Program-made: the position numbers and the translations under genes
Source of the DNA: Candidatus Falkowbacteria bacterium
GTDB lineage: Bacteria > Patescibacteriota > Patescibacteriia > CAIXNZ01
Assembly: GCA_963774955.1 (NCBI GenBank)
Contig: CAVZGV010000003.1
Span: 771-64,770 of the forward strand
Reading direction: 5' to 3'
Length of the DNA: 64,000 nt
Shown: positions 1 to 64,000 of the stretch, piece after piece
Position numbering within the stretch: the stretch's first letter is position 1
Layout of the letters: each line of letters opens with the position of its first letter
Notes under the pieces: model-generated
The model's input: only the letters and a program-made list of their open reading frames with translations
Told to the model about the DNA's origin: nothing
Databases searched by the model: none

Positions 1-1194
1 TCTGGTTGGGGCGATGCATTTTTAGAGCCCGCTTTAAAAATTTATTTAAAGCGCTGTCGCTAATTTTCAAATTACGTTGTTTGTTGATTTCCAGAGTAAA
101 TCCAGAATTTTATGAACATGTTGGCCGGATTTGGCAGAAATGAAGATAATCGGTGCCCAGGTCAAAAAGGCAAAATAACGGTATATATAGTTTGTATATT
201 CATTGATGGTTGTAACTTCTTTATCTTCAATTAAATCCCATTTATTGGCGATAATGATAATACTCAGTTTTGGACTGCATTAAAAGATCGCTGAGTTTAT
301 TGTCCTGCACGGTGAGTGGCTGGCTGATATCCAGAGACTAAAAGGCAGATGTTGGCACTCTGGGCATTATCAATGCTTTTTCGAACGGAAATTTTTTCTA
401 AGCCCTTGCCGATATTGGCTTGGCGGCGGATGCCGGCTGTATCAATTAGAGTAAAATTTTGTCCTTTATATACTAAGTCAGTATCTATAAACTCACGTGT
501 AGTAAAAGGGATGGGTGAAACAATGACTCGGTCTTCACCTATAATCGCATTTAATAATGATGATTTTCCTACATTAGGTTTGCCGATAATAGCAATTTTG
601 ATGGATTTTAGTTTTTCTAGTTTATTGGAGACTTTACTTTTTTTAATAATTTTTAATTTGTTCACTATTTCGTGTCCAATAAATCACCGGTGGCCATGCC
701 AGTTAAGGCTGAAACAAAAAAGGTGCGCCAAGTCCCAATTGATAAAAACTCAGCTGCCCCAGTACTGAAATTTAAGTGAGTCGGTTTTATTGGCGATTAA
801 AATGATATGTTTATTTGGGAAAAGTTTCTTTAAGGTTCTGGCTAATTCACGATCCTGGGGCAGGGGACCTGTCTGGATATCAACAGTAAATAAAATTAAA
901 TCGGCGTTTTTTAGGGCCGTTTGGGTCGTTGTTTGATAATTTCATTGGCAAAATCAATATTGGCTAAAGGGGCCAATTGTTTTAATTTTTTCTTGGGTAA
1001 AATAGTTTCAATACCGCCGGTATCGATTAATTCAAAATTAATACCCTGCCAGTAAACCTGGCCGATATTAAGGTCGCGTGTGGTGCCGGCAAGTTTGGAG
1101 GTTAAGGCCTTTGGTTGTTCGATTAAGCGGTTAAATAGTGTTGATTTGCCGATATTGGCACGGCCGAAAATAATAACGTTAGGTAGGCTTTCAT
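1..1194 (-). pseudogene. der: GTPase Der/EngA with two G domains. The N-terminus is at ~1194 and the gene runs off the window start. The frame is broken at least 4 times.
   Basis: Minus-strand translation gives LPNVIIFGRANIGKSTLFNRL...TTRD...LIDTGG (GD1) and IAIIGKPNVGKSSLLNAIIGEDRVIVSPIPFTTR...LIDTAGIRR...ANKWDL (GD2), with frame changes between pieces. ORF 297..665 is one fragment. Confidence 0.7.
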
Positions 1195-1213
1195 AAATTT
1201 TAAGTTGCGATTA

Positions 1214-2630
1214 TCAATAAAAAAACCGAATAAATATAGTGTCGTTGTTTTTTAATTTTAAAGAGAGTGACTGGAGATTTTGTCCGAGGATGATAATAAA
1301 ATCAGCCTCAATATTTTGAATGTTTAGCCATTCAGGTTTGTCTGTGGCTAGAGTAGCATTTAATTTTGTTTTAAGATCATCGAGATCTTCGCCTCTTTGG
1401 CCATTAGTTAAATCATAAATCAAAGTTGACTCAATATCTTTTTGTGCCGCATTGCCGATTTTAGTTATTTTATAGCCATGGCCTTTAAATCTACAGGTGC
1501 GATAGGCCAGCCCTTCTATTTTGGTACCGTTTTGTATTTCTATTTTTACAATTTGCTTGGCTTTTTCAGGATTGCCGGTTCAAAAACATTTTTCACCATT
1601 TTTTGTAATTGTTTAAACGACATGTCCTTGGGTAAAAGCAAGTAAGCGCCATTAATCATGGTCGCATAAAGAGGGCTGTCATTGGATGGCTCTAAAACCA
1701 AGTTGGTTATATTATTAGAATCAAAGTCTTTAGCTAATTTGTAAAATTTATAGATTTCCCAAGGTTCCAGATTGGTGGACACGTTTTCCTTATACATATT
1801 TAAGAACGCCGAAATTTTACTGTAGCTGATAAAAGTCGTAAAGGATAAGGCCTTGTCTTTGATGGCTGTCAGAATTTTTTGTTGTCTTTTACTCCTGGCA
1901 AAATCTGAACTTTCACCATTATTGCCATGTCGAGACCGGGCAAAGTTTAGGGCGGTTTCGCCATCCATTTTTTGTAAACCTTGTTCAAATGATACGGTTT
2001 GATAGCCATAGTTATCAGTGGGAAACTGAGAATCAGTAAAGGCAGTATCAACATAGACTTTAATACCATCCAATTCATTGATTAATTTTTCAAAGCCGGA
2101 AAAGTCAACTCGTATATAATAATTTATAGGCTGATCAAAAATCTGGCTGATACTCTCAGCTGACTGGGCACCGGCTCCTTTTTCTTTCATTTCCCCATAA
2201 TGATTGGCTTCATTGATTTTACGCCAGCCATAGCCGGGAATGGGAACAGATAAGTCGCGAGGGATAGAAACCATTGAAACTTTCTTGGTTGATGGTTGGA
2301 CGGAAACAAGAATGTTTGTATCGGTTAAATAGGGACCAGGATGTCCTTCTCCGCCCATGCCTGTGAGTAGGATATTTATGCGATCTTCTTTTTCTCCTGC
2401 CAGCAACTTGTCTTTGCTTATCGTGAAATTTAATGTTTGGAAGATATTGATTTTCTGATGTTCGCTGAAATGCTTTCACCGGACAGCAAGATTTCAAAGG
2501 AGAAAATAAATACGAAAATTGCCAAGAAAATCAGCGGGTAAAAAAGACACTTGGAGAACTCCCCGTTTCTTTGGCTGTTTTGGAGGTTTCGAATGAAATT
2601 GGTTAGGAAATTGATTTTAGGGGTTGACAT
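1214..2630 (-). pseudogene. LytR-CpsA-Psr (LCP) family cell-envelope phosphotransferase. It has an N-terminal TM anchor and is split over at least 3 frames.
   Basis: ORF 1546..2406 contains ILLTGMGGEGHPGPYLTDTNILVSV...MVSIPRDLSV...ALNFARSRH...SDFARSKRQQKIL, the LCP signature. ORF 2430..2630 supplies a TM helix upstream and ORF 1214..1423 a C-terminal continuation. Confidence 0.6.
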
Positions 2631-2794
2631 CTAAGGTCCTAACTAAAAAATTAGGAGAAATGATTTCTCTACTATTAATTTAAACAGAAAAATAGAAAAA
2701 GACAAGGAGTGGCGAGATTTGCTGCTATCTTTATGGTTTGTGCTATCATTAGATTAAACTTATTTTAATTTTTAGTCATTCAATCTATTATGCC

Positions 2795-3416
2795 CAGCAT
2801 CAAAAATGAGGATAGCCAATTTGAATGGAAGACCAAGTCAACATACGATTCCCTGGTAAAACCATAGGGGAATTTTTTATTGAGATTGTTAAGGTCGTCA
2901 TTATTTCTTTGGCCATTATTATTCCGGTGCGTTATTTTTTAATTCAGCCTTTTATGTTAAAGGTGCTTCCATGGAACCCAGTTTTCATGATCATGAATAT
3001 TTGATAATCAATGAAATCGGTTATCGTTTGGATCAGCCACAGCGCGGTGATATTATTGTTTTTCGTTATCCCAAAGATCCGAGTCAATATTTTATCAAAA
3101 GAATTATTGGCTTGCCTGGCGAAAAAGTTAAGATTAAAGATAATAAGGTTTATGTTTATAATGATAAATTCCCAATAGCGTTGAATTAAATGAAGAGGTT
3201 GTATATTGTGAAGATGTGGAGACAACTAATGTGGGTAAATCAGAATTTATTCTAGGCGCGGATGAATATTTTGTTATGGGGGATAATCGTGAGGCTAGTT
3301 TGGATTCTAGAGGATTTGGTCCAGTGCCAAAGCGGTTGATTATTGGCAAGGCCTGGGTTCGTGGCTGGCCATTTGATAAGATTGGTGTTTTTAAACCTCC
3401 ACAATATAATTTTTAA
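2795..3416 (+). pseudogene. lepB: Signal peptidase I, fragmented by frameshifts.
   Basis: GASMEPSFHDHEYL...RGDIIVFRYPKDPSQYFIKRIIGLPGEKV (S26 boxes B-D) in ORF 2971..3189; [17 protein letters not shown]...GKAWVRGWP (box E) in ORF 3216..3416. A one-T deletion in a T-run upstream breaks the TM / Ser-box region. Confidence 0.6.
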
Positions 3417-3572
3417 TTTTAGGGGGCCTTGCTTCGGATTGATTAAATAATTTTACGAACTAAACAAAAAGCCAAGATAAAAGTTTGATTTAATCCCGTA
3501 TGCCAAAAGTTAAGAAAGATCAAAAAAATGAAAAAAGTTAAAGGTGAAATTGTTAAGCAGATGAAAGCTGAA

Positions 3573-4878
3573 ATGAAGTTGATAGAATTTCAAAGTTTCA
3601 AAACAGACGCCGCAGGTTTTGCGTGGATTTAAAGATATTTTGCCAGGGGAGCAAAAATATTGGGATTTGTTGCGGGAAAAATTAGCTATTATTGTGCGTG
3701 ATTATGGATTTGAGCGAATCGATTTGCCGCTTGTTGGAAGAAACAGCGCTTTTTGTCCCGTTCTGTTGGTAAAGAAACAGATATTGTTGACAAAGAAATG
3801 TTTAATTTTATTGATAAAGGCGGTGAAAATGTTAGTTTAAGACCAGAAGCAACTGCTCAGTTGGTCGTGCCTACATTAATCACGGTATGTTTAATTTACC
3901 CCAGCCAGTTAAACTTTATTATGTAGGCCCAATGTTTCGTTATGATCGGCCGCAATCAGGTCGTTATCGACAGTTTAATCAGTGTCGGTTGTGAGGTTTT
4001 GGGCGATATGCATCCGGTTTTGGATGCGCAGATGATTATCATGGCCTATAATTTTTTCAAAGAATTGGTATTCATGTCACGGTATTCAGATTAATAGTAT
4101 TGGTTGCGTATCAATTGCCGCAAGGATTATAAAGTTCAATTGGTGAATTATTATAAAACTCAAAGAGCTGATTTATGCGATGATTGTAAAGACCGCTCGG
4201 TCAAAAATCCCTTGCGACTTTTAGATTGTAAGGAAGAAAAGTGTATTGCCATTAGTGAAGATGCGCCGCAAATTGTGGACTTGGTTATGCGATGAGTGCA
4301 AGAATCATTTTGTCAAAGTGCTTGAATTTCTAGATGAATTGGAAATTCCTTATAATCTAAATTCTTATTTGGTTCGCGGTTTGGATTATTATACTAAAAC
4401 CGTTTTTGAGGTTTGGTCTGAAAATGAGGAAAAGAAGGGTCAAAATGCCCTGGGTGGTGGTGGCCGCTATGATGGTTTGGTGGAAATGCTGGGCGGGCGG
4501 GCAACTCCGGCTGTGGGTTTTGCTCTAGGCTTAGAACGAATCATTTTAAAAATAAAGGAGTTGAATCTGCCTGTACCCGAGAAAGAAAAACGCGATCTTT
4601 TTGTAGGACAGTTGGGCGAAGCTTCAAAAAGAAAAACGTTAAAGCTTTATGAAACCTTAAGGGCCGAGGGGCTTAAAGTGGCGGAATGCTTTGCCAAGGA
4701 TGGTTTGAAAAGTCAGTTAGAAATTGCCAATAAATTGGGAGTAAAATATACCTTGATTTTAGGTCAGAAAGAAATGTCTGAAGGGACTATCATTTTGAGG
4801 GACATGGAAGCAGGTGTCCAGGAAACAATAAATTATAATAAAGTCGTTAAAGAAGTTAAAAAACGGTTGGAAATATAG
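3573..4878 (+). pseudogene. hisS: Histidyl-tRNA synthetase. The 5' two thirds are broken by several single-base indels; the C-terminal 210 aa (anticodon-binding domain) are intact.
   Basis: RGFKDILPGEQKYWDLL...[10 protein letters not shown]; then, after frame changes, [83 protein letters not shown], and the intact LVRGLDYYTKTVFEV...GGGRYDGL tail. Confidence 0.7.
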
Positions 4879-4985
4879 AGGATAGTACAATTCGAAAAAA
4901 AGTGCTAAGGATATTGCAGGTTGAAAAAGATCAAGCTGATGGCGCGTTAGCCCGTAAAATAGTGGAAGAAGAATCAAACAAATAA
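4879..4985 (+). repeat. Degenerate remnant of the yqeY 3' end, a scar of the segmental duplication.
   Basis: 4937-4985 (gatggcgcgttagcccgtaaaatagtggaagaagaatcaaacaaataa) matches 8373-8421, the end of the yqeY-like gene, with a few substitutions. Confidence 0.6.
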
Positions 4986-5003
4986 AAAATTCAGATAATT
5001 CCC

Positions 5004-7514
5004 ATGCACAAGCACTTTCTCTTGGCGCCAGTAAAAAGCCGGGAGCAAAAAAATCATAAATTTGACAATAAGACTGCCAAAGCATTATTGATAGTTGTTT
5101 TGTTTACGGCAGTTTTTTTGTTTGTGTCTCCGGCTTTAGCCCAAACTCAGGATATTACAGGTCTAAGCTATGCTCAATACACCGGGCTGGGTACTCAGGA
5201 TATCCGGATTACAATTGCTAATTTAATCAGGATATTTTTTGGACTTTTAGGATTGGTCGCCGTTGTGATTATACTTTACGGCGGTTTTTTATACATGACT
5301 TCGCAGGGAAACCCTGAGGTAATTCAAAAGGCGAAAAAAGTACTTATCGGCGCTTTTATCGGCCTGCTTATCTGTTTATTGGCTTTTGCTATTGTTCAAT
5401 TTATAATAACCGCTATTTTAGGCGGTGGCGGAGGCGGAGAAGGTGGAGTCGGCGGTGGCTGGGGCGGTGGCGGCGGCGCTTTAGGTTCAGGCATTATAGA
5501 AAGCCATTATCCGGCACGCGATGCAGTCAATATTCCGCGCAATACAAAAATTGCCGTTACTTTTAAAGAGGCAATGTGTCTGACTAGTATAGTCAATGCC
5601 GAGACTGGTAATAAGATTAACACAGATAATATAAGAATATATCCGACGCCGGAAGGCAACGCTGAGCCTGTTTATGTTCAGGACGTTGACGCTTCATATA
5701 CTGCGGACTTAAAGACTTTTGTTTTCAGGCCTGTTAATTATCTGGGCAGTTCAGGTGCGCCTATGCGTTATACTGTGGAATTGACTGAAGATATTACTAA
5801 ATTTGGCTGTAGTAATCCGGCCTTTGGAGTCTTCAGGAATTATGCCTGGAACTTTACTGTTTCTACGGAAATAGACAATACGCCACCGCAGATTAAGTCG
5901 GTCATTCCGTATCCGGCTGAAGAAGTTGATCGTAATAATATTGTGCAGATTAATTTTACCGAACCGATAGACCCGATGACTTTACGAGGGGTAGTGCAAC
6001 TGGACGGCGGTAATAATGTGACGGTGGGCAGTTTGCAGACCGGTACATATAATTACATAAATGTTTGTGCCGCGGCAGATTGTTCTGCGAGCAATAAATT
6101 TATTGCCGGTGAATTCAGATATTCAAATCAGTATCAGACTGTAGAATTTATCACTAATGATCTTTGCGGTAAAAACAGCTGTGGCGGTGATGTTTATTGT
6201 CTGCCGGGTTTGGCTGATATATCTGTCTTGGTTAAAGCCGCTAGTTTAATCCAGGCTGAAGAAAATACTGCGCAATTTCCGTATAACGGTCTGGTTGATA
6301 TGGCTGATAATTCTTTGGATGGAAACTTGGACACTAAATCCGCAGGACCAGGCACTACGCCATACAGCCTTAATGATAATTTGGTTGGCGGAGAATATGT
6401 GACTGCTGCCGGTGAAGGTGATAATGCTATTTGGGAGTTTAGTACGACCGATAAAATTGATTTGATACCACCGCAGATAAGTGTGACTACACCTTTGGCC
6501 AATACCAAGGATGTGGATCCTGACGATACTTATATGATTGATTTTGATAAAGTCATGATGTCCAGCACCTTAAAGCCTAACGGTCAGTATGATGATGGCA
6601 AAAACTATATTACCTTGATTCAGTCAGAAGTACCGGCCGGTTTCGAAGCAGGCTATTGGCTAGAAAAAGAGGAATTTACTGTGGCCAGCAGGCTGAGAAC
6701 CAGGGCCTTAATGAAAACATCTGGTTTGGGTGAAAATCTCAATTATGGCATGAAAATAAGTTCTGACGTTTTGGATATTAAACAAAATTGTTATTTGCCA
6801 TGTTCTGGTCCTGGTTGTGTCAGGCAAGAGGTGCCTGGCGGCAAGCCGGGTCAATATGTTCAAGGCGTGCCCTGGACCCCGCCAACCGGCGCTTACCCAA
6901 CCTGTAATTTAACCGGAACAACTTATAGGTCAATCGGTAATTTTAATGTCAGCTATAGCGAGGACGGGGCAGATAAAGTGTTTTATTTTAAAGCTTTTAG
7001 TCTTATCGACAGTGCCAATACAATTAATGATTTTTATCTTTATGGTAAAGGTATTCCCAGTTCAACAAATGTAATGAAGCATGGAGCTACTTTTACTCAA
7101 ATGATAGCCACAAATAGGGCAGCAACGATGGTATATTATAGCCAATCGGAAAATAAATATTATTTAGTTAATTTTTATGGCGGTTTTGATTCCGGCGGAA
7201 CCGCAAATGCGACAATTACCGGTGGCATTAGCGTCGCCATTTCCGATGATGCGGGTGAAACCAAGGTAACTAATGCGGGGTTAAAAATTATTTCCTCCTC
7301 TCAGTCCTGGACTAGATGGATGGATGGATCGGCAATTTATATCGGCGATGGTTCGGCGGATTTCAGCGTAAAAATGAATCTGACGAGTTTTAAAAAAACT
7401 TTACCGTCTAATCAAAAATGTACCGATGCAGAATGTGAATGGTTTTTATTTGGGCCAGAAGGCCCTGTAAAATTAACAATTCCAAGTGAAGTCACGATTA
7501 ATTTTACAAAATAA
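5004..7514 (+). CDS. Secreted pilin-module adhesin paralog A1 (836 aa). It has a signal peptide, a VirB2/TrbC-like two-helix hydrophobic hairpin, a poly-Gly linker and a Cys-containing beta-rich ectodomain.
   Basis: Intact 836-aa ORF. N-terminus: KALLIVVLFTAVFLFVSPALA | QTQD...TQDIRITIANLIRIFFGLLGLVAVVIILYGGFLYMTSQGNPEVIQKAKKVLIGAFIGLLICLLAFAIVQFI, then GGGGGGEGGVGGGWGGGGG. The 5' ~1.55 kb is nearly identical to 8440-9990. Confidence 0.8.
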   Translation: MHKHFLLAPVKSREQKNHKFDNKTAKALLIVVLFTAVFLFVSPALAQTQDITGLSYAQYTGLGTQDIRITIANLIRIFFGLLGLVAVVIILYGGFLYMTSQGNPEVIQKAKKVLIGAFIGLLICLLAFAIVQFIITAILGGGGGGEGGVGGGWGGGGGALGSGIIESHYPARDAVNIPRNTKIAVTFKEAMCLTSIVNAETGNKINTDNIRIYPTPEGNAEPVYVQDVDASYTADLKTFVFRPVNYLGSSGAPMRYTVELTEDITKFGCSNPAFGVFRNYAWNFTVSTEIDNTPPQIKSVIPYPAEEVDRNNIVQINFTEPIDPMTLRGVVQLDGGNNVTVGSLQTGTYNYINVCAAADCSASNKFIAGEFRYSNQYQTVEFITNDLCGKNSCGGDVYCLPGLADISVLVKAASLIQAEENTAQFPYNGLVDMADNSLDGNLDTKSAGPGTTPYSLNDNLVGGEYVTAAGEGDNAIWEFSTTDKIDLIPPQISVTTPLANTKDVDPDDTYMIDFDKVMMSSTLKPNGQYDDGKNYITLIQSEVPAGFEAGYWLEKEEFTVASRLRTRALMKTSGLGENLNYGMKISSDVLDIKQNCYLPCSGPGCVRQEVPGGKPGQYVQGVPWTPPTGAYPTCNLTGTTYRSIGNFNVSYSEDGADKVFYFKAFSLIDSANTINDFYLYGKGIPSSTNVMKHGATFTQMIATNRAATMVYYSQSENKYYLVNFYGGFDSGGTANATITGGISVAISDDAGETKVTNAGLKIISSSQSWTRWMDGSAIYIGDGSADFSVKMNLTSFKKTLPSNQKCTDAECEWFLFGPEGPVKLTIPSEVTINFTK
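5082..5500 (+). other. Pilin-like module (two hydrophobic helices around a short GNPE..K.KK loop) plus Gly-rich linker of A1.
   Basis: Hydrophobicity pattern read from the translation. Paralogous copies at 8518-8935 and 11125-11500. Confidence 0.55.
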
Positions 7515-7529
7515 ACAGAACCCTATTTG

Positions 7530-7612
7530 AGGGACATGGAAGCAGTGTCCAGGAAGCAATAAATTATAATAAAGTCGTTAAGGAAATCAAGAAAAGACTG
7601 GAAATGTAATGA
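7530..7612 (+). repeat. Remnant copy of the hisS 3' end (out of frame).
   Basis: tttgagggacatggaagcag-tgtccaggaagcaataaattataataaagtcgttaa matches hisS 4796-4860 with ~85-90% identity and a 1-nt gap. Confidence 0.65.
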
Positions 7613-7633
7613 TAATAATTTATCAATGAGGAA

Positions 7634-7662
7634 AGTGCTAAGGCTAGCCAAGCACTTTTTTT
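7634..7662 (+). terminator. Rho-independent terminator after A1.
   Basis: agtgct-aaggctagcca-agcact stem-loop followed by a 7-T run. Confidence 0.6.
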
Positions 7663-7682
7663 ATTTATAAACAGTTTTTAAT

Positions 7683-7711
7683 TTGACTGATTAGCCAAAT
7701 ATTGGTATATT
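7683..7711 (+). promoter_or_regulatory. Sigma70-type promoter for rpsU-yqeY.
   Basis: TTGACT, 17 nt, TATATT, about 30 nt upstream of the rpsU start. Confidence 0.5.
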
Positions 7712-7738
7712 TAAAGTATCTTAATTATTGAAAGGAGA

Positions 7739-7969
7739 ATGGTTATAATGACCGAAGTTAAAAGAAAAAAGAGCGAAACCTTTGAAAGCTTATTAAGAAG
7801 GTTTAATAAAAGAATGATTCAGAGCGGCAAAATTTTGCAGGCTAAAAAAATCAGATTTAAAACTAAGGGACCCAACAAAAATTTGGCCAAGCAATTAGCC
7901 CTAAGAAGATTGAAAATCAAGACTAAAAAAGACTATTTGAGAAAAATCGGCAAGTTAATTGAGGAATAA
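7739..7969 (+). CDS. rpsU: 30S ribosomal protein S21.
   Basis: Small basic protein ...RFNKRMIQSGKILQAKKIRFKTKGPNKNLAKQLALRR..., typical of S21. An AGGAG RBS at 7733-7737 favours the second ATG at 7748 as the real start. Confidence 0.75.
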   Translation: MVIMTEVKRKKSETFESLLRRFNKRMIQSGKILQAKKIRFKTKGPNKNLAKQLALRRLKIKTKKDYLRKIGKLIEE

Positions 7970-7974
7970 TTATA

Positions 7975-8421
7975 ATGCAGATGTCAATTTTACAGCAAAT
8001 AGATACTGATTTTCAGCAAGCCCGAAAAGATCAGAATCAAGACGCCTTATCCACCTTGCGTCTGATTCTGGCTGCTTTGAAATACGAACGAATTAAAAAA
8101 ATGGTTGATTTAACTGAAGATGATGTCATTAAAATATTAAAAACAGAGACAAAGAAACGAAAAGAATCAATAGTTGAATATGAAAAAGGCAACCGTCAGG
8201 ATCTGGTTGCCAAAGAACAAACTGAAATTAAAATAATTGATAAGTATTTGCCAGCTCAGTTAAGTGAGGATGAAATCAAAGTTAAAGTCAGGGCCATACT
8301 TAGTTCCCTGGAAGACAAAGATAATGCCGGTAAGGTTATGGGTAAAGTAATGGCAGAAATGAAGGGACAGGCCGATGGCACATTAGTTCGTAAAATAGTG
8401 GAAGAAGAATCAAACAAATAA
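7975..8421 (+). CDS. yqeY: GatB/YqeY domain protein.
   Basis: 148 aa, ...ILAALKYERIKK...KRKESIVEYEKGNRQDLVAKEQTEIKIIDKYLP...AGKVMGKVM..., the YqeY family pattern. Confidence 0.6.
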   Translation: MQMSILQQIDTDFQQARKDQNQDALSTLRLILAALKYERIKKMVDLTEDDVIKILKTETKKRKESIVEYEKGNRQDLVAKEQTEIKIIDKYLPAQLSEDEIKVKVRAILSSLEDKDNAGKVMGKVMAEMKGQADGTLVRKIVEEESNK

Positions 8422-8439
8422 AAAATTCAGATAATTCCC

Positions 8440-11028
8440 ATGCTTAAAAATTTTCTCTTGGCGCCAGTAAAAAGCCGGGAGCAAAAAAATCATAAATTTG
8501 ACAATAAGACTGCCAAAGCATTATTGATAGTTGTTTTGTTTACGGCAGTTTTTTTGTTTGTGGCTCCGGCTTTAGCCCAAACTCAGGATATTACAGGTCT
8601 AAGCTATGCTCAATACACCGGGCTGGGTACTCAGGATATCCGGATTACAATTGCTAATTTAATCAGGATATTTTTTGGACTTTTAGGTTTGGTCGCCGTT
8701 GTGATTATACTTTACGGCGGTTTTTTATACATGACTTCGCAGGGAAATCCTGAGGTAATTCAAAAGGCGAAAAAAGTACTTATCGGCGCTTTTATCGGCC
8801 TGCTTATCTGTTTATTGGCTTTTGCTATTGTTCAATTTATAATAACCGCTATTTTAGGCGGAGGCGGCGGCGGAGAAGGTGGAGTCGGCGGTGGCTGGGG
8901 CGGTGGCGGCGGCGCTTTAGGTTCAGGCATTATAGAAAGCCATTATCCGGCACGCGATGCAGTCAATATTCCGCGCAATACAAAAATTGCCGTTACTTTT
9001 AAAGAGGCAATGTGTCTGACTAGTATAGTCAATGCCGAGACTGGTAATAAGATTAACACAGATAATATAAGAATATATCCGACGCCGGAAGGCAACAACG
9101 AGCCTGTTTATGTCCAGGATGTTAACGCTTCTTATACTGATGACTTAAAGACTTTTGTTTTCAGGCCTGTTAATTATCTGGGCAGTTCAGGTGCGCCTAT
9201 GCGTTATACTGTGGAATTGACTGAAGATATTACCAAATTTGGCTGTAGTAATCCGGCTTTTGGAGTCTTCAGGAATTATGCCTGGAACTTTACTGTTTCT
9301 ACGGAAATAGACAATACGCCACCGCAGATTAAGTCGGTCATTCCGTATCCGGCTGAAGAAGTTGATCGTAATAATATTGTGCAGATTAATTTTACCGAAC
9401 CGATAGACCCGATGACTTTACGAGGGGTAGTGCAACTGGACGGAGGTAATAATGTGACGGTGGGCAGTTTGCAGACCGGTACATATAATTACATAAATGT
9501 TTGTGCCGCGGCAGATTGTTCTGCGAGCAATAAATTTATTGCCGGTGAATTCAGATATTCAAATCAGTATCAGACTGTAGAATTTATCACTAATGATCTT
9601 TGCGGTAAAAACAGCTGTGGCGGTGATGTTTATTGTCTGCCGGGTTTGGCTGATATATCTGTTTTGGTCAAAGCCGCCAGTTTAATCCAGGCTGAAGAAA
9701 ATACTGCGCAATTTCCGTATAACGGTCTGGTTGATATGGCTGATAATTCTTTGGATGGTAATTTAGATAATAAATCTGCGGGGCCAAGCGCTACGCCTTA
9801 TAGCCTCAACGATAATTTGGTGGGCGGCGAATATGTAACTGCCGCCGGTGAGGGTGATAATGCTATCTGGGATTTTAGTACGACCGATAAAATTGATTTG
9901 ATACCGCCTCAGATCAGCGTGACTACTCCTTCGGCCAATACAAAAGATGTTGACCCTGACGATATTTATACAATTGATTTTGATAAGGTCATGATGTCCA
10001 GCACTTTGAAACCAAACGGGAATTATAACGGACAAACCACAGAGACTATTTATATAAATAATTTATTGGATGGATTGCAGGGTTACTATCGTTTTACGAC
10101 TAGTGCTATAGACGATTCTGGTGCTAGCCATGATGGTACCCTTATGGGTACGGCTTCCATTGTAAATGGAGAATTAAACGTTACAGGCAGTAGTAATAGC
10201 TCTGTTACTACCAGCTTTAAAATAGATCAAACATCCGGTAAGACTGCTACTTTTTGCGCTTGGGCAAATCCCAGAGGAGCGACGACTTGGCAGGGTAATG
10301 ATTTAATTTCTACAGATAATGCCGGTTATGATTGGGCAATTGATATTATACCGTCAGGATATTGGCGGGTGGCAACCGGTAAAAATTATTGGACTGCTAA
10401 TAATCAATTTCCAGCTAAATTGAACCAGTGGCAGTATGTTTGCGCTGTATTTACGACTGACAATGTTTATATATATGTAGATGGCATCGCCGCCAGTTAT
10501 GGTCAGGCGCCCGGGTATGATAGTAGTGTTAATTTTTTTACTATTGGCGCAAATCCTTCATTTCCCCCTGAAGTTTTTGACGGTAAAATTGACGCTGTTG
10601 TTGTTTATAACCGGGCTTTGGGTCCTGAAGAAATAACTGCTTTATATAATTTGGGTAAAGACGGAGATGTCTTGAGTTATCAGGGGCAACCAGTCACTCA
10701 GGTTCAGGAAGGTGAAAATTATATTACGTTAATTCAGTCGGCAGTCCCTGCCGGTCAGGAATCAGGCTATTGGATAGAAAAGGAGGAAATTACTGTGGCT
10801 AGCATACTGAGAACCAGAGCCTTAATGAAAACAACGGGTTTAGGTGAAAATCTCAGATATGGCCTGAAAATAAGTTCTAATGTTTTAGATATTAAACAAA
10901 ATTGTTATTTGCCGTGTTCCGGCCCTGGCTGTGTCAGGCGAGAAGTGCCTGGTGGTAAGCCGGGTCAATATGTGCAGGGGACACCTTGGCAGGGTACTTA
11001 CCCGACCTGCAATATCCCGCCGCAGTAA
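8440..11028 (+). CDS. Pilin-module adhesin paralog A2 (862 aa). Same N-terminal 510 aa as A1, but it carries an inserted LamG/ConA-like lectin domain and lacks the A1 C-terminal extension.
   Basis: Intact ORF. The first ~1.55 kb and 40 nt of upstream sequence are nearly identical to A1. A LamG_3-like block lies at ~10060-10665 (HDGTLMGTASIVNGEL...WQYVCAVFTTDNVYIYVDG...FDGKIDAVVVYNRALGPEEITALYN). Confidence 0.8.
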   Translation: MLKNFLLAPVKSREQKNHKFDNKTAKALLIVVLFTAVFLFVAPALAQTQDITGLSYAQYTGLGTQDIRITIANLIRIFFGLLGLVAVVIILYGGFLYMTSQGNPEVIQKAKKVLIGAFIGLLICLLAFAIVQFIITAILGGGGGGEGGVGGGWGGGGGALGSGIIESHYPARDAVNIPRNTKIAVTFKEAMCLTSIVNAETGNKINTDNIRIYPTPEGNNEPVYVQDVNASYTDDLKTFVFRPVNYLGSSGAPMRYTVELTEDITKFGCSNPAFGVFRNYAWNFTVSTEIDNTPPQIKSVIPYPAEEVDRNNIVQINFTEPIDPMTLRGVVQLDGGNNVTVGSLQTGTYNYINVCAAADCSASNKFIAGEFRYSNQYQTVEFITNDLCGKNSCGGDVYCLPGLADISVLVKAASLIQAEENTAQFPYNGLVDMADNSLDGNLDNKSAGPSATPYSLNDNLVGGEYVTAAGEGDNAIWDFSTTDKIDLIPPQISVTTPSANTKDVDPDDIYTIDFDKVMMSSTLKPNGNYNGQTTETIYINNLLDGLQGYYRFTTSAIDDSGASHDGTLMGTASIVNGELNVTGSSNSSVTTSFKIDQTSGKTATFCAWANPRGATTWQGNDLISTDNAGYDWAIDIIPSGYWRVATGKNYWTANNQFPAKLNQWQYVCAVFTTDNVYIYVDGIAASYGQAPGYDSSVNFFTIGANPSFPPEVFDGKIDAVVVYNRALGPEEITALYNLGKDGDVLSYQGQPVTQVQEGENYITLIQSAVPAGQESGYWIEKEEITVASILRTRALMKTTGLGENLRYGLKISSNVLDIKQNCYLPCSGPGCVRREVPGGKPGQYVQGTPWQGTYPTCNIPPQ
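10060..10665 (+). other. LamG / concanavalin-A-like lectin domain cassette, present in A2 and absent from A1.
   Basis: Motif pattern typical of the LamG_3 family, ending in the ...iDeV.iYNrALs.eEI..lY box. Confidence 0.6.
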
Positions 11029-11052
11029 ATTTTAATAAATTGATTTTAATTT

Positions 11053-14000
11053 ATGAGGAGGTTCAATATAAAAAATTTGTTTCTTTTAGGCCTGATTTGT
11101 TTGGGTTTATTTGTGGTTGTTAATTTCGTTAGTGCTCAGGGTTCGACCATTGATCCTGGACTTAATTATGTCGGCCCTAATATTGGCATGGGTACTCAGG
11201 ATATTAGAATTACTATTGCCAATATCATCAGAATACTTTTAGGTATTTTGGGGCTGGTTGCGGTGATAATCATTATTTACGGCGGAGTTTTGTATATGAC
11301 AGCGGCCGGTGAGGTAGAAAAAATAAAAAAGTCCAAGCAATTGATAATCGGCGCGGTTATTGGCTTAATTATTGTTTTATCAGCTTTTACCATCGCCAGT
11401 TTTATAATCAGCAGTATTCAGAACGCAACCGGACCCGGAGGAGGGCCAGGAGAAGGGCCAGGGCCAGGACCAGGACCGGGACCAGGGCCAGGACCGTTAA
11501 CTGGTTTTTGTCAGGATCCGGATTTGACTTCAGATGCCCCTTATATTTGCAGCTTATCGCCGAAACAGGCGAAAAAAGGTGATTACGTTACTATATTGGG
11601 CGGTAAATTTTTAGATTATGATAATGCCAATAGTAAAGTAGTTTTTGTAAAAGAAGGTGATACAACAGAAACAGAATATCCGGCCACTATTGTTTTATGC
11701 GCCAGTAATCCATCCTGGAAAGACTATGAAATTATAATTGAAGTGCCTAATGATTTGCCCGCAGGACCCGGCTTTAATATTTATGTAAAAAATGCCAAGG
11801 GGACCAGTAAAGATAAGCTTGTCGGCGCTTTAGATCCAAGCCATAAATTTACTTTGCTTGACGGTCAGCCTGGCCCGGGTATTGCTTGTTTAGAGCCTGA
11901 TGCCGCCAATAAGAATTTATCAATAAAAGTTTACGGTAAGCGCTTTGGAGCAGAGCAGGGTACCAGTAAATTCACCTTTACTGAAAATGCCTTAGCCGAA
12001 ACAATCGTCGGCTGGAGTGATACTGAATTAACCAGCGTTAGTGTGCCGGCAACTGCAATTAGCGGCAATGTTTTTGTCACCGTCTCAGATCAAAATAGTA
12101 ATGGTGTGTTTTTTAGATACACCTGTAATGTCAGTGATGATTGCGTCTCCACCTGTTGTACTGAAACGTATTTCGGAAAAAGCTGCGCAGCTGCTAATTA
12201 TTGTCTGCCTGGTCCTGGGGAAAGCTGTAACGGAGATACTACAGGCGGAACTTGTCAGCCGACCGAATGTCGGCCAGACTCTGTCTGTGATACAACGACT
12301 TGTGATTGTCGCTATCCACAGTCAGGTGATCCTTGCGATGCAGACCTCAACACAGCAGCCTGTCAGCCTGACGCCGCTAAATGCGGTTCAGGTTTATACT
12401 GTGCGCAAGCGAGCTGTACTTGTGCGGAAATGCCGCAAATAACCAAAGTTGAACCCAATGACGGCGCTCCTGGTAATTTTGTGACTATTTGGGGCAAGGG
12501 TTTTGAAAATAATATGGTCAAACCTGAGGATATAGTTTTTAAATCTGATTTTGATTCCGAGGCCGGCAAAGTAGGCTGGAGCTTTGATACCGGAGTATCC
12601 GGGGAGGGTGAAATCCGTACGGATGGTAAGTCTTATTCAGGTTCATCTAATATTTATCTGCGCATGCCCCAGACTGCCGAGGCTAATGATCTCTTATCAG
12701 CTTATTTGGAAGTAGCTGAAGCTTTGAATCCGGATTTGCGGCTCAATGAGGAAGATGTTCTTGTTTTTCAGTTTAAGTACAAAGGAACAGTGTCTCAAGG
12801 TTCAAGTTTTAGCCTTGGTTATATAGATAATAACAATCAAATTCATACTTGGGCTTATATGTCAGTAGGGACTTTTGAAGATTGGGATACTTATAATTAC
12901 GTAATTTATTCTATCCCTATTAATGCGGAAAAAATATTTATAACATTAAGGAGTACAGGAACTCAAGCAGAAGATAGTGAAATGTATATTGATGATGTTC
13001 AGGCATTTAGATTGCCTGAATACGGCGAAGTTAGGTTTTGCGGCCAGGGTGGCTGTGGCAATTCTGATGATAGAATTGCCCGTATGCCTATATTTGTGGC
13101 ACCTTTTTGTTCAGCTGACGGAATTTGGACTGACAATCAGATAATTGTTGAGGTCCCCCTCGGCGCTGGCTCCGGTCCACTTCAGGTGACAACAGTTAGC
13201 GGACTCCAGGATGCAACCAATGATGAAAATGGTGAGCAACTTTCAGATTTTGAGATTAATACTATTAAGAGGCCGGCTATGTGCAGACTATTTCCTGCTC
13301 AAGGTGTCTATGAACAAAGAGTTGTAATCGGAGGTATAAATTTCGGGACAGCTCTAGGTGAAGTTTTAATCGGCGGTACAAGTTTTAATACTATGTTGAG
13401 ATCTACAGTCCCGCCTTCGCGTTGGCCTAATTATATTTGGTATGACCAGATTATTGCTCAGTTAGCGGTACCGTTATTAAGCGCAGGTACTTACCCTGTG
13501 CAAGTGAAAGTTGGTGATGAATTCAGTAATCCCATGAATTTTAAAGTTTTACCGAACGTAGGCGCCCCGCATATTGACGCGATTGACCCGGTTCAAGGTC
13601 AACCAGGTCAGTATATTACTATCTTGGGCAGTAATTTCGGTAATCAACCCGGTTCAGTTAAATTTAATAATAATGAGCCATTGAAGGATAACTGGACATC
13701 TGGTGATATTTCTTTTCCGGCTCAGTGTCAAAGCAATTATTGGCATGATACATATATCGTGGTAAAGGTTCCGTCCGGACTGTCTACCGGCTTGATTGAT
13801 GTCGTGGTTAAGGCCGGTGAAGTATTTTCCAATACCACAAAATTCACGATTTGTGCTGCCGGTTCAGGCACTTGTCCATTGACCCCGGGAATTTGTGCTA
13901 TAAATCCCAAACAGGGGCCGGTGGGTTTAAGCGGAGTTACTGTTTATGGTGAAAACTTTGGTGATTATTTAAATACTAAAAGTCAAATCGTTTTTAATGA

Positions 14001-17000
14001 AGTTCCTGTCAGCGATGTTATTGGCTACTGGACTAATACCATGATTGGTCTGGGTTCGAATTTAACAGCAGCAGCTAATCCGCCGATCGTTGTGCCGGAG
14101 ACTACCAGCGGTCCGGTGCAGGTAACTGATAAAAACGGTATCCTTAGTAATACTATTAAATTTGAAGTTTCTGACTGCCGTATTGATGCGACAGTTTGTG
14201 CTGAAGGAACTAAATGTTGCGGTACTGGATCTTGTCTGGCTGAATGTCCGGTGGCAACTGTTGCCTCTTGTTCATATAATTGGAGCTTTACCACGGGAAC
14301 CAGGACACCTTATTTCGGACCTCCTTATGTGGTTGAAGATTCCGGTTGTACCAATAATACCCAAAGTCCGTCGCCCTGGATTTCTTCGGAAAATAATTGT
14401 GTTGATGCTTTGATTTCCGCCAGATTCAGACAGCCTGCGCAAAACGGAGATGTAGATGCCAATATTTTAACCTCCACCTTAATCCCCGATAATATTAAGG
14501 TTGTACCCTGCGGTAGCGCCGATGTTTTTGATGATGCAAATTGTGAGACAGCGGGCATCGCTGGTCGCGATATTAATCCGATTGAAGTGGAAAACCCCCA
14601 TGTCTTAGTGACTGGCGGTCCTACGGTAACCAATAAATTTACTTTTTATCCCAAGTCTTCCTTACTGCCAAATACTTGGTACAAGGTGGTTTTAAAAAGT
14701 AATCCCAGCACTAACCTTGGTATTAAAACAAATAATGATGTCTATCTGGACGGTGATAAAGACAGCCTGGACGGGGGAGATTACAGCTGGTATTTCAAAA
14801 TCAGAAATTCGGCGGATGAATGTCCGATTGATAAAGTTTTGGTTTCCCCTCCAACTGCCAAGCTTACTTTAATTACTCAAACGCAGGAATATAGCTCGTA
14901 TCCTATTGCCATGAATTGCAATATTTTAAATCCGGCTAATTATACCTGGAATTGGTGGAAGAAATATAGTGATGGCCATGAAGAAAATGCCGCTGACACT
15001 GATGGCGGTTATGGCGTGGCCACGCTGGCGCCAAAAACTCCGCCGCCTCAATTTATTGGCAGCTATAGCTATAAACAGCTGGCCACACCCAAAAAACAAG
15101 GCTTGGTCTATGTGGCGGTTAATATTTTTCCGAGTGAGCCTGCTAAATATAAAGAAGATACCAATAATACGCTGGTGGTTGATTTTAATATTCCCAGTAT
15201 AATTGATTTTTATCCCAAAGACGGTATTAATCAGGCGGAAGTTAATTCTTATGTAACAATTGAAGGTATAAATTTTGGTCAAAGTCAGGGCGACAGTCAG
15301 GTTTTATTCGGCGAAGCGCAAGCTCAGCTGGCAGACTGTGTTGATTCTTGGACAGATAAAAAGATTAAAGTAATTGTGCCCAAGGCCGGGCCCATTCAAA
15401 GTTCAGGCTTAAAAACACTGGCGACGCCCGAGCCAGTCAGCTTTAATAATAATCTTATTTTAGGCTATAATTTTGATGAAAATGATGATGTCTTGGTCGC
15501 TGATATTACCGGCAATTATCAGGGTGAGATTGTTAACGGATCCAAAGTAGATTCACAATTTAATAAAGCTTTACAGTTTAACGGCACTGATACTTATGTT
15601 CGAATCGGAGGCAATATCCAAGCAGCTTCTGGCAGTATTGAATTTTGGTTTAAACCCGAAGCCAGCGGAGTTCTATTTTCAGCTATGGGGCAGGCAGGCA
15701 ATGATTTTACTATCAGTTATAATGCTGCTGCCACGTTGGGAGTTATTAAAAATAATCAATGGAATCATGTAGTCTATACCTGGGATCAGGCCAAAATCGA
15801 AGACAATTTGTATATAAACGGGATAAGGCTAAGCGGAATTAATAATCCGGGCCTTGATATTGCCGGCGCTTTTATCGGGGTGAATAAAATCAGTTATATG
15901 TTGGGAACCCAAGAATCCGGCGGGTTAAGAATCAATTATTTTAAAGGGCAACTTGATGATTTTGCCATTTATAATAAGGTTTTAAGTCAGCAGGAAGTTT
16001 GGACAAATTTCGGGCTGACACCGGGACAAATTGTTTTGTTAAATTTTGAAGGAACTGGGTCGGAAATTTTAGATTCATCACTTAATAATTTTGTCGGTAT
16101 GGCTGTTGACAACCAGAATGTAAGTTTCCGGACAGCTGAAGGCAAATATGGTCAGGCCATTACTTTTGATAATAATAATCGAATAAATATTATAAATAAT
16201 CCCTCTTTGTCTTTTGATAATCAGTTTACTATTGAGGGCTGGTTTAAAATTCCCACCTTAAATTCTAACACTATTTTCGAGGCGAATAATATTAAACTGG
16301 GGGTTAACTCCGGGAATCTTAGGCTGGAATTGAAGCTTGATGTCGGCAATCGCTATCTGAATTTAGGCTTAGTTACGACGGGGGCAGACAAAAATTTTGA
16401 TATTAATGCCTGGAATTATTTTGCCGGGGTCTATGACGGAGAAAAAATCAAACTTTATTTGAATAGTTCAGAAAAAGAATATGCTACGGTTGGCAAGATA
16501 TTTCAGGAAGCAGACTTTAATAAAGCATATATCGGGGGTATCGGTAGTTCTTTTCAAGGCTCCTTGGATAATTTAGCCCTATATAATCGGGCATTATCCT
16601 CGGCGGAAATTAATAGCCGTTTGGGCGCTAAAGATAAATCTTTTATTAAAGTGGTTACCAGTTTTGGCCAGGCTATAAGCGATTTTAATAATAATGGCAT
16701 CAAAGATCCGGGTGAAATTTATACTTATAGTAATAATATTTATCCTTTCTTGTGTGCCTTGCAGCCAAATTTCGGGACTGAAGGGACAACTATCAACGTC
16801 AGTGGTGATAATCTTGGTAATAATAATAAAACTATTTATCAGAACAAACAATACGGTATTGGCAGCTATATTAAGTTCAATTATCCGAGTTTGCCTGTTT
16901 TGGACAACAACAAAATAAAGACCTGGACTAATAAGGCTCTGAGTTATGTAAATCCATTTACCAACGTGGACAGTCCAGTTATCAAGGTTTTTGCCACCAT

Positions 17001-20000
17001 TGATCCTTATTCCGAACCTTATAATGATCAAGAAAATGACGGACAGTTTATCGATGGGATGGATACTGACTACGCCGATATTAAGCCAGAACCAAACGGC
17101 AATGGTGTTTATGATAAATATAATTATTCTGTTTACGGCGGAAACGGTGACCAGCCTGAATTAGCCAGTAATACCGTGGATTTTTTTCAGCCGCCAGTAA
17201 TTGTCAGCCTGTCTCCTGATAATGGTCCGGTTAATCAATGGGTTACAATTTACGGTTATAATTTCGGTATTTTTGACCCGGAGATAAGTAAAGTACAATT
17301 TTATAATAATATTACCGGGCGCGTCATCGGCTGTCCTGATCCTGTTTGGTTTGATGATCATATTATTGTGGAAGTTCCGGTAGAGGCTCAATCAGGAGCA
17401 GTCAAAGTAATTACTGCCCAGGGTTTGGTCAGTAATGAAAAACCCTTTAAGGTAAACAATAATCCGTTGGGCGCAGGATTATGCGCTTTTCAAGATTTAT
17501 TGGGTGAACCGAAATTTAACGGCCGACCGACTGACCCGATTAAAGCAATTGGGGTGCGCTTTGATGCTGTCCAGGGCCAAAATAATTTGATTTTCAATGA
17601 TAAGCAAAATGCTCCGATTGCTGACCCGGCGGATTGGGCGGATTCGGAAATTATTTCTACTGTGCCGGTCAGTGCTGAAAGCGGCTTGGTTTATGTTAAT
17701 AAAAAAGTGGAATCAGGCAGAAAGTGCGTGGGCTTTAGTATTGCCAGCTGGTGTCCGAGTAATAAGTACGATGTTTTATATACTGATGTGCCTAGTAATT
17801 CTCTGCCTCTGGAGATTCTCAATCTCTGCGAAAGCGGTTATTACGGGACCTTGGAAGCCCGAGAAAAAGCGTTCCCAATAGAAACTTTTACCCGCGCAGA
17901 TGATAATGCCCCCAAAATAGAATTTTCCGATCTTAATATGGGCGTTTTAGCTTCTGACGGCACTTATTTGTATGCGATGTATCAGAGTGTTAATCTTTGG
18001 GGATATTCATTCTTTGGTAATCCTAATGAGGATAATGTCATGACAATCTGGAAAATCGGGTCAGGTTATAATGGCACGGAATTGGGCCGAGTTTATAAAA
18101 AATATCAGGCCACCCGAAAGCTTCTTTATCCTGATGCCGGAACATATGTTGCGGAACTTTCAGCGCCAACGGGGACCAGTTCATTAATTTATACCCCGAC
18201 CGGACTTTATGTCGGTTATGAAAATCATTTTAAGACTAGGAGCTGGCTGCCGACGACTCATCCTGATTATAAAAAGAACTGGTGGGGTATTGCCAAAATA
18301 AAATTTAATGAAGCCAGCAGTACATATGACTGGGAGATGCAAGAAATTCCTCAGGGTTTGGTTCTGGATTATTATCCTACCTGGCCAATTGTGACTAATG
18401 CAAGTTCTTCCTCTGCTAGTAATCGTTTGATGTTATATTATACCGGTAGCAATATTTTAGTTATTAGTAGAGATAATAATTTACCGGGTTTTGTCATTCA
18501 GGTTTTAAACAATGATTGGCTACAACTAGGTTTAACGTCTGTTAAAAATGCCGAGGCTAATTTTTATTCTTATAATGCTATTGTAAATACGTATTGGAAT
18601 TACACTGCAACTTATCCACAAGGTGTTGCTGATGAGCAGTATTTTTATAATATTTATAGTAACAGGGTAAATATTATTGACTGGCGTACAGGAGAGTGGG
18701 TAGGCAGGTTTGGTAATTACGCCGCGTGGACAGTTGAACAGAATGGCGTTTATGACTGGAAAAATCAAAAATACTGGTTTGGCACCAATAGAAATGATAC
18801 CCCAATTACTTGGACCTCCAATCCAGCTTATTATTCGCAAATAGTGCCGTTTACCTATGATGCTAACGGCAATCTGTCTAGCAACCATAATCGTATTTAT
18901 CGCTATGAAAAATGTCAGACTCCGATAGTCGGTTTTTGCCGTTCTGATCTTGATTGCCAGCAAGGCGGCATGTGTACGAACAGTAGATGTGAAAACGGGC
19001 AATGTACTCCGGAAATTAAGTCTTTTTCGCCGCTAGAAGGAGCAGTCGGTACTTGGATGACAATCAGCGGCTGTCATTTCGGTTGTCAGCCGGGGCAAGT
19101 ATATTTCAGCGGCGGAACATCACTTGACCAAGTATCAACTGATGGTTTATTGGCGGGCTACACCTTTGATTCAACGGAAAATAACGGATTATTCAGGAGT
19201 TCTTTTACCAACCCAGACATCAGCAGTCAACTGGTTGGTAGCGCTACCATCAGCAATGGGGTCTTGAATGTTACCGGTGATGGCTACTTGGATTTAGATA
19301 ACAGACTGGCTCAGGCTCAATATTTTGGCGGTACTGAGACCGGGAAAATGACCTTGCTGATGAAAGTAAAAACCGCTAGTTTCTCGGCCGGTAATATAAT
19401 TAATTTATCCAGGTATATCAAAGGTACGAATTATTTTGCCCTGCAGCCAAGTACCGGAGATCAGACTCAGCTTCGTATTTATGTTAAGACCAAAACTGTC
19501 GATCGGTCGATCTATTCTGCGGGGAAGATCTTGCGTAATGAATGGAATAATATCGCTTTTGTTATGGAAGCAGGAATCGGCTATAAAATTTATATTAACG
19601 GAAAGCTGACGGATGATGTTCCAGCGGCTGACCTTATATTATACAGCTGGAATGGTGATACTGCACTTGGTATAGGGTATTCTAAATTTATTGGCCAGAT
19701 TGATGATTTCTTTGTTTATAACCAGGCTTTATCCGCTGAGGAAATATTAAAATTTTCCTTAGGTGCCAAAGGACTGGAGCTGGCTGATCCGGTTTGCTGG
19801 CCAAATTGGAATTGTTCTTCTACCGGAGGTTATGATGAAGTGACCGTGGAAGTGCCTAATCGTCGGACACCTACCAATTTAGCTGATGATGCGCTAACCG
19901 GGCCAGTTCAAGTGGTCACTGCGGCTGGGTTAGTGGATAGCAGCAATGATTTGCCGCTTGCTCCGACTCCGACGCCGCCGACGCCGCCGACAGCGCCAAG

Positions 20001-20286
20001 TTTTACGGTAAATACTGAACCTTTGGGTCCGCAGATCTGCAAACTCATTCCCAATTACGGCAACCGTAAAATAAACGTCAGGATTTACGGTGAAAATTTC
20101 GGGTCTGCGCCAGCGACCGGGGATCATATTACTTTTGAACCAACAGCTAGTATTATAAGAGAGCCGTTTTTGGATTATGGTTCTGATAAACTGCCGAATC
20201 GGGAAGAACCTGATTATAATGCCCAGTCAAATCCTGATCCGAGCGGTGATGATTGCCATCGGCACAGAAGGCAATCATTCATATGA
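11053..20286 (+). CDS. Giant pilin-module surface protein B (3077 aa as annotated). It has a signal peptide, a VirB2-like two-helix module, a (GP)n linker, IPT/TIG-like repeats, Cys-rich EGF-like and Myxococcus-type repeats, Big-like domains, three LamG domains, a W/Y-rich ~450-aa block and a PT linker. It probably continues into the next ORF.
   Basis: Intact 9.2-kb ORF. N-terminus MRRFNIKNLFLLGLICLGLFVVVNFVSA | QG...TQDIRITIANIIRILLGILGLVAVIIIIYGGVLYMTAAGEVEKIKKSKQLIIGAVIGLIIVLSAFTIASFII, then GPGGGPGEGPGPGPGPGPGPGP. LamG blocks at ~15450-16015, 16036-16630 and 19140-19770. Confidence 0.8.
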   Translation: MRRFNIKNLFLLGLICLGLFVVVNFVSAQGSTIDPGLNYVGPNIGMGTQDIRITIANIIRILLGILGLVAVIIIIYGGVLYMTAAGEVEKIKKSKQLIIGAVIGLIIVLSAFTIASFIISSIQNATGPGGGPGEGPGPGPGPGPGPGPLTGFCQDPDLTSDAPYICSLSPKQAKKGDYVTILGGKFLDYDNANSKVVFVKEGDTTETEYPATIVLCASNPSWKDYEIIIEVPNDLPAGPGFNIYVKNAKGTSKDKLVGALDPSHKFTLLDGQPGPGIACLEPDAANKNLSIKVYGKRFGAEQGTSKFTFTENALAETIVGWSDTELTSVSVPATAISGNVFVTVSDQNSNGVFFRYTCNVSDDCVSTCCTETYFGKSCAAANYCLPGPGESCNGDTTGGTCQPTECRPDSVCDTTTCDCRYPQSGDPCDADLNTAACQPDAAKCGSGLYCAQASCTCAEMPQITKVEPNDGAPGNFVTIWGKGFENNMVKPEDIVFKSDFDSEAGKVGWSFDTGVSGEGEIRTDGKSYSGSSNIYLRMPQTAEANDLLSAYLEVAEALNPDLRLNEEDVLVFQFKYKGTVSQGSSFSLGYIDNNNQIHTWAYMSVGTFEDWDTYNYVIYSIPINAEKIFITLRSTGTQAEDSEMYIDDVQAFRLPEYGEVRFCGQGGCGNSDDRIARMPIFVAPFCSADGIWTDNQIIVEVPLGAGSGPLQVTTVSGLQDATNDENGEQLSDFEINTIKRPAMCRLFPAQGVYEQRVVIGGINFGTALGEVLIGGTSFNTMLRSTVPPSRWPNYIWYDQIIAQLAVPLLSAGTYPVQVKVGDEFSNPMNFKVLPNVGAPHIDAIDPVQGQPGQYITILGSNFGNQPGSVKFNNNEPLKDNWTSGDISFPAQCQSNYWHDTYIVVKVPSGLSTGLIDVVVKAGEVFSNTTKFTICAAGSGTCPLTPGICAINPKQGPVGLSGVTVYGENFGDYLNTKSQIVFNEVPVSDVIGYWTNTMIGLGSNLTAAANPPIVVPETTSGPVQVTDKNGILSNTIKFEVSDCRIDATVCAEGTKCCGTGSCLAECPVATVASCSYNWSFTTGTRTPYFGPPYVVEDSGCTNNTQSPSPWISSENNCVDALISARFRQPAQNGDVDANILTSTLIPDNIKVVPCGSADVFDDANCETAGIAGRDINPIEVENPHVLVTGGPTVTNKFTFYPKSSLLPNTWYKVVLKSNPSTNLGIKTNNDVYLDGDKDSLDGGDYSWYFKIRNSADECPIDKVLVSPPTAKLTLITQTQEYSSYPIAMNCNILNPANYTWNWWKKYSDGHEENAADTDGGYGVATLAPKTPPPQFIGSYSYKQLATPKKQGLVYVAVNIFPSEPAKYKEDTNNTLVVDFNIPSIIDFYPKDGINQAEVNSYVTIEGINFGQSQGDSQVLFGEAQAQLADCVDSWTDKKIKVIVPKAGPIQSSGLKTLATPEPVSFNNNLILGYNFDENDDVLVADITGNYQGEIVNGSKVDSQFNKALQFNGTDTYVRIGGNIQAASGSIEFWFKPEASGVLFSAMGQAGNDFTISYNAAATLGVIKNNQWNHVVYTWDQAKIEDNLYINGIRLSGINNPGLDIAGAFIGVNKISYMLGTQESGGLRINYFKGQLDDFAIYNKVLSQQEVWTNFGLTPGQIVLLNFEGTGSEILDSSLNNFVGMAVDNQNVSFRTAEGKYGQAITFDNNNRINIINNPSLSFDNQFTIEGWFKIPTLNSNTIFEANNIKLGVNSGNLRLELKLDVGNRYLNLGLVTTGADKNFDINAWNYFAGVYDGEKIKLYLNSSEKEYATVGKIFQEADFNKAYIGGIGSSFQGSLDNLALYNRALSSAEINSRLGAKDKSFIKVVTSFGQAISDFNNNGIKDPGEIYTYSNNIYPFLCALQPNFGTEGTTINVSGDNLGNNNKTIYQNKQYGIGSYIKFNYPSLPVLDNNKIKTWTNKALSYVNPFTNVDSPVIKVFATIDPYSEPYNDQENDGQFIDGMDTDYADIKPEPNGNGVYDKYNYSVYGGNGDQPELASNTVDFFQPPVIVSLSPDNGPVNQWVTIYGYNFGIFDPEISKVQFYNNITGRVIGCPDPVWFDDHIIVEVPVEAQSGAVKVITAQGLVSNEKPFKVNNNPLGAGLCAFQDLLGEPKFNGRPTDPIKAIGVRFDAVQGQNNLIFNDKQNAPIADPADWADSEIISTVPVSAESGLVYVNKKVESGRKCVGFSIASWCPSNKYDVLYTDVPSNSLPLEILNLCESGYYGTLEAREKAFPIETFTRADDNAPKIEFSDLNMGVLASDGTYLYAMYQSVNLWGYSFFGNPNEDNVMTIWKIGSGYNGTELGRVYKKYQATRKLLYPDAGTYVAELSAPTGTSSLIYTPTGLYVGYENHFKTRSWLPTTHPDYKKNWWGIAKIKFNEASSTYDWEMQEIPQGLVLDYYPTWPIVTNASSSSASNRLMLYYTGSNILVISRDNNLPGFVIQVLNNDWLQLGLTSVKNAEANFYSYNAIVNTYWNYTATYPQGVADEQYFYNIYSNRVNIIDWRTGEWVGRFGNYAAWTVEQNGVYDWKNQKYWFGTNRNDTPITWTSNPAYYSQIVPFTYDANGNLSSNHNRIYRYEKCQTPIVGFCRSDLDCQQGGMCTNSRCENGQCTPEIKSFSPLEGAVGTWMTISGCHFGCQPGQVYFSGGTSLDQVSTDGLLAGYTFDSTENNGLFRSSFTNPDISSQLVGSATISNGVLNVTGDGYLDLDNRLAQAQYFGGTETGKMTLLMKVKTASFSAGNIINLSRYIKGTNYFALQPSTGDQTQLRIYVKTKTVDRSIYSAGKILRNEWNNIAFVMEAGIGYKIYINGKLTDDVPAADLILYSWNGDTALGIGYSKFIGQIDDFFVYNQALSAEEILKFSLGAKGLELADPVCWPNWNCSSTGGYDEVTVEVPNRRTPTNLADDALTGPVQVVTAAGLVDSSNDLPLAPTPTPPTPPTAPSFTVNTEPLGPQICKLIPNYGNRKINVRIYGENFGSAPATGDHITFEPTASIIREPFLDYGSDKLPNREEPDYNAQSNPDPSGDDCHRHRRQSFI
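11125..11500 (+). other. Pilin-like module plus Pro/Gly linker of protein B.
   Basis: About 65% aa identity to the A1/A2 module. The (ggacca/gggcca) repeat at 11431-11496 encodes (GP)n. Confidence 0.55.
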
Positions 20287-23200
20287 TATTGGTGAGCCGT
20301 TTATTGATTTTGCCAATCCCGGAAATTACGATTCGAATTTAGCTGGGGCAAATTTTATTTCTCAAATTATTAAGTTTGTGACCAAAACAGACTGGGGCAG
20401 TTGTCCTGAAACCGGCTGGGATGATAAGAATATTTGTTTTAGCGTGCCAGATAATGCCGCGGGTTTTGGTACCGGATCTGAAACAGCTTTAAATAATGTT
20501 TCAGTGACTAAGGGTGATCAGCAAAGCGGCACCAAGCAGTTTGAAGTGACTTTTGGATCTTGCGGCAATCAGAAAATTGAGCGCGATAAAGGTGAAATGT
20601 GTGATGGTACATTAATGCCGACTATTACGCCTACAGAATTAATAAATATCTGCACGCAATTGTTTTCGCCGCTTTATCCTGATGATGAAATTTCCCAATG
20701 TTATGCTGAATGTAATATCGGCTGCAGTTTGTCATTCTGTGTCGGTTCTGATTGCAAAATCATCAAGGAGTTGTGCGGTAATGATACTATTGATGAATTT
20801 TACAGTGTCAATAAGGAGACCTTTTATCATGAACAATGCGATAATAATACTTTCCCCTCAGGTTTGACCTGCAGCCAAGCCGGTTATGCATCTGATAAAG
20901 TTTGTGTCAGTGGTGACAAGGCAGGGGAGCCTTGCTACGGCGACGATCAGTGCTCTGATAATAAGACTTGTGCCGGTGGTGATAATCAGGGTGCGGCCTG
21001 CACAACTAATACTGATTGCCCGCAAAGCACTTGTCAAAGCGATATTGCCTGCGTTCAGTCTTGTACTTTCCGGTGTGATACCTGTCAACTTTTAGTTTGC
21101 GATAAAAATGGGGATAATTGCGAACTGAGTCTGAAATTAACTTGCGGTAATGACCAGCTTGATATTAATGAAGAATGCGATGGTACCAATTTAAATGGAA
21201 AAACTTGCACTGATTTTAATAATCAGGAAGGAACATTGGCCTGCTATCCGCCCCAGGATCCTATTGGCATTAATGACTGCAGATTGAATACTGATGATTG
21301 TGAAGGCGGAACTTTGCCCGGACCGGTTTGTACGGCTGATAGTGATTGTCAGGCATGCGGAGTCGGTACCAGCAGCTGTGTCAAGGGTTTTTGTACGCCC
21401 TATATTACTAAATTTAGTCCCACAGACGGCCAGATCGGCACCTGGACAACCTTAGAAGGCTGTTATTTTGGCTGTGAACAAGGCGAAGTTTATTTTGAAG
21501 GAGATAAACTGACAGAATTACCTGCTGAAAATAAAAATGGACTCGTGGCCGGTTATTTATTTAACAATGATGGCAATGTCAATGATATTTCCGGTAATTT
21601 CCCAGGAACCTTAAATGGAGGCGCCAGCGTGCAAAACGGTTATCTATCTCTTGGCGGCGCCGATAGTGATTATGTTTCTCTTGGGTTATTAAACGCTGGT
21701 AGTTTATATGATGTTAACGGCAATAGCTCTGAAACATTTATTACCAGGATAAATTGGACCCAAAATCAAGATTTAAAAATACAACCGATTGGCACTGCTT
21801 TGGGCCTAATGCATATTATTGCCGTCATTGGCCAATCAGGTCATATAGGTGTTTATCTTGCTTCTCAGAATCAGGACGGGGGTTGGATTTATTCAGCCAA
21901 TAGAATTAATCCCGGAGAATGGGTGGAGATTGCGTTGGTGATTTCTAGTGGCAGCAATCTGAAATTTTATATTAACGGTATTTTAGATAAAGAAGTTAGT
22001 ATCTCTGGTCTGAAATTGTGGGGCCCGGCTTGGGAAACTACACTTGGTCAGCGATATCCTGGCGATCCTGATGCTTATAGGAATTTTAGCGGTCAAATTG
22101 ATCATTTATTAATTTATAACAGCGCTTTGTCAGAAGATGAAATCGCCAATATTTACAAATTGACTCATAAACAAGGCTTGAATCCGGGTGAAGCCTGCCC
22201 GGCCAATTGGATGTGCCATAAGAGTTGTTCTGATAAATATTGTGTCGGCGGTACAAATGACAATAAGCCATGTGCTAATAATGCTGCCTGTCCGGGTGGC
22301 GATTGCCAGTCAAATACCAGGGCATGTACTACGAATGATTCTTGTAAAGTTTGTTTGGGTGGTACTAATGCCGGTGGTTTATGCACCACTAATCAAGATT
22401 GTCCAGCTTCTCAGTGCGGAACAGGTACTTGCAGGCCTGATTGGATAGGAGATCTGGTCACGATGGAAGTGCCGAATGAAAATACTGAGGTCACCACCGA
22501 TGATGCCATAACCGGTCCAATTAACTTAGTTACGAGATATAATTTACAGAATGATACTCAGCATTTACCATATCTTACAGCTCCGTATACTCCACAAACC
22601 TCTGATTTTATGATTAGTAGTAATGAGTATCCTCAAATTTGTCTGGCTGCTGATCAAATTAAAGTAGAGTCAACAAATCCGGCTGATAACGACGGTATTA
22701 CCAACGACAATTTGATTTGCCGTAATGCCAAGATTAACATTAATTTTGATAAAATAGTTGATCAAAAGAAGATTACCAAGGGTAACTTTTTAATCAGTAC
22801 CTGCGAGTCCGGAATTGTTACGCCTAAAACTGCGTTTAATGAAGGCTTGATAAATAGGGCCATAGCTTTTGTTTTCGATATTGTTCAGAAATTAATCAGC
22901 ATTAAAAAAGATGTTTCAGCTCAGGCCGGATGTACTACTATTGCTGATTACAATCTGGAGGTTTCCAATAGCGGTGCCACCAAAGTTTCCATTGTGCCTA
23001 AGGGACTTTTGGCCCCTGAACAAGTTTATGCCGTGACAATTTTAGGCGGTCTGACTGGTATTACGGGTATTGACGGCGCGATTTTGGATTATAGTGAGTC
23101 ACCTAAAAAGATAAATGTCAACGGAACTGATCTGGAAGCTTATATCTTTGAATTTAAAACTATGGGCACGACCGCTGATCCCAAAAGCGGTATTTGCAAT

Positions 23201-24487
23201 GTTGATTGGCTTGATGTCGAGGTATACCGCAAAGCACCGATTGACAACATAAAACAGGCAGAACTCCGCAATAATGATTTATTTATCTGCGCCGGGAAAA
23301 ATAATTGTCAGTTAGCCGCTGACTATGATCAAGATGCGGTTAAGGCAGGTAATCAGCATATGTATAAGGCTTTAGCCAAATATAACGGCAGTCAGGAATT
23401 GCAGGCTACTTTCCAATGGTCAAAAACTGATACTTCTGATCCGCAAGAAGCAATTAATATTTCCAATGATTATGGCTCCTGCACAGCAGGTGATACCAAT
23501 ATTGAATTTTGTACTAATGATGCTGATTGCGGTTCCGGCGGAATTTGTGATCTGACGCAGGGTGATCTGCTCACTGAAGATCAGTATAAAGTAAAAAATT
23601 ATTCCGGGGTGACTTTTGCCACGGCTGCGGCCCTTAAAGAAGGCGTGTCAAGGTTAGTTATTGAAGCTCAAGCTTTGGGCAGCACTGTTTCGGCGCAAAA
23701 AGAATTTACAGTTTACATTTTACTGTGCGAAAATCCTTGGCCGGGCATAGATGAAAAGTTCCCGATATCTTCCATTATTAATGCTTATAATTTCCAGACT
23801 TATTATTGCCGCGATGCCACCACTCCGGGCGGACCGCTTTTACCGGCAGCACGCTGGCTGGCGCCCAAAGAAGGAAAATTAAATATTTTACAAAATGTTG
23901 ATTTTGAATTCGGTAATTTGACTTACTGGGCCGATTTGACCGGCAATGCTTTTAATTCCCAGCCGGTTTTCCGTGATTTGCCAAAAGAGAGGGGACTGGC
24001 AGCTGCCGGGATTCAGGGTGCCTGGTGGATAAATACCTATGAAAGATATCGCGGTCAGTCTTGGGAAAATATAAATGTTGTTCAGGGTAATACACCGTTG
24101 GGAATATTACAGTCTGCCGCTTTTGTCATTGAAGGTGCTAAATTGGAATTTAAGATTGGCGGCACAGCTTCTTCTCCTGCTTGGCCTATAAATTTACCTG
24201 TGGTTAATTTTAATGACACGACTGATACTAACCGTGCGGCTATACAAGGCGTAACCGCTGCCGTGTTGTTTGTTCGAGATGATAATAGTTCTTCTTTTTA
24301 CAGTATTGCCTCAGAGTCTGGCAACAATTCCCAGGTGATGACGACGAAAAATTGGGTCATTGATGGCGCACATAGGGGAAAAACTGGTATAATATATATA
24401 TATGACAATAGTACAGGTGGTTATATAAGTTTTGACGACTTAAGACAGTATGATGACAACAACGTAGAAATACCAATTAGGTTTTAG
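20177..24487 (+). CDS. Giant Cys-rich surface protein C (1436 aa ORF). It is almost certainly the C-terminal continuation of protein B across a frameshift near 20255. It contains IPT-like, Myxococcus-type Cys repeats and a fourth LamG domain (~21538-22170).
   Basis: The ORF overlaps the end of B by 110 nt in the +1 frame. An IPT-like domain is split across the two ORFs (RIYGENFGSAPATGDHITFEP... in B; ...TDWGSCPETGWDDKNICFSVPDNAAGFGTG...VSVTKGDQQSGTKQFEV in C). The module pair IPT(C.FGC..G.VYF) + LamG is repeated at ~19010 and ~21400. The annotated N-terminus is not signal-like. Confidence 0.7.
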   Translation: MVLINCRIGKNLIIMPSQILIRAVMIAIGTEGNHSYDIGEPFIDFANPGNYDSNLAGANFISQIIKFVTKTDWGSCPETGWDDKNICFSVPDNAAGFGTGSETALNNVSVTKGDQQSGTKQFEVTFGSCGNQKIERDKGEMCDGTLMPTITPTELINICTQLFSPLYPDDEISQCYAECNIGCSLSFCVGSDCKIIKELCGNDTIDEFYSVNKETFYHEQCDNNTFPSGLTCSQAGYASDKVCVSGDKAGEPCYGDDQCSDNKTCAGGDNQGAACTTNTDCPQSTCQSDIACVQSCTFRCDTCQLLVCDKNGDNCELSLKLTCGNDQLDINEECDGTNLNGKTCTDFNNQEGTLACYPPQDPIGINDCRLNTDDCEGGTLPGPVCTADSDCQACGVGTSSCVKGFCTPYITKFSPTDGQIGTWTTLEGCYFGCEQGEVYFEGDKLTELPAENKNGLVAGYLFNNDGNVNDISGNFPGTLNGGASVQNGYLSLGGADSDYVSLGLLNAGSLYDVNGNSSETFITRINWTQNQDLKIQPIGTALGLMHIIAVIGQSGHIGVYLASQNQDGGWIYSANRINPGEWVEIALVISSGSNLKFYINGILDKEVSISGLKLWGPAWETTLGQRYPGDPDAYRNFSGQIDHLLIYNSALSEDEIANIYKLTHKQGLNPGEACPANWMCHKSCSDKYCVGGTNDNKPCANNAACPGGDCQSNTRACTTNDSCKVCLGGTNAGGLCTTNQDCPASQCGTGTCRPDWIGDLVTMEVPNENTEVTTDDAITGPINLVTRYNLQNDTQHLPYLTAPYTPQTSDFMISSNEYPQICLAADQIKVESTNPADNDGITNDNLICRNAKININFDKIVDQKKITKGNFLISTCESGIVTPKTAFNEGLINRAIAFVFDIVQKLISIKKDVSAQAGCTTIADYNLEVSNSGATKVSIVPKGLLAPEQVYAVTILGGLTGITGIDGAILDYSESPKKINVNGTDLEAYIFEFKTMGTTADPKSGICNVDWLDVEVYRKAPIDNIKQAELRNNDLFICAGKNNCQLAADYDQDAVKAGNQHMYKALAKYNGSQELQATFQWSKTDTSDPQEAINISNDYGSCTAGDTNIEFCTNDADCGSGGICDLTQGDLLTEDQYKVKNYSGVTFATAAALKEGVSRLVIEAQALGSTVSAQKEFTVYILLCENPWPGIDEKFPISSIINAYNFQTYYCRDATTPGGPLLPAARWLAPKEGKLNILQNVDFEFGNLTYWADLTGNAFNSQPVFRDLPKERGLAAAGIQGAWWINTYERYRGQSWENINVVQGNTPLGILQSAAFVIEGAKLEFKIGGTASSPAWPINLPVVNFNDTTDTNRAAIQGVTAAVLFVRDDNSSSFYSIASESGNNSQVMTTKNWVIDGAHRGKTGIIYIYDNSTGGYISFDDLRQYDDNNVEIPIRF

Positions 24488-24497
24488 ATAAAAAAGT

Positions 24498-27400
24498 ATG
24501 AAAAAACTAAAAATAAAATTTTTGCTGGCTGCTTTAGCGTTGCTTTTATTGCCGGTGGCCGGTATTGCTCAGGATGCTAATTTAGCGCCTTCAAGCCAGG
24601 ATACTTTGCTGGAACAATATTTGTTTCCTGTTAGTTCGTATTTGGAAAGCGGTACGTCCATAGGCAAAGCCGCCTCTGAATGCGACAGTTATGCGACATA
24701 TGATGAAACCAATAATGTCTGGGCGGCTAGTACAGCTTGTTCGGCTTTAACAAGTGATTCCGGCATAGTACAAAAAACAGGGGATGGCAAAGGAATCTAC
24801 GGCTCGAGTTTAATGGCGTTAACTTATAAATTTAGCGTTCCTCTGGAAGGCAATTATGATTTTAAAATCAAGGCAGCCAATTCCTTTGATAATTTTGCGA
24901 ACCTAAATAGTCAGCAGTTGGATTATATTTTCCAAAATTCTGATACTACAAATTATGATTCTTATCAGATTGATCCTGCGACAAAAAGTTTAACAGTTTT
25001 AGAATATAGCGATGATAATGTAATAACGGATAACGTTAAATATGAGATGTTTAAAAGTATAATTTTCAGTGTTTATCTGGATATGCCCGCTGTTTTTAGC
25101 GGTGAGGATAAAGAAGAAAATTATCGTCAGGGGTATATCATAATTTCAGCGACTGATTTTTCTCAGTTGCAGGACGGTTCGGTCTTATTGGGCAATTTAA
25201 AGCCCGGAGAACATACCGTCAACCTGCGTTTTTTAAGTGATTATTATTTTAATCCTTCGGCTAATCCATTATCTGGTAATCTGAATACTTTTGATGAAGT
25301 TAATATTGAGGCCGGTCAGTGCGCAGTCGGCCCCAACGAAGCTGCTAAAAACTGTACAAGTAATAAGGATTGCCCTTCAAAGGTTTGTAATAAAATAAAC
25401 AATGTTTTAGATATTAATCCGGTGATTGCCGGTGTTTCCATAAATCAAACTCAGCCGACTACTGATGTAATCGGTGTTAGAATCTATACCAATAAAGATC
25501 ATAAGGATCCGGAAACTTGGTATCGGGAAAATGTGATTCAGCCTATGGCTAGCGTCAAACCAATAAAGGTTGACGGTTATTTGGGTGTTCAGGATGAACG
25601 CACCACTTATGTCAGTGCGGCCAATATTGACCGTAACAATTTTTTCACCAATATTTATGTCATGGCTTATAACCAGGATGCGGCGCCCCCCTCAATTAAT
25701 ATTTTCAAGCAGCTGATCGCCAATTGGGTTTTTAATAAAAATATTTACACAACATATACTTTAAAAACAGAGGCTGAAAAACAAAAAGATAAATTGCGCC
25801 GTGATACCATCAGATTAGCTGATATGTTTAAATTGGGCCGTCTTTTGGGAAATTATAAATCTAATAATGGCGGAAAATGTCCGGTTTTAGATGCGGGAAC
25901 CTATATAAAAAATCATTCCATCTCCACCTGGCCTTCATGGCAGGCGACTTTAGGAAATGAATTGGGTACGGTTTTGCCCATAGATCCATTAAATATAATG
26001 TCAGCCACTAAAGAAAGTCAGTATGACTGTACAAATGCCATTGATAAAGAAAATTGCCAAAATATTTGTACCCGAGATGCTGCCAATAATCCATTGACAG
26101 GCTGTCCTCTGACCCAGCAGTGTATGTCTGATTATTGTAGCAGTTGTTCTGCCAGCTATGATCCGCTGACCTGCTGGGATAAAGCAAATTTGAAATTTTA
26201 CGATGAAACTTTTTTTTCAGGCTGTAAAATGCCTAACAGCGAGGCGTATAGTGTATTTGACGGCGCTTTGCGAGTCGGCGCTTCTGACTGTAAAGAAGGT
26301 TTATTTGCAGAAACCGGCCAAGCCTATGTACTTGACGGAGATTTTGTTTACCAATACGTTTCTCGTGATAACGGACAAAGCTGTTCCTTTATCAATCGTT
26401 TTGAATATACGGAGCCAGATCTATGCCAGCCGGGTTTTTGTTATTACGATAATAATGATACCAACCCCACTAATGACTGTTATCAGCCGGGTGCTTGTTT
26501 AGCCGGTTGCGACAGTCAGGCTGCAAATTGCCTTAATACCCAATACAAAAATTTATATTGTTATTCAGGCAGCTGGCGGCAATCTTGCGGCGACGGATTT
26601 TGGCAGACTCAATGCGGAGAAAGTTGTGACCCGAATTCGCCTTTGACACCAGGAGATTCCTGGTGCGACCGGCTTTTTGGACCTCAGGATTGGTATAACG
26701 AATCAAGTATCAAGGCTTCCTGTACCTCAGCCTGCACTATCAGCGAAGGCAATAATTTGACTATTGCAGATTGCGGCGGTTTTTGCGGGGATAAAGTAGT
26801 TGAAGCAAAAGGCGGAGAACAATGTGATGAAGGTTTGGTTCCGACAGAGATGAAAAAGGGCAGTGCCGGCTTTGATCAGAATTCTCAATATATGTGTTCA
26901 GGCAAGGGCGGCAGTTCTGTTCCGGTGTTAAATGGAGCCGATTGCCTGAATTACAGTAATGATTGGGATTTGCCTACTACAAGAGAGGCTGATCCTTATT
27001 TTGATCTTTTATTTTGCTCTTCTTTATCAACAAGAAGCTATTGGATAAATAAATTAGCGGATAATTCTATAAAGTCTAACGGTGGTTTTAGGGTAAGTTA
27101 TAATTTTTCATTGCCCCAATATGGCGGTTATAATCTGACGATAAAAGCAGCTAATTATCAAGATGATTTGACTAAATTGACGACGACGCAGCTTGATTAT
27201 TTAATCAGCCAGAAACAGCCGGTTGATGATTTATACAATATTACAGGCGTTTGTCGTAATTCTGATGTTATTACCTGTGCTAGTGATGTCGATTGTCAAA
27301 TAAATAATCAGCCGACTGGTTATTGCCAGCAGGGTGCGGTCAATATTCCGGAATACGGCTTGATTGAGCCGACAGATAACAGAAAATATGATTTACTGCG

Positions 27401-29891
27401 AAGTTTAATCTTTAGTGTGTATCTTGATATTGATAGCGACTCCGAGTTAAGTATACCAGGTAATTTGGTTGGCTTTATAATTATGCCCGCCAGCAATGTT
27501 GAACAACCAGGAAGTTTATTTATCAGCGGATTAGCAGCCGGGCCTCATACTGTATATTTACATTTTGTCGGTGATCATTTTTATTATCAGTTACCTAATG
27601 ATCCTCCGGGTAGCGCAGTCGATAACCCCTTGGCAGAAGTAGCTGCCGGTTTACCTGATCCGTTGGCTCTGGATATAAATCCCATAATTTATTCAATTTC
27701 CATGTATTCGCCGCAGGCAGCAGTCGGTGACTGTATGACTTATGGCGGCTGGTGCGGTGATGGCCAGGTGGAGCTACAGTTTGGGGAACAATGTGATGTT
27801 AAAAATTATTTGCCGCCGAGTGCTGAACAAACAGTAAATATTGCCTATAATCCGGGATTTGAAGGCTATTTTACACCTTGGCAAAAATCCGGCGGAACAG
27901 TAAGTCTGAATACTGATCAGTATTTCGAAGGCAGATCCGGCCTGAAAATGGTGGCTGATTCGGCTGATATAGCCATGAATTTGCAACAATTAATTAATTT
28001 TTCTCCGAATAAAAATTATACCATTTCTGTGCGGGTCAAAGGTGCTGTTGATTCAATCAAATTTCAAGTCGGTAATTTGTCCCAACTTGTGGGTTGGCTG
28101 GGCAGCCCGATTGATTTGCCGGAAAAAACCGCAGAGGAAAAAGCTGGTTGGAAGCTTTATCAGCTTGATGAATTTTTGACTCCGGCTCTGAGTACCGGTT
28201 TGAGTGATGAATTTAGATTAATTTTTACGCCGAATTCAGGAGCTACATTAAATATAAACGTTGATGATATAAAAATAGTTGCCGAAGCCAGTGCCAGACC
28301 GCAGTATCAGTGTGGTACGGTTAGCGGGTCATTGTGTCAGTATCGCGGGGGCTATTGCGGTGACGGGCAAATTCAGACTACTTATGGAGAAAATTGCGAT
28401 GATCGAGTAGGTTTGAGTTGTGCTAATGGTGAAGGTTGTGGTAAAAATGGAAACTGCAATTCTACTACTAATATTTGTGAAAGTATTGCCTGCAATAATA
28501 TATGTAAAAGCACTTATTGCGGGGACGGTACTGTTCAGCGGCCAAATTCTGTGAGCACCTATGAAACTTGCGATTATAAATCCGATCCTATGTGCTCATC
28601 AGACTGTACTCATATTAAAATGGGAGGTGTTTGTACGACTGATACTTATGGGCAGACCTGTCAAACTAAAGACAGCGCTGATTGCCGGGTTTGCGCCAAC
28701 AGTTTATCTTGTTCCATCAGGAATTTCGGCGATACTGATAAAAAATGTTTGGGCGCCAGAAACAGTTATGGCTGTAAAAGCGATAGTGATTGCATTTTAG
28801 GCTATTATTGCGATACGGCGCAAAATAAGTGTAAAGAAGAAGTTTCTACTTATTTAAGATATCATCCGGAAGCAGAAACCAGTCTGACTTTACCTGTTCC
28901 TCCGGCGCCGACTGGTATTTCTTATGACATTAATATCAGCAAATGCCCGGATTTGAAGACGGTTACTTTGGGGAATGAAACCTATGTTGTTGATCGTTGC
29001 AGCAATATAAGCTGGCTGTCAGCTGATAATATTACGAGAATTGACGTTAATTGGAACAATAATGATGCCGTGACTATCGGCTGTCCAGCGCCAACGCGCT
29101 TGCCGACCGTGGCTGAACTATACAGCCTGGTCAGGCAGACAAATTCCGGATTACTATATGCGGACAAGAATTTATTGAAATTATGTCCGGCCAGTTGCAG
29201 TTATTCCGAAAATGCGGATAATCTCTGTTCCACCGACTGCCGTATTCCCAATGATGACAATTATATTTATTGGACCAGTACTTGCGTGGACAAAGACGGT
29301 ACCGGGTGTAAAAAGGCCTTGGCTGTAAATTTTAAATACGGCAGTATTGAAAGTTATCCGGCAGCTTCGGCTTTAAAGGTCCATTGCTTAAAAGAAACAA
29401 ACTGCGGTGATGGTCTGCTTGATCCCGGTGAATCATGTGAATTTTTTACCTCAGCATCCGACAGTAATATTAAAATTGAAAAGAATATTGAGCGGGAATA
29501 TAGTAAGAGCTGTAAAAATTTCGGTTATGACGGCGGTTTTTTGCATTGCGATCGGGAAACTTGCGGTATCAGAGTAGATAATTGTTATTTGAATAGCCGG
29601 CCGGCTCAATCCTGCGAACAAGTCTGTCAGGATAAAAAAACCTTAGCCTGTCAGTCAGTTGGCCTGGATATCAGTACGGATGCTTTTGATCAGGCGGGCC
29701 TGGCTTCATGGATTGCCTCGAATAATAGAATGGTTGATGTTGATGCGAATGGCAATTGTTTGCCGAATCAGTCTATTGCTAGCGGTTGTAATTATACCTT
29801 TAATAATAGGGAAAAAAGCTGTATTGATACTTATACCAATAAGCCCGCGCCGTTTAATTCCGAATATTCTTATTGCAATTGTCAGGAGTAA
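24498..29891 (+). CDS. Giant secreted Cys-rich protein D (1797 aa). It has a signal peptide, two copies of a ~200-aa beta domain, a CBM4/9-like domain, CGDG...CD Cys repeats and a C-terminal DUF1566 (Lcl-like) domain.
   Basis: Signal peptide MKKLKIKFLLAALALLLLPVAGIAQDA. Internal duplicate modules near 24800-25300 and 27090-27640 (LDYIFQNSD.../LDYLISQKQ..., SIIFSVYLDM.../SLIFSVYLDI...). CBM-like NPGFEGYFTPWQKSGG...NYTISVRVKG at ~27840-28310. DUF1566-like RLPTVAELYSLV...YWTST at ~28990-29410. Confidence 0.75.
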   Translation: MKKLKIKFLLAALALLLLPVAGIAQDANLAPSSQDTLLEQYLFPVSSYLESGTSIGKAASECDSYATYDETNNVWAASTACSALTSDSGIVQKTGDGKGIYGSSLMALTYKFSVPLEGNYDFKIKAANSFDNFANLNSQQLDYIFQNSDTTNYDSYQIDPATKSLTVLEYSDDNVITDNVKYEMFKSIIFSVYLDMPAVFSGEDKEENYRQGYIIISATDFSQLQDGSVLLGNLKPGEHTVNLRFLSDYYFNPSANPLSGNLNTFDEVNIEAGQCAVGPNEAAKNCTSNKDCPSKVCNKINNVLDINPVIAGVSINQTQPTTDVIGVRIYTNKDHKDPETWYRENVIQPMASVKPIKVDGYLGVQDERTTYVSAANIDRNNFFTNIYVMAYNQDAAPPSINIFKQLIANWVFNKNIYTTYTLKTEAEKQKDKLRRDTIRLADMFKLGRLLGNYKSNNGGKCPVLDAGTYIKNHSISTWPSWQATLGNELGTVLPIDPLNIMSATKESQYDCTNAIDKENCQNICTRDAANNPLTGCPLTQQCMSDYCSSCSASYDPLTCWDKANLKFYDETFFSGCKMPNSEAYSVFDGALRVGASDCKEGLFAETGQAYVLDGDFVYQYVSRDNGQSCSFINRFEYTEPDLCQPGFCYYDNNDTNPTNDCYQPGACLAGCDSQAANCLNTQYKNLYCYSGSWRQSCGDGFWQTQCGESCDPNSPLTPGDSWCDRLFGPQDWYNESSIKASCTSACTISEGNNLTIADCGGFCGDKVVEAKGGEQCDEGLVPTEMKKGSAGFDQNSQYMCSGKGGSSVPVLNGADCLNYSNDWDLPTTREADPYFDLLFCSSLSTRSYWINKLADNSIKSNGGFRVSYNFSLPQYGGYNLTIKAANYQDDLTKLTTTQLDYLISQKQPVDDLYNITGVCRNSDVITCASDVDCQINNQPTGYCQQGAVNIPEYGLIEPTDNRKYDLLRSLIFSVYLDIDSDSELSIPGNLVGFIIMPASNVEQPGSLFISGLAAGPHTVYLHFVGDHFYYQLPNDPPGSAVDNPLAEVAAGLPDPLALDINPIIYSISMYSPQAAVGDCMTYGGWCGDGQVELQFGEQCDVKNYLPPSAEQTVNIAYNPGFEGYFTPWQKSGGTVSLNTDQYFEGRSGLKMVADSADIAMNLQQLINFSPNKNYTISVRVKGAVDSIKFQVGNLSQLVGWLGSPIDLPEKTAEEKAGWKLYQLDEFLTPALSTGLSDEFRLIFTPNSGATLNINVDDIKIVAEASARPQYQCGTVSGSLCQYRGGYCGDGQIQTTYGENCDDRVGLSCANGEGCGKNGNCNSTTNICESIACNNICKSTYCGDGTVQRPNSVSTYETCDYKSDPMCSSDCTHIKMGGVCTTDTYGQTCQTKDSADCRVCANSLSCSIRNFGDTDKKCLGARNSYGCKSDSDCILGYYCDTAQNKCKEEVSTYLRYHPEAETSLTLPVPPAPTGISYDINISKCPDLKTVTLGNETYVVDRCSNISWLSADNITRIDVNWNNNDAVTIGCPAPTRLPTVAELYSLVRQTNSGLLYADKNLLKLCPASCSYSENADNLCSTDCRIPNDDNYIYWTSTCVDKDGTGCKKALAVNFKYGSIESYPAASALKVHCLKETNCGDGLLDPGESCEFFTSASDSNIKIEKNIEREYSKSCKNFGYDGGFLHCDRETCGIRVDNCYLNSRPAQSCEQVCQDKKTLACQSVGLDISTDAFDQAGLASWIASNNRMVDVDANGNCLPNQSIASGCNYTFNNREKSCIDTYTNKPAPFNSEYSYCNCQE

Positions 29892-29929
29892 CTTCAAACT
29901 TAAGTTTATTATGTTTATAATAACAAAAT

Positions 29930-32407
29930 ATGGTTAATGCGAATTGGTTTAAAATTTTTATAATTTGCCTGGTTATAATTTGCCTGGGTTTTTTGAGCTG
30001 GCAGATCGTTGCCATGGTGGAAACAGCAAATTCAGTCAAGGATTATCTGAAAGTTGCGGCGACCTGCCCTAATTTTTCAGCTTTTGCTTCTGATAATGTT
30101 GATCACAATTATCTAACTATGAAAGACAGTTGTACCGGTTTGGTCTGGATGAGCCGTCCTTTGCCGATTTATAAGACAGCTGGAATTGAGGTTCAGCCAG
30201 GGTATGTTTGGCAAAATGCGAAAAATACCTGCGCGGGAATAGCCCAGGTTGATGGTACTTCTTTATTTCGTTTGCCGACAGTTGAGGAATTACTCAGTTT
30301 GGTTAAAGTTAGCTGTGATAATGCCAGTTGTACGGTTAATTCTGATTTTTTTCCAGCGGATATTGATAAGACATTTGCTAACGGCTATTATTGGTCTGCC
30401 AATGATTTCAATGAAGATGCCAGCTGGGCAACAGATAATGCCGGACGTGATTATAAACGTTCAGTTAATTTGCTGACCGGCCAGGTTGATTCCCCGGTTT
30501 TTGGTAAAGATGTCCAGTTGAATGCCTGGTGCGTGGTAGCACGCCAGCCGGAAATTATTGAACGTAAATTTACCAGCGTTACCAATCAAGTTATAAGTAA
30601 CGGCAGTCAGGCTCTTGGTGGCAGTTTGCGCACTGTATATAACAGAAAATGCGCCGTAGCTACTGTAGATGATGATTGCAGTGCTTTGAGTGCCTTAGCA
30701 GGCACAGTTGCGTGTGAGAACAATGTTGCTGGTGACGGGAATTTTTATTGTGTTAAAACAGCAAATATAAATCTTACAGACATAATAGTCGCAAGTTGCG
30801 ACCCAAATTACCATGTAGCAGCTGATGTATGTCAGCTAAATCCGCCATCTGATAATTGCGGAAATAGTTATATAGATCTTACGCCCTTACCGGCAGAGCT
30901 TTGCGATGACGGTGCTACTTTAAATGGTAAACCCGGACAATGCAATGGTACCTGTAGTGGCTGCGGATTGGGTTATCGGATTGATTCGGCCAAATGCGTA
31001 TCTAATTGTGGTAATGGGACTGTTGATCTTAAACCGGATAATTCCTTAGAAATCTGTGATAATGGTGCTTTAAATGGACAAACAGGTAAATGTAATTCTA
31101 CCTGTACTGGTTGCGATGCTGGTTATTATAATGTTAATAATGTGTGTACACCAAATTGCGGTAATGGCGATATCGATCTTACGCCCTTACCGGCAGAGCT
31201 TTGTGATGACGGCCCTGATAATGGTCAGCCTGATAAATGCAATAGTACTTGTAATGGTTGTGGAACAGGTTTTTATTTAAATTCTACAACTAATGAATGT
31301 AATTATAATTGTGGTAATGGTACATTTGAAGACCCAGAACTTTGTGATGACGGCGTTGATAACGGTCAACCCGGTAAATGTAATACAGCCTGTACCGGCT
31401 GCGCAACAGGTTATCACCTGGAAGGTAAGTATTGTATCGCTGATGTCATTGTTTATCAGTGTGTTGGCACTTTAGCCAATGCCACAATTTGTCCGGAGCC
31501 AAATGCTACAGGGTTGATAGCAGATACAAACATTGAGTTAGTAACTGCTTGCGCTGACGCTGTTGAAAAATGTGAATATACCTGTAATCCCGACTATATT
31601 GCGTTTAATAATACTTGTATTGAGCTTAAGTGCGGTGATGGCGTGGTTACACCAGGATCACCGGAAATTTGTGATGACGGTGATCCATTAACCGGTGGTA
31701 AAAACGGAGTTTTTGGTTATTGTAATAGCACTTGTACTGGTATTCAGGGCTTTGGTAGCCCATTCTTTTATGATAATTTTGAACTGCCTTTAACTGGTTG
31801 GATGCAAGGTTATTGTCCAACCGGTAGTGTTAATTGTTCCTGGTCCAGAGTAATTCATCCTCTTGGTTCCACAAATTATTCATTAGAGTCAATTGGAGGT
31901 AGTGATAGCTCTCTTTATCCTAGAGATTATTGGGTTGATCGGGCAGGTTTAAATGAAAAAGTTGATGTTGATGTATTAGTTATGATTGATTTTCCGCCAG
32001 CAGTTGGCTTAAAGGATGCAATGTTAATTGCACGACGATCAGGGTCCGGTACAACTGAAAATTATTATGGTTTATTGACTAATAATGGTTCTGCATCAGA
32101 CGATCCCAATATTCTGGTACGTTATAAAAATGGGAGTCAATCAATTTTGGTAACAGGACCAGATGTAAATATTACCGGCAGAAATTGGCTGCGTTTACAG
32201 GTATATAATGATTCTGCAACAGGCAATGTTGTCATCAGATCAAAATGGTGGCCAGAAGGGCAGTTAATGCCTACTGCTTGGGAAATGACATACACAGATA
32301 CTGATACTACTAATAATATTACTACTGGTGGCAATGTTGGTTTGGCCGGCTGGAAAACAAATACCCTTTACTTCGACAATTTTCAGGCTTATGATTATGT
32401 GCCTTAA
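29930..32407 (+). CDS. Membrane-anchored Cys-rich protein E (825 aa). It has an N-terminal TM anchor, a DUF1566 (Lcl-like) domain, four tandem Myxococcus-type cysteine-rich repeats and a C-terminal ConA-like jelly-roll domain.
   Basis: TM at WFKIFIICLVIICLGFLSWQIVAMV. DUF1566 pattern TGLVWMSRP...WQNAKNTCAGIAQVDGTSLFRLPTVEELLSLV (~30100-30545). Four ~47-aa repeats NCGNG..D....E.CDDG..NGQPGKCN.TC.GC..GY at 30840-31440. C-terminus FYDNFE...FDNFQAYDY. Confidence 0.7.
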   Translation: MVNANWFKIFIICLVIICLGFLSWQIVAMVETANSVKDYLKVAATCPNFSAFASDNVDHNYLTMKDSCTGLVWMSRPLPIYKTAGIEVQPGYVWQNAKNTCAGIAQVDGTSLFRLPTVEELLSLVKVSCDNASCTVNSDFFPADIDKTFANGYYWSANDFNEDASWATDNAGRDYKRSVNLLTGQVDSPVFGKDVQLNAWCVVARQPEIIERKFTSVTNQVISNGSQALGGSLRTVYNRKCAVATVDDDCSALSALAGTVACENNVAGDGNFYCVKTANINLTDIIVASCDPNYHVAADVCQLNPPSDNCGNSYIDLTPLPAELCDDGATLNGKPGQCNGTCSGCGLGYRIDSAKCVSNCGNGTVDLKPDNSLEICDNGALNGQTGKCNSTCTGCDAGYYNVNNVCTPNCGNGDIDLTPLPAELCDDGPDNGQPDKCNSTCNGCGTGFYLNSTTNECNYNCGNGTFEDPELCDDGVDNGQPGKCNTACTGCATGYHLEGKYCIADVIVYQCVGTLANATICPEPNATGLIADTNIELVTACADAVEKCEYTCNPDYIAFNNTCIELKCGDGVVTPGSPEICDDGDPLTGGKNGVFGYCNSTCTGIQGFGSPFFYDNFELPLTGWMQGYCPTGSVNCSWSRVIHPLGSTNYSLESIGGSDSSLYPRDYWVDRAGLNEKVDVDVLVMIDFPPAVGLKDAMLIARRSGSGTTENYYGLLTNNGSASDDPNILVRYKNGSQSILVTGPDVNITGRNWLRLQVYNDSATGNVVIRSKWWPEGQLMPTAWEMTYTDTDTTNNITTGGNVGLAGWKTNTLYFDNFQAYDYVP
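30840..31440 (+). repeat. Four tandem ~141-nt coding repeats (Myxococcus-type cysteine-rich repeat units) inside E, with near-identical 38-mers.
   Basis: gatcttacgcccttaccggcagagctttgcgatgacgg (30881) against gatcttacgcccttaccggcagagctttgtgatgacgg (31176); the protein repeat is CGNG..DLTPLPAELCDDG. Confidence 0.75.
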
Positions 32408-32447
32408 AAAATATTAATATTTAAATTTAACCATTAATTACAAACTT

Positions 32448-33248
32448 ATGTTTGATACACCAAACCCACAATCAGGCGGTATGCCGCCACGGCAAGCTAT
32501 GCCGCAACCAGGCGCTCCTAGGCCGGCTCAGCCAGGGCAGCCGGCACCACGACCAATGCAGGCTGGTCCGGCTCCCAGACCAATGAAAGAGCCAGAAGAC
32601 ATTTTTGCCGGCATCGGCGGAGGTTCGAGAACACCACAACCGCCATTAACGCCTGAAGTCAGGCCAGGGAAGGGCAAGAAAGTGTTATTAATTATTTTAC
32701 TTGCGGTTATCATTATATTGCTTGGAGTTGGCGGTGTTTTGGCTTACCTTAGTTTTGTGGCTCAGCCGACACAGCCAGTCGATAACGATAATATGAATCT
32801 GCCCCCAGTTGATATTACTTTGCCCAATATCAATGATAATGAAAATATGAACTTTAATTTCAATGATAATTTGAACGCAGGTTTGAATCTAAATGACAAT
32901 CTCAATATTAATGATAATTTGAATGCTAATTTAAATGACAATCTTAATATCAATGATAATTTGAATGTCAATTTAAACACTAATTTAAATGACAATCTTA
33001 ATATCAATGCTGCTCTTGATTCTGATAATGATGGACTGACTGATGAACAGGAAATAAACCTTGGCACTAATCCGCAAAGCCCGGATACAGATAATGACGG
33101 TTTATTTGATAAGGAAGAGATTGAAAATTATATGACAGATCCTTTGAACTCAGATACTGACGGTGATGGCTACTTAGATGGCGATGAGATAAAAAACGGC
33201 TATAATCCCAATGGCCCCGGCAAATTACCGGAGCCTCTGGTGCCTTAA
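32448..33248 (+). CDS. Small bitopic membrane protein F. It has a Pro-rich cytoplasmic N-terminus, one TM, extracellular Asn/Leu-rich hexapeptide repeats and three bacterial TSP3-type Ca-binding repeats.
   Basis: TM VLLIILLAVIIILLGVGGVLAYL. Repeats NDNLNINDNLNANLNDNLNINDNLNVNLNTNLNDNLNI. Ca-binding repeats DSDNDGLTDEQE..GTNP, DTDNDGLFDKEE, DTDGDGYLDGDE..GYNP. Confidence 0.65.
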   Translation: MFDTPNPQSGGMPPRQAMPQPGAPRPAQPGQPAPRPMQAGPAPRPMKEPEDIFAGIGGGSRTPQPPLTPEVRPGKGKKVLLIILLAVIIILLGVGGVLAYLSFVAQPTQPVDNDNMNLPPVDITLPNINDNENMNFNFNDNLNAGLNLNDNLNINDNLNANLNDNLNINDNLNVNLNTNLNDNLNINAALDSDNDGLTDEQEINLGTNPQSPDTDNDGLFDKEEIENYMTDPLNSDTDGDGYLDGDEIKNGYNPNGPGKLPEPLVP

Positions 33249-33353
33249 TCCCAGGTTTAAATTTATTTTAGGCCTTGATTATTGCCAGTTAATAATTTTT
33301 TCACCTAAAAACAGACTCCAATTTATTGAATTTGTTTATTTAGTTTTTTATTT

Positions 33354-34445
33354 ATGTTTAATCAACCAAAAAAAGGCGTAGCAACTCAACCTCAAGAAAA
33401 AGCAAAAACAGATCCTTATGAAATGCATGTTATGCCGGCAAAATTTCATCAGTATTTATCTCCCAGGAAAAAAAGCAAATTCGGGAAATTTCTGCTTGTT
33501 TTCGTGGTAATTTTTCTGGTTTTAGCCGGGATGGCTTTTGGCGCTTATTATTTATACACGTCCTTACAACAAGCTGCGCCGTCGGTCATTAATCAAAACA
33601 GCCAGCCAGCGATTCCGAATATTAATCTTAATCAAAATCAGCCTGAAGAAAACCTGAATCAGGTCAATGAAAATTTAAACACTGATATTAATCCCGACAT
33701 CAATGATGATAATGTTAATGAAAATCTCAATAGTAATGAGAATTTGAACATTAATATTAATCTTAATGAAAATTTAAACATTAATGAAAATCAAAATACT
33801 AATGAGGCTTTAAATCTCAATATTGATGTGCCTATTCTTATAAATTATAGTAGCAGTGCTGATGCTGATTTGGATAGGCTGACAGATATGGAGGAAGACC
33901 TTTACACTACGGAAAAACGAAAGCCTGATACTGACGGAGACGGTTATTTGGACGGCGATGAAATAATCGGTGGCTATAACCCCAAAGAAGGCGGCGGTGC
34001 GTTATTGGCTAATTCCGGCCTGGTCAACAAATATTCCAATCCGCTTTTTAGCTATGAAGTTTTATACCTTAAGGATTTTCTGGCCAAGCCCACCGATTCC
34101 AGTCTGAGTGAAGTAATTTTTCAGTCCAGTACCGAAGAATATTTTATTCTTAGCGTTGAGAGTAATCCAGAGGCAGTAGATTTGGTCAATTGGTATCTGA
34201 CCCAATCGCCCGGAGTCAACTTGAATGATTTAGAAAAAATTACCACTAAAAAGGGATATACTGCGTTAATAAGTCCGGATAGGCTGACGTATTATCTTCA
34301 GGTTGCCGATAAGCCCGATCAGGTTTTTATGATTAGCTATAATATTGGGACGCTCAAAGCGGTAAATTTTTTGACTACTTTAGAGATGATGGTGAATAGC
34401 TTTAGTTTCGTTGTTAATTCAAATGCGGACGCCAACATGCAGTAA
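33354..34445 (+). CDS. Paralog G of F. Same layout, plus a ~180-aa C-terminal domain of unknown function.
   Basis: TM FLLVFVVIFLVLAGMAFGAYYLY. Repeats NLNQVNENLN...NENLNININLNENLNINENQN. Ca-binding repeats DTDGDGYLDGDEIIGGYNP. Confidence 0.65.
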   Translation: MFNQPKKGVATQPQEKAKTDPYEMHVMPAKFHQYLSPRKKSKFGKFLLVFVVIFLVLAGMAFGAYYLYTSLQQAAPSVINQNSQPAIPNINLNQNQPEENLNQVNENLNTDINPDINDDNVNENLNSNENLNININLNENLNINENQNTNEALNLNIDVPILINYSSSADADLDRLTDMEEDLYTTEKRKPDTDGDGYLDGDEIIGGYNPKEGGGALLANSGLVNKYSNPLFSYEVLYLKDFLAKPTDSSLSEVIFQSSTEEYFILSVESNPEAVDLVNWYLTQSPGVNLNDLEKITTKKGYTALISPDRLTYYLQVADKPDQVFMISYNIGTLKAVNFLTTLEMMVNSFSFVVNSNADANMQ

Positions 34446-34454
34446 ACGCAAAAT

Positions 34455-34901
34455 ATGAAGCATAATATTTATTGGGAGATCAAGAGTAAACCGCCGAAAG
34501 ATTTTAAGCTTTTGGGGAAAATACTGGACCAGGCGGCCAAGGTTTTAAAAATTGGGGCTAAAACGGAAATTAGTCTTATTATAGTTGATACAGCCAAAAT
34601 ACGAAGTTTAAATAAGCAATATAGGCGTAAAGATAAAGTTACTGATGTTTTGTCATTTAGTCAGCAAGAAGGCTTAGCTTTAAATAATCCCAAAGGGCTA
34701 GTTTACTTGGGAGATATTGTTATTTGTTATACGCAAGTGAAAAAGCAGGCCAAAGTTTTCGGCTTGGCCCGGGAAAAAGAATTAGCTTTTTTGGCTATTC
34801 ACGGTTTATTGCATTTATTGGGTTATCAGGACAAAACTCAAAAACAATATTTAAAAATGGAAAAATTACAAAATAAAATTTTATCATACTTTTATGATTA
34901 A
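34455..34901 (+). CDS. ybeY: rRNA maturation endoribonuclease YbeY.
   Basis: HGLLHLLGYQD matches the Zn-binding H-x3-H-x5-H motif; size 148 aa. Confidence 0.75.
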   Translation: MKHNIYWEIKSKPPKDFKLLGKILDQAAKVLKIGAKTEISLIIVDTAKIRSLNKQYRRKDKVTDVLSFSQQEGLALNNPKGLVYLGDIVICYTQVKKQAKVFGLAREKELAFLAIHGLLHLLGYQDKTQKQYLKMEKLQNKILSYFYD

Positions 34902-35262
34902 TTTTCGACGTTTGGCTAAAAGTTTTAAATACGCATTTGCTGGCTGGCAGAAAGTTTTCTGGTCTGAACAGAATTTTCGGATTCATAATTTAGTGGCTTT
35001 GGTCATTCTGGTTTTAGCCCTTATTTTCCGGGTTAATATTTTCGAATTTATAATTATTATTTTTATTATCGGCTTTATTCTTATTTTGGAGATAGTAAAT
35101 ACTATTTTTGAAAGATTACTTGATCTGATTAAACCCAGACTTCACAGCTACGTCCAGGATATAAAAGATATGACCGCAGCGATCGTCCTTATTGGTTCGC
35201 TGGTGGCAGCGGTTATCGGTTTTTTGATTTTTTACCCTTATTTTTTAGCGTTAATAATTTAG
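34894..35262 (+). CDS. dgkA: Diacylglycerol / undecaprenol kinase (DgkA family).
   Basis: 122 aa, three TM helices, ...NFRIHNLVALVILVLALIF...LEIVNTIFERLLDLIKPRLHSYVQDIKDMTAAIVL.... Confidence 0.65.
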   Translation: MINFRRLAKSFKYAFAGWQKVFWSEQNFRIHNLVALVILVLALIFRVNIFEFIIIIFIIGFILILEIVNTIFERLLDLIKPRLHSYVQDIKDMTAAIVLIGSLVAAVIGFLIFYPYFLALII

Positions 35263-35308
35263 TAGTTTATTTTCTGGAATCAAGGAATTTAATTATCCAA
35301 TCAAATTT

Positions 35309-36573
35309 ATGTCTCAAGAAGAAATTATTGTCGGCTTAGATGTGGGTTCTACTTCGATTAAGGTCGTGGTGGCAACGCGAATGTCCAAAGAAGCCAATCA
35401 AAAAATACATATTATTGGAGCGGTTGCTCAGGAGTCAGAGGGTATTAATCGCGGGGTTATTACCAGTATTGAAGACGCTGCTTCGAGTATTAGCAAGGCT
35501 TTGGATAAAGCTGAAAAATTAACGGGTATTGCCTATTGAACAAGCTTGGGTTAGTATTTCCGGCGGTACATATTATTTCGCAAATCAGCCAGGGTGTCGT
35601 GGCGGTTTCAAAAACGGACGGTGAAATCAGGGAAGAAGATTATGAAAGAGCTTTAGAAGCGGCTAAGGCAGTAACCACGCCGCCTAATTATGAGATTCTG
35701 CATGTAATACCTCGCAGTTTTACTGTTGACGGTCAAAGCAGTATTAAAGATCCGATTGGCATGACCGGAGTTCGTTTGGAAGTAGAAACCTATATTATTA
35801 GGGTTTAAGTTCGCAGATAAAAAATTTAACCAAATGCGTTTATCAGACAGGCTTGGATATTGAAGATTTGATTTTAGGGTATATTGGCGACTAGCGAAGC
35901 GGTTTTGACCAGTCGACAGAAAGAATTGGGTGTGGCCGTAGTTAATATTGGCGGTGCCACTACCAGTTTGGCTGTTTTTGAACAGGGTGATTTGCTGACA
36001 ACTGCGATTTTACCCATTGGGTTCAGAACATATTACTTCTGATATTGCCATTGGTTTAAGGACATCTATTGAAGCGGCTGAAGCGATTAAATTAAAATAT
36101 GGAGCGGCAACTTCCAAAGGAATTGATAAAAAAGAGCGAATTTGATTTGAGTGAATTTGATGAAAATGAAGAAGGTTTAATCAGCAGAAAATATTTGGCT
36201 GAAATTATTGAAGCCCGAGTTGAAGAAATTTTGGACAAAGTTGATATTGAACTGAAAAAAATTGACCGTAGCGGTTCTTTGCCCGCTGGTATTATTCTGA
36301 CCGGTGGAGGGGCCAAATTACCGAAAATTATTGAGGTTTGCAAAAGGAACCTTACGTTTACCGGCAGCCTTGGGTTATCCTTATGACATTATTAGTGTTA
36401 TTGATAAGGTTAATGATTTATCTTTTACCACTGCTGTCGGTTTAGTAAAATGGGCTGGCCATATGATGAAGCAGCGTAAAGGGATTTCACGTTTTAAAAG
36501 TGTGACCGGGGTAACCGATAAAATGAAAAAATGGTTTAAATCTTTGTGCCTTAAAATGGTGCTGAACAAATAA
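35309..36573 (+). pseudogene. ftsA: Cell-division protein FtsA, split into at least 5 frame segments.
   Basis: IIVGLDVGSTSIKVVVA...; ISGGTYYFANQPG / VVAVSKTDGEIREEDYERALEAAKAV...EILHVIPRSFTVDGQSSIKDPIGMTGVRLEVE; ILTGGGAKLPKIIEV...; LRLPAALGYPYDIISVIDKVNDLSFTTAVGLVKWAG. All FtsA-typical, but in different frames. Confidence 0.7.
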
Positions 36574-36657
36574 TGTGTCCAATATTGTGCAAAAAGTAGT
36601 TTACTAATAGCTTGAAAGTTGATATTATAATAGTAATTAATATAAGCGTTAAAATAT

Positions 36658-37763
36658 ATGGAAATTAAGCCAGAAATCGAAACTTTTGCTAAAATTAAAA
36701 TTGTTGGTGTCGGCGGTAGTGGAGGCTCAGCTGTTAATCGTATGATTGATTCGAAAATTAGAGGTGTGGAATTTGTTAGTGTAAATACTGATATTCAGGC
36801 TTTGCATTATTCTCGGCTCATAAAAAACTACATATCGGCAAAATCGATTACCCGTGGCTTGGTGCCGGTATGGATCCGGAAATCGGCTATAAAGCCGCTG
36901 AAGAGTCACAAAATGAAATCAGTGAGTTCTCAAAGGAGCAGATATGGTTTTTATAACTTGTGGCTTGGGCGGCGGTACTGGTAGCGGTGCTTCGCCGGTA
37001 ATAGCAGAAATTGCCAAAGAGCTGGGGGCTTTGACTGTGGCGGTCATTACCAAGCCTTTTTCTTTTGAAGGCGCCCAACGCAAAGGTATTGCTGATGGAG
37101 CCTGGGACAGATTGAGCGAAAAAGTGGATACTATTATAACTATTCAAAATGATCGTCTTTTACAAATAATTGATAAGAAGACTTCGTTGCTGGAAGCTTT
37201 TGGCATTGTTGATGATGTTTTAAGACAGGCGGTTCAGGGAATTTCTGAATTGGTTACTATTCCCGGTTTGATTAATGTTGACTTTGCAGATGTTAAATCA
37301 ATTATGAAAGATCAGGGTACGGCTTTGATGGGCATTGGTCAGGCCAGGCGGTGAAAATCGTGCAATTGACGCAGCTAAGGCAGCTATTTCCAGTCCGCTT
37401 CTGGAATTATCAATGGATGGGGCCAAAGGCGTCTTATTTATTGTTTCTGGCGGTCCGGAATTAAGCATGCATGAAGTTAATGAAGCAGCTAAGATAATTA
37501 CTGCTTCAGCTGATAATAATGCCAAAATTATTTTTGGTACGGTTATTGATAAAGATTTGGGTGATCAAATCAAAATTACCGTTATTGCTACTGGTTTTGA
37601 ACCAAAGTCAATAAAAAATAAAGAAGTTGAAACTAAAATATATACTCCGGAAAAAAATTTATATAAACCAAGTCAATTTTTAAATAAAGAAAGCCAGGAA
37701 GATAAGATTGATGACAAACCAAAGAAAAAAGACGCGGATGATTATAAGATTAATGTTAGATAA
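36658..37763 (+). pseudogene. ftsZ: Cell-division GTPase FtsZ, split into 3 frame segments by homopolymer-type indels.
   Basis: IKIVGVGGSGGSAVNRMI...GVEFVSVNTDIQAL; then [43 protein letters not shown]...NDRLL (tubulin signature GGGTGSG); then AIDAAKAAISSPLLE...ATGFE. The breaks fall at a GGG run and an AAAA run. Confidence 0.75.
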
Positions 37764-37869
37764 AAATGAAAGTGAGGAGGAAGATTTGGATATCCCGGCC
37801 TTTATCAGGAAAAAGATGATGTAAGCCTGAATCACGGATTTTTCTCACGGATAATACAGATTTTGGTTA

Positions 37870-38205
37870 ATGTTAAAAATAATTTTAATAAGTAACGAAG
37901 AAAATAATATGTCGGAGCTATCAAAACCACCAGCAGCTGAAAAAAAAGAAGCTGAGCCTAGTTTGGAAAATATTAGATCTGGAACTTGGGCTTATACTCT
38001 TGATCTTTACGGAAAGGGTATAGGTGGAGTTAAATATGAATTGTCTGCGTCCGAAACCGTGGAACGGTTAAATAAAGCCTTAGAATTAATTAAAAGTCAG
38101 TCGGGACGTGTTGTTAATTTAATGGAAATTAATGTGAGGGAGGCAAAGGGTGGAAGTTTTGGCGGCGCAGTAGAAAAAGCCACTATTATTATTGTAGAGA
38201 AATAA
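37870..38205 (+). CDS. Hypothetical protein (111 aa).
   Basis: Intact ORF followed by a terminator; no family recognised. Confidence 0.4.
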   Translation: MLKIILISNEENNMSELSKPPAAEKKEAEPSLENIRSGTWAYTLDLYGKGIGGVKYELSASETVERLNKALELIKSQSGRVVNLMEINVREAKGGSFGGAVEKATIIIVEK

Positions 38206-38256
38206 CTCAATGATCAAAGAGTCCCTCTCTGAGATATAAAATTATAATAAAAAAAA

Positions 38257-38283
38257 GTCGCTTGCATTGCAGGCGGCTTTTTG
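38257..38283 (+). terminator. Rho-independent terminator.
   Basis: gtcgcttgcattgcaggcggc stem-loop followed by tttttg. Confidence 0.5.
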
Positions 38284-38449
38284 TGTGGGTAAAAATTTTT
38301 TGGGAAAAGTTATCCACATTTTTTTTATAAAATATGAATAAATCAGTTTAAAAATTTTTACGACGCAGAGAAAAACTTGATTTTAAGCGTCAAAATGTTA
38401 TCTTGGTCAAAAACAATATTTTATGGCCGATACCCTTGACACGAGGTTG

Positions 38450-38505
38450 TTGACGTATACTACATGTAGTATTAAAATAAATACAAGAGATACTAAATAT
38501 AGTAT
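38450..38505 (+). promoter_or_regulatory. nrdR promoter (TTGACG, 17 nt, TAAAAT) overlapped by two 16-nt palindromic NrdR-box-like operators, ATACTACATGTAGTAT (38457-38472) and ATACTAAATATAGTAT (38490-38505), centred 33 nt apart.
   Basis: Perfect and near-perfect 16-nt palindromes of the acacTAtATATaGTgt class, with the spacing characteristic of NrdR tandem boxes. Box 1 fills the promoter spacer. Confidence 0.6.
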
Positions 38506-38576
38506 TTCAAGATTATTTAAAGAAATAAGCAAAATATTGTTTTGCATTGGGGTTTTGCTTCTTTAAAATAAAGATT

Positions 38577-39047
38577 ATGAAATGTCCTGTTTGTAATTAT
38601 CAGGAAACTAAGGTTGTTGATTCTCGTGAAGGTTCTGACGGTATTACCATCAGAAGACGCCGTGAATGCTTAAAATGCGGTTTTCGCTTTAGCACATATG
38701 AGCAGGTGGAGCTTTTAGAGGTTTCGGTTATTAAGCGTGACGGCCGCAAAGTAGCTTATGCTCGAGAAAAACTGGAGAGCGGGCTGAAAAAAGCCTTTGA
38801 AAAAAGACCGATTGGCAATGAGGATTTACGAATTTTAGTTAATAAAATTGAAAGAAATATTCAGGCCAGGAAGAAAAATGAGATTACCAGTCAGGAAATA
38901 GGGGAATTGGTTATAAAAGAGTTAAAAAAGAAAGATCCGGTTGCTTATATCAGATTCGCCTCAGTTTATCGGGCTTTTAATAACCTGGAAAGTTTCCAAA
39001 AAGAAATCAATGCGGTTTTTAAAAAGAAAGTTAAACGGAACCATTGA
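38577..39047 (+). CDS. nrdR: Transcriptional repressor NrdR (zinc ribbon plus ATP cone).
   Basis: MKCPVCNYQETKVVDSRE...RRRECLKCGFRFSTYE. Start taken at the internal ATG at 38577. Confidence 0.85.
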   Translation: MKCPVCNYQETKVVDSREGSDGITIRRRRECLKCGFRFSTYEQVELLEVSVIKRDGRKVAYAREKLESGLKKAFEKRPIGNEDLRILVNKIERNIQARKKNEITSQEIGELVIKELKKKDPVAYIRFASVYRAFNNLESFQKEINAVFKKKVKRNH

Positions 39048-39130
39048 TTGTTGATCACAGATTACCCTGATAAGTAATTTGTGGAATCAGTGAAAATAAA
39101 TCAGTCTTTAAGAACTTACATATATATACT

Positions 39131-41173
39131 ATGGGTAAAATTACCAAAATCAAAAAACGTGATGACCGTATCGTTGATTTTGATCTAGCTAAGATTGAAG
39201 CCGCCATTTATAAAGCTATGGAAGCTGTAGGTGATCCTAATCGCAAAAAGGCAGCCAAGCTGGCATTACAACTGGAAAAGGAAGTAAATCATAAATTTCA
39301 TGAACGTACTATTCCGGCAGTGGAAGAAATCCAGGATATAGTGGAAGAGGTTTTAATTAAGGACAAACAAATTAAAACAGCAAAAGCTTATATTATTTAT
39401 CGCGAACAGCATGCTCAGATCAGGAATTTGAAGACCTTGATTGATTCTGACGCCTTAATGGAAGGTTATTTGGTCCAGAGTGACTGGCGGGTCAAAGAAA
39501 ATAGTAATATGGCTTATTCTTTGCAGGGTTTGAATAATCACGTGTCTTCGGCTGTTTCGGCTCATTACTGGTTACATAAAGTTTATCCTCAGGATGTGCG
39601 TGATGCCCATGGCACTGCTGATATCCATATTCATGATCTGCAGACTTTGGCGGCTTATTGCTGCGGCTGGGATTTGCGTGAATTATTAATGAAAGGTTTT
39701 GGCGGGGTGGAGAGCAAGGTTACTGCCAGGCCAGCCAAGCATTTTCGAACCGCTTTGGGACATATTGTGAATTTCTTTTATACTTTGCAGGGTGAAACCG
39801 CCGGTGCTCAGGCTTTTTCCAGTTTTGATACATATTTAGCGCCTTTTATTGCTTTTGATAATTTGGATTATAATAATGTTAAACAGTGTATTCAGGAATT
39901 TTTATTCAATATGAATGTGCCTACTCGTGTCGGTTTTCAAACTCCATTTACCAATATCACCATGGATTTAGTCGTACCTGAAATGATGAAAGACGAGCCG
40001 GTAATTATCGGCGGTAAGTTTCAGGATAAAACATATAAAGAATTTACCAAGGAAATGGAAATGATTAATTTGGCCTTTACTGAAGTCATGACTACGGGTG
40101 ACGCTAACGGCAGAGTTTTTACCTTTCCAATTCCGACTTACAATATTACCAAAGATTTTGACTGGAATAATCCGGTAGTTGAAAAAATCATGGAAATGAC
40201 CTCAAAATACGGTATTCCATATTTTTCCAATTTTGTCAATAGCGACATGAAGCCTGAAGATGCGCGTAGTATGTGCTGTCGTCTGCGCTTGGATAACCGT
40301 GAATTGAGAAAAAGAGGCGGAGGTTTATTTGCGGCCAATCCTTTGACCGGTTCTATCGGCGTAGTAACGATTAATCTGGCCCGGCTGGGTTATGTGGCTG
40401 AAGATAAAAATGACTTTATTGCCAGACTGGAAAAGATTATGATGACCTGCAGGCACAGCCTGGAATTAAAACGCAAGGTGGTAGAAAAATTTACTGAAGA
40501 AGGCTTGTATCCCTATTCCAGATTTTATTTGCAGGATATTAAAAGTCGTTATGGTGAGTACTGGAAAAATCATTTTAATACCATTGGCATTAATGGCATG
40601 AATGAAGCGGCTATAAATTTATTGGGTCAGGACATTACAACTACGGCCGGCCATGAATTTGCCAGAGATATTTTAGATTTTATGCGGGAAAAATTAATGG
40701 ATTATCAGATTGAGAGCAATAATTTATATAATTTAGAGGCAACACCGGCCGAAGGCACTTCTTATCGTTTTGCCAAGGCAGATAAACAGCGTTATCCCGA
40801 CATTGTCTGCGCTAATGAAAAAGCTTATCGCGAAAGAGGGGCTGAACCTTACTATACCAATTCTTCCCAATTACCTGTAGATTATACCGATGACATTTTT
40901 GCGGCGTTAGATTTGCAGGATGATTTGCAAACACGATATACCGGCGGTACTGTTTTTCACGGTTTTATCGGAGAACGCATGCCGTCTTCGGAATCAACAA
41001 AAAATTTAGTCAGAAAAATTGCGGAAAAGTATCATTTGCCATATTTTACTGTTACTCCGACTTTCAGTGTCTGTCCGGTGCACGGTTATATAAGCGGGGA
41101 ACATTTTTTCTGCCCCAAATGTGATGCAGAAATTGGATATGTGGAAAATACCACCCAGGCATTAGCAGCTTAA
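39131..41173 (+). CDS. nrdD: Anaerobic (class III) ribonucleoside-triphosphate reductase, main body. It has an N-terminal ATP cone and ends after the C-terminal Zn ribbon, without the glycyl-radical motif.
   Basis: ATP cone KIKKRDDRIVDFDLAKIEAAIYKAM. The core includes CCRLRLD. The C-terminus ...SVCPVHGYISGEHFFCPKCDAE... then stops. The expected RxxGY / NWNKGK segment is missing from this ORF. Confidence 0.75.
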   Translation: MGKITKIKKRDDRIVDFDLAKIEAAIYKAMEAVGDPNRKKAAKLALQLEKEVNHKFHERTIPAVEEIQDIVEEVLIKDKQIKTAKAYIIYREQHAQIRNLKTLIDSDALMEGYLVQSDWRVKENSNMAYSLQGLNNHVSSAVSAHYWLHKVYPQDVRDAHGTADIHIHDLQTLAAYCCGWDLRELLMKGFGGVESKVTARPAKHFRTALGHIVNFFYTLQGETAGAQAFSSFDTYLAPFIAFDNLDYNNVKQCIQEFLFNMNVPTRVGFQTPFTNITMDLVVPEMMKDEPVIIGGKFQDKTYKEFTKEMEMINLAFTEVMTTGDANGRVFTFPIPTYNITKDFDWNNPVVEKIMEMTSKYGIPYFSNFVNSDMKPEDARSMCCRLRLDNRELRKRGGGLFAANPLTGSIGVVTINLARLGYVAEDKNDFIARLEKIMMTCRHSLELKRKVVEKFTEEGLYPYSRFYLQDIKSRYGEYWKNHFNTIGINGMNEAAINLLGQDITTTAGHEFARDILDFMREKLMDYQIESNNLYNLEATPAEGTSYRFAKADKQRYPDIVCANEKAYRERGAEPYYTNSSQLPVDYTDDIFAALDLQDDLQTRYTGGTVFHGFIGERMPSSESTKNLVRKIAEKYHLPYFTVTPTFSVCPVHGYISGEHFFCPKCDAEIGYVENTTQALAA

Positions 41174-41182
41174 AATTTAATG

Positions 41183-41191
41183 TGCTATAAT
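41183..41191 (+). promoter_or_regulatory. Extended -10 promoter element (TGcTATAAT) just after the nrdD stop.
   Basis: tgctataat; no good -35. Confidence 0.35.
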
Positions 41192-41358
41192 AGGATTAAC
41201 CCCAAGCAAAGGGCATTCCTTGTAGTCGGGGGTAAGTTGTTTTCGTGGAAAATTCAGTTAAAAAATGATATTCAGCCCGGGGCTATCAAATTAGGCTAAC
41301 AAAAATATTTATATAATTGTTGCCGGTTTTTTTAAACTGGCAGCCAGGTGGGAAATTT

Positions 41359-41499
41359 ATGAACACAAGATTACAACGCACACCCTGCGAAGTTTATTCT
41401 CGGATAGTTGGTTACATCCGCCCTGTTAATCAGTGGAACAAGGGCAAACGCGCAGAATTTACTGACAGAAAAGAGTTCAACAAGCAACTAGCCGGGTAG
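41359..41499 (+). CDS. Stand-alone glycyl-radical domain mini-protein, the detached C-terminal radical domain of NrdD (46 aa from the RBS-supported start).
   Basis: MNTRLQRTPCEVYSRIVGYIRPVNQWNKGKRAEFTDRKEF carries the NrdD glycyl-radical signature R-I-V-G-Y followed by NxWNKGK..E..DR. A strong RBS AGGTGGG sits 6 nt upstream of the ATG at 41359. Confidence 0.6.
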   Translation: MNTRLQRTPCEVYSRIVGYIRPVNQWNKGKRAEFTDRKEFNKQLAG

Positions 41500-41592
41500 A
41501 GTTCTTTCAAGGTTCGCCTAAGCTTTGATTAGCTGAAGACAAAATAGCTCGGGTGAGCAAGGGAGGGGTCAAATATAGTTCTTTAAATAATA

Positions 41593-41702
41593 CCAACCTC
41601 AACTTGTAGCGACTGTATAGTTAACAGTTAAGTGCGTCAGGGTACGTATTGGTGCGTTTGGCTGTTAACTATATAAACTACTTGCCGAGGTTGGTTTTTT
41701 TG
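41593..41702 (+). terminator. Long imperfect hairpin (~100 nt) ending in a T8 run. It is either a terminator or a structured RNA between the nrdD-associated mini-ORF and nrdG.
   Basis: ccaacctc...tatagttaacag (loop) ctgttaactata...gaggttgg followed by tttttttt. Confidence 0.45.
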
Positions 41703-41781
41703 TTGTAAAATTAGGCTACAAATATAAAAATCGGCTACAAGTGATTACAGCTTGGGTCGTCTAAGTTAAAAATTTCAGTAC

Positions 41782-41816
41782 ATTTGTAATAATTTGTATT
41801 TATTTGTATATTTGTA
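41782..41816 (+). promoter_or_regulatory. Four direct ATTTGTA repeats at 10/11/7-nt spacing, immediately upstream of the nrdG start.
   Basis: cATTTGTAataATTTGTAtttATTTGTAtATTTGTAacatATG. Confidence 0.35.
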
Positions 41817-41820
41817 ACAT

Positions 41821-42516
41821 ATGATTAAGATTGCCGGACTACAAAGAATGACTCTAATGGATTATCCCGGTAAAGTAGCTACCGCGGTTTTTTTGGCTGG
41901 ATGTAATTTTCACTGCGGTTTTTGTCATAATCCGGAGATTGTGGAAATTAATCCGGATCAAGTAATCATTGAGGAAGAGGATTTTTTTGACTTTTTAAAA
42001 AGCCGACAAGGGTTATTAGACGGCGTTTGTGTCAGTGGGGGAGAACCCTTGATTTATGAGGCGTTACCTGAGTTTTTGAATAAAATTAAGTCTTTAGGCT
42101 TTACCATAAAGTTGGATACTAATGGGCTCAATTTTTCTTTACTGCAAAAAATATTAAAAGAAAAGCTGGTTGATTATATTGCTATGGATATAAAAGCATC
42201 TTTGGCCAATTATCATAAAGTTACTAATATAAAGGCTGATTTTAATAATATTGAGCAAAGCATTAAGGCGATTATGGACAGCGGCCTTGGCTATGAATTT
42301 CGCACTACGGTAATGCCCAGATTTCATAATGAAGAGGAAATTGAAAAAATGGCCCGGATGATTAAGGGCGCGAAAAAATACTATCTGCAGAATTTTCGTA
42401 ATCAGAAAACTTTGGATCCTGAATTTAGGGACGATAATTGCTTTACAGAAGAGCAGTTAGCGGCCTTAAGGCAGATTGCCGCCAAATATGTTAATTTGTG
42501 TGAAATAAGAAATTAA
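41821..42516 (+). CDS. nrdG: Anaerobic RNR activating protein (radical SAM).
   Basis: CNFHCGFCHN CxxxCxxC cluster motif near the N-terminus; 231 aa. Confidence 0.8.
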   Translation: MIKIAGLQRMTLMDYPGKVATAVFLAGCNFHCGFCHNPEIVEINPDQVIIEEEDFFDFLKSRQGLLDGVCVSGGEPLIYEALPEFLNKIKSLGFTIKLDTNGLNFSLLQKILKEKLVDYIAMDIKASLANYHKVTNIKADFNNIEQSIKAIMDSGLGYEFRTTVMPRFHNEEEIEKMARMIKGAKKYYLQNFRNQKTLDPEFRDDNCFTEEQLAALRQIAAKYVNLCEIRN

Positions 42517-42559
42517 TCAATTTTGTATTATATTTAAGAATTAGCGATTTTTATCACTA

Positions 42560-42862
42560 ATGACGATATTTGAAAACAAAGTCCTGTCTTTGGTCTCAAA
42601 AATACCTATTGGCAAGGTCAGCACTTATCAGCTTATTGCCGCTAAAATTGGCAATAAAAGCCTGGCTCGGGCGGTTGGAAATGCATTACATAAAAATCCT
42701 TGTTTAATTAAAGTACCTTGCCATCGTGTTATTAAATCTAACGGCAGTATCGGCGGTTATGCCAAGGGACTTGCCAAAAAAGCTCAATTGTTGCAAAATG
42801 AAGGCATAATAATAAAAGGGGGGAACGTAGCCAATTTGGCTAAGTATCTTTACCACTTTTAA
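42560..42862 (+). CDS. ogt: Methylated-DNA-protein-cysteine methyltransferase family protein, C-terminal domain only.
   Basis: Active-site motif PCHRV with the catalytic Cys retained; 100 aa. Confidence 0.7.
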   Translation: MTIFENKVLSLVSKIPIGKVSTYQLIAAKIGNKSLARAVGNALHKNPCLIKVPCHRVIKSNGSIGGYAKGLAKKAQLLQNEGIIIKGGNVANLAKYLYHF

Positions 42863-42903
42863 TGCGCTGAAATTATTTGGTTTTAGCGTGAAAGGAAAGC
42901 TTT

Positions 42904-43179
42904 ATGAAAAAATGTCAAAAATGCGGGGCGCCGTTGGAAGGATTTTTGTATAACACTATCGGCAAGTTATTGGGAGTTAAGCCGTCAGCAAGCAACCCTG
43001 AAATTTGTAATAAATGCGAAGCTGAAAAGCCGGCTGAACCCGCTAAATCAGAACAGCCAGTAGTCAGCCCGATGTCAGAAACTTCAGAGCCTCAAGCACC
43101 AGCTATGCCCGAAGTAAAGGTAGATTCATCTGCTGCTGTGTCTACTGAGGATAAAGAAAAAGACGATCTTATCTCATAA
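42904..43179 (+). CDS. Small zinc-ribbon protein with an acidic Pro/Ala-rich tail.
   Basis: CQKCG...CNKCE. Confidence 0.4.
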   Translation: MKKCQKCGAPLEGFLYNTIGKLLGVKPSASNPEICNKCEAEKPAEPAKSEQPVVSPMSETSEPQAPAMPEVKVDSSAAVSTEDKEKDDLIS

Positions 43180-43273
43180 TCAATTAAAATACTTTTAGAT
43201 AAGGACAGGAAAATTTTTCCTGTCTTTATTTCTGCCATTTAAGCTTTGACTTAGATGGCCAAAGGGGAAAAAT

Positions 43274-44578
43274 ATGTTAATACCAGAACAAAATAATCCT
43301 AATTTGTTTAAAGAACCGTCAGCCAAAAAAAGATTTTCTCAAAGCGTAATAATTATTACGCTTGTACTTAGTTTGGTTTTGGGCAGTGTCTCAGGCGGGG
43401 TAGCCACACTTCTTATAATGAAAAATCTTGATAAGTTTGGTTTCCTCATCGGTCAAAATAACGGGCAGACAGCGATTCAAAATGTAACTAAGGAAACAAT
43501 AATTGAAAGTGATTTGGGCTCAGACACTATCAGGGTGGTTAAAGACGTTCAGCCTTCGGTGGTCAGTATCATTATTTCCAAAACTTTAAAGCAGATTTAT
43601 AGTTCAACCGAGCCGACTCAATTTGATCAGTTTTTTCAGTTTGGCTGGCCGTTTCAGATGCAGCAGCCGGAACCGCAAGTTCCTAAGGGCAGGGAAGATG
43701 ATAAGCAGGAAGTGGGCGGCGGCAGCGGCTTTATTGTCTCAGCAGACGGTTTAATTATTACCAATAAACATGTGGTCGTTGATGAAGATGCGACATACAC
43801 AGTTGTAACTAATGACGGGACCAAGTATGAGGCGCAGGTTTTGGCTCGTGATTCCATTAATGATTTGGCGGTATTAAAAATAGAAGCCAAGGATTTAAAG
43901 CCGGTTACTTTGGGTGATTCTGATAATATCGAAATTGGTCAGACAGTCATTGCCATTGGTAATTCATTGGCCCAATTTCAGAATTCAGTTACCCGCGGAG
44001 TAGTTAGCGGCATAAATCGTCGTATTGAAGCCGGAGGCAGCCAGGGTTTCACCGAAGTTTTGGAAGAAGCGATTCAGACTGATGCTGCCATTAACCCGGG
44101 CAATTCCGGCGGACCGCTTTTAAATTTAAAAGGCGAAGTTATCGGTATTAATACTGCTATTTCTCAATCAGGACAATTATTGGGCTTTGCTATTCCAATT
44201 AATGAAGCCAAACAGGTGATAGATAGTATCCAGAAAAATGGTAAAATTGTCAGACCGTTTTTGGGAGTGCGTTATGTAATCATTGATTCCCAGATTTCCA
44301 AGGCCAATAGCTTACAATATGATTACGGCGCTCTAATCAGCCAGGGGCAATCACCAGCGGATATTGCGGTGGTGCCAGGTTCACCGGCAGATAAGGCTGG
44401 TTTGGTGGCCAATGATATTATTTTAGAAATAAATGGCTTGAAGATTGATGACAGTCATTCATTAGCCCGCATGCTGGCCAAATATGCGCCGGGTGATGAA
44501 GTAGAATTGAAGATTTTCCATAAGGACGGGGAAAAGACAGTTAAGGTTAAATTAACGGAACGACCGGAAGGAAATTAA
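43274..44578 (+). CDS. htrA: HtrA/DegP-family serine protease with an N-terminal TM anchor and a C-terminal PDZ domain.
   Basis: GSGFIVSADGLIITNKHVV (His box), DLAVLKI (Asp), GNSGGPLLN (Ser box), PDZ-like tail. Confidence 0.8.
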   Translation: MLIPEQNNPNLFKEPSAKKRFSQSVIIITLVLSLVLGSVSGGVATLLIMKNLDKFGFLIGQNNGQTAIQNVTKETIIESDLGSDTIRVVKDVQPSVVSIIISKTLKQIYSSTEPTQFDQFFQFGWPFQMQQPEPQVPKGREDDKQEVGGGSGFIVSADGLIITNKHVVVDEDATYTVVTNDGTKYEAQVLARDSINDLAVLKIEAKDLKPVTLGDSDNIEIGQTVIAIGNSLAQFQNSVTRGVVSGINRRIEAGGSQGFTEVLEEAIQTDAAINPGNSGGPLLNLKGEVIGINTAISQSGQLLGFAIPINEAKQVIDSIQKNGKIVRPFLGVRYVIIDSQISKANSLQYDYGALISQGQSPADIAVVPGSPADKAGLVANDIILEINGLKIDDSHSLARMLAKYAPGDEVELKIFHKDGEKTVKVKLTERPEGN

Positions 44579-44592
44579 AATTTTAGATCCTC

Positions 44593-44652
44593 GGAATCCA
44601 ATTCCCAATTGGGAATTGGATTCCACAAGAAGCCACGTGACGCGGTTTTTTT
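44593..44652 (+). terminator. 32-nt perfect palindrome (ggaatccaattcccaattgggaattggattcc) followed by a GC stem and a T7 run.
   Basis: Read directly from the sequence. Confidence 0.55.
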
Positions 44653-44668
44653 GTTTGTACTTTAAATC

Positions 44669-44697
44669 TTGACATTGTGATTTTTGTATGTTAGGAT
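44669..44697 (+). promoter_or_regulatory. Sigma70-like promoter for the pilin gene (TTGACA, 17 nt, TAGGAT).
   Basis: Perfect -35, 17-nt spacer and a TAnnnT -10. Confidence 0.45.
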
Positions 44698-44730
44698 ATA
44701 AAATCAATGTTTGAAAGGAGGAATATCAGG

Positions 44731-45039
44731 ATGAGGAGAAAAGGGAGTCCGGGGTTTACTTTGATTGAGCTGATGATCGTCGTGGCCATTATTGGCATTC
44801 TGGTGGTCGGTGTCGGCTTGATCGGAGTAGGGGTTAAAGGCAATTTCTGGTGGACCCAGAGCGGAGTTGTTACCCAACTTCAGGAAGAACAACAGGGCGT
44901 GGAAAAAATGATCGTTTCCAAATCCGAGCGCAATATCTGGCGTGATTCCAGAATCACAGTCGTCCGAAACGGTCAGCCCGTGACCTATTGCCTGGATTCG
45001 GATATCTTTTTCGACTATGATCTTCATGACTGTAACTAG
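44731..45039 (+). CDS. Type IV pilin / pseudopilin with a class III (prepilin peptidase) signal.
   Basis: MRRKGSPG | FTLIELMIVVAIIGILVVGV N-methylation motif. C-terminal Cys pair (YCLDSDIFFDYDLHDC). AGGAGG RBS 9 nt upstream of the ATG at 44731. Confidence 0.8.
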   Translation: MRRKGSPGFTLIELMIVVAIIGILVVGVGLIGVGVKGNFWWTQSGVVTQLQEEQQGVEKMIVSKSERNIWRDSRITVVRNGQPVTYCLDSDIFFDYDLHDCN

Positions 45040-45053
45040 ACTTTATTTCCTAA

Positions 45054-45086
45054 ACGGCTTGCTCAATGTAGCAGGCCGTTTTTTTA
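45054..45086 (+). terminator. Rho-independent terminator after the pilin gene.
   Basis: acggcttgct-caatgt-agcaggccgt followed by ttttttt. Confidence 0.7.
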
Positions 45087-45135
45087 TTGATGATAAGCTT
45101 TTCAAATGAGATATTTTTTGCTAAGATGAGGTTAT

Positions 45136-46233
45136 ATGAAGGAGTCAGAATTAATTGTAAATATCAAGGAATTACAGCGGAAAATAAGTGAATCATGGAG
45201 TTTTTTGGAGATTGATCAGAAGCTTGCTGAAGTTGCCAAATTAGACAGCCAAATGAGCCGGTCTGATTTTTGGCAAGACCAGAATCAGGCCAAGTCTGTC
45301 AGTCAAAAGGCTAGTGATTTGAAAACTGAAATTACCACCTGGCAAAAGATTAAAAATGATGTGGAGGAACTTTTAGATATGGCGCAATTGGATGCCAAGG
45401 ATCAGTCAGTTGATTTGCGGGAGGAAATTGAAGCTAATTATGGAGCCTTGGAGAAGAAATTTAAAAATTTAGAATTTTTTCTTTTATTCAACGGTCCGCA
45501 TGATAAAGAAAATGCCATTTTGGCGATCCATGCCGGTACCGGCGGAGTTGACGCCATGGACTGGGCCCAAATGCTTTTGCGCATGTATCTTCGTTATTGT
45601 GATCAAAAAGGCTTTAAAACAGAAATTATTGATAAAATTACCGGGGCTGAGGCCGGGATAAAAAGCGTAGTCATAGAAGTTCGGGGCAGTTATGCTTTTG
45701 GCAATTTGAAATCAGAGCACGGTGTTCATCGTTTAGTTAGGATTTCACCGTTTGACGCTGAAGCTATGCGCCACACTTCTTTTGCCTTAGTAGAAGTGAT
45801 TCCGGAAATCGAGTCAGACCTTAAAATTGACATCAAACCTGAAGATTTGAAAATCGATACTTTTCGCGCTTCAGGCCATGGCGGTCAGAATGTGCAGAAA
45901 ACTGAAAGCGCGGTGCGCATTACCCATTTGCCGTCAAAAATTGTGGTTACCTGCCAGACTGAAAGATCCCAGGTGCAGAATAAGGAACGGGCCATGAAAA
46001 TTCTCAAATCTAAATTGCAGATACTGGCCGAGACTCACGCTGAAGCTGAGAAAAAACAATTGCGCGGTGAGTATTCGGAAGCCGTCTGGGGTAATCAGAT
46101 CCGTTCTTATGTTTTGCAGCCGTATCATCTGGTCAAAGATCACCGGACTGAATTTGAGGAAAGTGATGTGGATGGTGTTTTGGATGGTAAATTGGACGGA
46201 TTTGTAGAAGCATATTTAAAAAGCAAATCTTAA
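45136..46233 (+). CDS. prfB: Peptide chain release factor 2, uninterrupted with no programmed +1 frameshift.
   Basis: SPF tripeptide (UGA/UAA recognition) and GGQ (RASGHGGQNVQK); 365 aa. Confidence 0.85.
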   Translation: MKESELIVNIKELQRKISESWSFLEIDQKLAEVAKLDSQMSRSDFWQDQNQAKSVSQKASDLKTEITTWQKIKNDVEELLDMAQLDAKDQSVDLREEIEANYGALEKKFKNLEFFLLFNGPHDKENAILAIHAGTGGVDAMDWAQMLLRMYLRYCDQKGFKTEIIDKITGAEAGIKSVVIEVRGSYAFGNLKSEHGVHRLVRISPFDAEAMRHTSFALVEVIPEIESDLKIDIKPEDLKIDTFRASGHGGQNVQKTESAVRITHLPSKIVVTCQTERSQVQNKERAMKILKSKLQILAETHAEAEKKQLRGEYSEAVWGNQIRSYVLQPYHLVKDHRTEFEESDVDGVLDGKLDGFVEAYLKSKS

Positions 46234-46260
46234 AATATTTTACTATTTAATTTTAAAAGC

Positions 46261-46632
46261 ATGGATCAGCAAAACCAATACGCTCCAATGCCTGAGCCCG
46301 GTCAAGTCCAGCCAACTTTACCGCCAAAGAAAGCTCTTAAAAAATTAGGGCTAATTTTAATCATTGCACCATTCGCCGGCTTGATTGCTATATTAATACT
46401 TTATGCTGTGACATCTTTTATTTTACAGGCGTTTATGGCTGGTTCAGGTCCGGAGGTGGTAAATGGTGTCGTTGAATTATCAACCCAACCCAGCCTAGGA
46501 CTGACTATCGGCAAAATTATAACTGCTGTCTTGGGCTTTTTAGGTATAATCTGTGTTTTGGGAATTTTTACGGCATTTCCTGCTGGCATAATTTTATTAA
46601 TTATTGAGGCCGTGAGAAAAAATAAATCTTAA
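46261..46632 (+). CDS. Hypothetical polytopic membrane protein.
   Basis: 123 aa with three hydrophobic helices. Confidence 0.4.
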   Translation: MDQQNQYAPMPEPGQVQPTLPPKKALKKLGLILIIAPFAGLIAILILYAVTSFILQAFMAGSGPEVVNGVVELSTQPSLGLTIGKIITAVLGFLGIICVLGIFTAFPAGIILLIIEAVRKNKS

Positions 46633-46648
46633 ATTTAACAACAAAAAA

Positions 46649-47584
46649 ATGTTTTCCCAGGAAAAATATAAAATCTTAGTTACCGGCGGAGCCGGGTTTA
46701 TCGGTTCAAATTTAGTTGATGCTTTGATTGAGCGTGGGCATGAGGTTTTTATTATTGATAATTTATCCACCGGACAAAAGCAGAATATCAATCCGAAAGC
46801 CAAATTTTTTGAAATGGATATTCAGGCTCAGCAGGTCGAGGCTATATTTAAAGCCACTGCCTTTGATTATGTTTTTCATACGGCCGCTCAGATCAATGTA
46901 CGTAAATCAGTGGAAGATCCCATGGCTGATGCCCGCGCTAATATTTTGGGTGGTTTGAATATTTTGGAAAACTGCAAGAAATACAAAGTTAAGAAATTCA
47001 TCTTTTCTTCAACTGGCGGAGCTATTTATGGCGATGCCGAGGTTGTGCCGACACCGGAAACTTATCAGACCAAACCGATAAGTCCGTATGGTGTGGCCAA
47101 ATTGACTATTGAAAATTATCTGCATTATTATCAGCAGGTTTTTAATCTTAATTATACGGTTTTACGCTATGCTAATGTTTATGGTCCGCGGCAAAACAGC
47201 TTGGCTGAGGCCGGTGTCGTGGCAATTTTTATTACAAAAATACTTAAAGGTGAACAGCCGGTAATTAACGGCGAAGGCAACCAAACCCGCGATTATGTTT
47301 TTGTAGCTGATGTTGTCAGAGCCAATCTGGCAGCTATGGAACATGAGCCTATTGGTATTTATAATGTCGCCACTGAAAAACAAACAGATGTTAATCATTT
47401 GTTTCAGCTGATTACTGCTAATTTCCCTGATAAAAATATTGAGGCTAAGCACGGGCCAGCCATGCTGGGCGAACAAATGACCAGTTGCCTGGCTATAAGT
47501 AAAATTAAAAAAGATCTGGGCTGGCAGCCGGAAATTGAATTGGCCGGGGGTATTAAATTAACAGTTGATTGGTTTAAAAAATAA
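46649..47584 (+). CDS. NAD-dependent sugar epimerase (UDP-glucose 4-epimerase-like SDR).
   Basis: KILVTGGAGFIGSNL Rossmann motif and the YGVAK catalytic YxxxK. Confidence 0.75.
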   Translation: MFSQEKYKILVTGGAGFIGSNLVDALIERGHEVFIIDNLSTGQKQNINPKAKFFEMDIQAQQVEAIFKATAFDYVFHTAAQINVRKSVEDPMADARANILGGLNILENCKKYKVKKFIFSSTGGAIYGDAEVVPTPETYQTKPISPYGVAKLTIENYLHYYQQVFNLNYTVLRYANVYGPRQNSLAEAGVVAIFITKILKGEQPVINGEGNQTRDYVFVADVVRANLAAMEHEPIGIYNVATEKQTDVNHLFQLITANFPDKNIEAKHGPAMLGEQMTSCLAISKIKKDLGWQPEIELAGGIKLTVDWFKK

Positions 47585-47586
47585 TT

Positions 47587-48261
47587 ATGCAAAATAATAA
47601 AATCTGGATCGTGATTCCAGCCTACAATGAAGCTAAAAATATCGGCGGAGTAACTTCACTGTTAAAAGAAGTTACCACCAATATTGTAGTTGTTGATGAT
47701 TGTTCAGCTGACAATACTTTTGAAGTTGTAAATAATTCAGGTGTTTATTTGCTGCGCCATTTTATTAATCGGGGACAGGGTGCGGCTTTGCAGACAGGTA
47801 CAGAGTTTGCCTTAAGACAAGGCGCGGAAATAATTGTTCATTTTGACGCAGACGGTCAGATGCAGGTTAAAGATATTGCCAAAGTAATTGAGCCGATAAT
47901 TAAAGGCGAAGCTGAGATTGTTTTTGGCTCCAGACATTTAAACAAACAAAATAAAACTCCCTGGACAAAAAAATATTTTATCCATTATCCGGCGATAATT
48001 TTCAACTGGTTGTTTACGGGCGTTAAATTGACTGACGCGCACTGCGGCTTTCGCGCGCTTTCAAGAAAAGTAGCTGCGAAAATTGAAATTACCCAGGATG
48101 GCATGGCTCATGCCACGGAAATATTGGATTTGGTCCGGCAAAATGATTGTAAATACCAGGAAGTGCCGGTGGAAATTCTATACCATGAATATGGACAACG
48201 GTTTGGCAGTGGGTTGAGGATTATCCGTGATTTGCTCTTGGCAAAAATTTTGAGGAAATAA
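47587..48261 (+). CDS. Family-2 glycosyltransferase (polyprenyl-phosphate sugar synthase, DPM1/GtrB-like).
   Basis: IVIPAYNEAKNI...VVVDDCSADNT...DADGQ. Confidence 0.7.
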   Translation: MQNNKIWIVIPAYNEAKNIGGVTSLLKEVTTNIVVVDDCSADNTFEVVNNSGVYLLRHFINRGQGAALQTGTEFALRQGAEIIVHFDADGQMQVKDIAKVIEPIIKGEAEIVFGSRHLNKQNKTPWTKKYFIHYPAIIFNWLFTGVKLTDAHCGFRALSRKVAAKIEITQDGMAHATEILDLVRQNDCKYQEVPVEILYHEYGQRFGSGLRIIRDLLLAKILRK

Positions 48262-48409
48262 ATATTTTAAAATAACAAATAGCAAATTCTAAGCTCCAAA
48301 TAAAATACAAATCTCAAATTCCAAGCTCCAAACCTTTTTGTTATTTATTATATTGGGATTTGGGATTTATTTGATATTTGTGATTTGAAATTTGTAATTT
48401 ATCAACCAT

Positions 48410-48748
48410 ATGTTAATCAAAATCATTTTAATCATTTTTGTCCTGTTTGCGGTTATTAAAGTTGCTTTACGGTACAAAGATAAAAATATTTCTTTGCAGG
48501 AGTTTATGCTCTGGACAATTTTTTGGTTTATTACCGCCTTTTTAGTTTTATTTCCGGACGTGACCTCTTATGCGGCTAGTTTTGTCGGCGTGGGCAGGGG
48601 AGTTGATCTGGTAATTTACATCGCGATTCTAATTTTGTTTTACCTGATGTTTCGGGCTTTGGTTAAATTAGACAAAGTTGAAAAGGATGTGACTAAGGTG
48701 GTGAGGAAAGTGGCGCTGGAAGAAGGGGAAAAAGGGAAAGAGGAGTAA
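48410..48748 (+). CDS. Small membrane protein (DUF2304-like partner of the GT2 enzyme) with an EEGEKGKEE tail.
   Basis: 112 aa with hydrophobic helices, located directly after the GT2 gene. Confidence 0.4.
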   Translation: MLIKIILIIFVLFAVIKVALRYKDKNISLQEFMLWTIFWFITAFLVLFPDVTSYAASFVGVGRGVDLVIYIAILILFYLMFRALVKLDKVEKDVTKVVRKVALEEGEKGKEE

Positions 48749-48783
48749 AAGGGGGAAGAAGGGTTTTACGTCCGTTTATATTT

Positions 48784-49653
48784 ATGACAATTGATGAAAT
48801 AAAAAAATTAATAAACGATTCTGGTATTAAGCCCAGCAAAGGCAAGGGCCAGAATTTTTTAATTGACGATAATGTTTTGACAAAGATCGTAGCCACGGCC
48901 AATTTGAACGCTGAAGATTGTGTTTTGGAAATCGGGCCTGGCTTTGGCGTTTTGACTCAGGAGTTAATTAGGTCCAGTAAAAAAGTTTTAAGCGTGGAAT
49001 TAGACACTAAATTAATTTTTTATATCAAACGTAAATTTAAGGGCGTTAAAAATTGGGAACTGCTGGAAGGGGATATTTTGAAAATTAAAAATGAACTGTT
49101 GGCGCAAAAGTTAGATTCTACAAAGTATAAGCTGGTGGCCAATTTGCCCTATGCCATCACCAAACCGATCATCCAGAAGTTTTTAAATTATGAGCCCAAA
49201 CCCCAGGAACTGGTTATTTTAGTCCAAAAAGAAGTAGCCGAAAAAATTGTAGCTAAACCGGGGGAAATGAGTATTTTAAGCTTGTCAGTCCAGTATTATG
49301 GCCAGCCGCAAATTGCCGGGTTGGTTTCCCGTGACAGTTTTTTCCCCATACCTGCCGTAGATAGCGCTATTTTAAAAATCGTGTTGCGTCAGACAGTTAT
49401 TCCTTCTGAAATTAGCCAAATTTTAACACCAGACCAGGCCGCCAGTTTTCAGGAAAAAAGGTTCTGGCAACTGATAAAAATCGGTTTTTCTTCGCCGAGA
49501 AAACAGTTGCAAAATAATCTGGCCAATGGGTTTAAAGTTGCCAATACTGAGGTGAAAAATAGGCTGATCAAAGCCGGCTTAAAAGAGCTCTGCCGGCCCC
49601 AAGATTTAAGCCTGTCAGATTGGGCAAAGATTTATCAACAGTTTATGGCTTAA
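48784..49653 (+). CDS. rsmA: 16S rRNA (adenine1518/1519-N6)-dimethyltransferase.
   Basis: GQNFLIDDNVLTKIV...EIGPGFGVLTQ SAM-binding motifs; 289 aa. Confidence 0.8.
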   Translation: MTIDEIKKLINDSGIKPSKGKGQNFLIDDNVLTKIVATANLNAEDCVLEIGPGFGVLTQELIRSSKKVLSVELDTKLIFYIKRKFKGVKNWELLEGDILKIKNELLAQKLDSTKYKLVANLPYAITKPIIQKFLNYEPKPQELVILVQKEVAEKIVAKPGEMSILSLSVQYYGQPQIAGLVSRDSFFPIPAVDSAILKIVLRQTVIPSEISQILTPDQAASFQEKRFWQLIKIGFSSPRKQLQNNLANGFKVANTEVKNRLIKAGLKELCRPQDLSLSDWAKIYQQFMA

Positions 49654-49712
49654 CAGTTAATTTTGTGGTATAATTTATTTAAGCAATAGTTTTAATTAGA
49701 TTAGCTGAAAAA

Positions 49713-50495
49713 ATGCTACCAGGTGAAGAAAAAATTAAGGATTATTTAGAGGAAAAAACCGAAGCAATTGCCAATAAGATCGAAAAAACGCCCATGGAGA
49801 AATTTTTCGTGTTTTTTTTGATTTTAATTACCGTGGCTTCGGTAGTTTTGGGCTATATGCAATTCAAGCAAAACCTGGAATCACCCTTTTATCAATCACG
49901 TCAAAAAATCGTCAGAGCTGAAATCAAGGATAAATATAATATTAATTCGTTAAACTCCAATACTAATTTGCTTGATACTGAAGGTTTAAAAACAAAAGAC
50001 AGTGATCTGGACGGACTGGATGATTATAGTGAAATTTATATTTATGGCACCAATCCTTACCTGGAAGATACTGATAATGACGGTGTTTGGGATAAGCAGG
50101 AGATTATCAATGGTCAGAATCCCAATTGCGCTCAGGGTACAGATTGCGCGACAACCAGTCAGCAATTCAGCGCGGCAGAGAATATGCCTACTTTGGAAGA
50201 AATAATTCCGCCCATTCCAAGTTTTAATGAAAATTTAAATTTAAGCTACGGTGATAATTCAATGGGTTTGCAAAACGAAGATTTTCAGTCAATTATCAAT
50301 CAGCTGCAAAATCAGACTTTGACCCCCGAAGAAAAAGCTCAGGGCTTAGAGCAATTGAAAAATTTAACCCCGGCACAAATACGGGAACAATTAATCTCCA
50401 GCGGCTTTGATCCCGCTATGCTGGATGAGATTGATGATCAGACCTTACAGCAGGCGTTTATGGATCTGGTCAGCGCCTATTCTCAAAACCAATAA
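49713..50495 (+). CDS. Paralog H of the F/G family. It is a bitopic membrane protein with bacterial TSP3-type Ca-binding repeats and lies directly upstream of giant gene I.
   Basis: TM FFVFFLILITVASVVLGYM; repeats DSDLDGLDDYSEIYIYGTNP, DTDNDGVWDKQEIINGQNP. Confidence 0.6.
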   Translation: MLPGEEKIKDYLEEKTEAIANKIEKTPMEKFFVFFLILITVASVVLGYMQFKQNLESPFYQSRQKIVRAEIKDKYNINSLNSNTNLLDTEGLKTKDSDLDGLDDYSEIYIYGTNPYLEDTDNDGVWDKQEIINGQNPNCAQGTDCATTSQQFSAAENMPTLEEIIPPIPSFNENLNLSYGDNSMGLQNEDFQSIINQLQNQTLTPEEKAQGLEQLKNLTPAQIREQLISSGFDPAMLDEIDDQTLQQAFMDLVSAYSQNQ

Positions 50496-50524
50496 AAATA
50501 TAAATTAAAAATAAACAGGAACAT

Positions 50525-53500
50525 ATGTCTAAATCAGCGGAAACAAAATATTCCCAAACCACAATTTCAATTTTTGTTTTAGGTTTGGTTCTGACTTTTA
50601 TTTGCGGTGTTGTATTTTTTCTACCTCAGCCGGTTTTGGCTGTGCCGGTAATCCCTGCGACCGGCACCATGCCGTCTACTGACACATTTTTGAATTTGAC
50701 CCAGGCCAATTATTCGGTAAGTGAAGCCGCAAAATTTACTTTTCTACAATCATTGGATGAAACCACGGCATATTTTTTTAATACAGCTTTGGCTTCAGTT
50801 TTAAATGATATTGCCAGGCAATCAGCCACTTGGATCGCCACTGGCGGTGCCGGCCAAAAACCTCAATTTTTAACTGATCCGCATTACTGGGCCAAGACCT
50901 ATGATGCCCAATTGGGCGGTTTGATCCAAACAGCCCTGCAAAGATGGCTGCCTTTTAATATTTGTGATTTTGATCCTAAACTGGCTATCAACCTTACGTT
51001 GTCCAATCCTTTTACCCTACCGCCTGAATCAGAAGGCCAAGTGCCGGGTAATCCTGGTAAAACCTGTAGCTGGACGGAATTGCGTGATAAATGGACGGCT
51101 TTTTTTGCTGATCCTTTGAAAACTTTTCAGTTCAATTTGAGTCAGGGTTCTGGCAGTCTGGGTTCTCGAACTACTGATTTAAATACCATGGTTTTGGATA
51201 ATTCAATTCTGGGTAAATGGGACCAAAGATTTTGTAATAGCAGTCAGCCGGCGCCGGTCACGGCTTGCGATAATAAAAGTTTTGTCTCTGCTGATTATTG
51301 CCCGGCAGTAAGTCCCGGCGGAACTCAAGTTTTAACTACTTTGTATGCTACTCCGCTGACGACTCAGGATATAATTTGTACTCAAGAAAAAGAAATTCAA
51401 AAATTTCTTGGAGAGTATGTTAAAAATATTAATGATTTAATGGAGGCTTTGCGTTTTGATCTGGATTTCGCAGTAAATTGTAAACAAACTGCAGCCGGTA
51501 TCTCCGGTCAAATGAAAATCTGGAAATTATTGCAGGAGAAGGGACTTAGCGAAACTTATAGTATAACCAGTTTTGATTGCAGTCTTAATGAATTCGGAGA
51601 AGAACAGGTTGCGGAAGTCGGTAGGGCCTATCAGCAGGTTATTGAGTTATTCCGCGGGACTGAAAACGAAGGCATAAAATTCAATATGAGCAATCTGAGG
51701 AAATGCGCTTATGGTAATTATGACAAATTAGCTACGTGTCCGGCAATTTCAGGCGCGGGCACTTCCAGCCAATGGAAAACGCTGGTTGAACAGCTGGGTA
51801 TTAAGCCTTGGGATGATATAGATTTAGCCCCCATTCAATTGGCATATGCCGAACAATTTGAAAAAGATTTTTGCGCGGTGGCCTCAAATCAGGCAGCTTA
51901 TTGCCCGCCAAGCCCGGCTGACACCAACAGCTTAGATAATATAAAAACTGTGCAAATCCCTAATTATGTTGAAGGCAGGTACAAATCCATTTATTATACC
52001 CAGGTTAAAGAAAAGACTGATTATGTAATTAAAATCATTGAGACCATGGATAGTTATTACGGTGAAATAAGCAGGGAAGTGGCCAAGAATTTTGCGCCCT
52101 CAAATTGGGCTGATGCGGCTGCGTATGATGCTGGTATGGCCAAAGAGTATTTCAGTGATGTCAAAGAAACTCAGACACTTGATTATGTGACCAAGACCAT
52201 TGCCAATCAGGGCATTGGTGGTTACGTTTCATCTTTATTGCAATCAGGTCTGGATAACGGCTGGGTGGGGCAGACTGAAACAATTTCCGGTAAAAGAAAA
52301 AGTCCGCCGTCATTAGTGGAAAATCAGGCTAAAGAATCAATGACCACAACCTATAAGGAACAGGTAAAAAGTTATACCAAAAATGTTTTAGCTGATGCCT
52401 GGGCTATTTTTCAGGCCACTTTATTCGATGAATTAACCAAGAATCTACTGGCCAATCTTTTTTCCAGCAAGACTCAGTCCCAAGCAAGAAATCAAGCTAA
52501 TGTCGTGAAAAAAAGCGCCACTGAAGTTTTGCCGATTAAAACGCTGAGTCCTTATGAACAGGAAATCAATACTGCCGAAGGTTTTGCTGATTATGCCCAA
52601 AAAACCGTGGAAAAATATGCTGCCAAAATCGCTTCAGGGGCTGATTTAAATCTGCTTTTGGATTTTCAGATGACGACTGCCAATACAGCTAATCCCAATT
52701 TATATAACGGAGTTATTGATAAGAACTTTGTTCAGGCGATTAACCAAAAAATGACTATTGGCGAAGCCATGGCTGACGGTAAATTAGTGGCTAACCGTAA
52801 ATTTTCTTGGGATGGAGAGCTTGCAGATAATACTTATAGTTTGGATAATATTAAAAAATTAAGAAAGGCGCGGGTGGTTCCCTTGGGTCTGGAATTAGCC
52901 ATAGAACTTATTCGTGATTGTAAATACAGACAAGGTCTGGGGTTGGGCGATTTTAGTGATATTAATTTTAACGGCGGTAATCCTGATGGCTTTAATGATC
53001 CGTTGCAGCCGTTTAAAACTCAAAGGCTGCAAAATTGTATATTTAGAATTCCAAATAGCGTAGAGACGGAACAATTAGCTAAGGACTATAATAGTCAAAA
53101 ACTTAATCAGGTAATTGAGGCCAATCTGGATGATGTTGTCAATGGCTTTAATCAGGTCGGTTCCGGAATTTGCGGTGATTTTGATTTTGGGGAATCACCA
53201 TTCTGTAATTTGGTTGATCCTAACTGGGTGCTGAAAATTCCGCCCACTCGCTGCGGTTTGAAATCAGACACGCCGTTATGGGGAGAAGTGATTCAAAGTA
53301 ATGAATCCGGTCAGCGTTATGATTATTGCCCGGATTTTATGAGTTGTCTGGAAGAAGACGGTAAGGGCGGTTGTATTAATGATCGTTACGGCTATTGCGT
53401 CAAAGAACAAAATCTCTGGCAGTTTGGTTCCGGTTATTGCCCGGCTGCTTTTACCAGCTGTAAAAATTATACTTTAGTTACTTCAGCCGGTGATTTGCCC

Positions 53501-56500
53501 GTTTCCTATCTGAAAAACACTTTGTCAGGCAATGATATTTGCGGGCCAAATAACGCAGGCTGTTTGTGGTATTCCAGTAAATATGCCGGCGGCTTTTGGA
53601 ACAGCGACCAGAGAATTTATTTAAATCGTTATGTTGCAAGTTGTGACCGTACCGCTGCCGGCTGTACTGCCATGTCTTTATATCGCGATCCGGCTAACAA
53701 TCTGGTGCCTGATTCTTCGTTTGAATACACTAAAGCTAATTCTTTCCCGGCTAATTGGGAGTTATATTTAAAGCAGGATATAACCGCCCAGGCGTCTCCG
53801 ACTTGTGCGGGTACAAATTATGCCAGCTGTTCCAATTATAATTATGCTTTATTGCCGGCAACTACGCAGACTGATGTAACTATCAATCAGCTTGCATGTC
53901 TGGACAATGGCGGTACCTGGGAGAATATCTGTTCTGACACAACGAAAGTTACGGAACAGGAATGTACTGATGCCGGAGGAGTTTGGGGCAATAGATGTTC
54001 AAACGCTTCTAAGATTGTTGATCTGGCTGACTTGGCCGGAGAAAAAACTGATTGCATTGCTAGGGAGGGCACTTTTAAACAGTATTGTTTAACCAGTATT
54101 TTAAAATATGATTTATGTTCAAACCCTCAGTTCAATGATATTGAGGGTGGGGATTCTGCTCAGGTGCAATGCGAAGGTCATGGTGGTACCTGGAAAACCG
54201 AGTGCCAGACAGAAGCCGGGATTATACCTGAATTAAGCGCCAGTGGGATGCAGGCTGACTGCCAATCTGTCCTCAACGGCGGTAGTTGGCGTGAATATTG
54301 TCAGGGCGCATTACTATATGGTTCCAGCCGTGACCAGTGCTTGAAGCTGCAGGGTGAGTGGCGTGGTTATGGTCCTTTTAGCGATGTAGCTAAAGTCAAT
54401 AGTGACGCTATTTTAACTTTGGACGGTGCTAATAAATTAGAAATCGATATAAGCGGCTTAACAGCTGATCAGCAATTACAGCTTATGTACCGCAGCCAAT
54501 TTCAGGAATTGAATAAGAGTTTAACTAAAGCAGGTGATGTGTATACAGCGACTGCTTATTTACGGGCCAGCCATTCGCTTTATCAGCCAATAACTTTCAG
54601 TTTGTCCAAGACTCCGCCGACTGAATTAAACAGTCAAAATGTTGTTTTATATGATAATAATATTCAGGCTTCCAGTACGCTGGTGACCACAACCTCTGGC
54701 ACAGAATTGGATTTAACTATTACTTTGCCGGGTAATGAGGGCGCCGGCAGTAAAATTTATCTGGACGCGGTTGATCTGTATTTAAATACGGTTGATCAGG
54801 TTACTAATAATGATTTTGTCAGATTAAGTTCTAATTATGACAATAATAGCAAAGTATATTATAAAATACCGCCGCAAAGTCTGGCTTGTCGGGGTTATGG
54901 ACCGGGTGATCCACCCCCTGTGCTTAAAGGGTTAACCAATAGCACTATGTGTAACGGTTATTGGGATGAAAGTGGTATTTTTACGGGCATTAAAAATATT
55001 TGTTATAAATATGGACCTGATAATGATGCTTGTAATGATTATACGAAAGTCTGCGAGGCTGAAGAGGTAGGTTGTCAGCTGTACAATCCTCAAAATAATG
55101 ATCCTGAAGTCCCGGGCGTTATTGCGACCACTGATTTTTGTCCGGCTGAATGTGTCGGTTATAATACCTATACTCAGGAGCCGACTTTGTACGATCCCAA
55201 GCCAGAGCCTTTATATAATTACTTTATTCCTCAAACAGCCAGTGCCTGCAGTGTTGACCAGGTTGGCTGTACTCAATTTACGAATTTGGATGCAGCGACT
55301 ATTGGCGGGGAAACCGTTCAGTATTTCACTTATCTCAAACAATGTATCAAACCGAACCTGGGGCTGGGTGAAAAATTCTTCTATTCCTGGCCGGGTTTGG
55401 ATCGTCCGCTTGATCCTTCTCAGATCATAAAATATGAATTTCAGGCAGATTCAAACGGTGCTCCCAAGCTTTTTGATGATTTGACTTATACTGATGATTT
55501 GCAGAAAGATTGTCGTTCTTCTTTGGGTAGTGCTGATTTGTATTGCGTTAAATTTTATGATGATAACGGTATAATTTATTATCGTGATATCCGCAGGGTA
55601 ATCTCGGTTTCAGCGAATTGTCATCCATATTTAAAGAGTTTACAGGCTAATGCTTCAGCTGAACGGCTGATAATTGAGCAGAAAAATTGCACCATAACTA
55701 ATGGCCGCTGGCAGGCAGTCGGAGGTCAGGATGGCTGTGTTTATGACGCCATTCCCAATGAAGGGCTTCAATGTCAGGCGGCAAATAATGGCTGTCGGGC
55801 TTATATCGGCAATCGCGGCAATAATGTTTATGTTACTTTGTTTGATACTTTTGAAGATACCGATTCTTTAGACTGGTATTCTGGGGAGACCGGTTTGACA
55901 ACTTCTGGGCTGACCAGATCAGGTGAATCAGTGGCGGTTGGCGGTCATTCCATGCAGGTAGCAGCAGGCGTCAGTATCATTCATAACTATATTGATATTG
56001 AGAAGGGCGAGGTTTATACTTTGTCTTTCTGGGGTAAAACTTCGGATCCGGCCGGCAATGTTTTAGAAATTAAATTCAGCGGCGCACCTGCTGATCAGGC
56101 CTTTGCGACCATTGTTTCTCAGAAAGTCAGACTGACTTCAGACTGGAAAAATTATATAATAGGTCCGGTTAATATTACCTGGGATGGCTTGGAAAATAAT
56201 AGTTTAATATTTAACGGTATTAACGGCCAGATTAATCTCGACAATATTTTGCTTCGGGTTGTTCGTGATAATGTTTATGTGGTTAAAGACAGCTGGGTAA
56301 CGCCGACAAGTTGTGATCGTAATATTTACGGCCGGATTGAACCGCAAAATCCTCATCCAATGCTTGGCTGTCAGGCTTATGCCGATCCTTATTCCAGAAT
56401 TTATAATTTGAAATCGTTCAGCAGTTTATGTCGAAATAGCGTGGTTGGCTGTGAGCTTTTATTTGATACTAAAAATTCTCAAAATCCTAATAGTCAGAAA

Positions 56501-59500
56501 TATAACGAGGACACTGAGTCAAGCCTGGACGATGTGCAAATTCCGGCTGATAATTTAATCAGCGTGGTTTTGGATAGCAATTTTACCTGTAGTCCTGCCG
56601 TTAAAAGTTGTCAGAGACTGGGCGTGGCCCTTAATGCCAATACGGCCCAGCAAAGCTTTGCTGACATTTATTTACTAAATGATCCAGATAAATATATCAA
56701 TGTCCCCAACGCAATTTTATGTAATGATCCTGCTTATGGCTGCAGTGAATTGGTCAATGATCAGGGTATCAGTGAATATTATAAAATTGAGCCGAATAAA
56801 CTTTGTGCTTATTCCAAGGGCGAAGCCAATACTGGCAGGCCTGAAGGTTGGTATAAAAAGAACTCCAATTTCAGTTTAGGTTGCGGTTCCTTTGATATTT
56901 CCGAAAATCTTAAATTATCAGAAGCTGACTGTCAACTTAAAGGCGGACGGATTAGTACTAATTATAACCAATGCGTGGCTGTTTTATCAGGAGTCAGCAA
57001 GGTAGAAGATTGTACCAGAGTTAAAGGTGAATGGCTGGCCGGTGAAAAAATTTGTTTGGCTTGGCCTTTCAGTATTTATAAAACTTATGAAGCCAATAAA
57101 TTTCAGGGCTATATCGGCGAATGTGACTCGGCTTTTTCCGGCTGTAATGCTTTTACAGATATCAACCCCAATTTTATTTTTAATAGTAATTTTGAATCAG
57201 TCGGCGAAAACAACAGTGTTTCTGCCTGGCAGAGCCGTTTTACCAGTTCCGGCGGCAGGTTATTTGAAACTGCCAGCGCTCGGGCCGGCAATCAGTCAAT
57301 TAGATTGATCAAACGTACGGCTGCTGATTGTCCGGAGACTGCCACCGCGCCCGGCTGTACTGCCCAGCCTTATGCTTTAAATCAGCAAATCAGCAGATTG
57401 GAAAAGGGTAAAACTTATAAGATTAGTTTTTATTATCGTATGCCGTCTGATTCGAGCGGTCGAGGTGAAACTTGCGAAAAGCCGCAGGCAGCTATGACTT
57501 TTAATCCGTTAGGTTATTGTTTGAACAGTACTTATCAGACTGAAACCGCCTGCAGTACCGGCGGTTCCAGCTGGGTAGCCTTGCCCAAAGAGCAGCTTTA
57601 CGTATTTGAGCCTGAAAGCTCCTGGAAAAAAGTCGAAGCTTATTACACTGTGCCTTCCGGTCGTTGTGGTGATGAGATTCACACCAATCAAGCTGAGTGT
57701 AATGCTGCCAACCAAACCTGGACAGAATATAATTTCTTACTGGATTACGATCTTAGTTTATATGCGCCGTTAAACGGTTATTGTTTGGTCGGTAATAAAA
57801 AAGTGTATCAGGATTCAAGCTTAAACTGGATTTTAAATCAGTCTGCTTGTACTTCGTTAGGCGGTACTTGGCAGGGGAATTGTCCGGAATCATATGTCCT
57901 CTATGATTTGGTGGAAGTAAAAGAAGACAGCGAGGATAATTATTCGGTTATTGATGATGATGTTAACATTAACCGTTCCAGCTGTAATGGTGTGGTTAAT
58001 TGGGATAATGGCTGTGTACAATTTTTAAATAATAATTATGATTCCTTTGAGATCCTAAAAGTTCAGCGTGACAGAAAATGTGAACAATGGGCAGTCTGTG
58101 ACAGTAATTGCAGTGATCCCCAATATAAAATCAAGGAAGATTGCGAGAATAATCAGAAAATCTGGGATACTAATATCTGTACAGCCACTAATTTGTGCCA
58201 GGGTTCGGCCTCTGATGTCTGCACCACTTATGCTCCCAAAAAGGATAATGTGCGTTATGACCTGGCCGAACAGCCTTTGGAATTAAAACGAATTACCGAT
58301 TCTGCTTTGCATCAGGGTTATATTTACCGTTTTGGCACTGCGGCTCTTGATCGGCTGACCCAGTGGCGTGGCGGGGATTATTCCGGTTATTCTATACCTT
58401 ACCGCTATCCGCTAGAACAGGAATTGAATTTTGATTCAGTAGAGAAATTTGCCACCTATGATCAGATTAATGATTTGGATAATAAAGTGGATAAGGATAA
58501 ACGCTATCTTTTGCCGATCTGTAAAGTCTTCCCGGCTCAAGATTCACCTTTCCCGGCAGAAATGGCCAAGGTTCCCAAATATAAAAATTTACTGAATTTA
58601 TTCAGCCAGAGTTATGAAGTTACTGAACTGGGTAATTTGTGCTCTTATGAACGTGCGGATTTTTCCGGCATGACAGTATATCTGCCTATCTTGGACAGTC
58701 AGAAAGTAAAAAGAGTCTGTTCCAGTCCGGTTTCCAAGCGAGGGTTGGATTGTACTTATGGTGGCGAAGAGGTTTGTAAAATACCAGGCATGAAAAACAG
58801 TGATGTTAATCGTTGTGAGGATATCGAGGATATCAAACAATTTTATGGCATGGAAAACATGTGTCTGGAATTTGACCGTTTAAATCCGCTTTACGGAGAT
58901 ATTTATAAAAATATTTACAATACAGGAATTTATCAGCCATATGCCTGTCTGACATCTTATCCGTTTGGTTCTGATTTATGCCCGATGCATAATTCTCCTT
59001 CAACCTGCCAGACTAATGTTTTCTGCCTTTGGGATACTGATAATGACAAATGTATTTTGAATTTTGCCAGGTTGAAGCCGGTTTTATCCGAAGTTACTGG
59101 TGTGGCTAATGAAATTGCTGATGATTCTCCCAATTATATATTTTTCTCAACTGAAGATGGCAGGCTGAGTCTGGACGGTAAATGTTGTACAGACCAAACT
59201 AGGGCTGTTGCCGGCAATAATACAATTGCCTTGGGTGAAAAGGTAGATCAGGGTGATAATACTTATACTTGCCAGCCAATGTCACTGGGCTCCTATGATG
59301 ACTGCAGGGTAAAAGTGACTGATGTCACAGGCCAGATCAGTGATCCGCTTCAGATTTCGCCTTTTGAAGTGGTCATGTTGTCTGAAGTTAGTCCTGTACC
59401 CGCAGTGCTTAGTGTTGATTACGCTAATTACGTTTTTGCTTCAATGATTTCAGGCCCGATTACTTATCCGGGGGATTGTAGCAGTCCGACCCTTACTGCC

Positions 59501-60226
59501 AACAGCGGTATTAATACTATAGAATTTAAGAATTTGACTGCTGATTTTCATAATAACTGTGTAATTCTAATTACAGATAATAGCGGTAGTGTTCCGGTTG
59601 ACTATACTTTGCTTGTTAGCCCATTTACAGTCGGGGCGATTGAAGAGGTTACTCCGGTATTTACTCCTTCTACCAACCAAACACCGAGTTATACTTTCAA
59701 ATCTCATGTTATGGGAACCATTGCTTATGAGGGTGATTGTACCAATAGCAGTGTCAAGACGGTTACAGCAGAAATGGTCGGCAATGATATTACGCTTGCC
59801 TTCAATAAAATGAGCTTTGGTGTTCACAGTAACTGTAAAATAAAAGTAACCTCGGCCTCGACGCCACCGGTAACATTAACCTTAGCGGTTACGAGTTTTG
59901 AGATTAAAGATATTATGGAAATTCAGGGTATGCCCAACCCGGCCTATCAGCCTACTAGCGTCTATGTTTATAAGTTTCGCTCTGCTTTACCTGGCACAAT
60001 CTCAGTTGTCGGCCCCTGTTTCGCTTCTACCAGTATTGTTATCAAACTAGACGGAATCAATCAGAATTATTCGTTAGACTTTAAAAATTTAGATCCAGGT
60101 ACATACGGTCCGACTCAAGACGCCGCCCATAAATGTCAGGTCAAAGTCACTGATCCATCGGCAGTCGTGCATACGCTTGATGTTTCCGCTTTTCAGGTAT
60201 TTACCGCCCCAGCCTTAGGCGTCTAG
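50525..60226 (+). CDS. Giant surface protein I (3233 aa). It has an N-terminal signal-anchor and a very large Cys-rich ectodomain with at least 3 CBM4/9-like domains, recurring C-x(3-4)-GG[ST]W-x(3)-C mini-motifs and five tandem ~88-aa Ig-like repeats at the C-terminus.
   Basis: Intact 9.7-kb ORF. TM ISIFVLGLVLTFICGVVFFLP. CBM-like NLVPDSSFEYTKANSFPANWE (~53700), FDTFEDTDSLDWYSGE...VYTLSFWGK (~55830-56270), FNSNFESVGENNSVSAWQS...KTYKISFYYR (~57180-57650). Ig-like repeats at 59100-60220, each with GDC...NC.I.VTD. Confidence 0.8.
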   Translation: MSKSAETKYSQTTISIFVLGLVLTFICGVVFFLPQPVLAVPVIPATGTMPSTDTFLNLTQANYSVSEAAKFTFLQSLDETTAYFFNTALASVLNDIARQSATWIATGGAGQKPQFLTDPHYWAKTYDAQLGGLIQTALQRWLPFNICDFDPKLAINLTLSNPFTLPPESEGQVPGNPGKTCSWTELRDKWTAFFADPLKTFQFNLSQGSGSLGSRTTDLNTMVLDNSILGKWDQRFCNSSQPAPVTACDNKSFVSADYCPAVSPGGTQVLTTLYATPLTTQDIICTQEKEIQKFLGEYVKNINDLMEALRFDLDFAVNCKQTAAGISGQMKIWKLLQEKGLSETYSITSFDCSLNEFGEEQVAEVGRAYQQVIELFRGTENEGIKFNMSNLRKCAYGNYDKLATCPAISGAGTSSQWKTLVEQLGIKPWDDIDLAPIQLAYAEQFEKDFCAVASNQAAYCPPSPADTNSLDNIKTVQIPNYVEGRYKSIYYTQVKEKTDYVIKIIETMDSYYGEISREVAKNFAPSNWADAAAYDAGMAKEYFSDVKETQTLDYVTKTIANQGIGGYVSSLLQSGLDNGWVGQTETISGKRKSPPSLVENQAKESMTTTYKEQVKSYTKNVLADAWAIFQATLFDELTKNLLANLFSSKTQSQARNQANVVKKSATEVLPIKTLSPYEQEINTAEGFADYAQKTVEKYAAKIASGADLNLLLDFQMTTANTANPNLYNGVIDKNFVQAINQKMTIGEAMADGKLVANRKFSWDGELADNTYSLDNIKKLRKARVVPLGLELAIELIRDCKYRQGLGLGDFSDINFNGGNPDGFNDPLQPFKTQRLQNCIFRIPNSVETEQLAKDYNSQKLNQVIEANLDDVVNGFNQVGSGICGDFDFGESPFCNLVDPNWVLKIPPTRCGLKSDTPLWGEVIQSNESGQRYDYCPDFMSCLEEDGKGGCINDRYGYCVKEQNLWQFGSGYCPAAFTSCKNYTLVTSAGDLPVSYLKNTLSGNDICGPNNAGCLWYSSKYAGGFWNSDQRIYLNRYVASCDRTAAGCTAMSLYRDPANNLVPDSSFEYTKANSFPANWELYLKQDITAQASPTCAGTNYASCSNYNYALLPATTQTDVTINQLACLDNGGTWENICSDTTKVTEQECTDAGGVWGNRCSNASKIVDLADLAGEKTDCIAREGTFKQYCLTSILKYDLCSNPQFNDIEGGDSAQVQCEGHGGTWKTECQTEAGIIPELSASGMQADCQSVLNGGSWREYCQGALLYGSSRDQCLKLQGEWRGYGPFSDVAKVNSDAILTLDGANKLEIDISGLTADQQLQLMYRSQFQELNKSLTKAGDVYTATAYLRASHSLYQPITFSLSKTPPTELNSQNVVLYDNNIQASSTLVTTTSGTELDLTITLPGNEGAGSKIYLDAVDLYLNTVDQVTNNDFVRLSSNYDNNSKVYYKIPPQSLACRGYGPGDPPPVLKGLTNSTMCNGYWDESGIFTGIKNICYKYGPDNDACNDYTKVCEAEEVGCQLYNPQNNDPEVPGVIATTDFCPAECVGYNTYTQEPTLYDPKPEPLYNYFIPQTASACSVDQVGCTQFTNLDAATIGGETVQYFTYLKQCIKPNLGLGEKFFYSWPGLDRPLDPSQIIKYEFQADSNGAPKLFDDLTYTDDLQKDCRSSLGSADLYCVKFYDDNGIIYYRDIRRVISVSANCHPYLKSLQANASAERLIIEQKNCTITNGRWQAVGGQDGCVYDAIPNEGLQCQAANNGCRAYIGNRGNNVYVTLFDTFEDTDSLDWYSGETGLTTSGLTRSGESVAVGGHSMQVAAGVSIIHNYIDIEKGEVYTLSFWGKTSDPAGNVLEIKFSGAPADQAFATIVSQKVRLTSDWKNYIIGPVNITWDGLENNSLIFNGINGQINLDNILLRVVRDNVYVVKDSWVTPTSCDRNIYGRIEPQNPHPMLGCQAYADPYSRIYNLKSFSSLCRNSVVGCELLFDTKNSQNPNSQKYNEDTESSLDDVQIPADNLISVVLDSNFTCSPAVKSCQRLGVALNANTAQQSFADIYLLNDPDKYINVPNAILCNDPAYGCSELVNDQGISEYYKIEPNKLCAYSKGEANTGRPEGWYKKNSNFSLGCGSFDISENLKLSEADCQLKGGRISTNYNQCVAVLSGVSKVEDCTRVKGEWLAGEKICLAWPFSIYKTYEANKFQGYIGECDSAFSGCNAFTDINPNFIFNSNFESVGENNSVSAWQSRFTSSGGRLFETASARAGNQSIRLIKRTAADCPETATAPGCTAQPYALNQQISRLEKGKTYKISFYYRMPSDSSGRGETCEKPQAAMTFNPLGYCLNSTYQTETACSTGGSSWVALPKEQLYVFEPESSWKKVEAYYTVPSGRCGDEIHTNQAECNAANQTWTEYNFLLDYDLSLYAPLNGYCLVGNKKVYQDSSLNWILNQSACTSLGGTWQGNCPESYVLYDLVEVKEDSEDNYSVIDDDVNINRSSCNGVVNWDNGCVQFLNNNYDSFEILKVQRDRKCEQWAVCDSNCSDPQYKIKEDCENNQKIWDTNICTATNLCQGSASDVCTTYAPKKDNVRYDLAEQPLELKRITDSALHQGYIYRFGTAALDRLTQWRGGDYSGYSIPYRYPLEQELNFDSVEKFATYDQINDLDNKVDKDKRYLLPICKVFPAQDSPFPAEMAKVPKYKNLLNLFSQSYEVTELGNLCSYERADFSGMTVYLPILDSQKVKRVCSSPVSKRGLDCTYGGEEVCKIPGMKNSDVNRCEDIEDIKQFYGMENMCLEFDRLNPLYGDIYKNIYNTGIYQPYACLTSYPFGSDLCPMHNSPSTCQTNVFCLWDTDNDKCILNFARLKPVLSEVTGVANEIADDSPNYIFFSTEDGRLSLDGKCCTDQTRAVAGNNTIALGEKVDQGDNTYTCQPMSLGSYDDCRVKVTDVTGQISDPLQISPFEVVMLSEVSPVPAVLSVDYANYVFASMISGPITYPGDCSSPTLTANSGINTIEFKNLTADFHNNCVILITDNSGSVPVDYTLLVSPFTVGAIEEVTPVFTPSTNQTPSYTFKSHVMGTIAYEGDCTNSSVKTVTAEMVGNDITLAFNKMSFGVHSNCKIKVTSASTPPVTLTLAVTSFEIKDIMEIQGMPNPAYQPTSVYVYKFRSALPGTISVVGPCFASTSIVIKLDGINQNYSLDFKNLDPGTYGPTQDAAHKCQVKVTDPSAVVHTLDVSAFQVFTAPALGV
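59100..60220 (+). repeat. Five tandem Ig-like coding repeats (~255-270 nt each) at the C-terminus of protein I.
   Basis: Repeated units ...ISPFEVVMLSEVSPVPAVLSVDYANYVFASMISGPITYPGDCSSP...NNCVILITDNSGS.. / ..VSPFTVGAIEEVTPVFTPS...GDCTNSS...SNCKIKVTSAS.. / ..VTSFEIKDIMEIQGMP...GPCFAS...HKCQVKVTDPS... Confidence 0.65.
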
Positions 60227-60341
60227 ACCAAGCCCAACTTTATAACCTTATTCTAAAATTAACATATGGGACTCAAATTCCGGAATAAAATTAAAAAAAC
60301 ATCTGCGAATCTCGGCTTTTGTCTTTGTATTTTTCGGTAGC

Positions 60342-63300
60342 TTGTTTTTAGTAAATAATGCTTTAGCCGCTCCATGTGTATTACCTAATAAATGTTTGGG
60401 AATTTGTCCAAGTGGTTCAACCCCATTAACAACCCAGACTTGTACAGCACCAGAAGGAAGCATGGATGTAGCAAGTTGTTGTCCACCAGTGGCTTGTCCT
60501 ACAGCTCAAGGTTATTCTTGCAAGGCTTCGACTACCTGTTCTGATTTAACCAAGTTTGATGTCTTGAATCCGACTGACTGTGAAAATACCGCTGGTAATA
60601 TTTGCTGTAAGGAAAAAGTTGCGTCAGATGGCGCTGCCTGTCAATCTTCGACTGATGCTACTAAAACTGGTAAATGCCAGGCGATCGCTTGCACGTCAGC
60701 TAATCCAGAAATTAAACCTGTAAAAACAGCTTGTCCTACGGGTAACTTTTGTTGTACTACGGCAGCTGCTGCTACCCAGGCAACCTGTAAAGATGCGGGT
60801 GGCACCTGTAAGGATAAAGATGCAACTTCCGGTAAATGTCCGGGAGAGGAACAGCTAATTGCAACGCAGAAAACCTGTAAGGAGTCTGGTGATGGTAAAG
60901 ACAATCAGATTTGTTGTAAAGCTGCGGCGTCTACTGCCGGTGATCAGTCTGGTGCAGGCGGGGGAGATAGCGGTGGTGGCTCTGATCCGTTTACCAGAAT
61001 TTTTAATATTTTCATTGCTTGTCTGACTTACAGTATTTCGTTGCTGATTCATTTGGCCGCCTGGTTAGCCGGTCAGATCGTCGTGCTTTTAATGGAAGTT
61101 TTGGTTTTTATTTCCGGTTATAACAGTTTTATCAGAAATTCCTATGTCAGCGAAGGCTGGCGCATCTTGCGCGATCTGGTCAATATGTTTTTCGTGCTGG
61201 GTATGCTTTTTATCGCCTTTGCTACGGTTTTAAAAATTGAAAAATATTCCTGGAATAAGCTTTTAGGCAAATTACTGATGATGGCGGTTTTGGTTAATTT
61301 CAGCAAAACAATCTGCGGTCTTATAATCGATTTTTTTCAGGTGTTATTAATGACTTTTGCCAATGCGTATAAAGATATCACTGCCGGTAATATTTTTTCC
61401 GGTTTGGGTATGGTGGATTGGTTCAAAGTCCAGTCTCAGGCTGTGGCCGGAAATGTTTCAGCCGGTGTCCAGCTGGGCATGATTGCTTCCGCCTTTTTGG
61501 GACTTATTCTGGCCATTGTGTCCATGATTGTCATTTTTATATTCTGCGTGATTCTGATCGTCAGGATTGTCGGTTTGTGGGTTTTGGTGACATTTTCACC
61601 CCTGGCGTTTTTTGCCTATACTTTTGAAGGCACTAAAGGACTGGGGACTATTTCTTCCACCTGGTGGAAAGAATTTTTGGAATATTGTATGGTCGGCCCG
61701 TTTGTGGGTTTTATTTTATGGATTTCCGTGGCAACACTGCCCAAGCTTGATGTTAACCAGATGATACCCGGTAGCTGGTATGATACCAGTAAAAGAGAAG
61801 GCTTACAGGTGACTTTTTCCGAAGCCGGCAGTATGGATAGGATTTTAAAGTATATGATGTCTATAGTCACCATGATTGTCGGGCTGGGTTATGCCAAGAA
61901 ATTCAGTATTATCGGCGCCAGTGCTTTATCAGGCGTAGCTGAAAAATTCAAAGATCAGACAGTGGGCCGGGCTCAGCGTTTTGGCAAGTCAGCTGGAGAG
62001 ACGGCCATGGCTCCGGTAAAAGGTGCCATGAAAGGTGTCGGTGATGCTATGCGTGATAATAAATATTTAAGGTATATGACCACTGAAGGCCGTAAAGAAG
62101 CAGCTCAGGTTCATGAGGCAAATGCGCGCGGTAAATTCGGTCCGCGGACAGGTGAGAAGGAAAGAATGATGCGGCAGATTACTGAGGCGGATGTGAAAAG
62201 ACTGGATGCGCAACAAGCATTTGTCAATCCCAACGCGTTTAACGGGAAATTAAAAGAAGCTTTTGACAAAGGCGATTACAGAAATGCCAGAGCCTTGATG
62301 AATGAAGGCGCCAAAAAAGGCTGGATCGGCACAAATGATATTGATACATTTAAGGATAAATTCCGCGATAAAATGGGTGACAAGGCACACTTTGAATTTA
62401 CTGAGCAATTAGGCAAAGATTTCAAAGAGGCAACCGGCAGACATTTGCGCACTAATGACGAATATATTTCACCTGAAGGTAAGGTCATGAAAAAATCAGA
62501 TTCAGTGGAAAAAGAATACAAAGATGCAGTCGGCAGAATGAGCGCCAGTCAGCAAAGCGATATGGCGGAGAATTCTAAAGTATTTAAAAATGAAAATGGT
62601 AATAATAAATATTGGAAAGAAGATATCCTTGCTTTTACCGGCAATGAAATGAATTCCGGCCGTTGGACTCAGAAAGCCAGAAATAATATGCGCGACGGTA
62701 TTGATGAAATCAGAAAAGATCCCAACAAGATGAAAGAATTCACTAAGGATCAGCTCCAAGATCTTAATGTTTTGTATGAAGCGGCAACCGCAGAGTACGA
62801 GGGTCTTAACCGCTCTAAGGATGCAGCTGGCAATAAGTCTCAAGGTAAGGTGGCCTTTAATCATCAAGATTTAATAAATGATCCAAGCCGCGGTATTGAT
62901 TTGACAACTGCTGGCACAAACGGCGCAACTGCAGTCTCAGATGATGACATTGATCATTTAAAACCCAAAGAAGATGAAGGGGCGCCATTATTACCGACAA
63001 GAATTCCAGGAGCGCCTCAAGCGCCAGCTTCCAGGATTTTTGATGTTTTAGGAAAGAAAACGAGTGACAGACTTCTGGCTGCTACGGGTAAACCCGTTAC
63101 CAGAACAGCTGAAGCTGCTAGTCGTTTTGGCAGGCAAGTAATTCAATTTGCTAAGAAAAAGCCGTTCAAAACAGGAGAGGAAGGGTCTTATGTTCCTCCA
63201 GAAGCCAAGAAAATTGGCGGTACCGAAGGCATTAGCGATGTTGATGTTAATACAATTATTGATGAACAAGGCAGGGATGGTGTTTTACAATTTGAAGATA

Positions 63301-63872
63301 AACAAGGCAATTCAAGAATGACAGCTGCTGGAACTTTTTCCGCTCAAAATAGAGAAATCGCCATAAAGGCATTAACTAAAGAGTTGACAGATAAAGGTGT
63401 CAGAGCAGATGCAGCAAGTAATAAAGCCGGACAAATGGTCAGGTTTAAGGAAGATGAATATAAACATCAACAAGGTGTTCAAAATGTGCATGAGAATGTA
63501 CTTGTAAATATCGATTTAGCCGGAGGCAATTCTCCAGCGAGTATTAATGATCTTAATCAACAGGCTAAATTCGTTTATGGAGATACTGATAAGGAAAGAG
63601 CAGTAAAAGCGGCCAATGTTAATCAGTCTGATATATCTAAAGCAATTCATGAAGTCAGCAGCGCCTTTGATAAATACCAGTCTGAATTAACTAAACGTGG
63701 AGTAGAAATGGATCAAGCTGCAGCTGCCCAGGTCCAGGCTGCTTTAGCTGATATGAGAAATCAAAGTCGAACTACGAAAAATTTATCCGGTCAAGAAAAG
63801 ATGACCATGGTTGATAATCTTACAATTACGGTTGCGGCAATGCAGGATGGCATTTTATTAAAGAAAAAATAA
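60342..63872 (+). CDS. VirB6/TrbL-like polytopic membrane protein J (1176 aa ORF). The true start is probably the ATG at 60266, giving a complete signal peptide if the A7 run is read as A6. It has an N-terminal Cys-rich extracytoplasmic domain, a Gly/Ser linker, a ~450-aa core with 5-6 TM helices, and a ~600-aa hydrophilic K/E/D-rich C-terminal domain.
   Basis: TM helices IFNIFIACLTYSISLLIHLAAWLAGQIVVLL, MFFVLGMLFIAFATVL, LLGKLLMMAVLVNFSKTICGLIIDFF, LGMIASAFLGLILAIVSMIVIFIFCVILIVRIVGLWVLVTF, FLEYCMVGPFVGFILWISVATL. This layout resembles TrbL/VirB6-family proteins with extended C-termini. The upstream ATG at 60266 is in the +1 frame and encodes MGLKFRNKIKK, which joins onto HLRISAFVFVFFGSLFLVNNALA|AP. 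Confidence 0.6.
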   Translation: MFLVNNALAAPCVLPNKCLGICPSGSTPLTTQTCTAPEGSMDVASCCPPVACPTAQGYSCKASTTCSDLTKFDVLNPTDCENTAGNICCKEKVASDGAACQSSTDATKTGKCQAIACTSANPEIKPVKTACPTGNFCCTTAAAATQATCKDAGGTCKDKDATSGKCPGEEQLIATQKTCKESGDGKDNQICCKAAASTAGDQSGAGGGDSGGGSDPFTRIFNIFIACLTYSISLLIHLAAWLAGQIVVLLMEVLVFISGYNSFIRNSYVSEGWRILRDLVNMFFVLGMLFIAFATVLKIEKYSWNKLLGKLLMMAVLVNFSKTICGLIIDFFQVLLMTFANAYKDITAGNIFSGLGMVDWFKVQSQAVAGNVSAGVQLGMIASAFLGLILAIVSMIVIFIFCVILIVRIVGLWVLVTFSPLAFFAYTFEGTKGLGTISSTWWKEFLEYCMVGPFVGFILWISVATLPKLDVNQMIPGSWYDTSKREGLQVTFSEAGSMDRILKYMMSIVTMIVGLGYAKKFSIIGASALSGVAEKFKDQTVGRAQRFGKSAGETAMAPVKGAMKGVGDAMRDNKYLRYMTTEGRKEAAQVHEANARGKFGPRTGEKERMMRQITEADVKRLDAQQAFVNPNAFNGKLKEAFDKGDYRNARALMNEGAKKGWIGTNDIDTFKDKFRDKMGDKAHFEFTEQLGKDFKEATGRHLRTNDEYISPEGKVMKKSDSVEKEYKDAVGRMSASQQSDMAENSKVFKNENGNNKYWKEDILAFTGNEMNSGRWTQKARNNMRDGIDEIRKDPNKMKEFTKDQLQDLNVLYEAATAEYEGLNRSKDAAGNKSQGKVAFNHQDLINDPSRGIDLTTAGTNGATAVSDDDIDHLKPKEDEGAPLLPTRIPGAPQAPASRIFDVLGKKTSDRLLAATGKPVTRTAEAASRFGRQVIQFAKKKPFKTGEEGSYVPPEAKKIGGTEGISDVDVNTIIDEQGRDGVLQFEDKQGNSRMTAAGTFSAQNREIAIKALTKELTDKGVRADAASNKAGQMVRFKEDEYKHQQGVQNVHENVLVNIDLAGGNSPASINDLNQQAKFVYGDTDKERAVKAANVNQSDISKAIHEVSSAFDKYQSELTKRGVEMDQAAAAQVQAALADMRNQSRTTKNLSGQEKMTMVDNLTITVAAMQDGILLKKK

Positions 63873-64000
63873 AAATAAATTAATTAATCATCAAGTGTTA
63901 TGGCAGAATTAAGTACAATTTTAGCGCAATTAAATATTTCAGATAAAATTAAGGAATTGACAAATAAATTTCAGATTGACCCGTCTAAACTGGATGTTGT

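Follow-up and report, generated by a model that had tools for sequence, protein, structure and literature searches.

The window, meaning the whole 64-kb stretch of DNA that was analysed, comes from a Patescibacteria (candidate-phyla) bacterium and encodes two related surface proteins, A1 and A2, close to hisS. A1 is an extra gene, located between hisS and the sole remaining hisS terminator. The features at the locus, all on the forward strand, are as follows.

3592-4878, +: hisS, full-length, stop TAG at 4876-4878
4794-4913, +: repeat copy 1, with the last 82 nt of hisS, stop, 17-nt spacer and left terminator arm only
4914-4931, +: deletion junction J2, an 18-nt stretch separating the left terminator arm from the yqeY remnant, origin uncertain
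4932-4985, +: yqeY 3' remnant, 17 codons plus TAA, a repeat of the intact yqeY 3' end
4953-6322, +: gene-conversion tract of about 1.3-1.4 kb, at least 98.6% identical to 8389-9758
4986-5003, +: leader of 18 nt, AAAATTCAGATAATTCCC, the same as at 8422-8439 and in relative L001
5004-7514, +: A1, 836 aa, with T4SS_pilin/TrbC N-terminus, Gly linker, two Big_5 domains, Cys-rich C-domain and 205-aa C-terminal β-rich tail
6323-6865, +: "old" part of A1 outside the conversion tract, with 86% identity to A2 at 9759-10019 and 10715-10979
6866-7514, +: 3' end specific to A1, unmatched in A2 and in the rest of the window
7515-7525, +: duplication junction J1, 11 nt, ACAGAACCCTA, from the A1 stop to the hisS remnant
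7526-7646, +: repeat copy 2, with dead hisS 3' remnant, stop, spacer and left terminator arm
7630-7665, +: intrinsic terminator, intact, comprising a hairpin and a U-run (-18.6 kcal/mol, z -4.4)
7683-7711, +: promoter-like site 5' of rpsU, TTGACT-17-TATATT, TG-extended, by consensus match only
7748-7969, +: rpsU (S21), 73 aa from the ATG at 7748, or 76 aa from 7739
7975-8421, +: yqeY, intact, 148 aa (YqeY Pfam match, 1e-39)
8440-11028, +: A2, 862 aa, N-terminal architecture as in A1, plus a Laminin_G_3 insert
11053-20286, +: giant pilin-domain protein, 3077 aa, with T4SS_pilin, TIG and three LamG domains

Domain assignments at the locus were checked by Pfam. The extent of hisS was determined from tblastn with the L001 hisS, DNA alignment, Pfam and a list of indels; its C-terminal half (4246-4875) contains the tRNA-synt_His and HGTP_anticodon domains. 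Upstream of 4288 the gene carries about ten frameshifting indels of 1-2 nt, which are probably consensus errors, and its final 590 nt are clean. The S21 match of rpsU (7739/7748-7969) was weak, with 96% identity to the hisS neighbour in L001.

A1 and A2 share a membrane anchor and stalk, made up of the pilin domain, Gly linker and Ig-like Big_5 domains, which suggest that both may act as adhesins, and they differ in their distal modules: a LamG lectin-like insert in A2 (nt 10020-10714), absent from A1, versus a rare 205-aa all-β tail in A1. The insert is common to A2 and its orthologue P0003, at the same site and with 75% nucleotide identity, and both proteins are tail-less, with the C-terminus ..CNIPPQ. 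The tail was searched and modelled as the 205-residue segment encoded by 6897-7511. Its homologues were rare, the best among 1.84 billion representatives being P0005 at 47% identity, and C-terminal β-domains of this type were seen only in distant orthologues, not in A2 or its closest orthologues. No paralogue that could be the source of the tail was found in the window or at related loci. Because the tail cannot have come from an A2-type parent, A1 is a recombinant, or chimeric, gene.

Eight or nine Patescibacteria loci were available for comparison, the ninth (L024) being partial. In eight of them (L001, L002, L025, L026, L027, L058, L059 and L060) the order was lepB-hisS-rpsU-yqeY-A-giant with a single A, and no gene was present in the hisS-rpsU interval. 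The giant protein was the conserved neighbour 3' of A in all relatives. The single-copy arrangement presupposed by an earlier sequence-only reading, hisS-rpsU-yqeY-A, was found in every relative examined, and since none of them has more than one A, the additional A1 is lineage-specific.

Comparison of 3400-11100 with the window by self-blastn revealed three direct-repeat blocks, far beyond chance. The first (4794-4913 = 7526-7646; 81% over 123 columns, 4 gaps, E 6.6e-24) runs from the final 82 nt of hisS through its stop and the spacer to the terminator left arm, AAAGTGCTAAGG. The second (4932-6583 = 8368-10019; 95.8%, ungapped, offset 3436) opens with the final 17 codons and stop of yqeY, followed by the 18-nt spacer and the A start codon. 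The third (6601-6865 = 10715-10979) is 86% identical, at an offset of 4114. The copies of the hisS 3' end (7530-7612) and yqeY 3' end (4937-4985) pointed out in the sequence-only reading are therefore real, the former lying inside a 120-nt repeat that includes half a terminator and the latter extending to 54 nt (4932-4985); the identical adhesin leader it described is 18 nt long. This leader lacks a Shine-Dalgarno sequence; all relatives conserve the ..TCCC-ATG context. The repeat borders carry no tRNA, Rfam RNA or terminal inverted repeat.

In the left copy, homology continues past the hisS stop as far as the left terminator arm and resumes at the yqeY 3' end. The hisS remnant of the right copy has a 1-nt deletion and lacks the upstream gene body. 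The best local match to J2 was rpsU 7835-7849 (13/15), a score reached in 22 of 1000 shuffles, and no clear case of microhomology was found at J1 or J2. The structure of J2 was seen in this assembly alone. The intact hairpin, which is the ancestral hisS terminator and is conserved in L001, occurs only 3' of the hisS remnant; after full-length hisS its right arm is missing. A1 is probably co-transcribed with hisS, since the deletion took this arm, and A2 is still part of the rpsU-yqeY operon.

Two strain variants of the A locus joined in tandem near a poor-quality contig end could produce such a pair artificially. The sequence derives from one metagenomic contig of 565 kb, and in the initial 4.3 kb of the window there are 33 frameshifting indels, as is typical when a long-read consensus has low coverage. 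However, the sequence is free of indels from 4288 onward, the junctions consist of truncated genes and half a terminator rather than allelic joins, and the differences between A1 and A2 are codon-structured. Furthermore, a 1979-nt contig from an independent k-mer assembly, that of Logan for ERR15459710, spans J1, encodes rpsU and yqeY identically, and carries a 357-aa ORF whose end lies 234 nt 5' of rpsU, so that the A1 3' end, hisS remnant, rpsU and yqeY recur at exactly the spacing seen here. This contig ends at positions equivalent to 6440 and 8418, inside exact runs of 32 and 55 nt shared by A1 and A2, as expected if the sample holds both copies. An artefact of assembly is thus very improbable.

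Divergence between the two copies was strongly mosaic. Identity was 99-100% over 4953-5007 and most of 5016-6322, the tract being broken by two "old" patches (5008-5015 and 5661-5705), and dS between A1 and A2 was 0.026/0.046. Over 6323-6865 dS was 1.0 and 0.56 and dN 0.04 and 0.07 in the two segments, with differences chiefly at third codon positions. The breakpoint at 6323, located by max-chi2, was reached in none of 2000 permutations (Fisher p 2e-16). Constraint can be excluded as the cause of the near-identity, because the 5' region has a dS of about 1.2 relative to the orthologue in L057. A similar boundary occurs within the hisS repeat, in which 4794-4850 is nearly identical to the other copy and 4851-4913 has diverged: there was one substitution in the initial 57 nt versus nine in the final 28 (p 1e-4). 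The yqeY remnant was 71% identical to intact yqeY in its initial 21 nt and 100% in its final 33. The dN/dS of the unconverted segments, about 0.04-0.13, indicates that both A1 and A2 have been maintained by selection. In "young" and "old" parts alike the two were each other's closest relatives, in the clade (P0006,(P0004,(P0003,(A1,A2)))), and A1-A2 dS outside the tract was roughly half the 1.1-1.8 separating them from the nearest sampled relative.

These data bear directly on the sequence-only reading, which had taken the repeats as a record of recent amplification of the adhesin family. A tandem duplication plus deletion of recent date, with copies similar merely from short elapsed time and no gene conversion, would fit the repeat layout and the near-identical stretches, but it is hardly credible. 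It does not account for a twenty-fold jump in dS at 6323 within one ORF, for the 65-71% identity of the diverged hisS repeat, spacer and start of the yqeY remnant, or for the different domain architectures, and one recent event cannot yield both 99% and 86% segments. Recency is therefore not supported: A1 differs from a simple duplicate of A2, and the 45-55 nt of near-identity highlighted earlier is the 5' edge of a conversion tract of about 1.37 kb. "Amplification" also overstates a pair that amounts to one extra gene. The locus is an old duplication overlain by a conversion tract of about 1.4 kb, the "recent" look being due to a re-homogenised 5' stretch.

The proposed tandem duplication of hisS-3', terminator, rpsU, yqeY and A, after which the left copy lost rpsU and the greater part of yqeY, is supported by the repeat layout and the single-copy relatives. 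We consider it probable, though far from certain, that an old tandem duplication was followed by deletion in the left copy and later gene conversion, with A1 becoming a recombinant. Starting from hisS / terminator / rpsU-yqeY-A-giant in a host of Parcubacteria-like lineage, the duplicated unit would have begun 82 nt before the hisS stop and ended 11 nt beyond the A stop. A later deletion would have taken out the right arm of the terminator, rpsU together with its promoter, and yqeY except its final 17 codons, leaving a second surface-protein gene before the only surviving hisS terminator. The dS of 0.6-1.0 in unconverted segments suggests that the duplication is old. Non-reciprocal recombination may then have re-homogenised 4953-6322 (the yqeY remnant end, leader and A codons 1-440), presumably from A2 to A1 because the tract overlaps functional yqeY, and likewise the initial 57 nt of the hisS repeat; divergence would have persisted beside the structural heterologies (J2, LamG indel, tail). 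One difficulty is that a plain duplicate of the A then present should have LamG and no tail. A1 shows the opposite, which calls for a minimum of two more events, one losing LamG and one acquiring the tail, and no source of the tail was found. A 57-nt converted tract abutting J1 is awkward under a simple conversion model, and the presence of J2 in a single assembly counts against this history as well.

Alternatively, the left copy could be derived from a hisS-rpsU-yqeY-A allele (tail-type, LamG-less) of a related Patescibacterium, joined homologously in hisS and illegitimately at 7526, with the redundant rpsU-yqeY then deleted and the 5' part later converted by A2. The tail and the absence of LamG would need no extra events, and tail-type A genes occupy exactly this locus in other lineages (L058, L061). 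A1 codons 2-4 and six of nine sites in the 5661-5705 patch match L024, not A2. In the final 28 nt of the hisS repeat the copies, which differ by nine, are no nearer each other than L001, from which they differ by five and four; six of the nine differences are synonymous despite one copy being a dead remnant, which fits divergence of two functional genes better than in-place decay and counts against the favoured history too, although the numbers are small. We nevertheless hold a foreign allele to be unlikely. Over 6323-6865 A1 and A2 are 86% identical (dN 0.04-0.07), versus 73-78% (dN 0.16-0.18) for the A2 orthologue in the nearest sampled genome, L057, and a donor so close should have LamG and no tail, a conflict that stays unless older conversions are invoked. 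Known tail-type bodies are only 38-46% identical, too distant for efficient homologous conversion, and the tail does not stand out in GC or GC3. In Acinetobacter and Streptococcus pneumoniae, natural transformation can be accompanied by homology-facilitated illegitimate recombination. The locus resembles it in having one end in a conserved housekeeping gene (hisS) and the other at an illegitimate join leaving a short duplication of recipient sequence, but the A1 body is too similar to resident A2 for a distant donor, and no donor was found.

An ancient pair, split before the A2 line gained LamG and lost its tail, would instead have undergone long-term concerted evolution, with repeated 5'-anchored conversions overwriting the A1 body and relatives losing A1 by recombination of one 120-nt hisS repeat with the other. 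This explains why history is discordant only where a homologous partner is missing (tail, LamG) and why identity is graded from 99% to 86% to none; flanking direct repeats would permit precise loss, and L060 has a second pilin-plus-tail gene (B, P0123) beside A, indicating that two-gene states exist elsewhere. It appears quite improbable, as A1 would have to be lost independently from each of the eight or nine relatives examined, and conversion would have had to skip LamG twice. In addition, a neutral hisS remnant of 85 nt would no longer be recognisable unless also converted.

Under the favoured history of old duplication, deletion and conversion, paralogue formation followed by concerted evolution is a well documented and ordinary class of event. 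Gene conversion homogenises bacterial paralogues such as Salmonella tufA/tufB and the rRNA operons. As in such cases, sharp-edged tracts of synonymous near-identity lie within otherwise diverged paralogues, reach past the ORF into flanking non-functional homology, and leave divergence beside heterologies; unlike them, the partners are surface-protein genes 3.4 kb apart in direct orientation, and only the anchor- and stalk-encoding 5' half is homogenised. Tandem segmental duplications with partial deletion of redundant genes share with this locus the same-orientation repeats, a novel junction (A stop to hisS 3' end), another at the site from which the redundant rpsU and yqeY were lost, and single-copy order in all relatives. 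Here, however, the event is not recent, the copies are non-equivalent (LamG versus tail), and neither junction has clear microhomology.

The small-pilin paralogue arrays of the comparison paper offer a further parallel. A1, A2 and the giant ORF all have a PF18895/PF04956 pilin-like N-terminal domain and form one array, in which A2 adjoins the giant gene. Unlike those arrays, this one lies within a conserved rpsU-yqeY operon, its proteins are multidomain and 836-3077 aa long, A1 and A2 are 95-97% identical over their shared part (versus a reported maximum of 54%), and no virB4 is present within the 64-kb window. The idea put forward there, that paralogue diversity may aid host-range adaptation, fits two proteins with identical stalks and different tips.

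The genes at this locus, identified from an ORF listing and Pfam searches, are as follows.

4246-4878, + strand, C-terminal half of hisS, with clear tRNA-synt_His and HGTP_anticodon domains
5004-7514, + strand, A1, 836 aa
7748-7969, + strand, rpsU
7975-8421, + strand, yqeY
8440-11028, + strand, A2, 862 aa
11053-20286, + strand, giant ORF, 3077 aa

The N-terminus of A1, A2, and the giant ORF was a T4SS_pilin/TrbC (VirB2-like) two-helix domain, with a T4SS_pilin score above the Pfam gathering threshold, and in A1 and A2 a Gly-rich linker and then two Big_5 Ig-like domains followed. A Laminin_G_3 domain (LamG) was found by Pfam in A2 only, not in A1. The name adhesin, which the sequence-only reading had applied to these paralogs, is a reasonable guess from the domains, not a result. 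Low-complexity tracts rich in GGN (Gly) and CCA/GGA (Pro-Gly) follow the pilin domain of A1 (5427-5478), A2 (8863-8914), and the giant ORF (11440-11500), and could be slippage-prone linkers. Very large predicted surface proteins (3077, 1436, 1797, 825, 3233, and 1176 aa) are encoded in a long series at 11053-32407 and 50525-63872, with LamG, TIG, Big_5, CBM_4_9, Lcl_C, DUF4215, and TSP3 domains; the final 110 nt of the 3077-aa ORF are shared with the ORF at 20177-24487.

Repeats were mapped using a combination of self-blastn, a repeat finder, and a three-way alignment. Three blocks were found by self-blastn, confirming that the hisS 3' end and the yqeY 3' end with its leader are repeated at A1, as had been read from the sequence alone. 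The first block (4794-4913 and 7526-7646, 81% over 123 columns, E 6.6e-24) comprised the hisS 3' end, the stop codon, the spacer, and the left arm of a hairpin. The second (4932-6583 and 8368-10019, 95.8%, ungapped) began with the last 17 codons of yqeY, followed by an 18-nt leader identical between the copies, and the third matched 6601-6865 to 10715-10979 (86%). The hisS-end copy 3' of A1 had a 1-nt deletion and no gene body and is therefore a dead remnant. A complete hairpin and U-run was found only after this remnant (7630-7665, -18.6 kcal/mol, z -4.4), where it was conserved in L001, the locus from a related Parcubacteria MAG; the full-length hisS was followed by the left arm of the terminator alone. 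The order was thus head-to-tail and in one orientation, with a hisS 3' end, the deletion site, and A1, followed by a second hisS 3' end, the terminator, rpsU, yqeY, and A2, and with a novel junction (J1, 7515-7525) between the A1 stop and the hisS remnant.

At the deletion junction between the left terminator arm and the yqeY remnant (J2, 4914-4931), there was an 18-nt filler. Its best match to rpsU or the yqeY 5' end was 13/15, which was reached by 22 of 1000 shuffles, so the filler was not convincing as a relic of either gene. Microhomology at J1 and J2 was at most 3-4 nt ('CTAT'-like) and uninformative. Insertion of A1 by a mobile element (IS, MITE, or integrative element) was also considered. 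The repeat flanking the insert was 120 nt of gene sequence, and the sole ORF of the insert was A1, accompanied by no recombinase gene. This explanation was rejected, given the lack of terminal inverted repeats at the insert ends, of Rfam RNAs in the insert, and of tRNA genes in the whole 64-kb window (ARAGORN, 1-64000).

Related loci were obtained with yqeY as a probe and by look-ups of A homologs: L001 (Parcubacteria MAG GCA_026395755, yqeY 80% identical), L002 (Falkowbacteria), L024-L027, and L058-L061. Gene order was read by tblastn mapping and from called genes. Every locus that was long enough (eight full and one partial) had the order lepB-hisS-rpsU-yqeY-A-giant with one A gene, and none of them had a gene between hisS and rpsU. 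The extra gene A1 is therefore specific to the lineage of the window. The leader was identical in L001 (AAAAATTCAGATAATTCCC-ATG). A single-copy arrangement thus exists in related genomes, and this order, together with the layout of the repeats, supports the tandem duplication from the hisS 3' end through A, with a deletion, that had been proposed from the sequence alone.

Parcubacteria, Falkowbacteria, and other Patescibacteria share a strongly conserved lepB-hisS-rpsU-yqeY-A-giant order (L001, L002, L025-L027, and L058-L060; 2790-20286 in the window), in which large pilin-domain surface-protein genes are directly 3' of those for S21 and YqeY. The relatives had GC-rich inserts (40-190 nt) in AT-rich spacers (L057 2381-2568, L025 ~1605-1775, and L026 ~1005-1140), and one insert was in-frame within the yqeY of L024. 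Small mobile elements or structured repeats could account for them.

A Logan contig of 1979 nt, from an independent k-mer assembly (ERR15459710), encoded rpsU and yqeY proteins identical to those of the window, and a 357-aa truncated ORF upstream of rpsU that ended 234 nt before it. This is exactly the distance between the A1 stop (7514) and the rpsU start (7748); the distance expected with hisS upstream of rpsU is ~140 nt, as in L001. Placed on the window, the contig ended at 6440 and 8418, both within exact runs shared by A1 and A2 (6438-6469 and 8389-8443), the points at which breaks in a k=31 graph are expected when both copies are present. The placement supports the J1 side, and J2 (4913/4932) lies outside that contig. 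The hisS-A1-rpsU-yqeY-A2 structure is probably not an assembly artefact.

Compared with L001 and L059, 33 frameshifting indels were specific to the window, all within 1-4287. They were insertions and deletions of 1-2 nt, not in homopolymers, and they broke the first two thirds of hisS as well as the following genes.

1-1190, - strand, der/engA
1259-2630, - strand, LytR_cpsA_psr gene
2790-3413, lepB

No frameshifting indels were found in 4288-64000, where ORFs of up to 3233 aa were intact. Because substitution divergence within 1-4287 was normal and the indels stopped at 4287, consensus errors were preferred and pseudogenisation of hisS was rejected; the region has the look of a long-read consensus left unpolished at low coverage, possibly at a contig end, and not of pseudogenes.

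A mismatch map of A1 against A2 showed that 4953-5007 was identical and that 5016-6322 was ~98.6% identical between the copies, with small diverged patches at 5008-5015 and 5661-5705. From 6323 onward identity was ~86%, with differences at every third base. The breakpoint at 6323 was identified in a maximum-chi-square scan (no permutation out of 2000 attained the observed value; Fisher p 2e-16).

Divergence between A1 and A2 by segment (Nei-Gojobori).
5016-5660: dS 0.026, dN 0.002
5706-6322: dS 0.046, dN 0.0
6323-6583: dS 1.0, dN 0.038
6601-6865: dS 0.56, dN 0.073

The low dS of the 5' segments did not come from constraint, because the same codons had a dS of ~1.2 to the ortholog in L057 and ~0.7 to that in L001. 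The simplest reading is a ~1.37-kb gene-conversion tract, from the yqeY remnant to codon 440 of A, lying over an older duplication. In the old part, dN/dS was 0.04-0.13, and both A1 and A2 are under purifying selection. The old divergence between A1 and A2 was about one third of that to L057 by dN (0.04-0.07 vs 0.16-0.19) and about half by dS; therefore the two copies were formed, or last homogenised in their 3' part, after the split from L057 but far from recently. Since dS varied from 0.03 to 1.0 along the copies, with LamG in A2 only and a 205-aa C-terminal segment (the tail, 6897-7511) in A1 only, events beyond plain duplication are needed. The sequence-only reading had taken the repeats to document recent amplification of the gene family, which this identity mosaic (dS 0.03-0.05 vs 0.56-1.0) does not support.

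The yqeY remnant had six differing sites in its first 21 nt and none in the next 55 nt. At this 5' edge conversion would have proceeded from A2 to A1, because the tract overlaps the functional yqeY. Divergence persisted near J2 and next to the LamG and tail heterologies, and the interiors of long homology were homogenised, which is the pattern expected if conversion tracts end short of heterology. Codons 2-4 (5008-5015 vs 8444-8451) differed at 5 of 8 nt, giving MHKH in A1 and MLKN in A2, surrounded by ~180 nt of otherwise perfect identity; the A1 version was identical to that of L024.

The hisS repeat was also a mosaic, with one substitution and one indel in its first 57 nt, nine substitutions in its last 28 nt (Fisher p 1e-4), and a spacer that was ~60% identical. 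The homogenised 57 nt adjoin J1 directly, a poor fit to the heterology pattern. Of the nine differences in the last 28 nt, six were synonymous and one more was stop-to-stop, and in the alignment the copies differed by 9 from each other and by 5 and 4 from L001, all of these being small numbers. This is the main hint of a foreign allele captured via hisS homology, the main rival explanation, which we consider unlikely; GC and GC3 did not mark the A1 tail as foreign.

In protein alignments, A2 shared its LamG insert, at the same position, with P0003, its ortholog from the MAG of L001. The two inserts had 75% nucleotide identity, like the flanks, and both proteins were tail-less, ending in ..CNIP.... 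The next relatives, P0004, P0006, and P0010, had neither LamG nor tail, and had short Pro-rich termini. A1 lacked LamG; its sequence at the site was YDDGKNYITL, resembling that of the uninserted P0004, and it ran past ..YPTCNL into the 205-aa domain. In neighbor-joining trees of the body, A1 nested with A2 in (P0006,(P0004,(P0003,(A1,A2)))), for the converted and old partitions alike; the two trees differed only in branch depth, and no taxon branched between the two dates. Tail-type proteins were placed in distant clades. An exhaustive HMMER search found the tail in only six representative clusters of 1.84 billion, with P0005 the best homolog (47%), and ~13 of the top 120 A homologs carried it. 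The architecture and the tree placement therefore indicate that the body and tail of A1 have different histories.

Tail-type A genes were found at the same post-yqeY locus in L058 and L061. In L060, the tail was encoded between A and giant by a separate 382-aa gene (P0123, 8001-9149), which was 45% identical to A1 in the pilin N-terminal domain and 28% in the tail domain. P0123 consists of these two domains only, so the tail acts as a portable module at the locus. Two routes to A1 are possible. An A2-type duplicate may have lost LamG and gained the tail by recombination, with a switch point at ~6866-6880, where A1 'WTPPTGAYPTCNL' resembles tail-type proteins, or a tail-type gene, older or foreign, may have been overwritten from the 5' side by A2-like sequence. 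Neither a paralog nor a donor of the tail was found in the window or the related loci, and for the A2 LamG the sole candidate sources there were the LamG domains of the giant ORF, which matched it weakly. Modelled with ColabFold, the tail was all-β (pLDDT 78), with no significant match in the PDB. A motif that resembles tail residues 100-156 is repeated in tandem 8-9 times, with a ~179-aa period, in two unrelated giant proteins, P0121 (1616 aa) and P0122 (2626 aa).

Upstream of A1 are the hisS stop and a disabled left copy of the hisS terminator, and downstream is the one terminator copy that is still intact; a promoter-like TTGACT-17-TATATT is located between this intact terminator and rpsU. 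A1 would thus be transcribed via read-through from hisS, and A2 within rpsU-yqeY-A2-giant. The same leader, with no Shine-Dalgarno sequence, precedes A1 and A2, and its ..TCCC-ATG context was conserved across relatives. A short ORF (4902-4985) ends 18 nt upstream of A1; together with the leader, it may keep A1 in the translational setting of an A gene that follows yqeY. All A orthologs had ..AA(T)TCCC-ATG and no Shine-Dalgarno sequence (4986-5006, 8422-8442, L001 10341-10361, L024, L025, L026, and L059), unlike rpsU and yqeY, which had clear GGAG-type sites; this conserved start suggests an unusual or coupled initiation signal. The two surface proteins would then share one identical membrane anchor and stalk and differ in their distal modules, LamG in one and the tail in the other.

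Textbook processes include both duplication in which redundant genes are lost and the concerted evolution of bacterial paralogs by gene conversion, for example in tufA/tufB. The best explanation for this locus, which we hold with moderate confidence, is an old, lineage-specific duplication and deletion followed by gene conversion, with A1 as a recombinant. The segment from the hisS 3' end through A would have been duplicated in tandem, the right arm of the terminator, rpsU, and the 5' part of yqeY would then have been deleted from the left copy, and gene conversion would have followed over the duplicate.

It is improbable that the pair is a functional two-tip system, not a passive duplicate, with one conserved anchor/stalk and two alternative distal binding modules. 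Conversion would hold the stalk identical to keep both proteins compatible with one assembly machinery, the LamG and tail proteins would be expressed from separate transcription units (the rpsU operon and hisS read-through, respectively), and through the direct repeats of 120 nt and 1.4 kb A1 could be reversibly lost, have its tip swapped, or be amplified within the population. If true, the locus would give an episymbiotic CPR bacterium a simple way to switch host range by recombination, possibly one that began with the capture of a foreign allele.

In Patescibacteria, 441 arrays of 2-11 VirB2-like pilin-domain genes have been described, with a mean within-array identity of 25% and a maximum of 54%, and such arrays have been discussed as possible host-range or variation devices (PMC12102498). 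A1 and A2 are in the same setting, but the proteins are large and multidomain. Unlike those arrays, this one is located within a conserved rpsU-yqeY operon and has no virB4 beside it, there being no VirB4-like domain in the ORFs scanned across the 64-kb window. The identity of A1 and A2, which appears to be maintained by conversion, is far above the 54% maximum.

The pair belongs to known kinds of event and is not a new mechanism, and the current understanding of mechanisms is unchanged by these findings. It is a worked example, in an uncultured, genome-reduced Patescibacterium, of the birth of a surface-protein paralog at a conserved housekeeping locus, in which a post-duplication deletion would rewire the transcription of A1, now between hisS and the hisS terminator. 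Because gene conversion can give an old duplicate a recent appearance, 'amplifications' should be dated from local near-identity with caution. These data suggest enough homologous recombination in these tiny genomes for 1.4 kb to be homogenised, and the conserved rpsU-yqeY-pilin-domain-protein operon may merit attention.

Follow-up and report, generated by a model that had tools for sequence, protein, structure and literature searches.

VirB2-type pilin modules joined to giant adhesin-type ectodomains form a conserved two-gene cassette in Patescibacteria

Patescibacteria, which live attached to other microbial cells, account for a large share of the bacterial diversity yet to be cultivated, and VirB2-class pilins are otherwise regarded as minimal subunits of ~70 residues. 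The 64-kb window (i.e., the whole stretch of 64,000 nucleotides analysed here) raises the question of what a VirB2-like module is doing at the N-terminus of proteins of 836, 862 and ~4,475 aa, compared with ~70-130 aa for a small stand-alone mature pilin. As originally predicted, three forward-strand ORFs starting at 5004 (A1), 8440 (A2) and 11053 (B) share an N-terminal layout of signal peptide, TQDIRITIAN segment, helix, short basic loop, second helix and Gly or Gly-Pro linker. Every motif quoted in that prediction is present in the translations, including the Ala-x-Ala sites (PALA/QTQ in A1 and A2, FVSA/QGS in B, with strokes marking cleavage), the TQDIRITIAN segment, the two inter-helix loops of net positive charge (GNPEVIQKAKK in A, AGEVEKIKKSK in B), and the poly-Gly or (GP)n linkers.

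A1 (5004-7514, +; 836 aa), a VirB2-like modular pilin by its domain layout, comprises a signal peptide (residues 1-46, 5004-5141), the pilin module (residues 64-140, 5193-5423), a poly-Gly linker (residues 141-160), a tandem Ig-like (Big_5) ectodomain and a private C-terminal domain of ~200 aa. Its Pfam matches are PF18895 (40 bits) and Big_5 (60 bits), and its only hydrophobic segments are at residues 23-48, 67-100 and 109-144. A2 (8440-11028, +; 862 aa), the orthologue of a conserved 'A' gene in other genomes, combines the module with Big_5 Ig-like domains and a conserved QNCYxPCxGPGC C-terminus, and carries a Laminin_G_3 insertion (residues 586-732, ~10195-10635) of a kind found in only ~7% of A family members. 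The AlphaFold2 model of A2 has pLDDT >90 at residues 160-530 and 760-850 and <50 at the linker (142-155), and its Foldseek matches are Ig-like domains of L,D-transpeptidases, titin, the SbsC S-layer protein and CopC.

The giant B gene starts 25 nt past the A2 stop. Its first ORF (11053-20286, +; 3077 aa) encodes a signal peptide (residues 1-28), the pilin module (residues 48-124, 11194-11424), a (GP)n linker, TIG/IPT domains at ~288-356, 839-933, 1381-1446 and 2048-2132, a sialidase-N-like lectin at 1544-1652, Laminin_G_3 domains at 1708-1854 and 2761-2898, and Cys-rich spacers. A frameshift at ~20254-20260 separates this ORF from its continuation (20261-24487, +, within ORF 20177-24487), which adds one more Laminin_G_3 and a Big_5-like domain. 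With the orthologues P0260 (4,067 aa, 52% identical) and P0277 (3,771 aa), the alignment runs collinearly through both frames, so the whole of B comes to ~4,475 aa and the upper size of 4.4 kaa given originally is right. The interval first assigned to the finding ends at 11500, which covers the B module but not the whole B gene.

The three genes represent fewer protein types than their number suggests. A1 and A2 are 95.8% identical over 1,652 ungapped bases of DNA (4932-6583 vs 8368-10019), and their proteins are 98% identical across the aligned N-terminal 169 residues; the codon differences comprise 45 synonymous and 13 non-synonymous changes, indicating that both copies are under purifying selection. 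A1 is thus a recent, window-specific paralogue of A2, and the predicted trio stands as ORFs but reduces to two types, with tandem Ig-like domains in the A ectodomain and a TIG/ConA-lectin array of ~4,300 aa in that of B. The description of the ectodomains as Cys-rich fits B in its distal part (second ORF, 4.7% Cys) but not A1 and A2 (1.6-1.7%) or the first B ORF (2.0%), while 'lectin-rich' applies to A2, with one Laminin_G_3, and to B, with at least four Laminin_G_3 domains and the sialidase-N-like domain, but not to A1, whose ectodomain is Big_5 Ig-like only.

We show that the shared module belongs to the T4SS_pilin family and has a hairpin topology. The T4SS_pilin model PF18895 matched A1, A2 and B with 40.0, 38.5 and 33.4 bits (cutoff 26.6), and the corresponding E-values of 4e-10 to 5e-8 place the likeness of each module far beyond chance. 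NCBIfam NF045849 (Mbov_0395 pilin-like conjugal transfer protein) scored 45.8 for A1 and 45.6 for A2 against a cutoff of 40, with B just under at 38.4. The expected similarity to pilin models was therefore borne out by PF18895 in all three proteins but not by TrbC PF04956, which remained sub-threshold (22.2, 20.3 and 17.3 bits for A1, A2 and B vs a cutoff of 27.9). Because hhalign of the module profile against one VirB2 sequence alone gave a probability of 29%, we built a reference profile from seven verified, annotated VirB2/TrbC proteins of MPF_T plasmids (Agrobacterium-type), against which the probability rose to 85.5% (E 5.7e-6), with 63 in-register columns across both helices. The B module is 60% identical to the A module over 97 residues.

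AlphaFold2 returned the predicted architecture, i.e., a signal-peptide helix at residues 22-46 and a two-helix hairpin at 67-99 and 104-139 (hairpin pLDDT 88-96), the loop between the helices reading QGNPEVIQKAKK in A and AGEVEKIKKSK in B. A PDB profile search with the module found no solved pilin and gave spurious matches to designed 'Pizza' propeller repeats, and Foldseek of the hairpin model against the PDB returned nothing at E <= 0.001, the best matches being generic helical hairpins (ATP-synthase subunit c, CHMP4B). The fold is too simple for structure to prove pilin identity or to distinguish this hairpin from other helical hairpins. No class III prepilin motif (G/FTLxE) occurs in the first 60 residues of A1, A2 or B, which have an AxA signal-peptidase I site instead. 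An LPXTG-like motif and a C-terminal hydrophobic segment are likewise absent from the three proteins, and the hairpin module is their sole hydrophobic, membrane-associating element. None of the outcomes named in advance as fatal to the original prediction (no significant similarity to any pilin model, a double-pass topology unrelated to pilins, no other T4SS component in the genome) was encountered.

Could the fusion be an artefact of gene calling or assembly, in which a small pilin gene has been run into an adhesin gene lying downstream of it? Indel errors do occur in the window, where essential genes at 1-4300 are split across frames and B and the gene at 60.3 kb carry frameshifts. Against this, uninterrupted stop-to-stop ORFs that join the module to 440-3,330 or more further residues occur in ~30 independent assemblies from different studies, and hundreds of such pilin-adhesin fusions already stand, unnamed, in public databases. 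We regard an artefact as highly improbable and effectively refuted by these independent assemblies and homologues.

We show that, in many Patescibacteria, both the A-B pair and the genes around it are conserved; the arrangement is a widespread cassette and not peculiar to this genome. The gene order S26 signal peptidase (SPase), HisRS, (YqeY), A, B recurs in ~30 species-representative Patescibacteria genomes, with the S26 gene as the conserved upstream neighbour in ~28 loci and TSP3 proteins, YbeY and DAGK downstream wherever that DNA is visible. As a 54-sequence module alignment contained no stretch conserved enough to seed the search, this sample of loci was drawn with a two-sequence module alignment and is biased to close relatives of the A and B modules. 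At the protein level, we recovered 550 A-type homologues, nearly all of the top 120 of which carry PF18895 and PF13205. Among the best 150 cluster representatives from 1.84 billion proteins, 50 have the N-terminal pilin plus at least 400 further residues (400-4,000), and their total lengths range over 595-4,080 aa; the databases also contain proteins with 2-13 hairpins in tandem on one chain. We found no published description of the A-B fusions, in agreement with the impression that the arrangement was new to the literature, although with ~30 species representatives it is not rare. They are not mentioned in PMC12102498 or PMC10633639, and 'fused' in PMC12102498 refers only to VirB3-VirB4.

The genes that follow B also encode large or repetitive surface proteins. 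Two Cys-rich secreted or anchored giants (within 24498-32407, +; 1,797 and 825 aa; CBM_4_9, Lcl_C, DUF4215) lie between B and two single-pass membrane proteins (32448-33248 and 33354-34445, +) with Asn/Asp-rich repeats and TSP3_bac calcium-binding repeats (Pfam). A homologue of the giants occupies the same place in L035 and L007, and the TSP3 pair (32448-34445) is a conserved downstream neighbour of A-B, with homologues directly after B in L002, L010, L018 and L020. The pilin module was sought in the giants at 24498, 29930 and 50525 and is absent; these proteins have ordinary N-terminal signal or anchor sequences, and the neighbouring giants lack an LPXTG sorting signal at the C-terminus. Scanning the window for tRNAs and Rfam families turned up nothing relevant.

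If the module is a T4SS pilin, where is the secretion system? At the far end of the window, the gene at 60.3 kb (60266-63872, +) encodes a candidate extended VirB6-like protein with a signal peptide, a Cys-rich ectodomain, a multi-pass hydrophobic block and a long charged tail. The ORF as listed begins at TTG 60342; shifting by 1 nt within the A7 run (60293-60299) extends it back to ATG 60266, and the signal peptide is then complete. The protein has no Pfam match, including for the hydrophobic block (window 60990-62100) at E <= 1, and a metagenome scan found no relatives of it. Homologues and their neighbours were instead obtained by protein search and contig look-ups, and one distant homologue (P0412) falls just short of the cutoff of TrbL/VirB6 PF04610 (25.7 vs 25.9 bits). 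The product is probably an extended VirB6-like T4SS membrane protein. Known extended VirB6 proteins likewise combine a polytopic block with large hydrophilic extensions; unlike them, the 60.3-kb protein lacks a Pfam TrbL/VirB6 match of its own, with only the one distant homologue near threshold.

Synteny suggests that this gene belongs to a T4SS locus. Upstream of it, a TSP3-repeat membrane protein (49713-50495, +) and a 3,233-aa CBM_4_9 surface protein (50525-60226, +) are conserved members of the locus, and L082 and L083 show the same order as the window, i.e., KsgA, TSP3, a 2,647-2,949-aa giant and the VirB6-like gene. In three relatives syntenic with window positions 48.8-63.9 kb, the next 1.5-3.5 kb after the 60.3-kb homologue bring genes for PrgI (VirB3-like), a TraC-like protein and a VirB4 ATPase, and in Saccharibacteria the homologues adjoin pilin arrays and VirB4. 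Close relatives thus carry a T4SS core (VirB6-like, PrgI/VirB3, VirB4) at the syntenic position, and by this synteny PrgI/VirB3 and VirB4 should lie just beyond the window end. VirB4 and VirD4 are absent within the 64-kb window; the T4SS genes expected downstream of 63.9 kb were found in the three relatives, the window itself ending too early.

The A-B cassette lies outside this locus, among housekeeping genes, with the VirB6-like gene ~36 kb downstream of the end of B. In one of the three syntenic relatives (GCA_964590345.1), A-B and the T4SS locus share one contig, ~25-50 kb apart, and the close-relative MAG JAPLYC01 has three loci, namely A-B (L004, L006), a small-pilin array (L008) and the T4SS (L084). 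Small-pilin arrays in this lineage do not adjoin VirB4; their flanking genes are SBP_bac_1 and DUF2079.

Among the segments of 85 A orthologues, the module is the best conserved (top-residue frequency 0.70, compared with 0.60 in the ectodomain and 0.49 in the signal peptide), and it retains the family-invariant residues G94, G102, G120, L121 and K111. The A ectodomain is itself well conserved rather than variable across these orthologues. As a neighbour-joining tree of the modules (94 columns) did not separate A, B and small-pilin clades, we judged module relationships from identity statistics rather than from this poorly resolved tree. A and B modules are 45-48% identical across genomes, compared with ~30% for small array pilins among themselves, and A/B pairs from the same genome are 54.5% identical (n = 31) vs 45.0% for pairs from different genomes. 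Furthermore, each of the closer-related arrays (L008, L011-L017) contains one stand-alone pilin that is 46-62% identical to the window B module while its neighbours reach 24-45%; the best such match is at 3147-3584 of L008.

Our best explanation, to which we give about even credence, is that A and B are modular VirB2-class T4SS pilins displaying adhesins, most likely assembled with the T4SS pilin polymer. We count for assembly that the module is conserved beyond what anchoring needs and tracks one stand-alone pilin as well as its partner module; against it, the cassette is ~36 kb upstream of the VirB6-like gene among housekeeping genes, and the conserved A ectodomain is at least as compatible with a fixed structural partner as with a receptor on the host. 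In this reading, the pilin module of each protein is complete: a long signal peptide for Sec is followed by a conserved mature N-terminus and by the hairpin, whose two helices enclose a short loop rich in Lys. The flexible Gly or Gly-Pro linker joins the module covalently to an ectodomain of adhesin type that would be exposed at the surface. Once Sec has inserted the protein and signal peptidase I has cleaved it, the hairpin would span the cytoplasmic membrane such that both of its ends face outwards and the basic loop faces inwards, and the ectodomain would therefore be extracellular. The chromosomal T4SS might then handle A and B via the hairpin contacts used by the stand-alone pilin of the same subtype, in which case they would be minor, tip or base subunits on a pilin polymer or short stub, where the adhesins would serve attachment to the host cell. 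VirB2/TraA pili have five subunits per helical layer, making a C-terminal domain of 700-4,400 aa on every subunit sterically implausible and allowing at most sparse, tip or base incorporation.

Part of the same evidence can be read differently. The VirB2-like hairpin might have been co-opted as a double-pass, possibly self-oligomerising membrane anchor that holds giant Ig/lectin proteins at the monoderm cell surface and is never extracted or polymerised by the T4SS. We consider this a serious rival and a real possibility, if short of an even chance, since A-B sits among housekeeping genes and not at the T4SS locus, the hairpin is the sole anchor in A and B, and established pilus structures pose a steric problem for packing giant domains into a VirB2 helix. 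Conservation of the A ectodomain points to an envelope or structural function, and the chains with 2-13 tandem hairpins resemble polytopic membrane assemblies more than extractable fibre subunits. However, simple membrane anchors are usually poorly conserved, whereas here the hairpin is the best-conserved segment with its family-invariant residues kept; moreover, it tracks one particular stand-alone pilin and the same-genome partner module, and the conserved mature N-terminal GLGTQDIR lies outside the membrane and is unneeded for anchoring.

It has also to be considered that the module is an export or targeting pro-domain, the ectodomain being cut at the Gly or Gly-Pro linker and then released or passed to another anchor. 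RP4 TrbC and Ti VirB2 undergo C-terminal processing, and cleavage here would resemble the C-terminal trimming of these proteins by an S26-type peptidase. A flexible low-complexity linker does directly follow helix 2 in both A and B, and an S26 signal-peptidase gene is conserved upstream in ~28 loci, but that gene resembles housekeeping LepB and belongs to a housekeeping block. We identified no cleavage motif, the A and B linkers differ in length and composition, and neither protein has a second anchor (no LPXTG, no C-terminal transmembrane segment), which makes such a carrier role improbable.

Comparison with known systems indicates where A and B follow precedent and where they depart from it. 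VirB2/TrbC pilins and the small pilins of Patescibacteria (PF18895; PMC12102498, PMC10633639) have the same module, including the GTxDxxxxIxNI segment, and the T4SS of the relatives is of the same monoderm type (PrgI/VirB3, VirB4, VirB6-like) and from the same phylum as the known Patescibacteria arrays. In contrast, known PF18895 pilins are stand-alone proteins of ~100-160 aa found in a hypervariable array or a T4SS operon, whereas A and B add 690-4,350 C-terminal residues of Ig-like, TIG and lectin domains and form a fixed two-gene cassette in a housekeeping context. The modular type IV pilins of Streptococcus sanguinis (PilB with vWA, PilC with a lectin; PMC8179133, PMC9934059) follow the same pilin-plus-adhesin logic, including ConA-like lectins, and are minor subunits that co-assemble with the major pilin in a monoderm, a likeness to A and B by design. 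Type IV pilins are nevertheless an unrelated filament superfamily with a single N-terminal helix and a class III signal, compared with the hairpin and signal-peptidase I site of A and B, whose ectodomains are also 5-30 times larger. A and B would thus be a VirB2-class counterpart of the type IV 'modular pilins' as a functional analogue only. Gram-positive conjugation adhesins such as PrgB (pCF10) and the VirB5 tip adhesins share the presumed role of attaching a T4SS-bearing cell to its target; however, PrgB is tethered to the cell wall through LPXTG, VirB5 forms a separate subunit of soluble type, neither has a VirB2 module, and A and B lack LPXTG.

More tentatively, the T4SS filament of a large branch of Patescibacteria, or a membrane-proximal pilin assembly, may be a heteropolymer of one conserved stand-alone VirB2-like pilin and the covalently fused 'megapilins' A and B with their Ig-like and lectin adhesins of up to ~4,400 residues, a proposal we put somewhat below an even chance. 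To our knowledge, a pilus of VirB2-like pilin has not been seen in any Patescibacterium. Previous work credits these bacteria only with a 'potential' to elaborate conjugative pili and treats a possible pilus of the monoderm T4SS as an open question (PMC12857230), while VirB2-like pilins and the T4SS were essential in the only genetically tractable Patescibacterium tested (PMC10633639), and a phylum-wide genomic survey reported 'no adhesins such as PrgB' (PMC12102498). If the heteropolymer is real, A and B would be the first modular pilins of the VirB2 class, and the adhesin reported missing from the essential Patescibacteria T4SS would have been identified. If the hairpin is only an anchor, the cassette would still represent a widespread means, hitherto undescribed, by which monoderm bacteria tether giant proteins to their surface. 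The fusion of pilin and adhesin would be a new design principle for VirB2-class pilins, and the conserved single-locus pair is a concrete candidate for cell attachment in Patescibacteria; A-B may be the missing adhesin of the secretion system that these bacteria need for life on their hosts.

The N-terminal module described in the original prediction is present in the translations of all three fusion genes, A1 (5004-7514, + strand, 836 aa ORF), A2 (8440-11028, + strand, 862 aa ORF) and B (first ORF at 11053-20286, + strand, 3,077 aa). Its signal peptide ends at an Ala-x-Ala site (PALA/QTQ in the A1/A2 type, A; FVSA/QGS in B) and is followed by a conserved segment, GLGTQDIRITIAN, and by two hydrophobic helices separated by a short Lys-rich loop (QGNPEVIQKAKK or AGEVEKIKKSK), after which the linker is poly-Gly in A and (GP)n in B. 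HMM comparison assigned the module to a conjugative pilin family, T4SS_pilin (PF18895), at 40.0, 38.5 and 33.4 bits for A1, A2 and B (gathering threshold 26.6). Matches of all three to TrbC/VirB2 (PF04956) in Pfam were sub-threshold, and NCBIfam NF045849 ('Mbov_0395 family pilin-like conjugal transfer protein') was passed by A1 and A2 and narrowly missed by B. Against a reference profile of seven annotated VirB2/TrbC genes located between VirB1 and VirB3 on MPF_T plasmids, the module profile aligned in register along 63 columns that take in both helices (probability 85.5%, E 5.7e-6); the Agrobacterium VirB2 reference sequence was confirmed against annotated plasmid genes (99.2% identity). The expected hairpin was also recovered by AlphaFold2, which placed its helices at residues 67-99 and 104-139 behind a signal-peptide helix (pLDDT 88-96). 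Fold searches have no power to tell such a simple hairpin apart, and sequence searches with the module retrieved no solved pilins. Under the positive-inside rule, the Lys-rich loop would lie inside and both ends outside, the predicted VirB2 topology, so that the fused domains would be extracellular.

Judged by their sequences, A1 and A2 arose by recent duplication; they are 98% identical across the aligned N-terminal 169 residues, and their DNA is 95.8% identical over 1,652 bases without gaps, beginning 72 nt 5' of the ATG. Their codon differences (45 synonymous, 13 non-synonymous) indicate that both are under purifying selection. The B module is 60% identical to that of A over the 97-residue module. 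Because 4,067-aa and 3,771-aa orthologues are collinear through a frame change at ~20254-20260, B runs on into the following ORF and would total ~4,475 aa. Upstream of A1 (1-4300), EngA/Der, LytR-CpsA-Psr, signal peptidase S26 and HisRS are each broken over 2-3 frames (tblastn against intact orthologues at the related locus L001), HisRS having an ORF only for its C-terminal 210 aa (4246-4878). Since several of these split genes are essential, the region looks like an indel-rich, low-quality sequence patch, not a set of pseudogenes. The frameshift in B could likewise stem from an indel error, or the gene could be genuinely disrupted.

The A ectodomain consists of two Big_5 Ig-like domains and further beta-sandwich domains, with a conserved C-terminal QNCYxPCxGPGC. 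Its AlphaFold2 model has pLDDT above 90 at residues 160-530 and 760-850, and Foldseek matched it to Ig-like domains of L,D-transpeptidases, titin, the S-layer protein SbsC and CopC; neither the model nor Foldseek pointed to a catalytic fold. A2 carries a Laminin_G_3 insertion common to only ~7% of the family. In B, TIG/IPT, Laminin_G_3 (ConA-like lectin) and sialidase-N-like domains are strung together with Cys-rich spacers. The description of these ectodomains as Cys-rich holds for the distal part of B and not for A, in which Cys makes up 1.6-1.7% of residues.

Searching with A2 identified 550 homologues, and nearly all of the best 120 combine PF18895 with Big_5 in 480-940 aa. These proteins belong to Parcu-, Uhr-, Falkow-, Buchanan- and other Patescibacteria; their fullest annotation is 'Ig-like domain-containing protein' or 'TrbC/VirB2 family protein'. 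An exhaustive HMMER search of 1.84 billion representatives with a profile of the A and B modules gave 49,582 matches at E <= 1e-3. Among the best 150 representatives, 50 combine one N-terminal pilin module with at least 400 residues beyond it (595-4,080 aa in total), 79 have 2-13 tandem modules and 14 are stand-alone pilins. Scanning species-representative genomes, with stop-to-stop ORFs sorted by the module HMM and neighbour BLAST, yielded 78 loci that fall into two contexts, paired (PAIR, ~30 loci) and array (ARRAY, ~40 loci). The paired order is signal peptidase S26, HisRS, (YqeY), A (594-791 aa) and B (1,600 to more than 3,400 aa), with two TSP3-repeat membrane proteins 3' of the pair wherever downstream sequence is visible; YbeY and DAGK come after the TSP3 genes in L002 and L010, followed by FtsA and FtsZ in L002. 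The window follows this pattern with a duplicated A and two additional giant proteins inserted.

The S26 signal-peptidase I gene lies ~2-5 kb upstream of A in ~28 paired loci (L001-L075); it is probably the housekeeping LepB, and is of note because VirB2/TrbC maturation uses S26-type peptidases. At L001, a third gene between A and B (12100-13248, 382 aa) encodes an N-terminal pilin module with a 256-aa extension. In the TSP3 proteins of the window (32448-34445 and 49713-50495), long Asn/Asp/Leu-rich low-complexity runs (NLNDNLNINDNLN...) separate the transmembrane helix from the calcium-binding TSP3 repeats. Many cassette-bearing MAG records are titled 'uncultured Gammaproteobacteria bacterium' (L007, L014-L016, L020 and others), but were probably mislabelled at source, given that their gene content and synteny match named Patescibacteria loci.

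The array context comprises 3-10 small pilins in tandem. In relatives of the window lineage, the arrays consist of 7-8 small VirB2-like pilins and are flanked on one side by an extracellular solute-binding protein (SBP_bac_1) and on the other by a DUF2079 membrane protein, away from VirB4 (L008 1-8517; L012 7506-15212); in the Saccharibacteria locus L050, the array adjoins a VirB6-like gene and VirB4. Many database proteins are 'poly-pilins', single unbroken chains with 2-13 VirB2-like hairpin modules in tandem, and other proteins of 250-450 aa carry the module C-terminally. Examples across these two architectures are P0241 (820 aa), P0247 (1,775 aa), P0253, L044 9019-9864 and L063 7456-9594; the P0241 sequence contains genuine in-frame repeats.

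The 64-kb window encodes neither VirB4 nor VirD4. Its last gene (60266/60342-63872) encodes a polytopic protein with a signal peptide and a long charged tail. Homologues 71%, 59% and 37% identical retain the gene order of window 48.8-63.9 kb (KsgA, TSP3, giant CBM_4_9 protein, VirB6-like gene), and in these three relatives the VirB6-like homologue is followed by a ~480-aa protein, PrgI (VirB3-like), a TraC-like protein and the VirB4 ATPase. One distant homologue falls just short of the TrbL/VirB6 threshold. Together with the synteny, this makes 'VirB6-like' a sensible label, and the T4SS core very probably starts just beyond the window end. In Saccharibacteria, VirB6-like homologues are flanked by a small-pilin array and VirB4. 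One syntenic relative has the A-B cassette ~25-50 kb from the T4SS on the same contig, and the close-relative MAG JAPLYC01 carries A-B (L004, L006), a small-pilin array (L008) and a T4SS (L084) as three loci. The listed VirB6-like ORF begins at TTG 60342, within the signal-peptide core; a start at the other-frame ATG 60266, coupled to a 1-nt shift within the A7 run (60293-60299), would yield MGLKFRNKIKKKHLRISAFVFVFFGSLFLVNNALA/APC. The run would then contain either a sequencing error of the homopolymer type or a site of slippage (phase variation). Upstream, the T4SS locus has a conserved pair, a single-pass TSP3-repeat membrane protein and a 2,650-3,230-aa CBM_4_9 surface protein (window 49713-60226; L082 267-9943; L083 1176-9985), which parallels the giant-protein-plus-TSP3 pairing 3' of the A-B cassette; it may be that TSP3 membrane proteins act together with the giant surface proteins as partners.

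A and B could be modular pilins that co-assemble with the T4SS pilin polymer, or the hairpin could be a static membrane anchor that only tethers them. After the signal peptide, the hairpin is the sole hydrophobic element of A1, A2 and B, and neither an LPXTG nor a type IV prepilin motif is present in them. Conservation across 85 A orthologues is highest in the pilin module (top-residue frequency 0.70, against ~0.60 for the ectodomain and 0.49 for the signal peptide). Cross-genome module identity is 45-48% for A-A, B-B and A-B, with small array pilins averaging 30%. The A and B modules co-vary, A-B identity being higher within genomes (54.5%, n=31) than between them (45.0%). Each closer-related array (L008, L011-L017) contains exactly one small pilin 46-62% identical to the window B module, the remainder being 24-45% identical. 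Such constraint on the hairpin, its co-variation with the partner module and the existence of a matching stand-alone pilin make it look more like a protein-protein assembly module than a passive anchor. Static tethering is a serious but less likely alternative.

Incorporation into a pilus also faces objections. The A-B cassette lies outside the T4SS locus, the small-pilin arrays of the window lineage sit between SBP_bac_1 and DUF2079 and not beside VirB4, and VirB2-type pili have not been observed in Patescibacteria (PMC12857230). Going by published pilus structures, a VirB2 helix could accommodate giant C-terminal domains only if these were sparse or confined to its tip or base. On balance we favour co-assembly of A and B with the T4SS pilin polymer, giving it about an even chance.

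VirB2-like pilins and pilin arrays are known in Patescibacteria and are essential in Southlakia (PMC10633639, PMC12102498, PMC12857230). A genomic survey did not detect adhesins such as PrgB and mentioned fusion for VirB3-VirB4 only (PMC12102498), and VirB2-class pilins with large fused ectodomains were described nowhere in our full-text literature searches or in the papers queried for them. Conceptually, the nearest precedent is the 'modular pilin' of Streptococcus sanguinis type IV pili, where the added module is vWA in PilB and a lectin in PilC; type IV pili are an unrelated filament class, whose defining prepilin signal is missing from A1, A2 and B. The pilin-ectodomain fusions are confirmed, and their interpretation as a T4SS-derived pilus or membrane anchor displaying giant adhesins is supported as far as sequence analysis reaches. 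The A-B genes constitute a cassette of modular VirB2-type pilins that is conserved and widespread, yet apparently not described before.

Follow-up and report, generated by a model that had tools for sequence, protein, structure and literature searches.

The window analysed, a stretch of 64,000 nt from a Candidatus Falkowbacteria bacterium, one of the ultra-small Patescibacteria, carries a run of genes that are all read on the forward strand. The intact 3′ part of hisS (nt 4246–4878), with Pfam matches to tRNA-synt_His and HGTP_anticodon, was collinear with hisS on contig L022 of the LacPavin MAG, the closest genome, and the 5′ part, upstream of nt 4246, was broken by frameshifts. The following gene, A1 (nt 5004–7514), which may be co-transcribed with hisS, encoded a protein of 836 aa with Pfam matches to T4SS_pilin and Big_5. 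An ORF at nt 7748–7969, which by eye from its sequence we take to be rpsU encoding ribosomal protein S21, was the sole copy in the window and was located between A1 and A2; a gene of 72–73 aa occupied the same position in the related loci L002 to L005 and on L022. As in all the relatives, A2 was immediately preceded by yqeY (nt 7975–8421; GatB/YqeY-like, Pfam YqeY with E of 1e-39). A2 (nt 8440–11028) encoded a protein of 862 aa, with a pilin anchor and an Ig stalk like those of A1 and a short canonical tail ending in CNIPPQ. It was followed by a giant gene (nt 11053–20286) whose 3077-aa product possessed a pilin N-terminus sharing 53% aa identity with A1 and A2, TIG domains, and three LamG domains; this gene, the third member of a local pilin-gene array, was syntenic in all relatives. 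Giant surface proteins with LamG and CBM domains are numerous in the window, and neither the window nor L006, a second contig of the LacPavin MAG, gave any match in scans for Rfam families and tRNAs.

Two boundary repeats related to the 3′-end of hisS flank A1. Copy H (nt 4794–4910) comprised the last ~85 nt of hisS and a spacer, and copy R (nt 7526–7662) a non-coding hisS 3′ remnant (nt 7526–7609, with a 1-nt deletion), a spacer, and an intact hisS-type terminator hairpin (nt 7633–7662). Identity of the remnant to functional hisS was 87%, and that of the adjoining 20-nt spacer only ~50%. Copy R, in which the repeated hisS 3′ sequence spans nt 7526–7643, lies 12 nt past the A1 stop codon; it marks the duplication junction and was collinear with L022 from 9084. 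Upstream of A1, a deletion scar (nt 4900–4985) was observed, in which the left half of the hisS terminator stem (nt 4900–4910) was joined to a 3′ remnant of yqeY (nt ~4914–4985); alignment of L022 with the sequences that precede A1 and A2 showed that rpsU and most of yqeY were absent there.

From the N-terminus onwards, A1 was composed of a signal/TM helix with a VirB2-like pilin helical hairpin (aa 20–138), a Gly-rich linker, three Big_5-like Ig domains (aa ~165–621), a disordered linker (aa 623–638), and a C-terminal beta-sandwich. In the AF2 model of A1 (mean pLDDT 82.9), helices at aa 20–46, 67–98, and 104–138 formed the signal/TM helix and a long hydrophobic hairpin, and the best PDB matches of the full-length model were SbsC and Sap, which are Ig-array S-layer proteins. 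PF18895 (T4SS_pilin) was matched above its cut-off of 26.6 bits by both A1 (40.0 bits) and A2 (38.5 bits), and PF04956 (TrbC) stayed below its cut-off of 27.9 bits (22.2 and 20.3 bits, respectively). PF13205 (Big_5; 60 bits in A1 and 65 bits in A2, cut-off 23.6) recognized 2 stretches, and a third, divergent Ig copy (aa ~488–621) was aligned with domain 1 by hhalign (probability 86%, E 5.5e-6). A conserved block that a sequence-only reading had described as lying between modules was indeed present (A2 nt 10698–10979); it proved to be the C-terminal two-thirds of Ig domain 3, canonical in 115 of 120 family homologs. The family to which A1 and A2 belong is widespread in Patescibacteria and combines a VirB2/TrbC-like hairpin, a glycine linker, and three Big_5-type Ig-like domains.

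Over nt 4932–6583 and 8368–10019, A1 and A2 could be aligned without gaps; these 1652 nt, 72 of them ahead of the ATG, were 95.8% identical, and the first 527 aa of the two proteins shared 97.5% identity, a similarity well above chance (tblastn E = 0). The identity of 97% to 98% proposed for ~1.55 kb held for nt 4953–6322 (1370 nt, 98.2%), but the final ~260 nt ahead of the LamG breakpoint were only ~87% identical. On the 3′ side of LamG, a shared block of 282 nt (A1 nt 6584–6865, A2 nt 10698–10979) had 84% nucleotide and 86.5% amino acid identity with dS of 0.57, and ~12–13 further residues (PW..YPTCN) could be aligned past it. A recombination breakpoint at nt 6865, upstream of YPTCN, was considered and dropped, because ~13 alignable codons were too few to set against ordinary divergence. 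A2 ended after CNIPPQ, a tail homologous to CNIPAPVNP of the LacPavin protein, where A1 ran on for ~215 aa. The pairwise nucleotide alignment suggested by the sequence-only reading thus located all the structural elements where that reading had put them, among them a LamG cassette present in A2 and missing from A1, seen as an exact in-frame insertion of 678 nt (226 aa) with a Pfam match, and a beta-rich C-terminal extension of A1 with no A2 counterpart. Both ORFs were intact and of full length against 100+ homologs, and the view that A1 and A2 are true paralogs of one surface-protein family is supported.

The LamG (Laminin_G_3/ConA-like) insertion of A2 (nt 10020–10697, aa 528–753) matched positions 4–150 of the 151-position PF13385 profile at aa 586–732 (E 1e-21, 78 bits, cut-off 27.6), and no PF13385 match was obtained by Pfam in A1. 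The LamG-less site of A1 was located between nt 6583 and 6584, in the loop of Ig domain 3 between KPNGQYDDG and KNYI, and this loop exactly matched the ancestral 13-aa form. As judged from hhalign and the AF2 model, LamG was nested within the loop, not placed between modules. At the matching point, LamG was carried by both A2 and the single-copy ortholog of LacPavin, and since the ortholog in this closest genome shared 71% aa identity with the LamG of A2 at dS of 1.29, the domain was inherited vertically. Because the LacPavin ortholog carries LamG, the gene before duplication most likely did so already, and A1 has probably lost it, a direction of change that we infer. No microhomology was found at the LamG boundaries in present-day A2. 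Values of GC and GC3 were 0.403 and 0.292 for LamG, 0.395 and 0.335 for the C-terminal domain, and 0.426 and 0.381 for the shared N-terminal part (nt 5004–6584); a foreign origin of the modules was not argued from them, as they were too little distinctive. Across the family, the loop had no insert, an insert of ~10 aa, a Cys-rich insert of 42–63 aa, or LamG. The Ig domain 3 loop and the C-terminus are family-wide hotspots of module gain and loss.

The C-terminal extension of A1 (nt about 6867–7511) consisted of a linker and a ~200-aa beta-sandwich whose fold class has no assignment; the AF2 model of the domain was of pLDDT 85 and pTM 0.86, and Foldseek found no match to it in PDB. Homologous tails occurred in 12–13 distant family members, and the domain was carried by 13 of 75 homologs, whichever the loop state. 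Among 1.84 billion representative proteins, only 7 matches to this extension were obtained, the best with 47% identity; the domain was 47% identical to that of P0025, for which whole-protein divergence was ~50%. Within the window, it matched only itself by tblastn, and genome and metagenome scans yielded no donor; searches for related loci with single proteins returned none from either genome or metagenome contigs, and the profile scan of metagenome contigs recovered distant relatives only, with at most 49% identity. Single-copy orthologs with the C-terminal domain sit at the same locus in more distant genomes. The beta-sandwich, otherwise seen only in these more distant orthologs, would come either from 3′ replacement by a diverged allele or from retention of an ancestral tail.

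The ancestral order hisS-rpsU-yqeY-A-giant gene is kept in relatives with a single A gene, and L002, L003, L004, and L005 each had one A gene at the same locus. In the LacPavin MAG, the sole close outgroup genome, which is fragmented and has a contig break inside the A gene, L022 and L006 could be joined by an exact 141-nt overlap, giving the order hisS-rpsU-yqeY-A(LamG)-giant without A1. A tandem duplication is accordingly indicated in the window by the distal-to-proximal junction, the collinear copies, and the single-copy outgroups (L002 to L005 and the joined L022 and L006). Divergence of the window from LacPavin was dS 1.2–1.6 in every segment, LamG included. In all shared segments, A1 and A2 grouped together against the LacPavin protein (93% versus 73–74%, and 86.5% versus 70–72%).

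Divergence between A1 and A2 was distributed unevenly, dS being 0.053 for codons 5–440, 1.03 for codons 441–527, and 0.57 for the block. A two-breakpoint maximum chi-square scan picked nt 4953–6322 of A1, partnered by nt 8389–9758 of A2, as a tract of 98.2% identity (Fisher p = 7e-29; the observed value was reached in 0 of 200 permutations), inside which a 45-nt patch (nt 5661–5705) contained 9 mismatches. The rest of the shared sequence was about 84% identical, with dS of 0.57–1.03. The confinement of low dS to the 1.37-kb tract indicates that the tandem duplication is older and that gene conversion took place recently, and the description of the two genes as freshly duplicated had to be abandoned, the high identity being attributable to the later conversion. 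Omega between A1 and A2 was 0.04–0.17, and both genes are under purifying selection.

The history that probably explains these findings best is duplication, LamG loss from A1, and later gene conversion. The unit duplicated in tandem would have started ~85 nt before the end of hisS and ended shortly beyond the stop codon of A. Its duplication would postdate the divergence from LacPavin, at about half the depth of that divergence, and LamG was most likely nested in the loop of Ig domain 3 before the event. Copy 1 would later have lost, by deletion, rpsU, most of yqeY, and the right half of the terminator of hisS, and an in-frame deletion of 678 nt may have taken LamG out of A1, restoring the basic loop of the family, YDDGKNYI. 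Much later, a conversion of ~1.37 kb presumably made the pilin anchor alike again, together with the Ig stalk as far as the middle of its third domain, so that the stalks would evolve in concert and the tips stay different. Several observations fit this history less well. If the C-terminal domain was gained secondarily, a donor is required, and the scans revealed none; the LamG deletion had to be very precise, with no microhomology at the insert ends; and the hisS remnant (87%) looks younger than the A1/A2 dS of 0.76 under a simple neutral model, some conversion or constraint there being without explanation. The assembly also has indel-rich patches, and read cross-mapping in polishing could cause part of the near-identity.

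That A1 and A2 serve as expression sites in a programmed system of recombinational diversification, exchanging modules with silent donors in the manner of pilE/pilS, vls-like systems, shufflons, or DGRs so that members of a population differ in binding specificity, is very improbable, even if whole-module differences do adjoin near-identical sequence, many alternative modules occur at the same two sites across the family, and giant LamG/CBM surface proteins abound in the window. A second copy of either module is absent from the window, where the best LamG match by tblastn had ~25–26% identity, and the 69 fetched loci contained no close copy apart from the LacPavin ortholog. Apart from the duplication, the only direct repeat in the 64 kb was Cys-rich and located at 31.0–31.4 kb; inverted repeats in nt 4000–12000 were short and at chance level; and no recombinase, invertase, or reverse transcriptase turned up in Pfam scans of the larger ORFs of the window. 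Between the orthologs, LamG has diverged to the same degree as the remaining gene, which speaks for vertical descent, and the module changes must be old because flanking dS is 0.6–1.0. Active switching is thus largely refuted within the window, and a DGR, an invertible element, and donor cassettes in the neighbouring giant genes were rejected on the repeat, inverted-repeat, and copy searches. The proposal of domain-level cassette swapping is likewise not supported, as LamG had no donor in the window or the fetched loci, descends vertically, and lies inside Ig domain 3. An artefact of assembly or polishing, in which a chimeric join of strain variants or cross-mapped reads made the tandem or the 98% tract, has little more probability. 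Indels of 1–2 nt shred the essential genes der, lytR, lepB, and the 5′ part of hisS (nt 1–4290) as well as the ftsZ region (35.3–38.2 kb), only ~700 nt separate the end of one such patch from A1, and the codon-position pattern of the shredded genes shows purifying selection, which indicates uneven consensus quality. The junctions, however, are illegitimate and away from the shared sequence where assemblers mis-join; the flanking repeats are diverged (84–87%), with a 1-nt deletion in one and a deletion scar inside the terminator hairpin; A1 and A2 are both uninterrupted relative to their many homologs and are selectively constrained; and sharp tract boundaries with an internal mosaic patch are typical of heteroduplex repair.

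Unlikely, though clearly less so, is a history in which A1 never bore LamG, either because the duplication predates the LacPavin split, with A1 later lost in that lineage via the hisS repeats, or because copy 1 was captured from a related strain whose allele lacked LamG and had the C-terminal domain, and in which at least two rounds of conversion homogenised the shared segments. The exactly ancestral 13-aa loop of A1, the agreement of the 47% identity to P0025 in the C-terminal domain with a whole-protein divergence of ~50%, and the single-copy orthologs with this domain at the same locus in more distant genomes would all be accounted for; recombination between the flanking hisS repeats restores the ancestral gene order exactly, and gene conversion is demonstrably at work here. 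On the other side, separate older conversion tracts of similar age would be required on either side of LamG without ever moving it, the non-coding hisS remnant is too well kept for a duplication before a split of dS 1.2–1.8, and a genome scan found no A1-like gene in the LacPavin MAG. A further reading, tentative and rather doubtful, takes the gene as a two-slot modular adhesin scaffold, whose pilin anchor and Ig stalk accept alternative modules at the Ig domain 3 loop and the C-terminus. The duplicated pair would then be a stable two-specificity set, with anchor and stalk kept identical by conversion, perhaps since both must fit one secretion/assembly machinery, and with the tips held apart; a crossover between the repeats would be lethal through loss of single-copy rpsU, and the beta-sandwich would represent a novel fold for ligand binding that is confined to these bacteria. 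Duplication, loss of LamG from A1, and later conversion remain the preferred history.

A1 and A2 would present different distal binding modules on a common membrane/pilus anchor and stalk, and their function is presumably adhesive. The earlier idea of diversified binding specificity is reasonable insofar as whole folded modules differ, so that the ligands may differ, but not in its recombinational cassette route. Tandem arrays of VirB2-like (T4SS_pilin, PF18895) pilin genes have been reported in Patescibacteria (Quinonero-Coronel et al. 2025, PMC12102498), and the pilin array of Southlakia epibionticum is essential (Wang et al. 2023, as cited in PMC12102498 and PMC12857230); such arrays are widespread in Patescibacteria and essential in one cultivated species. 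The present genes are from the same phylum, and their N-terminal pilin domain passes the Pfam threshold. The reported arrays have mean and maximum aa identities of 25% and 54%, whereas A1 and A2 share 97.5% over their first 527 aa; in addition, the pilin domain here only anchors multidomain proteins of 830–3000 aa, and neither virB4 nor any other T4SS component was found by Pfam scans in the larger ORFs of the window.

Concerted evolution of tandem surface paralogs by conversion is known, for example, in the opa and pil genes of Neisseria, in tuf genes, and in adhesin paralogs of Mycoplasma. As in those cases, A1 and A2 have a low-divergence tract that is sharply bounded within older paralogs, contains a mosaic patch, and stops well short of the heterologous modules. 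They differ from them in having no silent donor cassettes or sign of programmed variation, in that a single event is visible, and in that conversion has affected the conserved anchor and stalk and left out the variable binding tip. Similarity to surface/S-layer proteins with Big_5 (SbsA-type) domains and to LamG adhesins lies in the Big_5 and Laminin_G_3 matches above threshold. Unlike these proteins, A1 and A2 are anchored by a pilin-like hairpin in place of SLH domains or sortase, the LamG of A2 is nested in an Ig domain, and the C-terminal domain of A1 has no recognisable solved relative.

The case of A1 and A2 refines known processes, namely duplication, domain gain and loss, and gene conversion, and no new mechanism is involved. 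Patescibacteria live attached to other cells, and their host recognition is largely unknown. Against this background, the locus provides a dated example of pilin-gene diversification by duplication, module gain and loss at two hotspots, and gene conversion of the anchor, and the conserved pair of A gene and giant gene beside hisS-rpsU-yqeY offers a possible marker by which repertoires for host binding may be compared.

A1 (5004–7514, 836 aa) and A2 (8440–11028, 862 aa), the tandem surface-protein paralogs delimited by ORF listing and translation, aligned without gaps over 1652 nt (4932–6583 versus 8368–10019; local nucleotide alignment and repeat finder) with 95.8% identity, the match beginning 72 nt 5′ of both ATG codons; the first 527 aa of the proteins were 97.5% identical. 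At a single A1 point, between nt 6583 and 6584, A2 possessed 678 additional nt in frame (10020–10697, aa 528–753) encoding a Laminin_G_3/ConA-like domain (LamG; Pfam, E = 1e-21), followed by a second ungapped match (6584–6865 versus 10698–10979, 84% identity). Past the residues YPTCN, A2 reached its stop within at most 4 codons and A1 ran about 200 aa further. The sequence-only reading was thus borne out in assigning to A2 a LamG of about 200 aa missing from A1, and to A1 a C-terminal extension missing from A2.

Both proteins had an N-terminal T4SS_pilin domain (PF18895, over the Pfam threshold) and Big_5 Ig-like domains (Pfam). The AlphaFold2 model of A1 (75 homologs as input, mean pLDDT 82.9) consisted of a signal/TM helix plus two-helix hairpin (aa 20–138), a disordered linker rich in Gly, whose coding sequence is a GGC-rich 12-nt repeat (5421–5478 and 8857–8914), confident beta domains (aa 165–620), a disordered linker (aa 623–638) and a separate beta-sandwich (aa 640–836); its closest solved structures were the Ig-array S-layer proteins SbsC and Sap. 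Profile-profile alignment with domain 1 (probability 86%, E = 5.5e-6) showed that A1 has a third Big_5-like domain, divergent in sequence, at aa ~491–591. The insertion point, between aa 527 and 528, falls within it; LamG is therefore a nested loop insertion, and the "conserved ~110-aa block" noticed earlier, although indeed shared, is simply the rest of Ig domain 3. Modelled alone (pLDDT 85, pTM 0.86), the C-terminal domain of A1 had no significant Foldseek match in PDB (best E = 9e-3, TM ≤0.31).

With A2 as query, at least 550 relatives were found, and all those with a source name were labelled Patescibacteria (Parcubacteria, Buchananbacteria, Uhrbacteria, Falkowbacteria and others). Of the 120 best matches, 115 contained the block, and most family proteins terminate 5–13 residues past its final Cys. 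Among the same 120, only one other protein, P0003, had LamG at the position seen in A2; the C-terminal domain occurred in 12–13 other family members, every time C-terminal, and was rare (7 matches in 1.84 billion representative proteins, with 47% identity at best). The loop KPxxxYxDG|KxYI, compared across 75 aligned members, was in the basic 13-aa state in A1 and 15 others, had ~10 additional residues in 4, a Cys-rich insert of ~42–63 aa in 22 and LamG in A2 and P0003, while the C-terminal domain co-occurred with the basic or the Cys-rich loop. Thus the loop and the C-terminus, which set A1 apart from A2, are hotspots of module gain and loss across the family. The Cys-rich 42–63-aa module (GYC.C...C...C...), a third alternative occupant of the exact loop holding LamG in A2, was carried by homologs P0006-P0008, P0010, P0014-P0019, P0026-P0029, P0031, P0032, P0037, P0039, P0041 and P0050.

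In relatives the locus order was lytR-lepB-hisS-rpsU-yqeY-A-giant pilin/TIG/LamG gene, with a single A, which was canonical (629 aa) in locus L002 and bore the C-terminal domain in L003, L004 and L005. In the closest genome, the Parcubacteria MAG LacPavin_0920_SED3_MAG_40_21 (LacPavin), contigs L022 and L006, with an exact 141-nt overlap, jointly gave hisS-rpsU-yqeY-A(LamG, short tail)-giant. This overlap, between the end of L022 (JAPLYC010000015) and the start of L006 (JAPLYC010000068), sits in the A-gene pilin TM region; such an overlap is what a break in a k = 141 assembly graph typically leaves, and it may mean that the 141-mer also occurs elsewhere in the metagenome, in a variant strain or a different pilin gene. 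The window was collinear with L022 at 3–4913, as far as the hisS end (81.6% identity), and at 7526–8825, from the hisS 3′ end on (84.2% identity); ~4911–7525 is therefore window-specific. On either side of it lay the hisS 3′ end in direct repeat, as copy H (4794–4910) and copy R (7526–7643, with a 1-nt deletion). The two copies were 86% identical over the 64 nt that the repeat finder aligned, and a manual count across the 87 nt derived from hisS gave 11 differences. Ahead of A1, the hisS terminator stem was reduced to its left half (4900–4910), which was joined to a yqeY 3′-end remnant (~4914–4985); upstream of A2 were the intact terminator (7633–7662), rpsU (7748–7969) and yqeY (7975–8421). 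The simplest reading has two steps, in which tandem duplication of the unit from the hisS 3′ end to A would have been followed by deletion of ~700 nt in the copy carrying A1. As hisS there lacks its terminator, A1 may be transcribed by read-through from hisS, with the ancestral rpsU-yqeY context retained by A2. The untranslated hisS remnant (7526–7609) shared 87% identity with its functional counterpart (4794–4878), versus only ~50% in the adjoining ~20-nt spacer. Given the paralogs' dS (0.76), neutral decay would have left the remnant less well preserved; constraint or a small conversion could have preserved it. The spacer between A2 and the giant gene was only 24 nt, versus 184 nt in LacPavin (L006, also L001, 2385–2568), where it formed a GC-rich element with a stable predicted fold (-72.8 kcal/mol, z -2.7) that matched nothing in Rfam and was absent from the other fetched loci.

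Mismatches between A1 and A2 were heavily clustered, with Nei-Gojobori dS and dN of 0.053 and 0.005 for codons 5–440, 1.03 and 0.038 for codons 441–527, and 0.57 and 0.097 for the block. A two-breakpoint maximum chi-square scan delimited a low-divergence tract at 4953–6322 (98.2% identity inside, 84.2% outside; Fisher's p = 7e-29; observed value reached in 0 of 200 permutations), containing a 45-nt patch with 9 mismatches (5661–5705). The near-identity described before (~97–98% over ~1.55 kb) thus exists but is not uniform, 98.2% being reached only within this tract, and "freshly duplicated" does not agree with dS of 0.57–1.03 outside it; the pattern is that of recent gene conversion on top of an older duplication. 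Omega between the copies was 0.04–0.17, showing that selection maintains both. Against LacPavin, every A-gene segment showed dS 1.2–1.6 and dN 0.13–0.25 (LamG dS 1.29), with neighbours at dS 0.43 (rpsU), 0.70 (yqeY), 1.78 (hisS) and 1.20 (giant gene). Since A1 and A2 were closer to each other in every shared segment than either was to the LacPavin protein, the common ancestor of their shared parts is younger than the LacPavin split, whereas LamG is older.

Most economically, LamG was present in the gene before it was duplicated, and A1 would have lost it through a deletion recreating the basic loop; the loops read KPNGQYDDGKNYI in A1, identical to the ancestral form, KPNGNYDDGKDYI in the homologous protein P0004 and KPNGNYDDG-[LamG]-GRNYI in LacPavin. 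The A2 tail (AAT ATC CCG ..., CNIPPQ and stop) matches that of LacPavin (CNIPAPVNP and stop), so the short tail is ancestral for the pair and, on the LamG-loss reading, the C-terminal domain of A1 would be a secondary acquisition, for which a search found no donor. Two alternatives, both with repeated conversion afterwards, appear unlikely: that the duplication is older and LacPavin lost one copy, or that a divergent allele was captured. They are nevertheless kept alive by the exactly ancestral A1 loop, with no microhomology at the LamG insert ends in present-day A2, by the better conservation of the hisS remnant than of the spacer beside it, and by the C-terminal domain, whose identity to its nearest relative (47%) is close to the whole-protein figure (about 50%), as would be expected from descent and not recent transfer.

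That the tandem arrangement is a chimeric assembly seems very improbable. It could draw on two patches where 1–2-nt indels break essential genes up into numerous short ORFs, so that consensus quality is uneven: 1–4290 (der/engA, lytR, lepB and the hisS 5′ two-thirds), ending ~700 nt upstream of A1, and ~35.3–38.2 kb (ftsZ region). However, the duplication junctions were illegitimate, showing flanks that have diverged and scars left by deletion, and did not lie at shared sequence, and both ORFs were intact; polishing may have inflated identity within the converted tract. The former patch had about 45 indels of 1–2 nt relative to L022, and substitutions of ~0.31–0.41 at third versus 0.03–0.13 at first/second codon positions, an excess expected under purifying selection, suggesting that the consensus is locally in error or that decay is very recent, rather than pseudogenes of long standing. 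In the latter, a Tubulin/FtsZ GTPase-domain ORF (36944–37354) of only 136 aa lay amid 50–140-aa ORFs in differing frames; both patches were in lower-GC stretches (0.37 for the latter). Nothing in the window or the fetched loci supports an active cassette-switching system, or the domain swapping and recombinational diversification proposed earlier: no close duplicate of either module turned up in the window or in 69 fetched loci, the window's sole repeat apart from the duplication was a Cys-rich one within a different gene, inverted repeats (4000–12000) were no more than chance, and sequence flanking the module differences had dS 0.6–1.0. Pfam scans of the window's larger ORFs gave housekeeping genes and giant surface proteins, with recombinase, invertase and reverse transcriptase not found.

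Patescibacteria possess tandem arrays of 2–11 VirB2-like pilin genes with a mean identity of 25% and a maximum of 54% (PMC12102498), one such array being essential in a cultivated species (PMC12857230). A1, A2 and the giant gene form a pilin array of this kind, but differ in being large pilin-anchored multidomain proteins, in the A1/A2 identity (97.5% over the first 527 aa, versus that maximum) and in that T4SS machinery was not found nearby in Pfam scans of the window's larger ORFs. Very large surface-protein genes ran through 11053–32407 and 50525–63872, encoding proteins of 3077 aa (the giant gene; pilin N-terminus, TIG domains, 3 LamG domains), 1436 aa (LamG), 1797 aa (CBM_4_9 and Lcl_C), 825 aa (Lcl_C, with DUF4215 Cys-rich repeats at 31047–31412), 3233 aa (CBM_4_9) and 1176 aa (no Pfam match). 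ORF 20177–24487 shares 110 nt with the end of the 3077-aa ORF, and its true start is therefore probably further downstream.

Domain indels are well known, as is gene conversion acting on tandem paralogs that encode surface proteins. At this locus, a crossover between the near-identical 1.37-kb direct repeats (4953–6322 and 8389–9758) would delete rpsU and yqeY; if these are single-copy, selection would act against losing the duplication, while non-crossover conversion would still be allowed.
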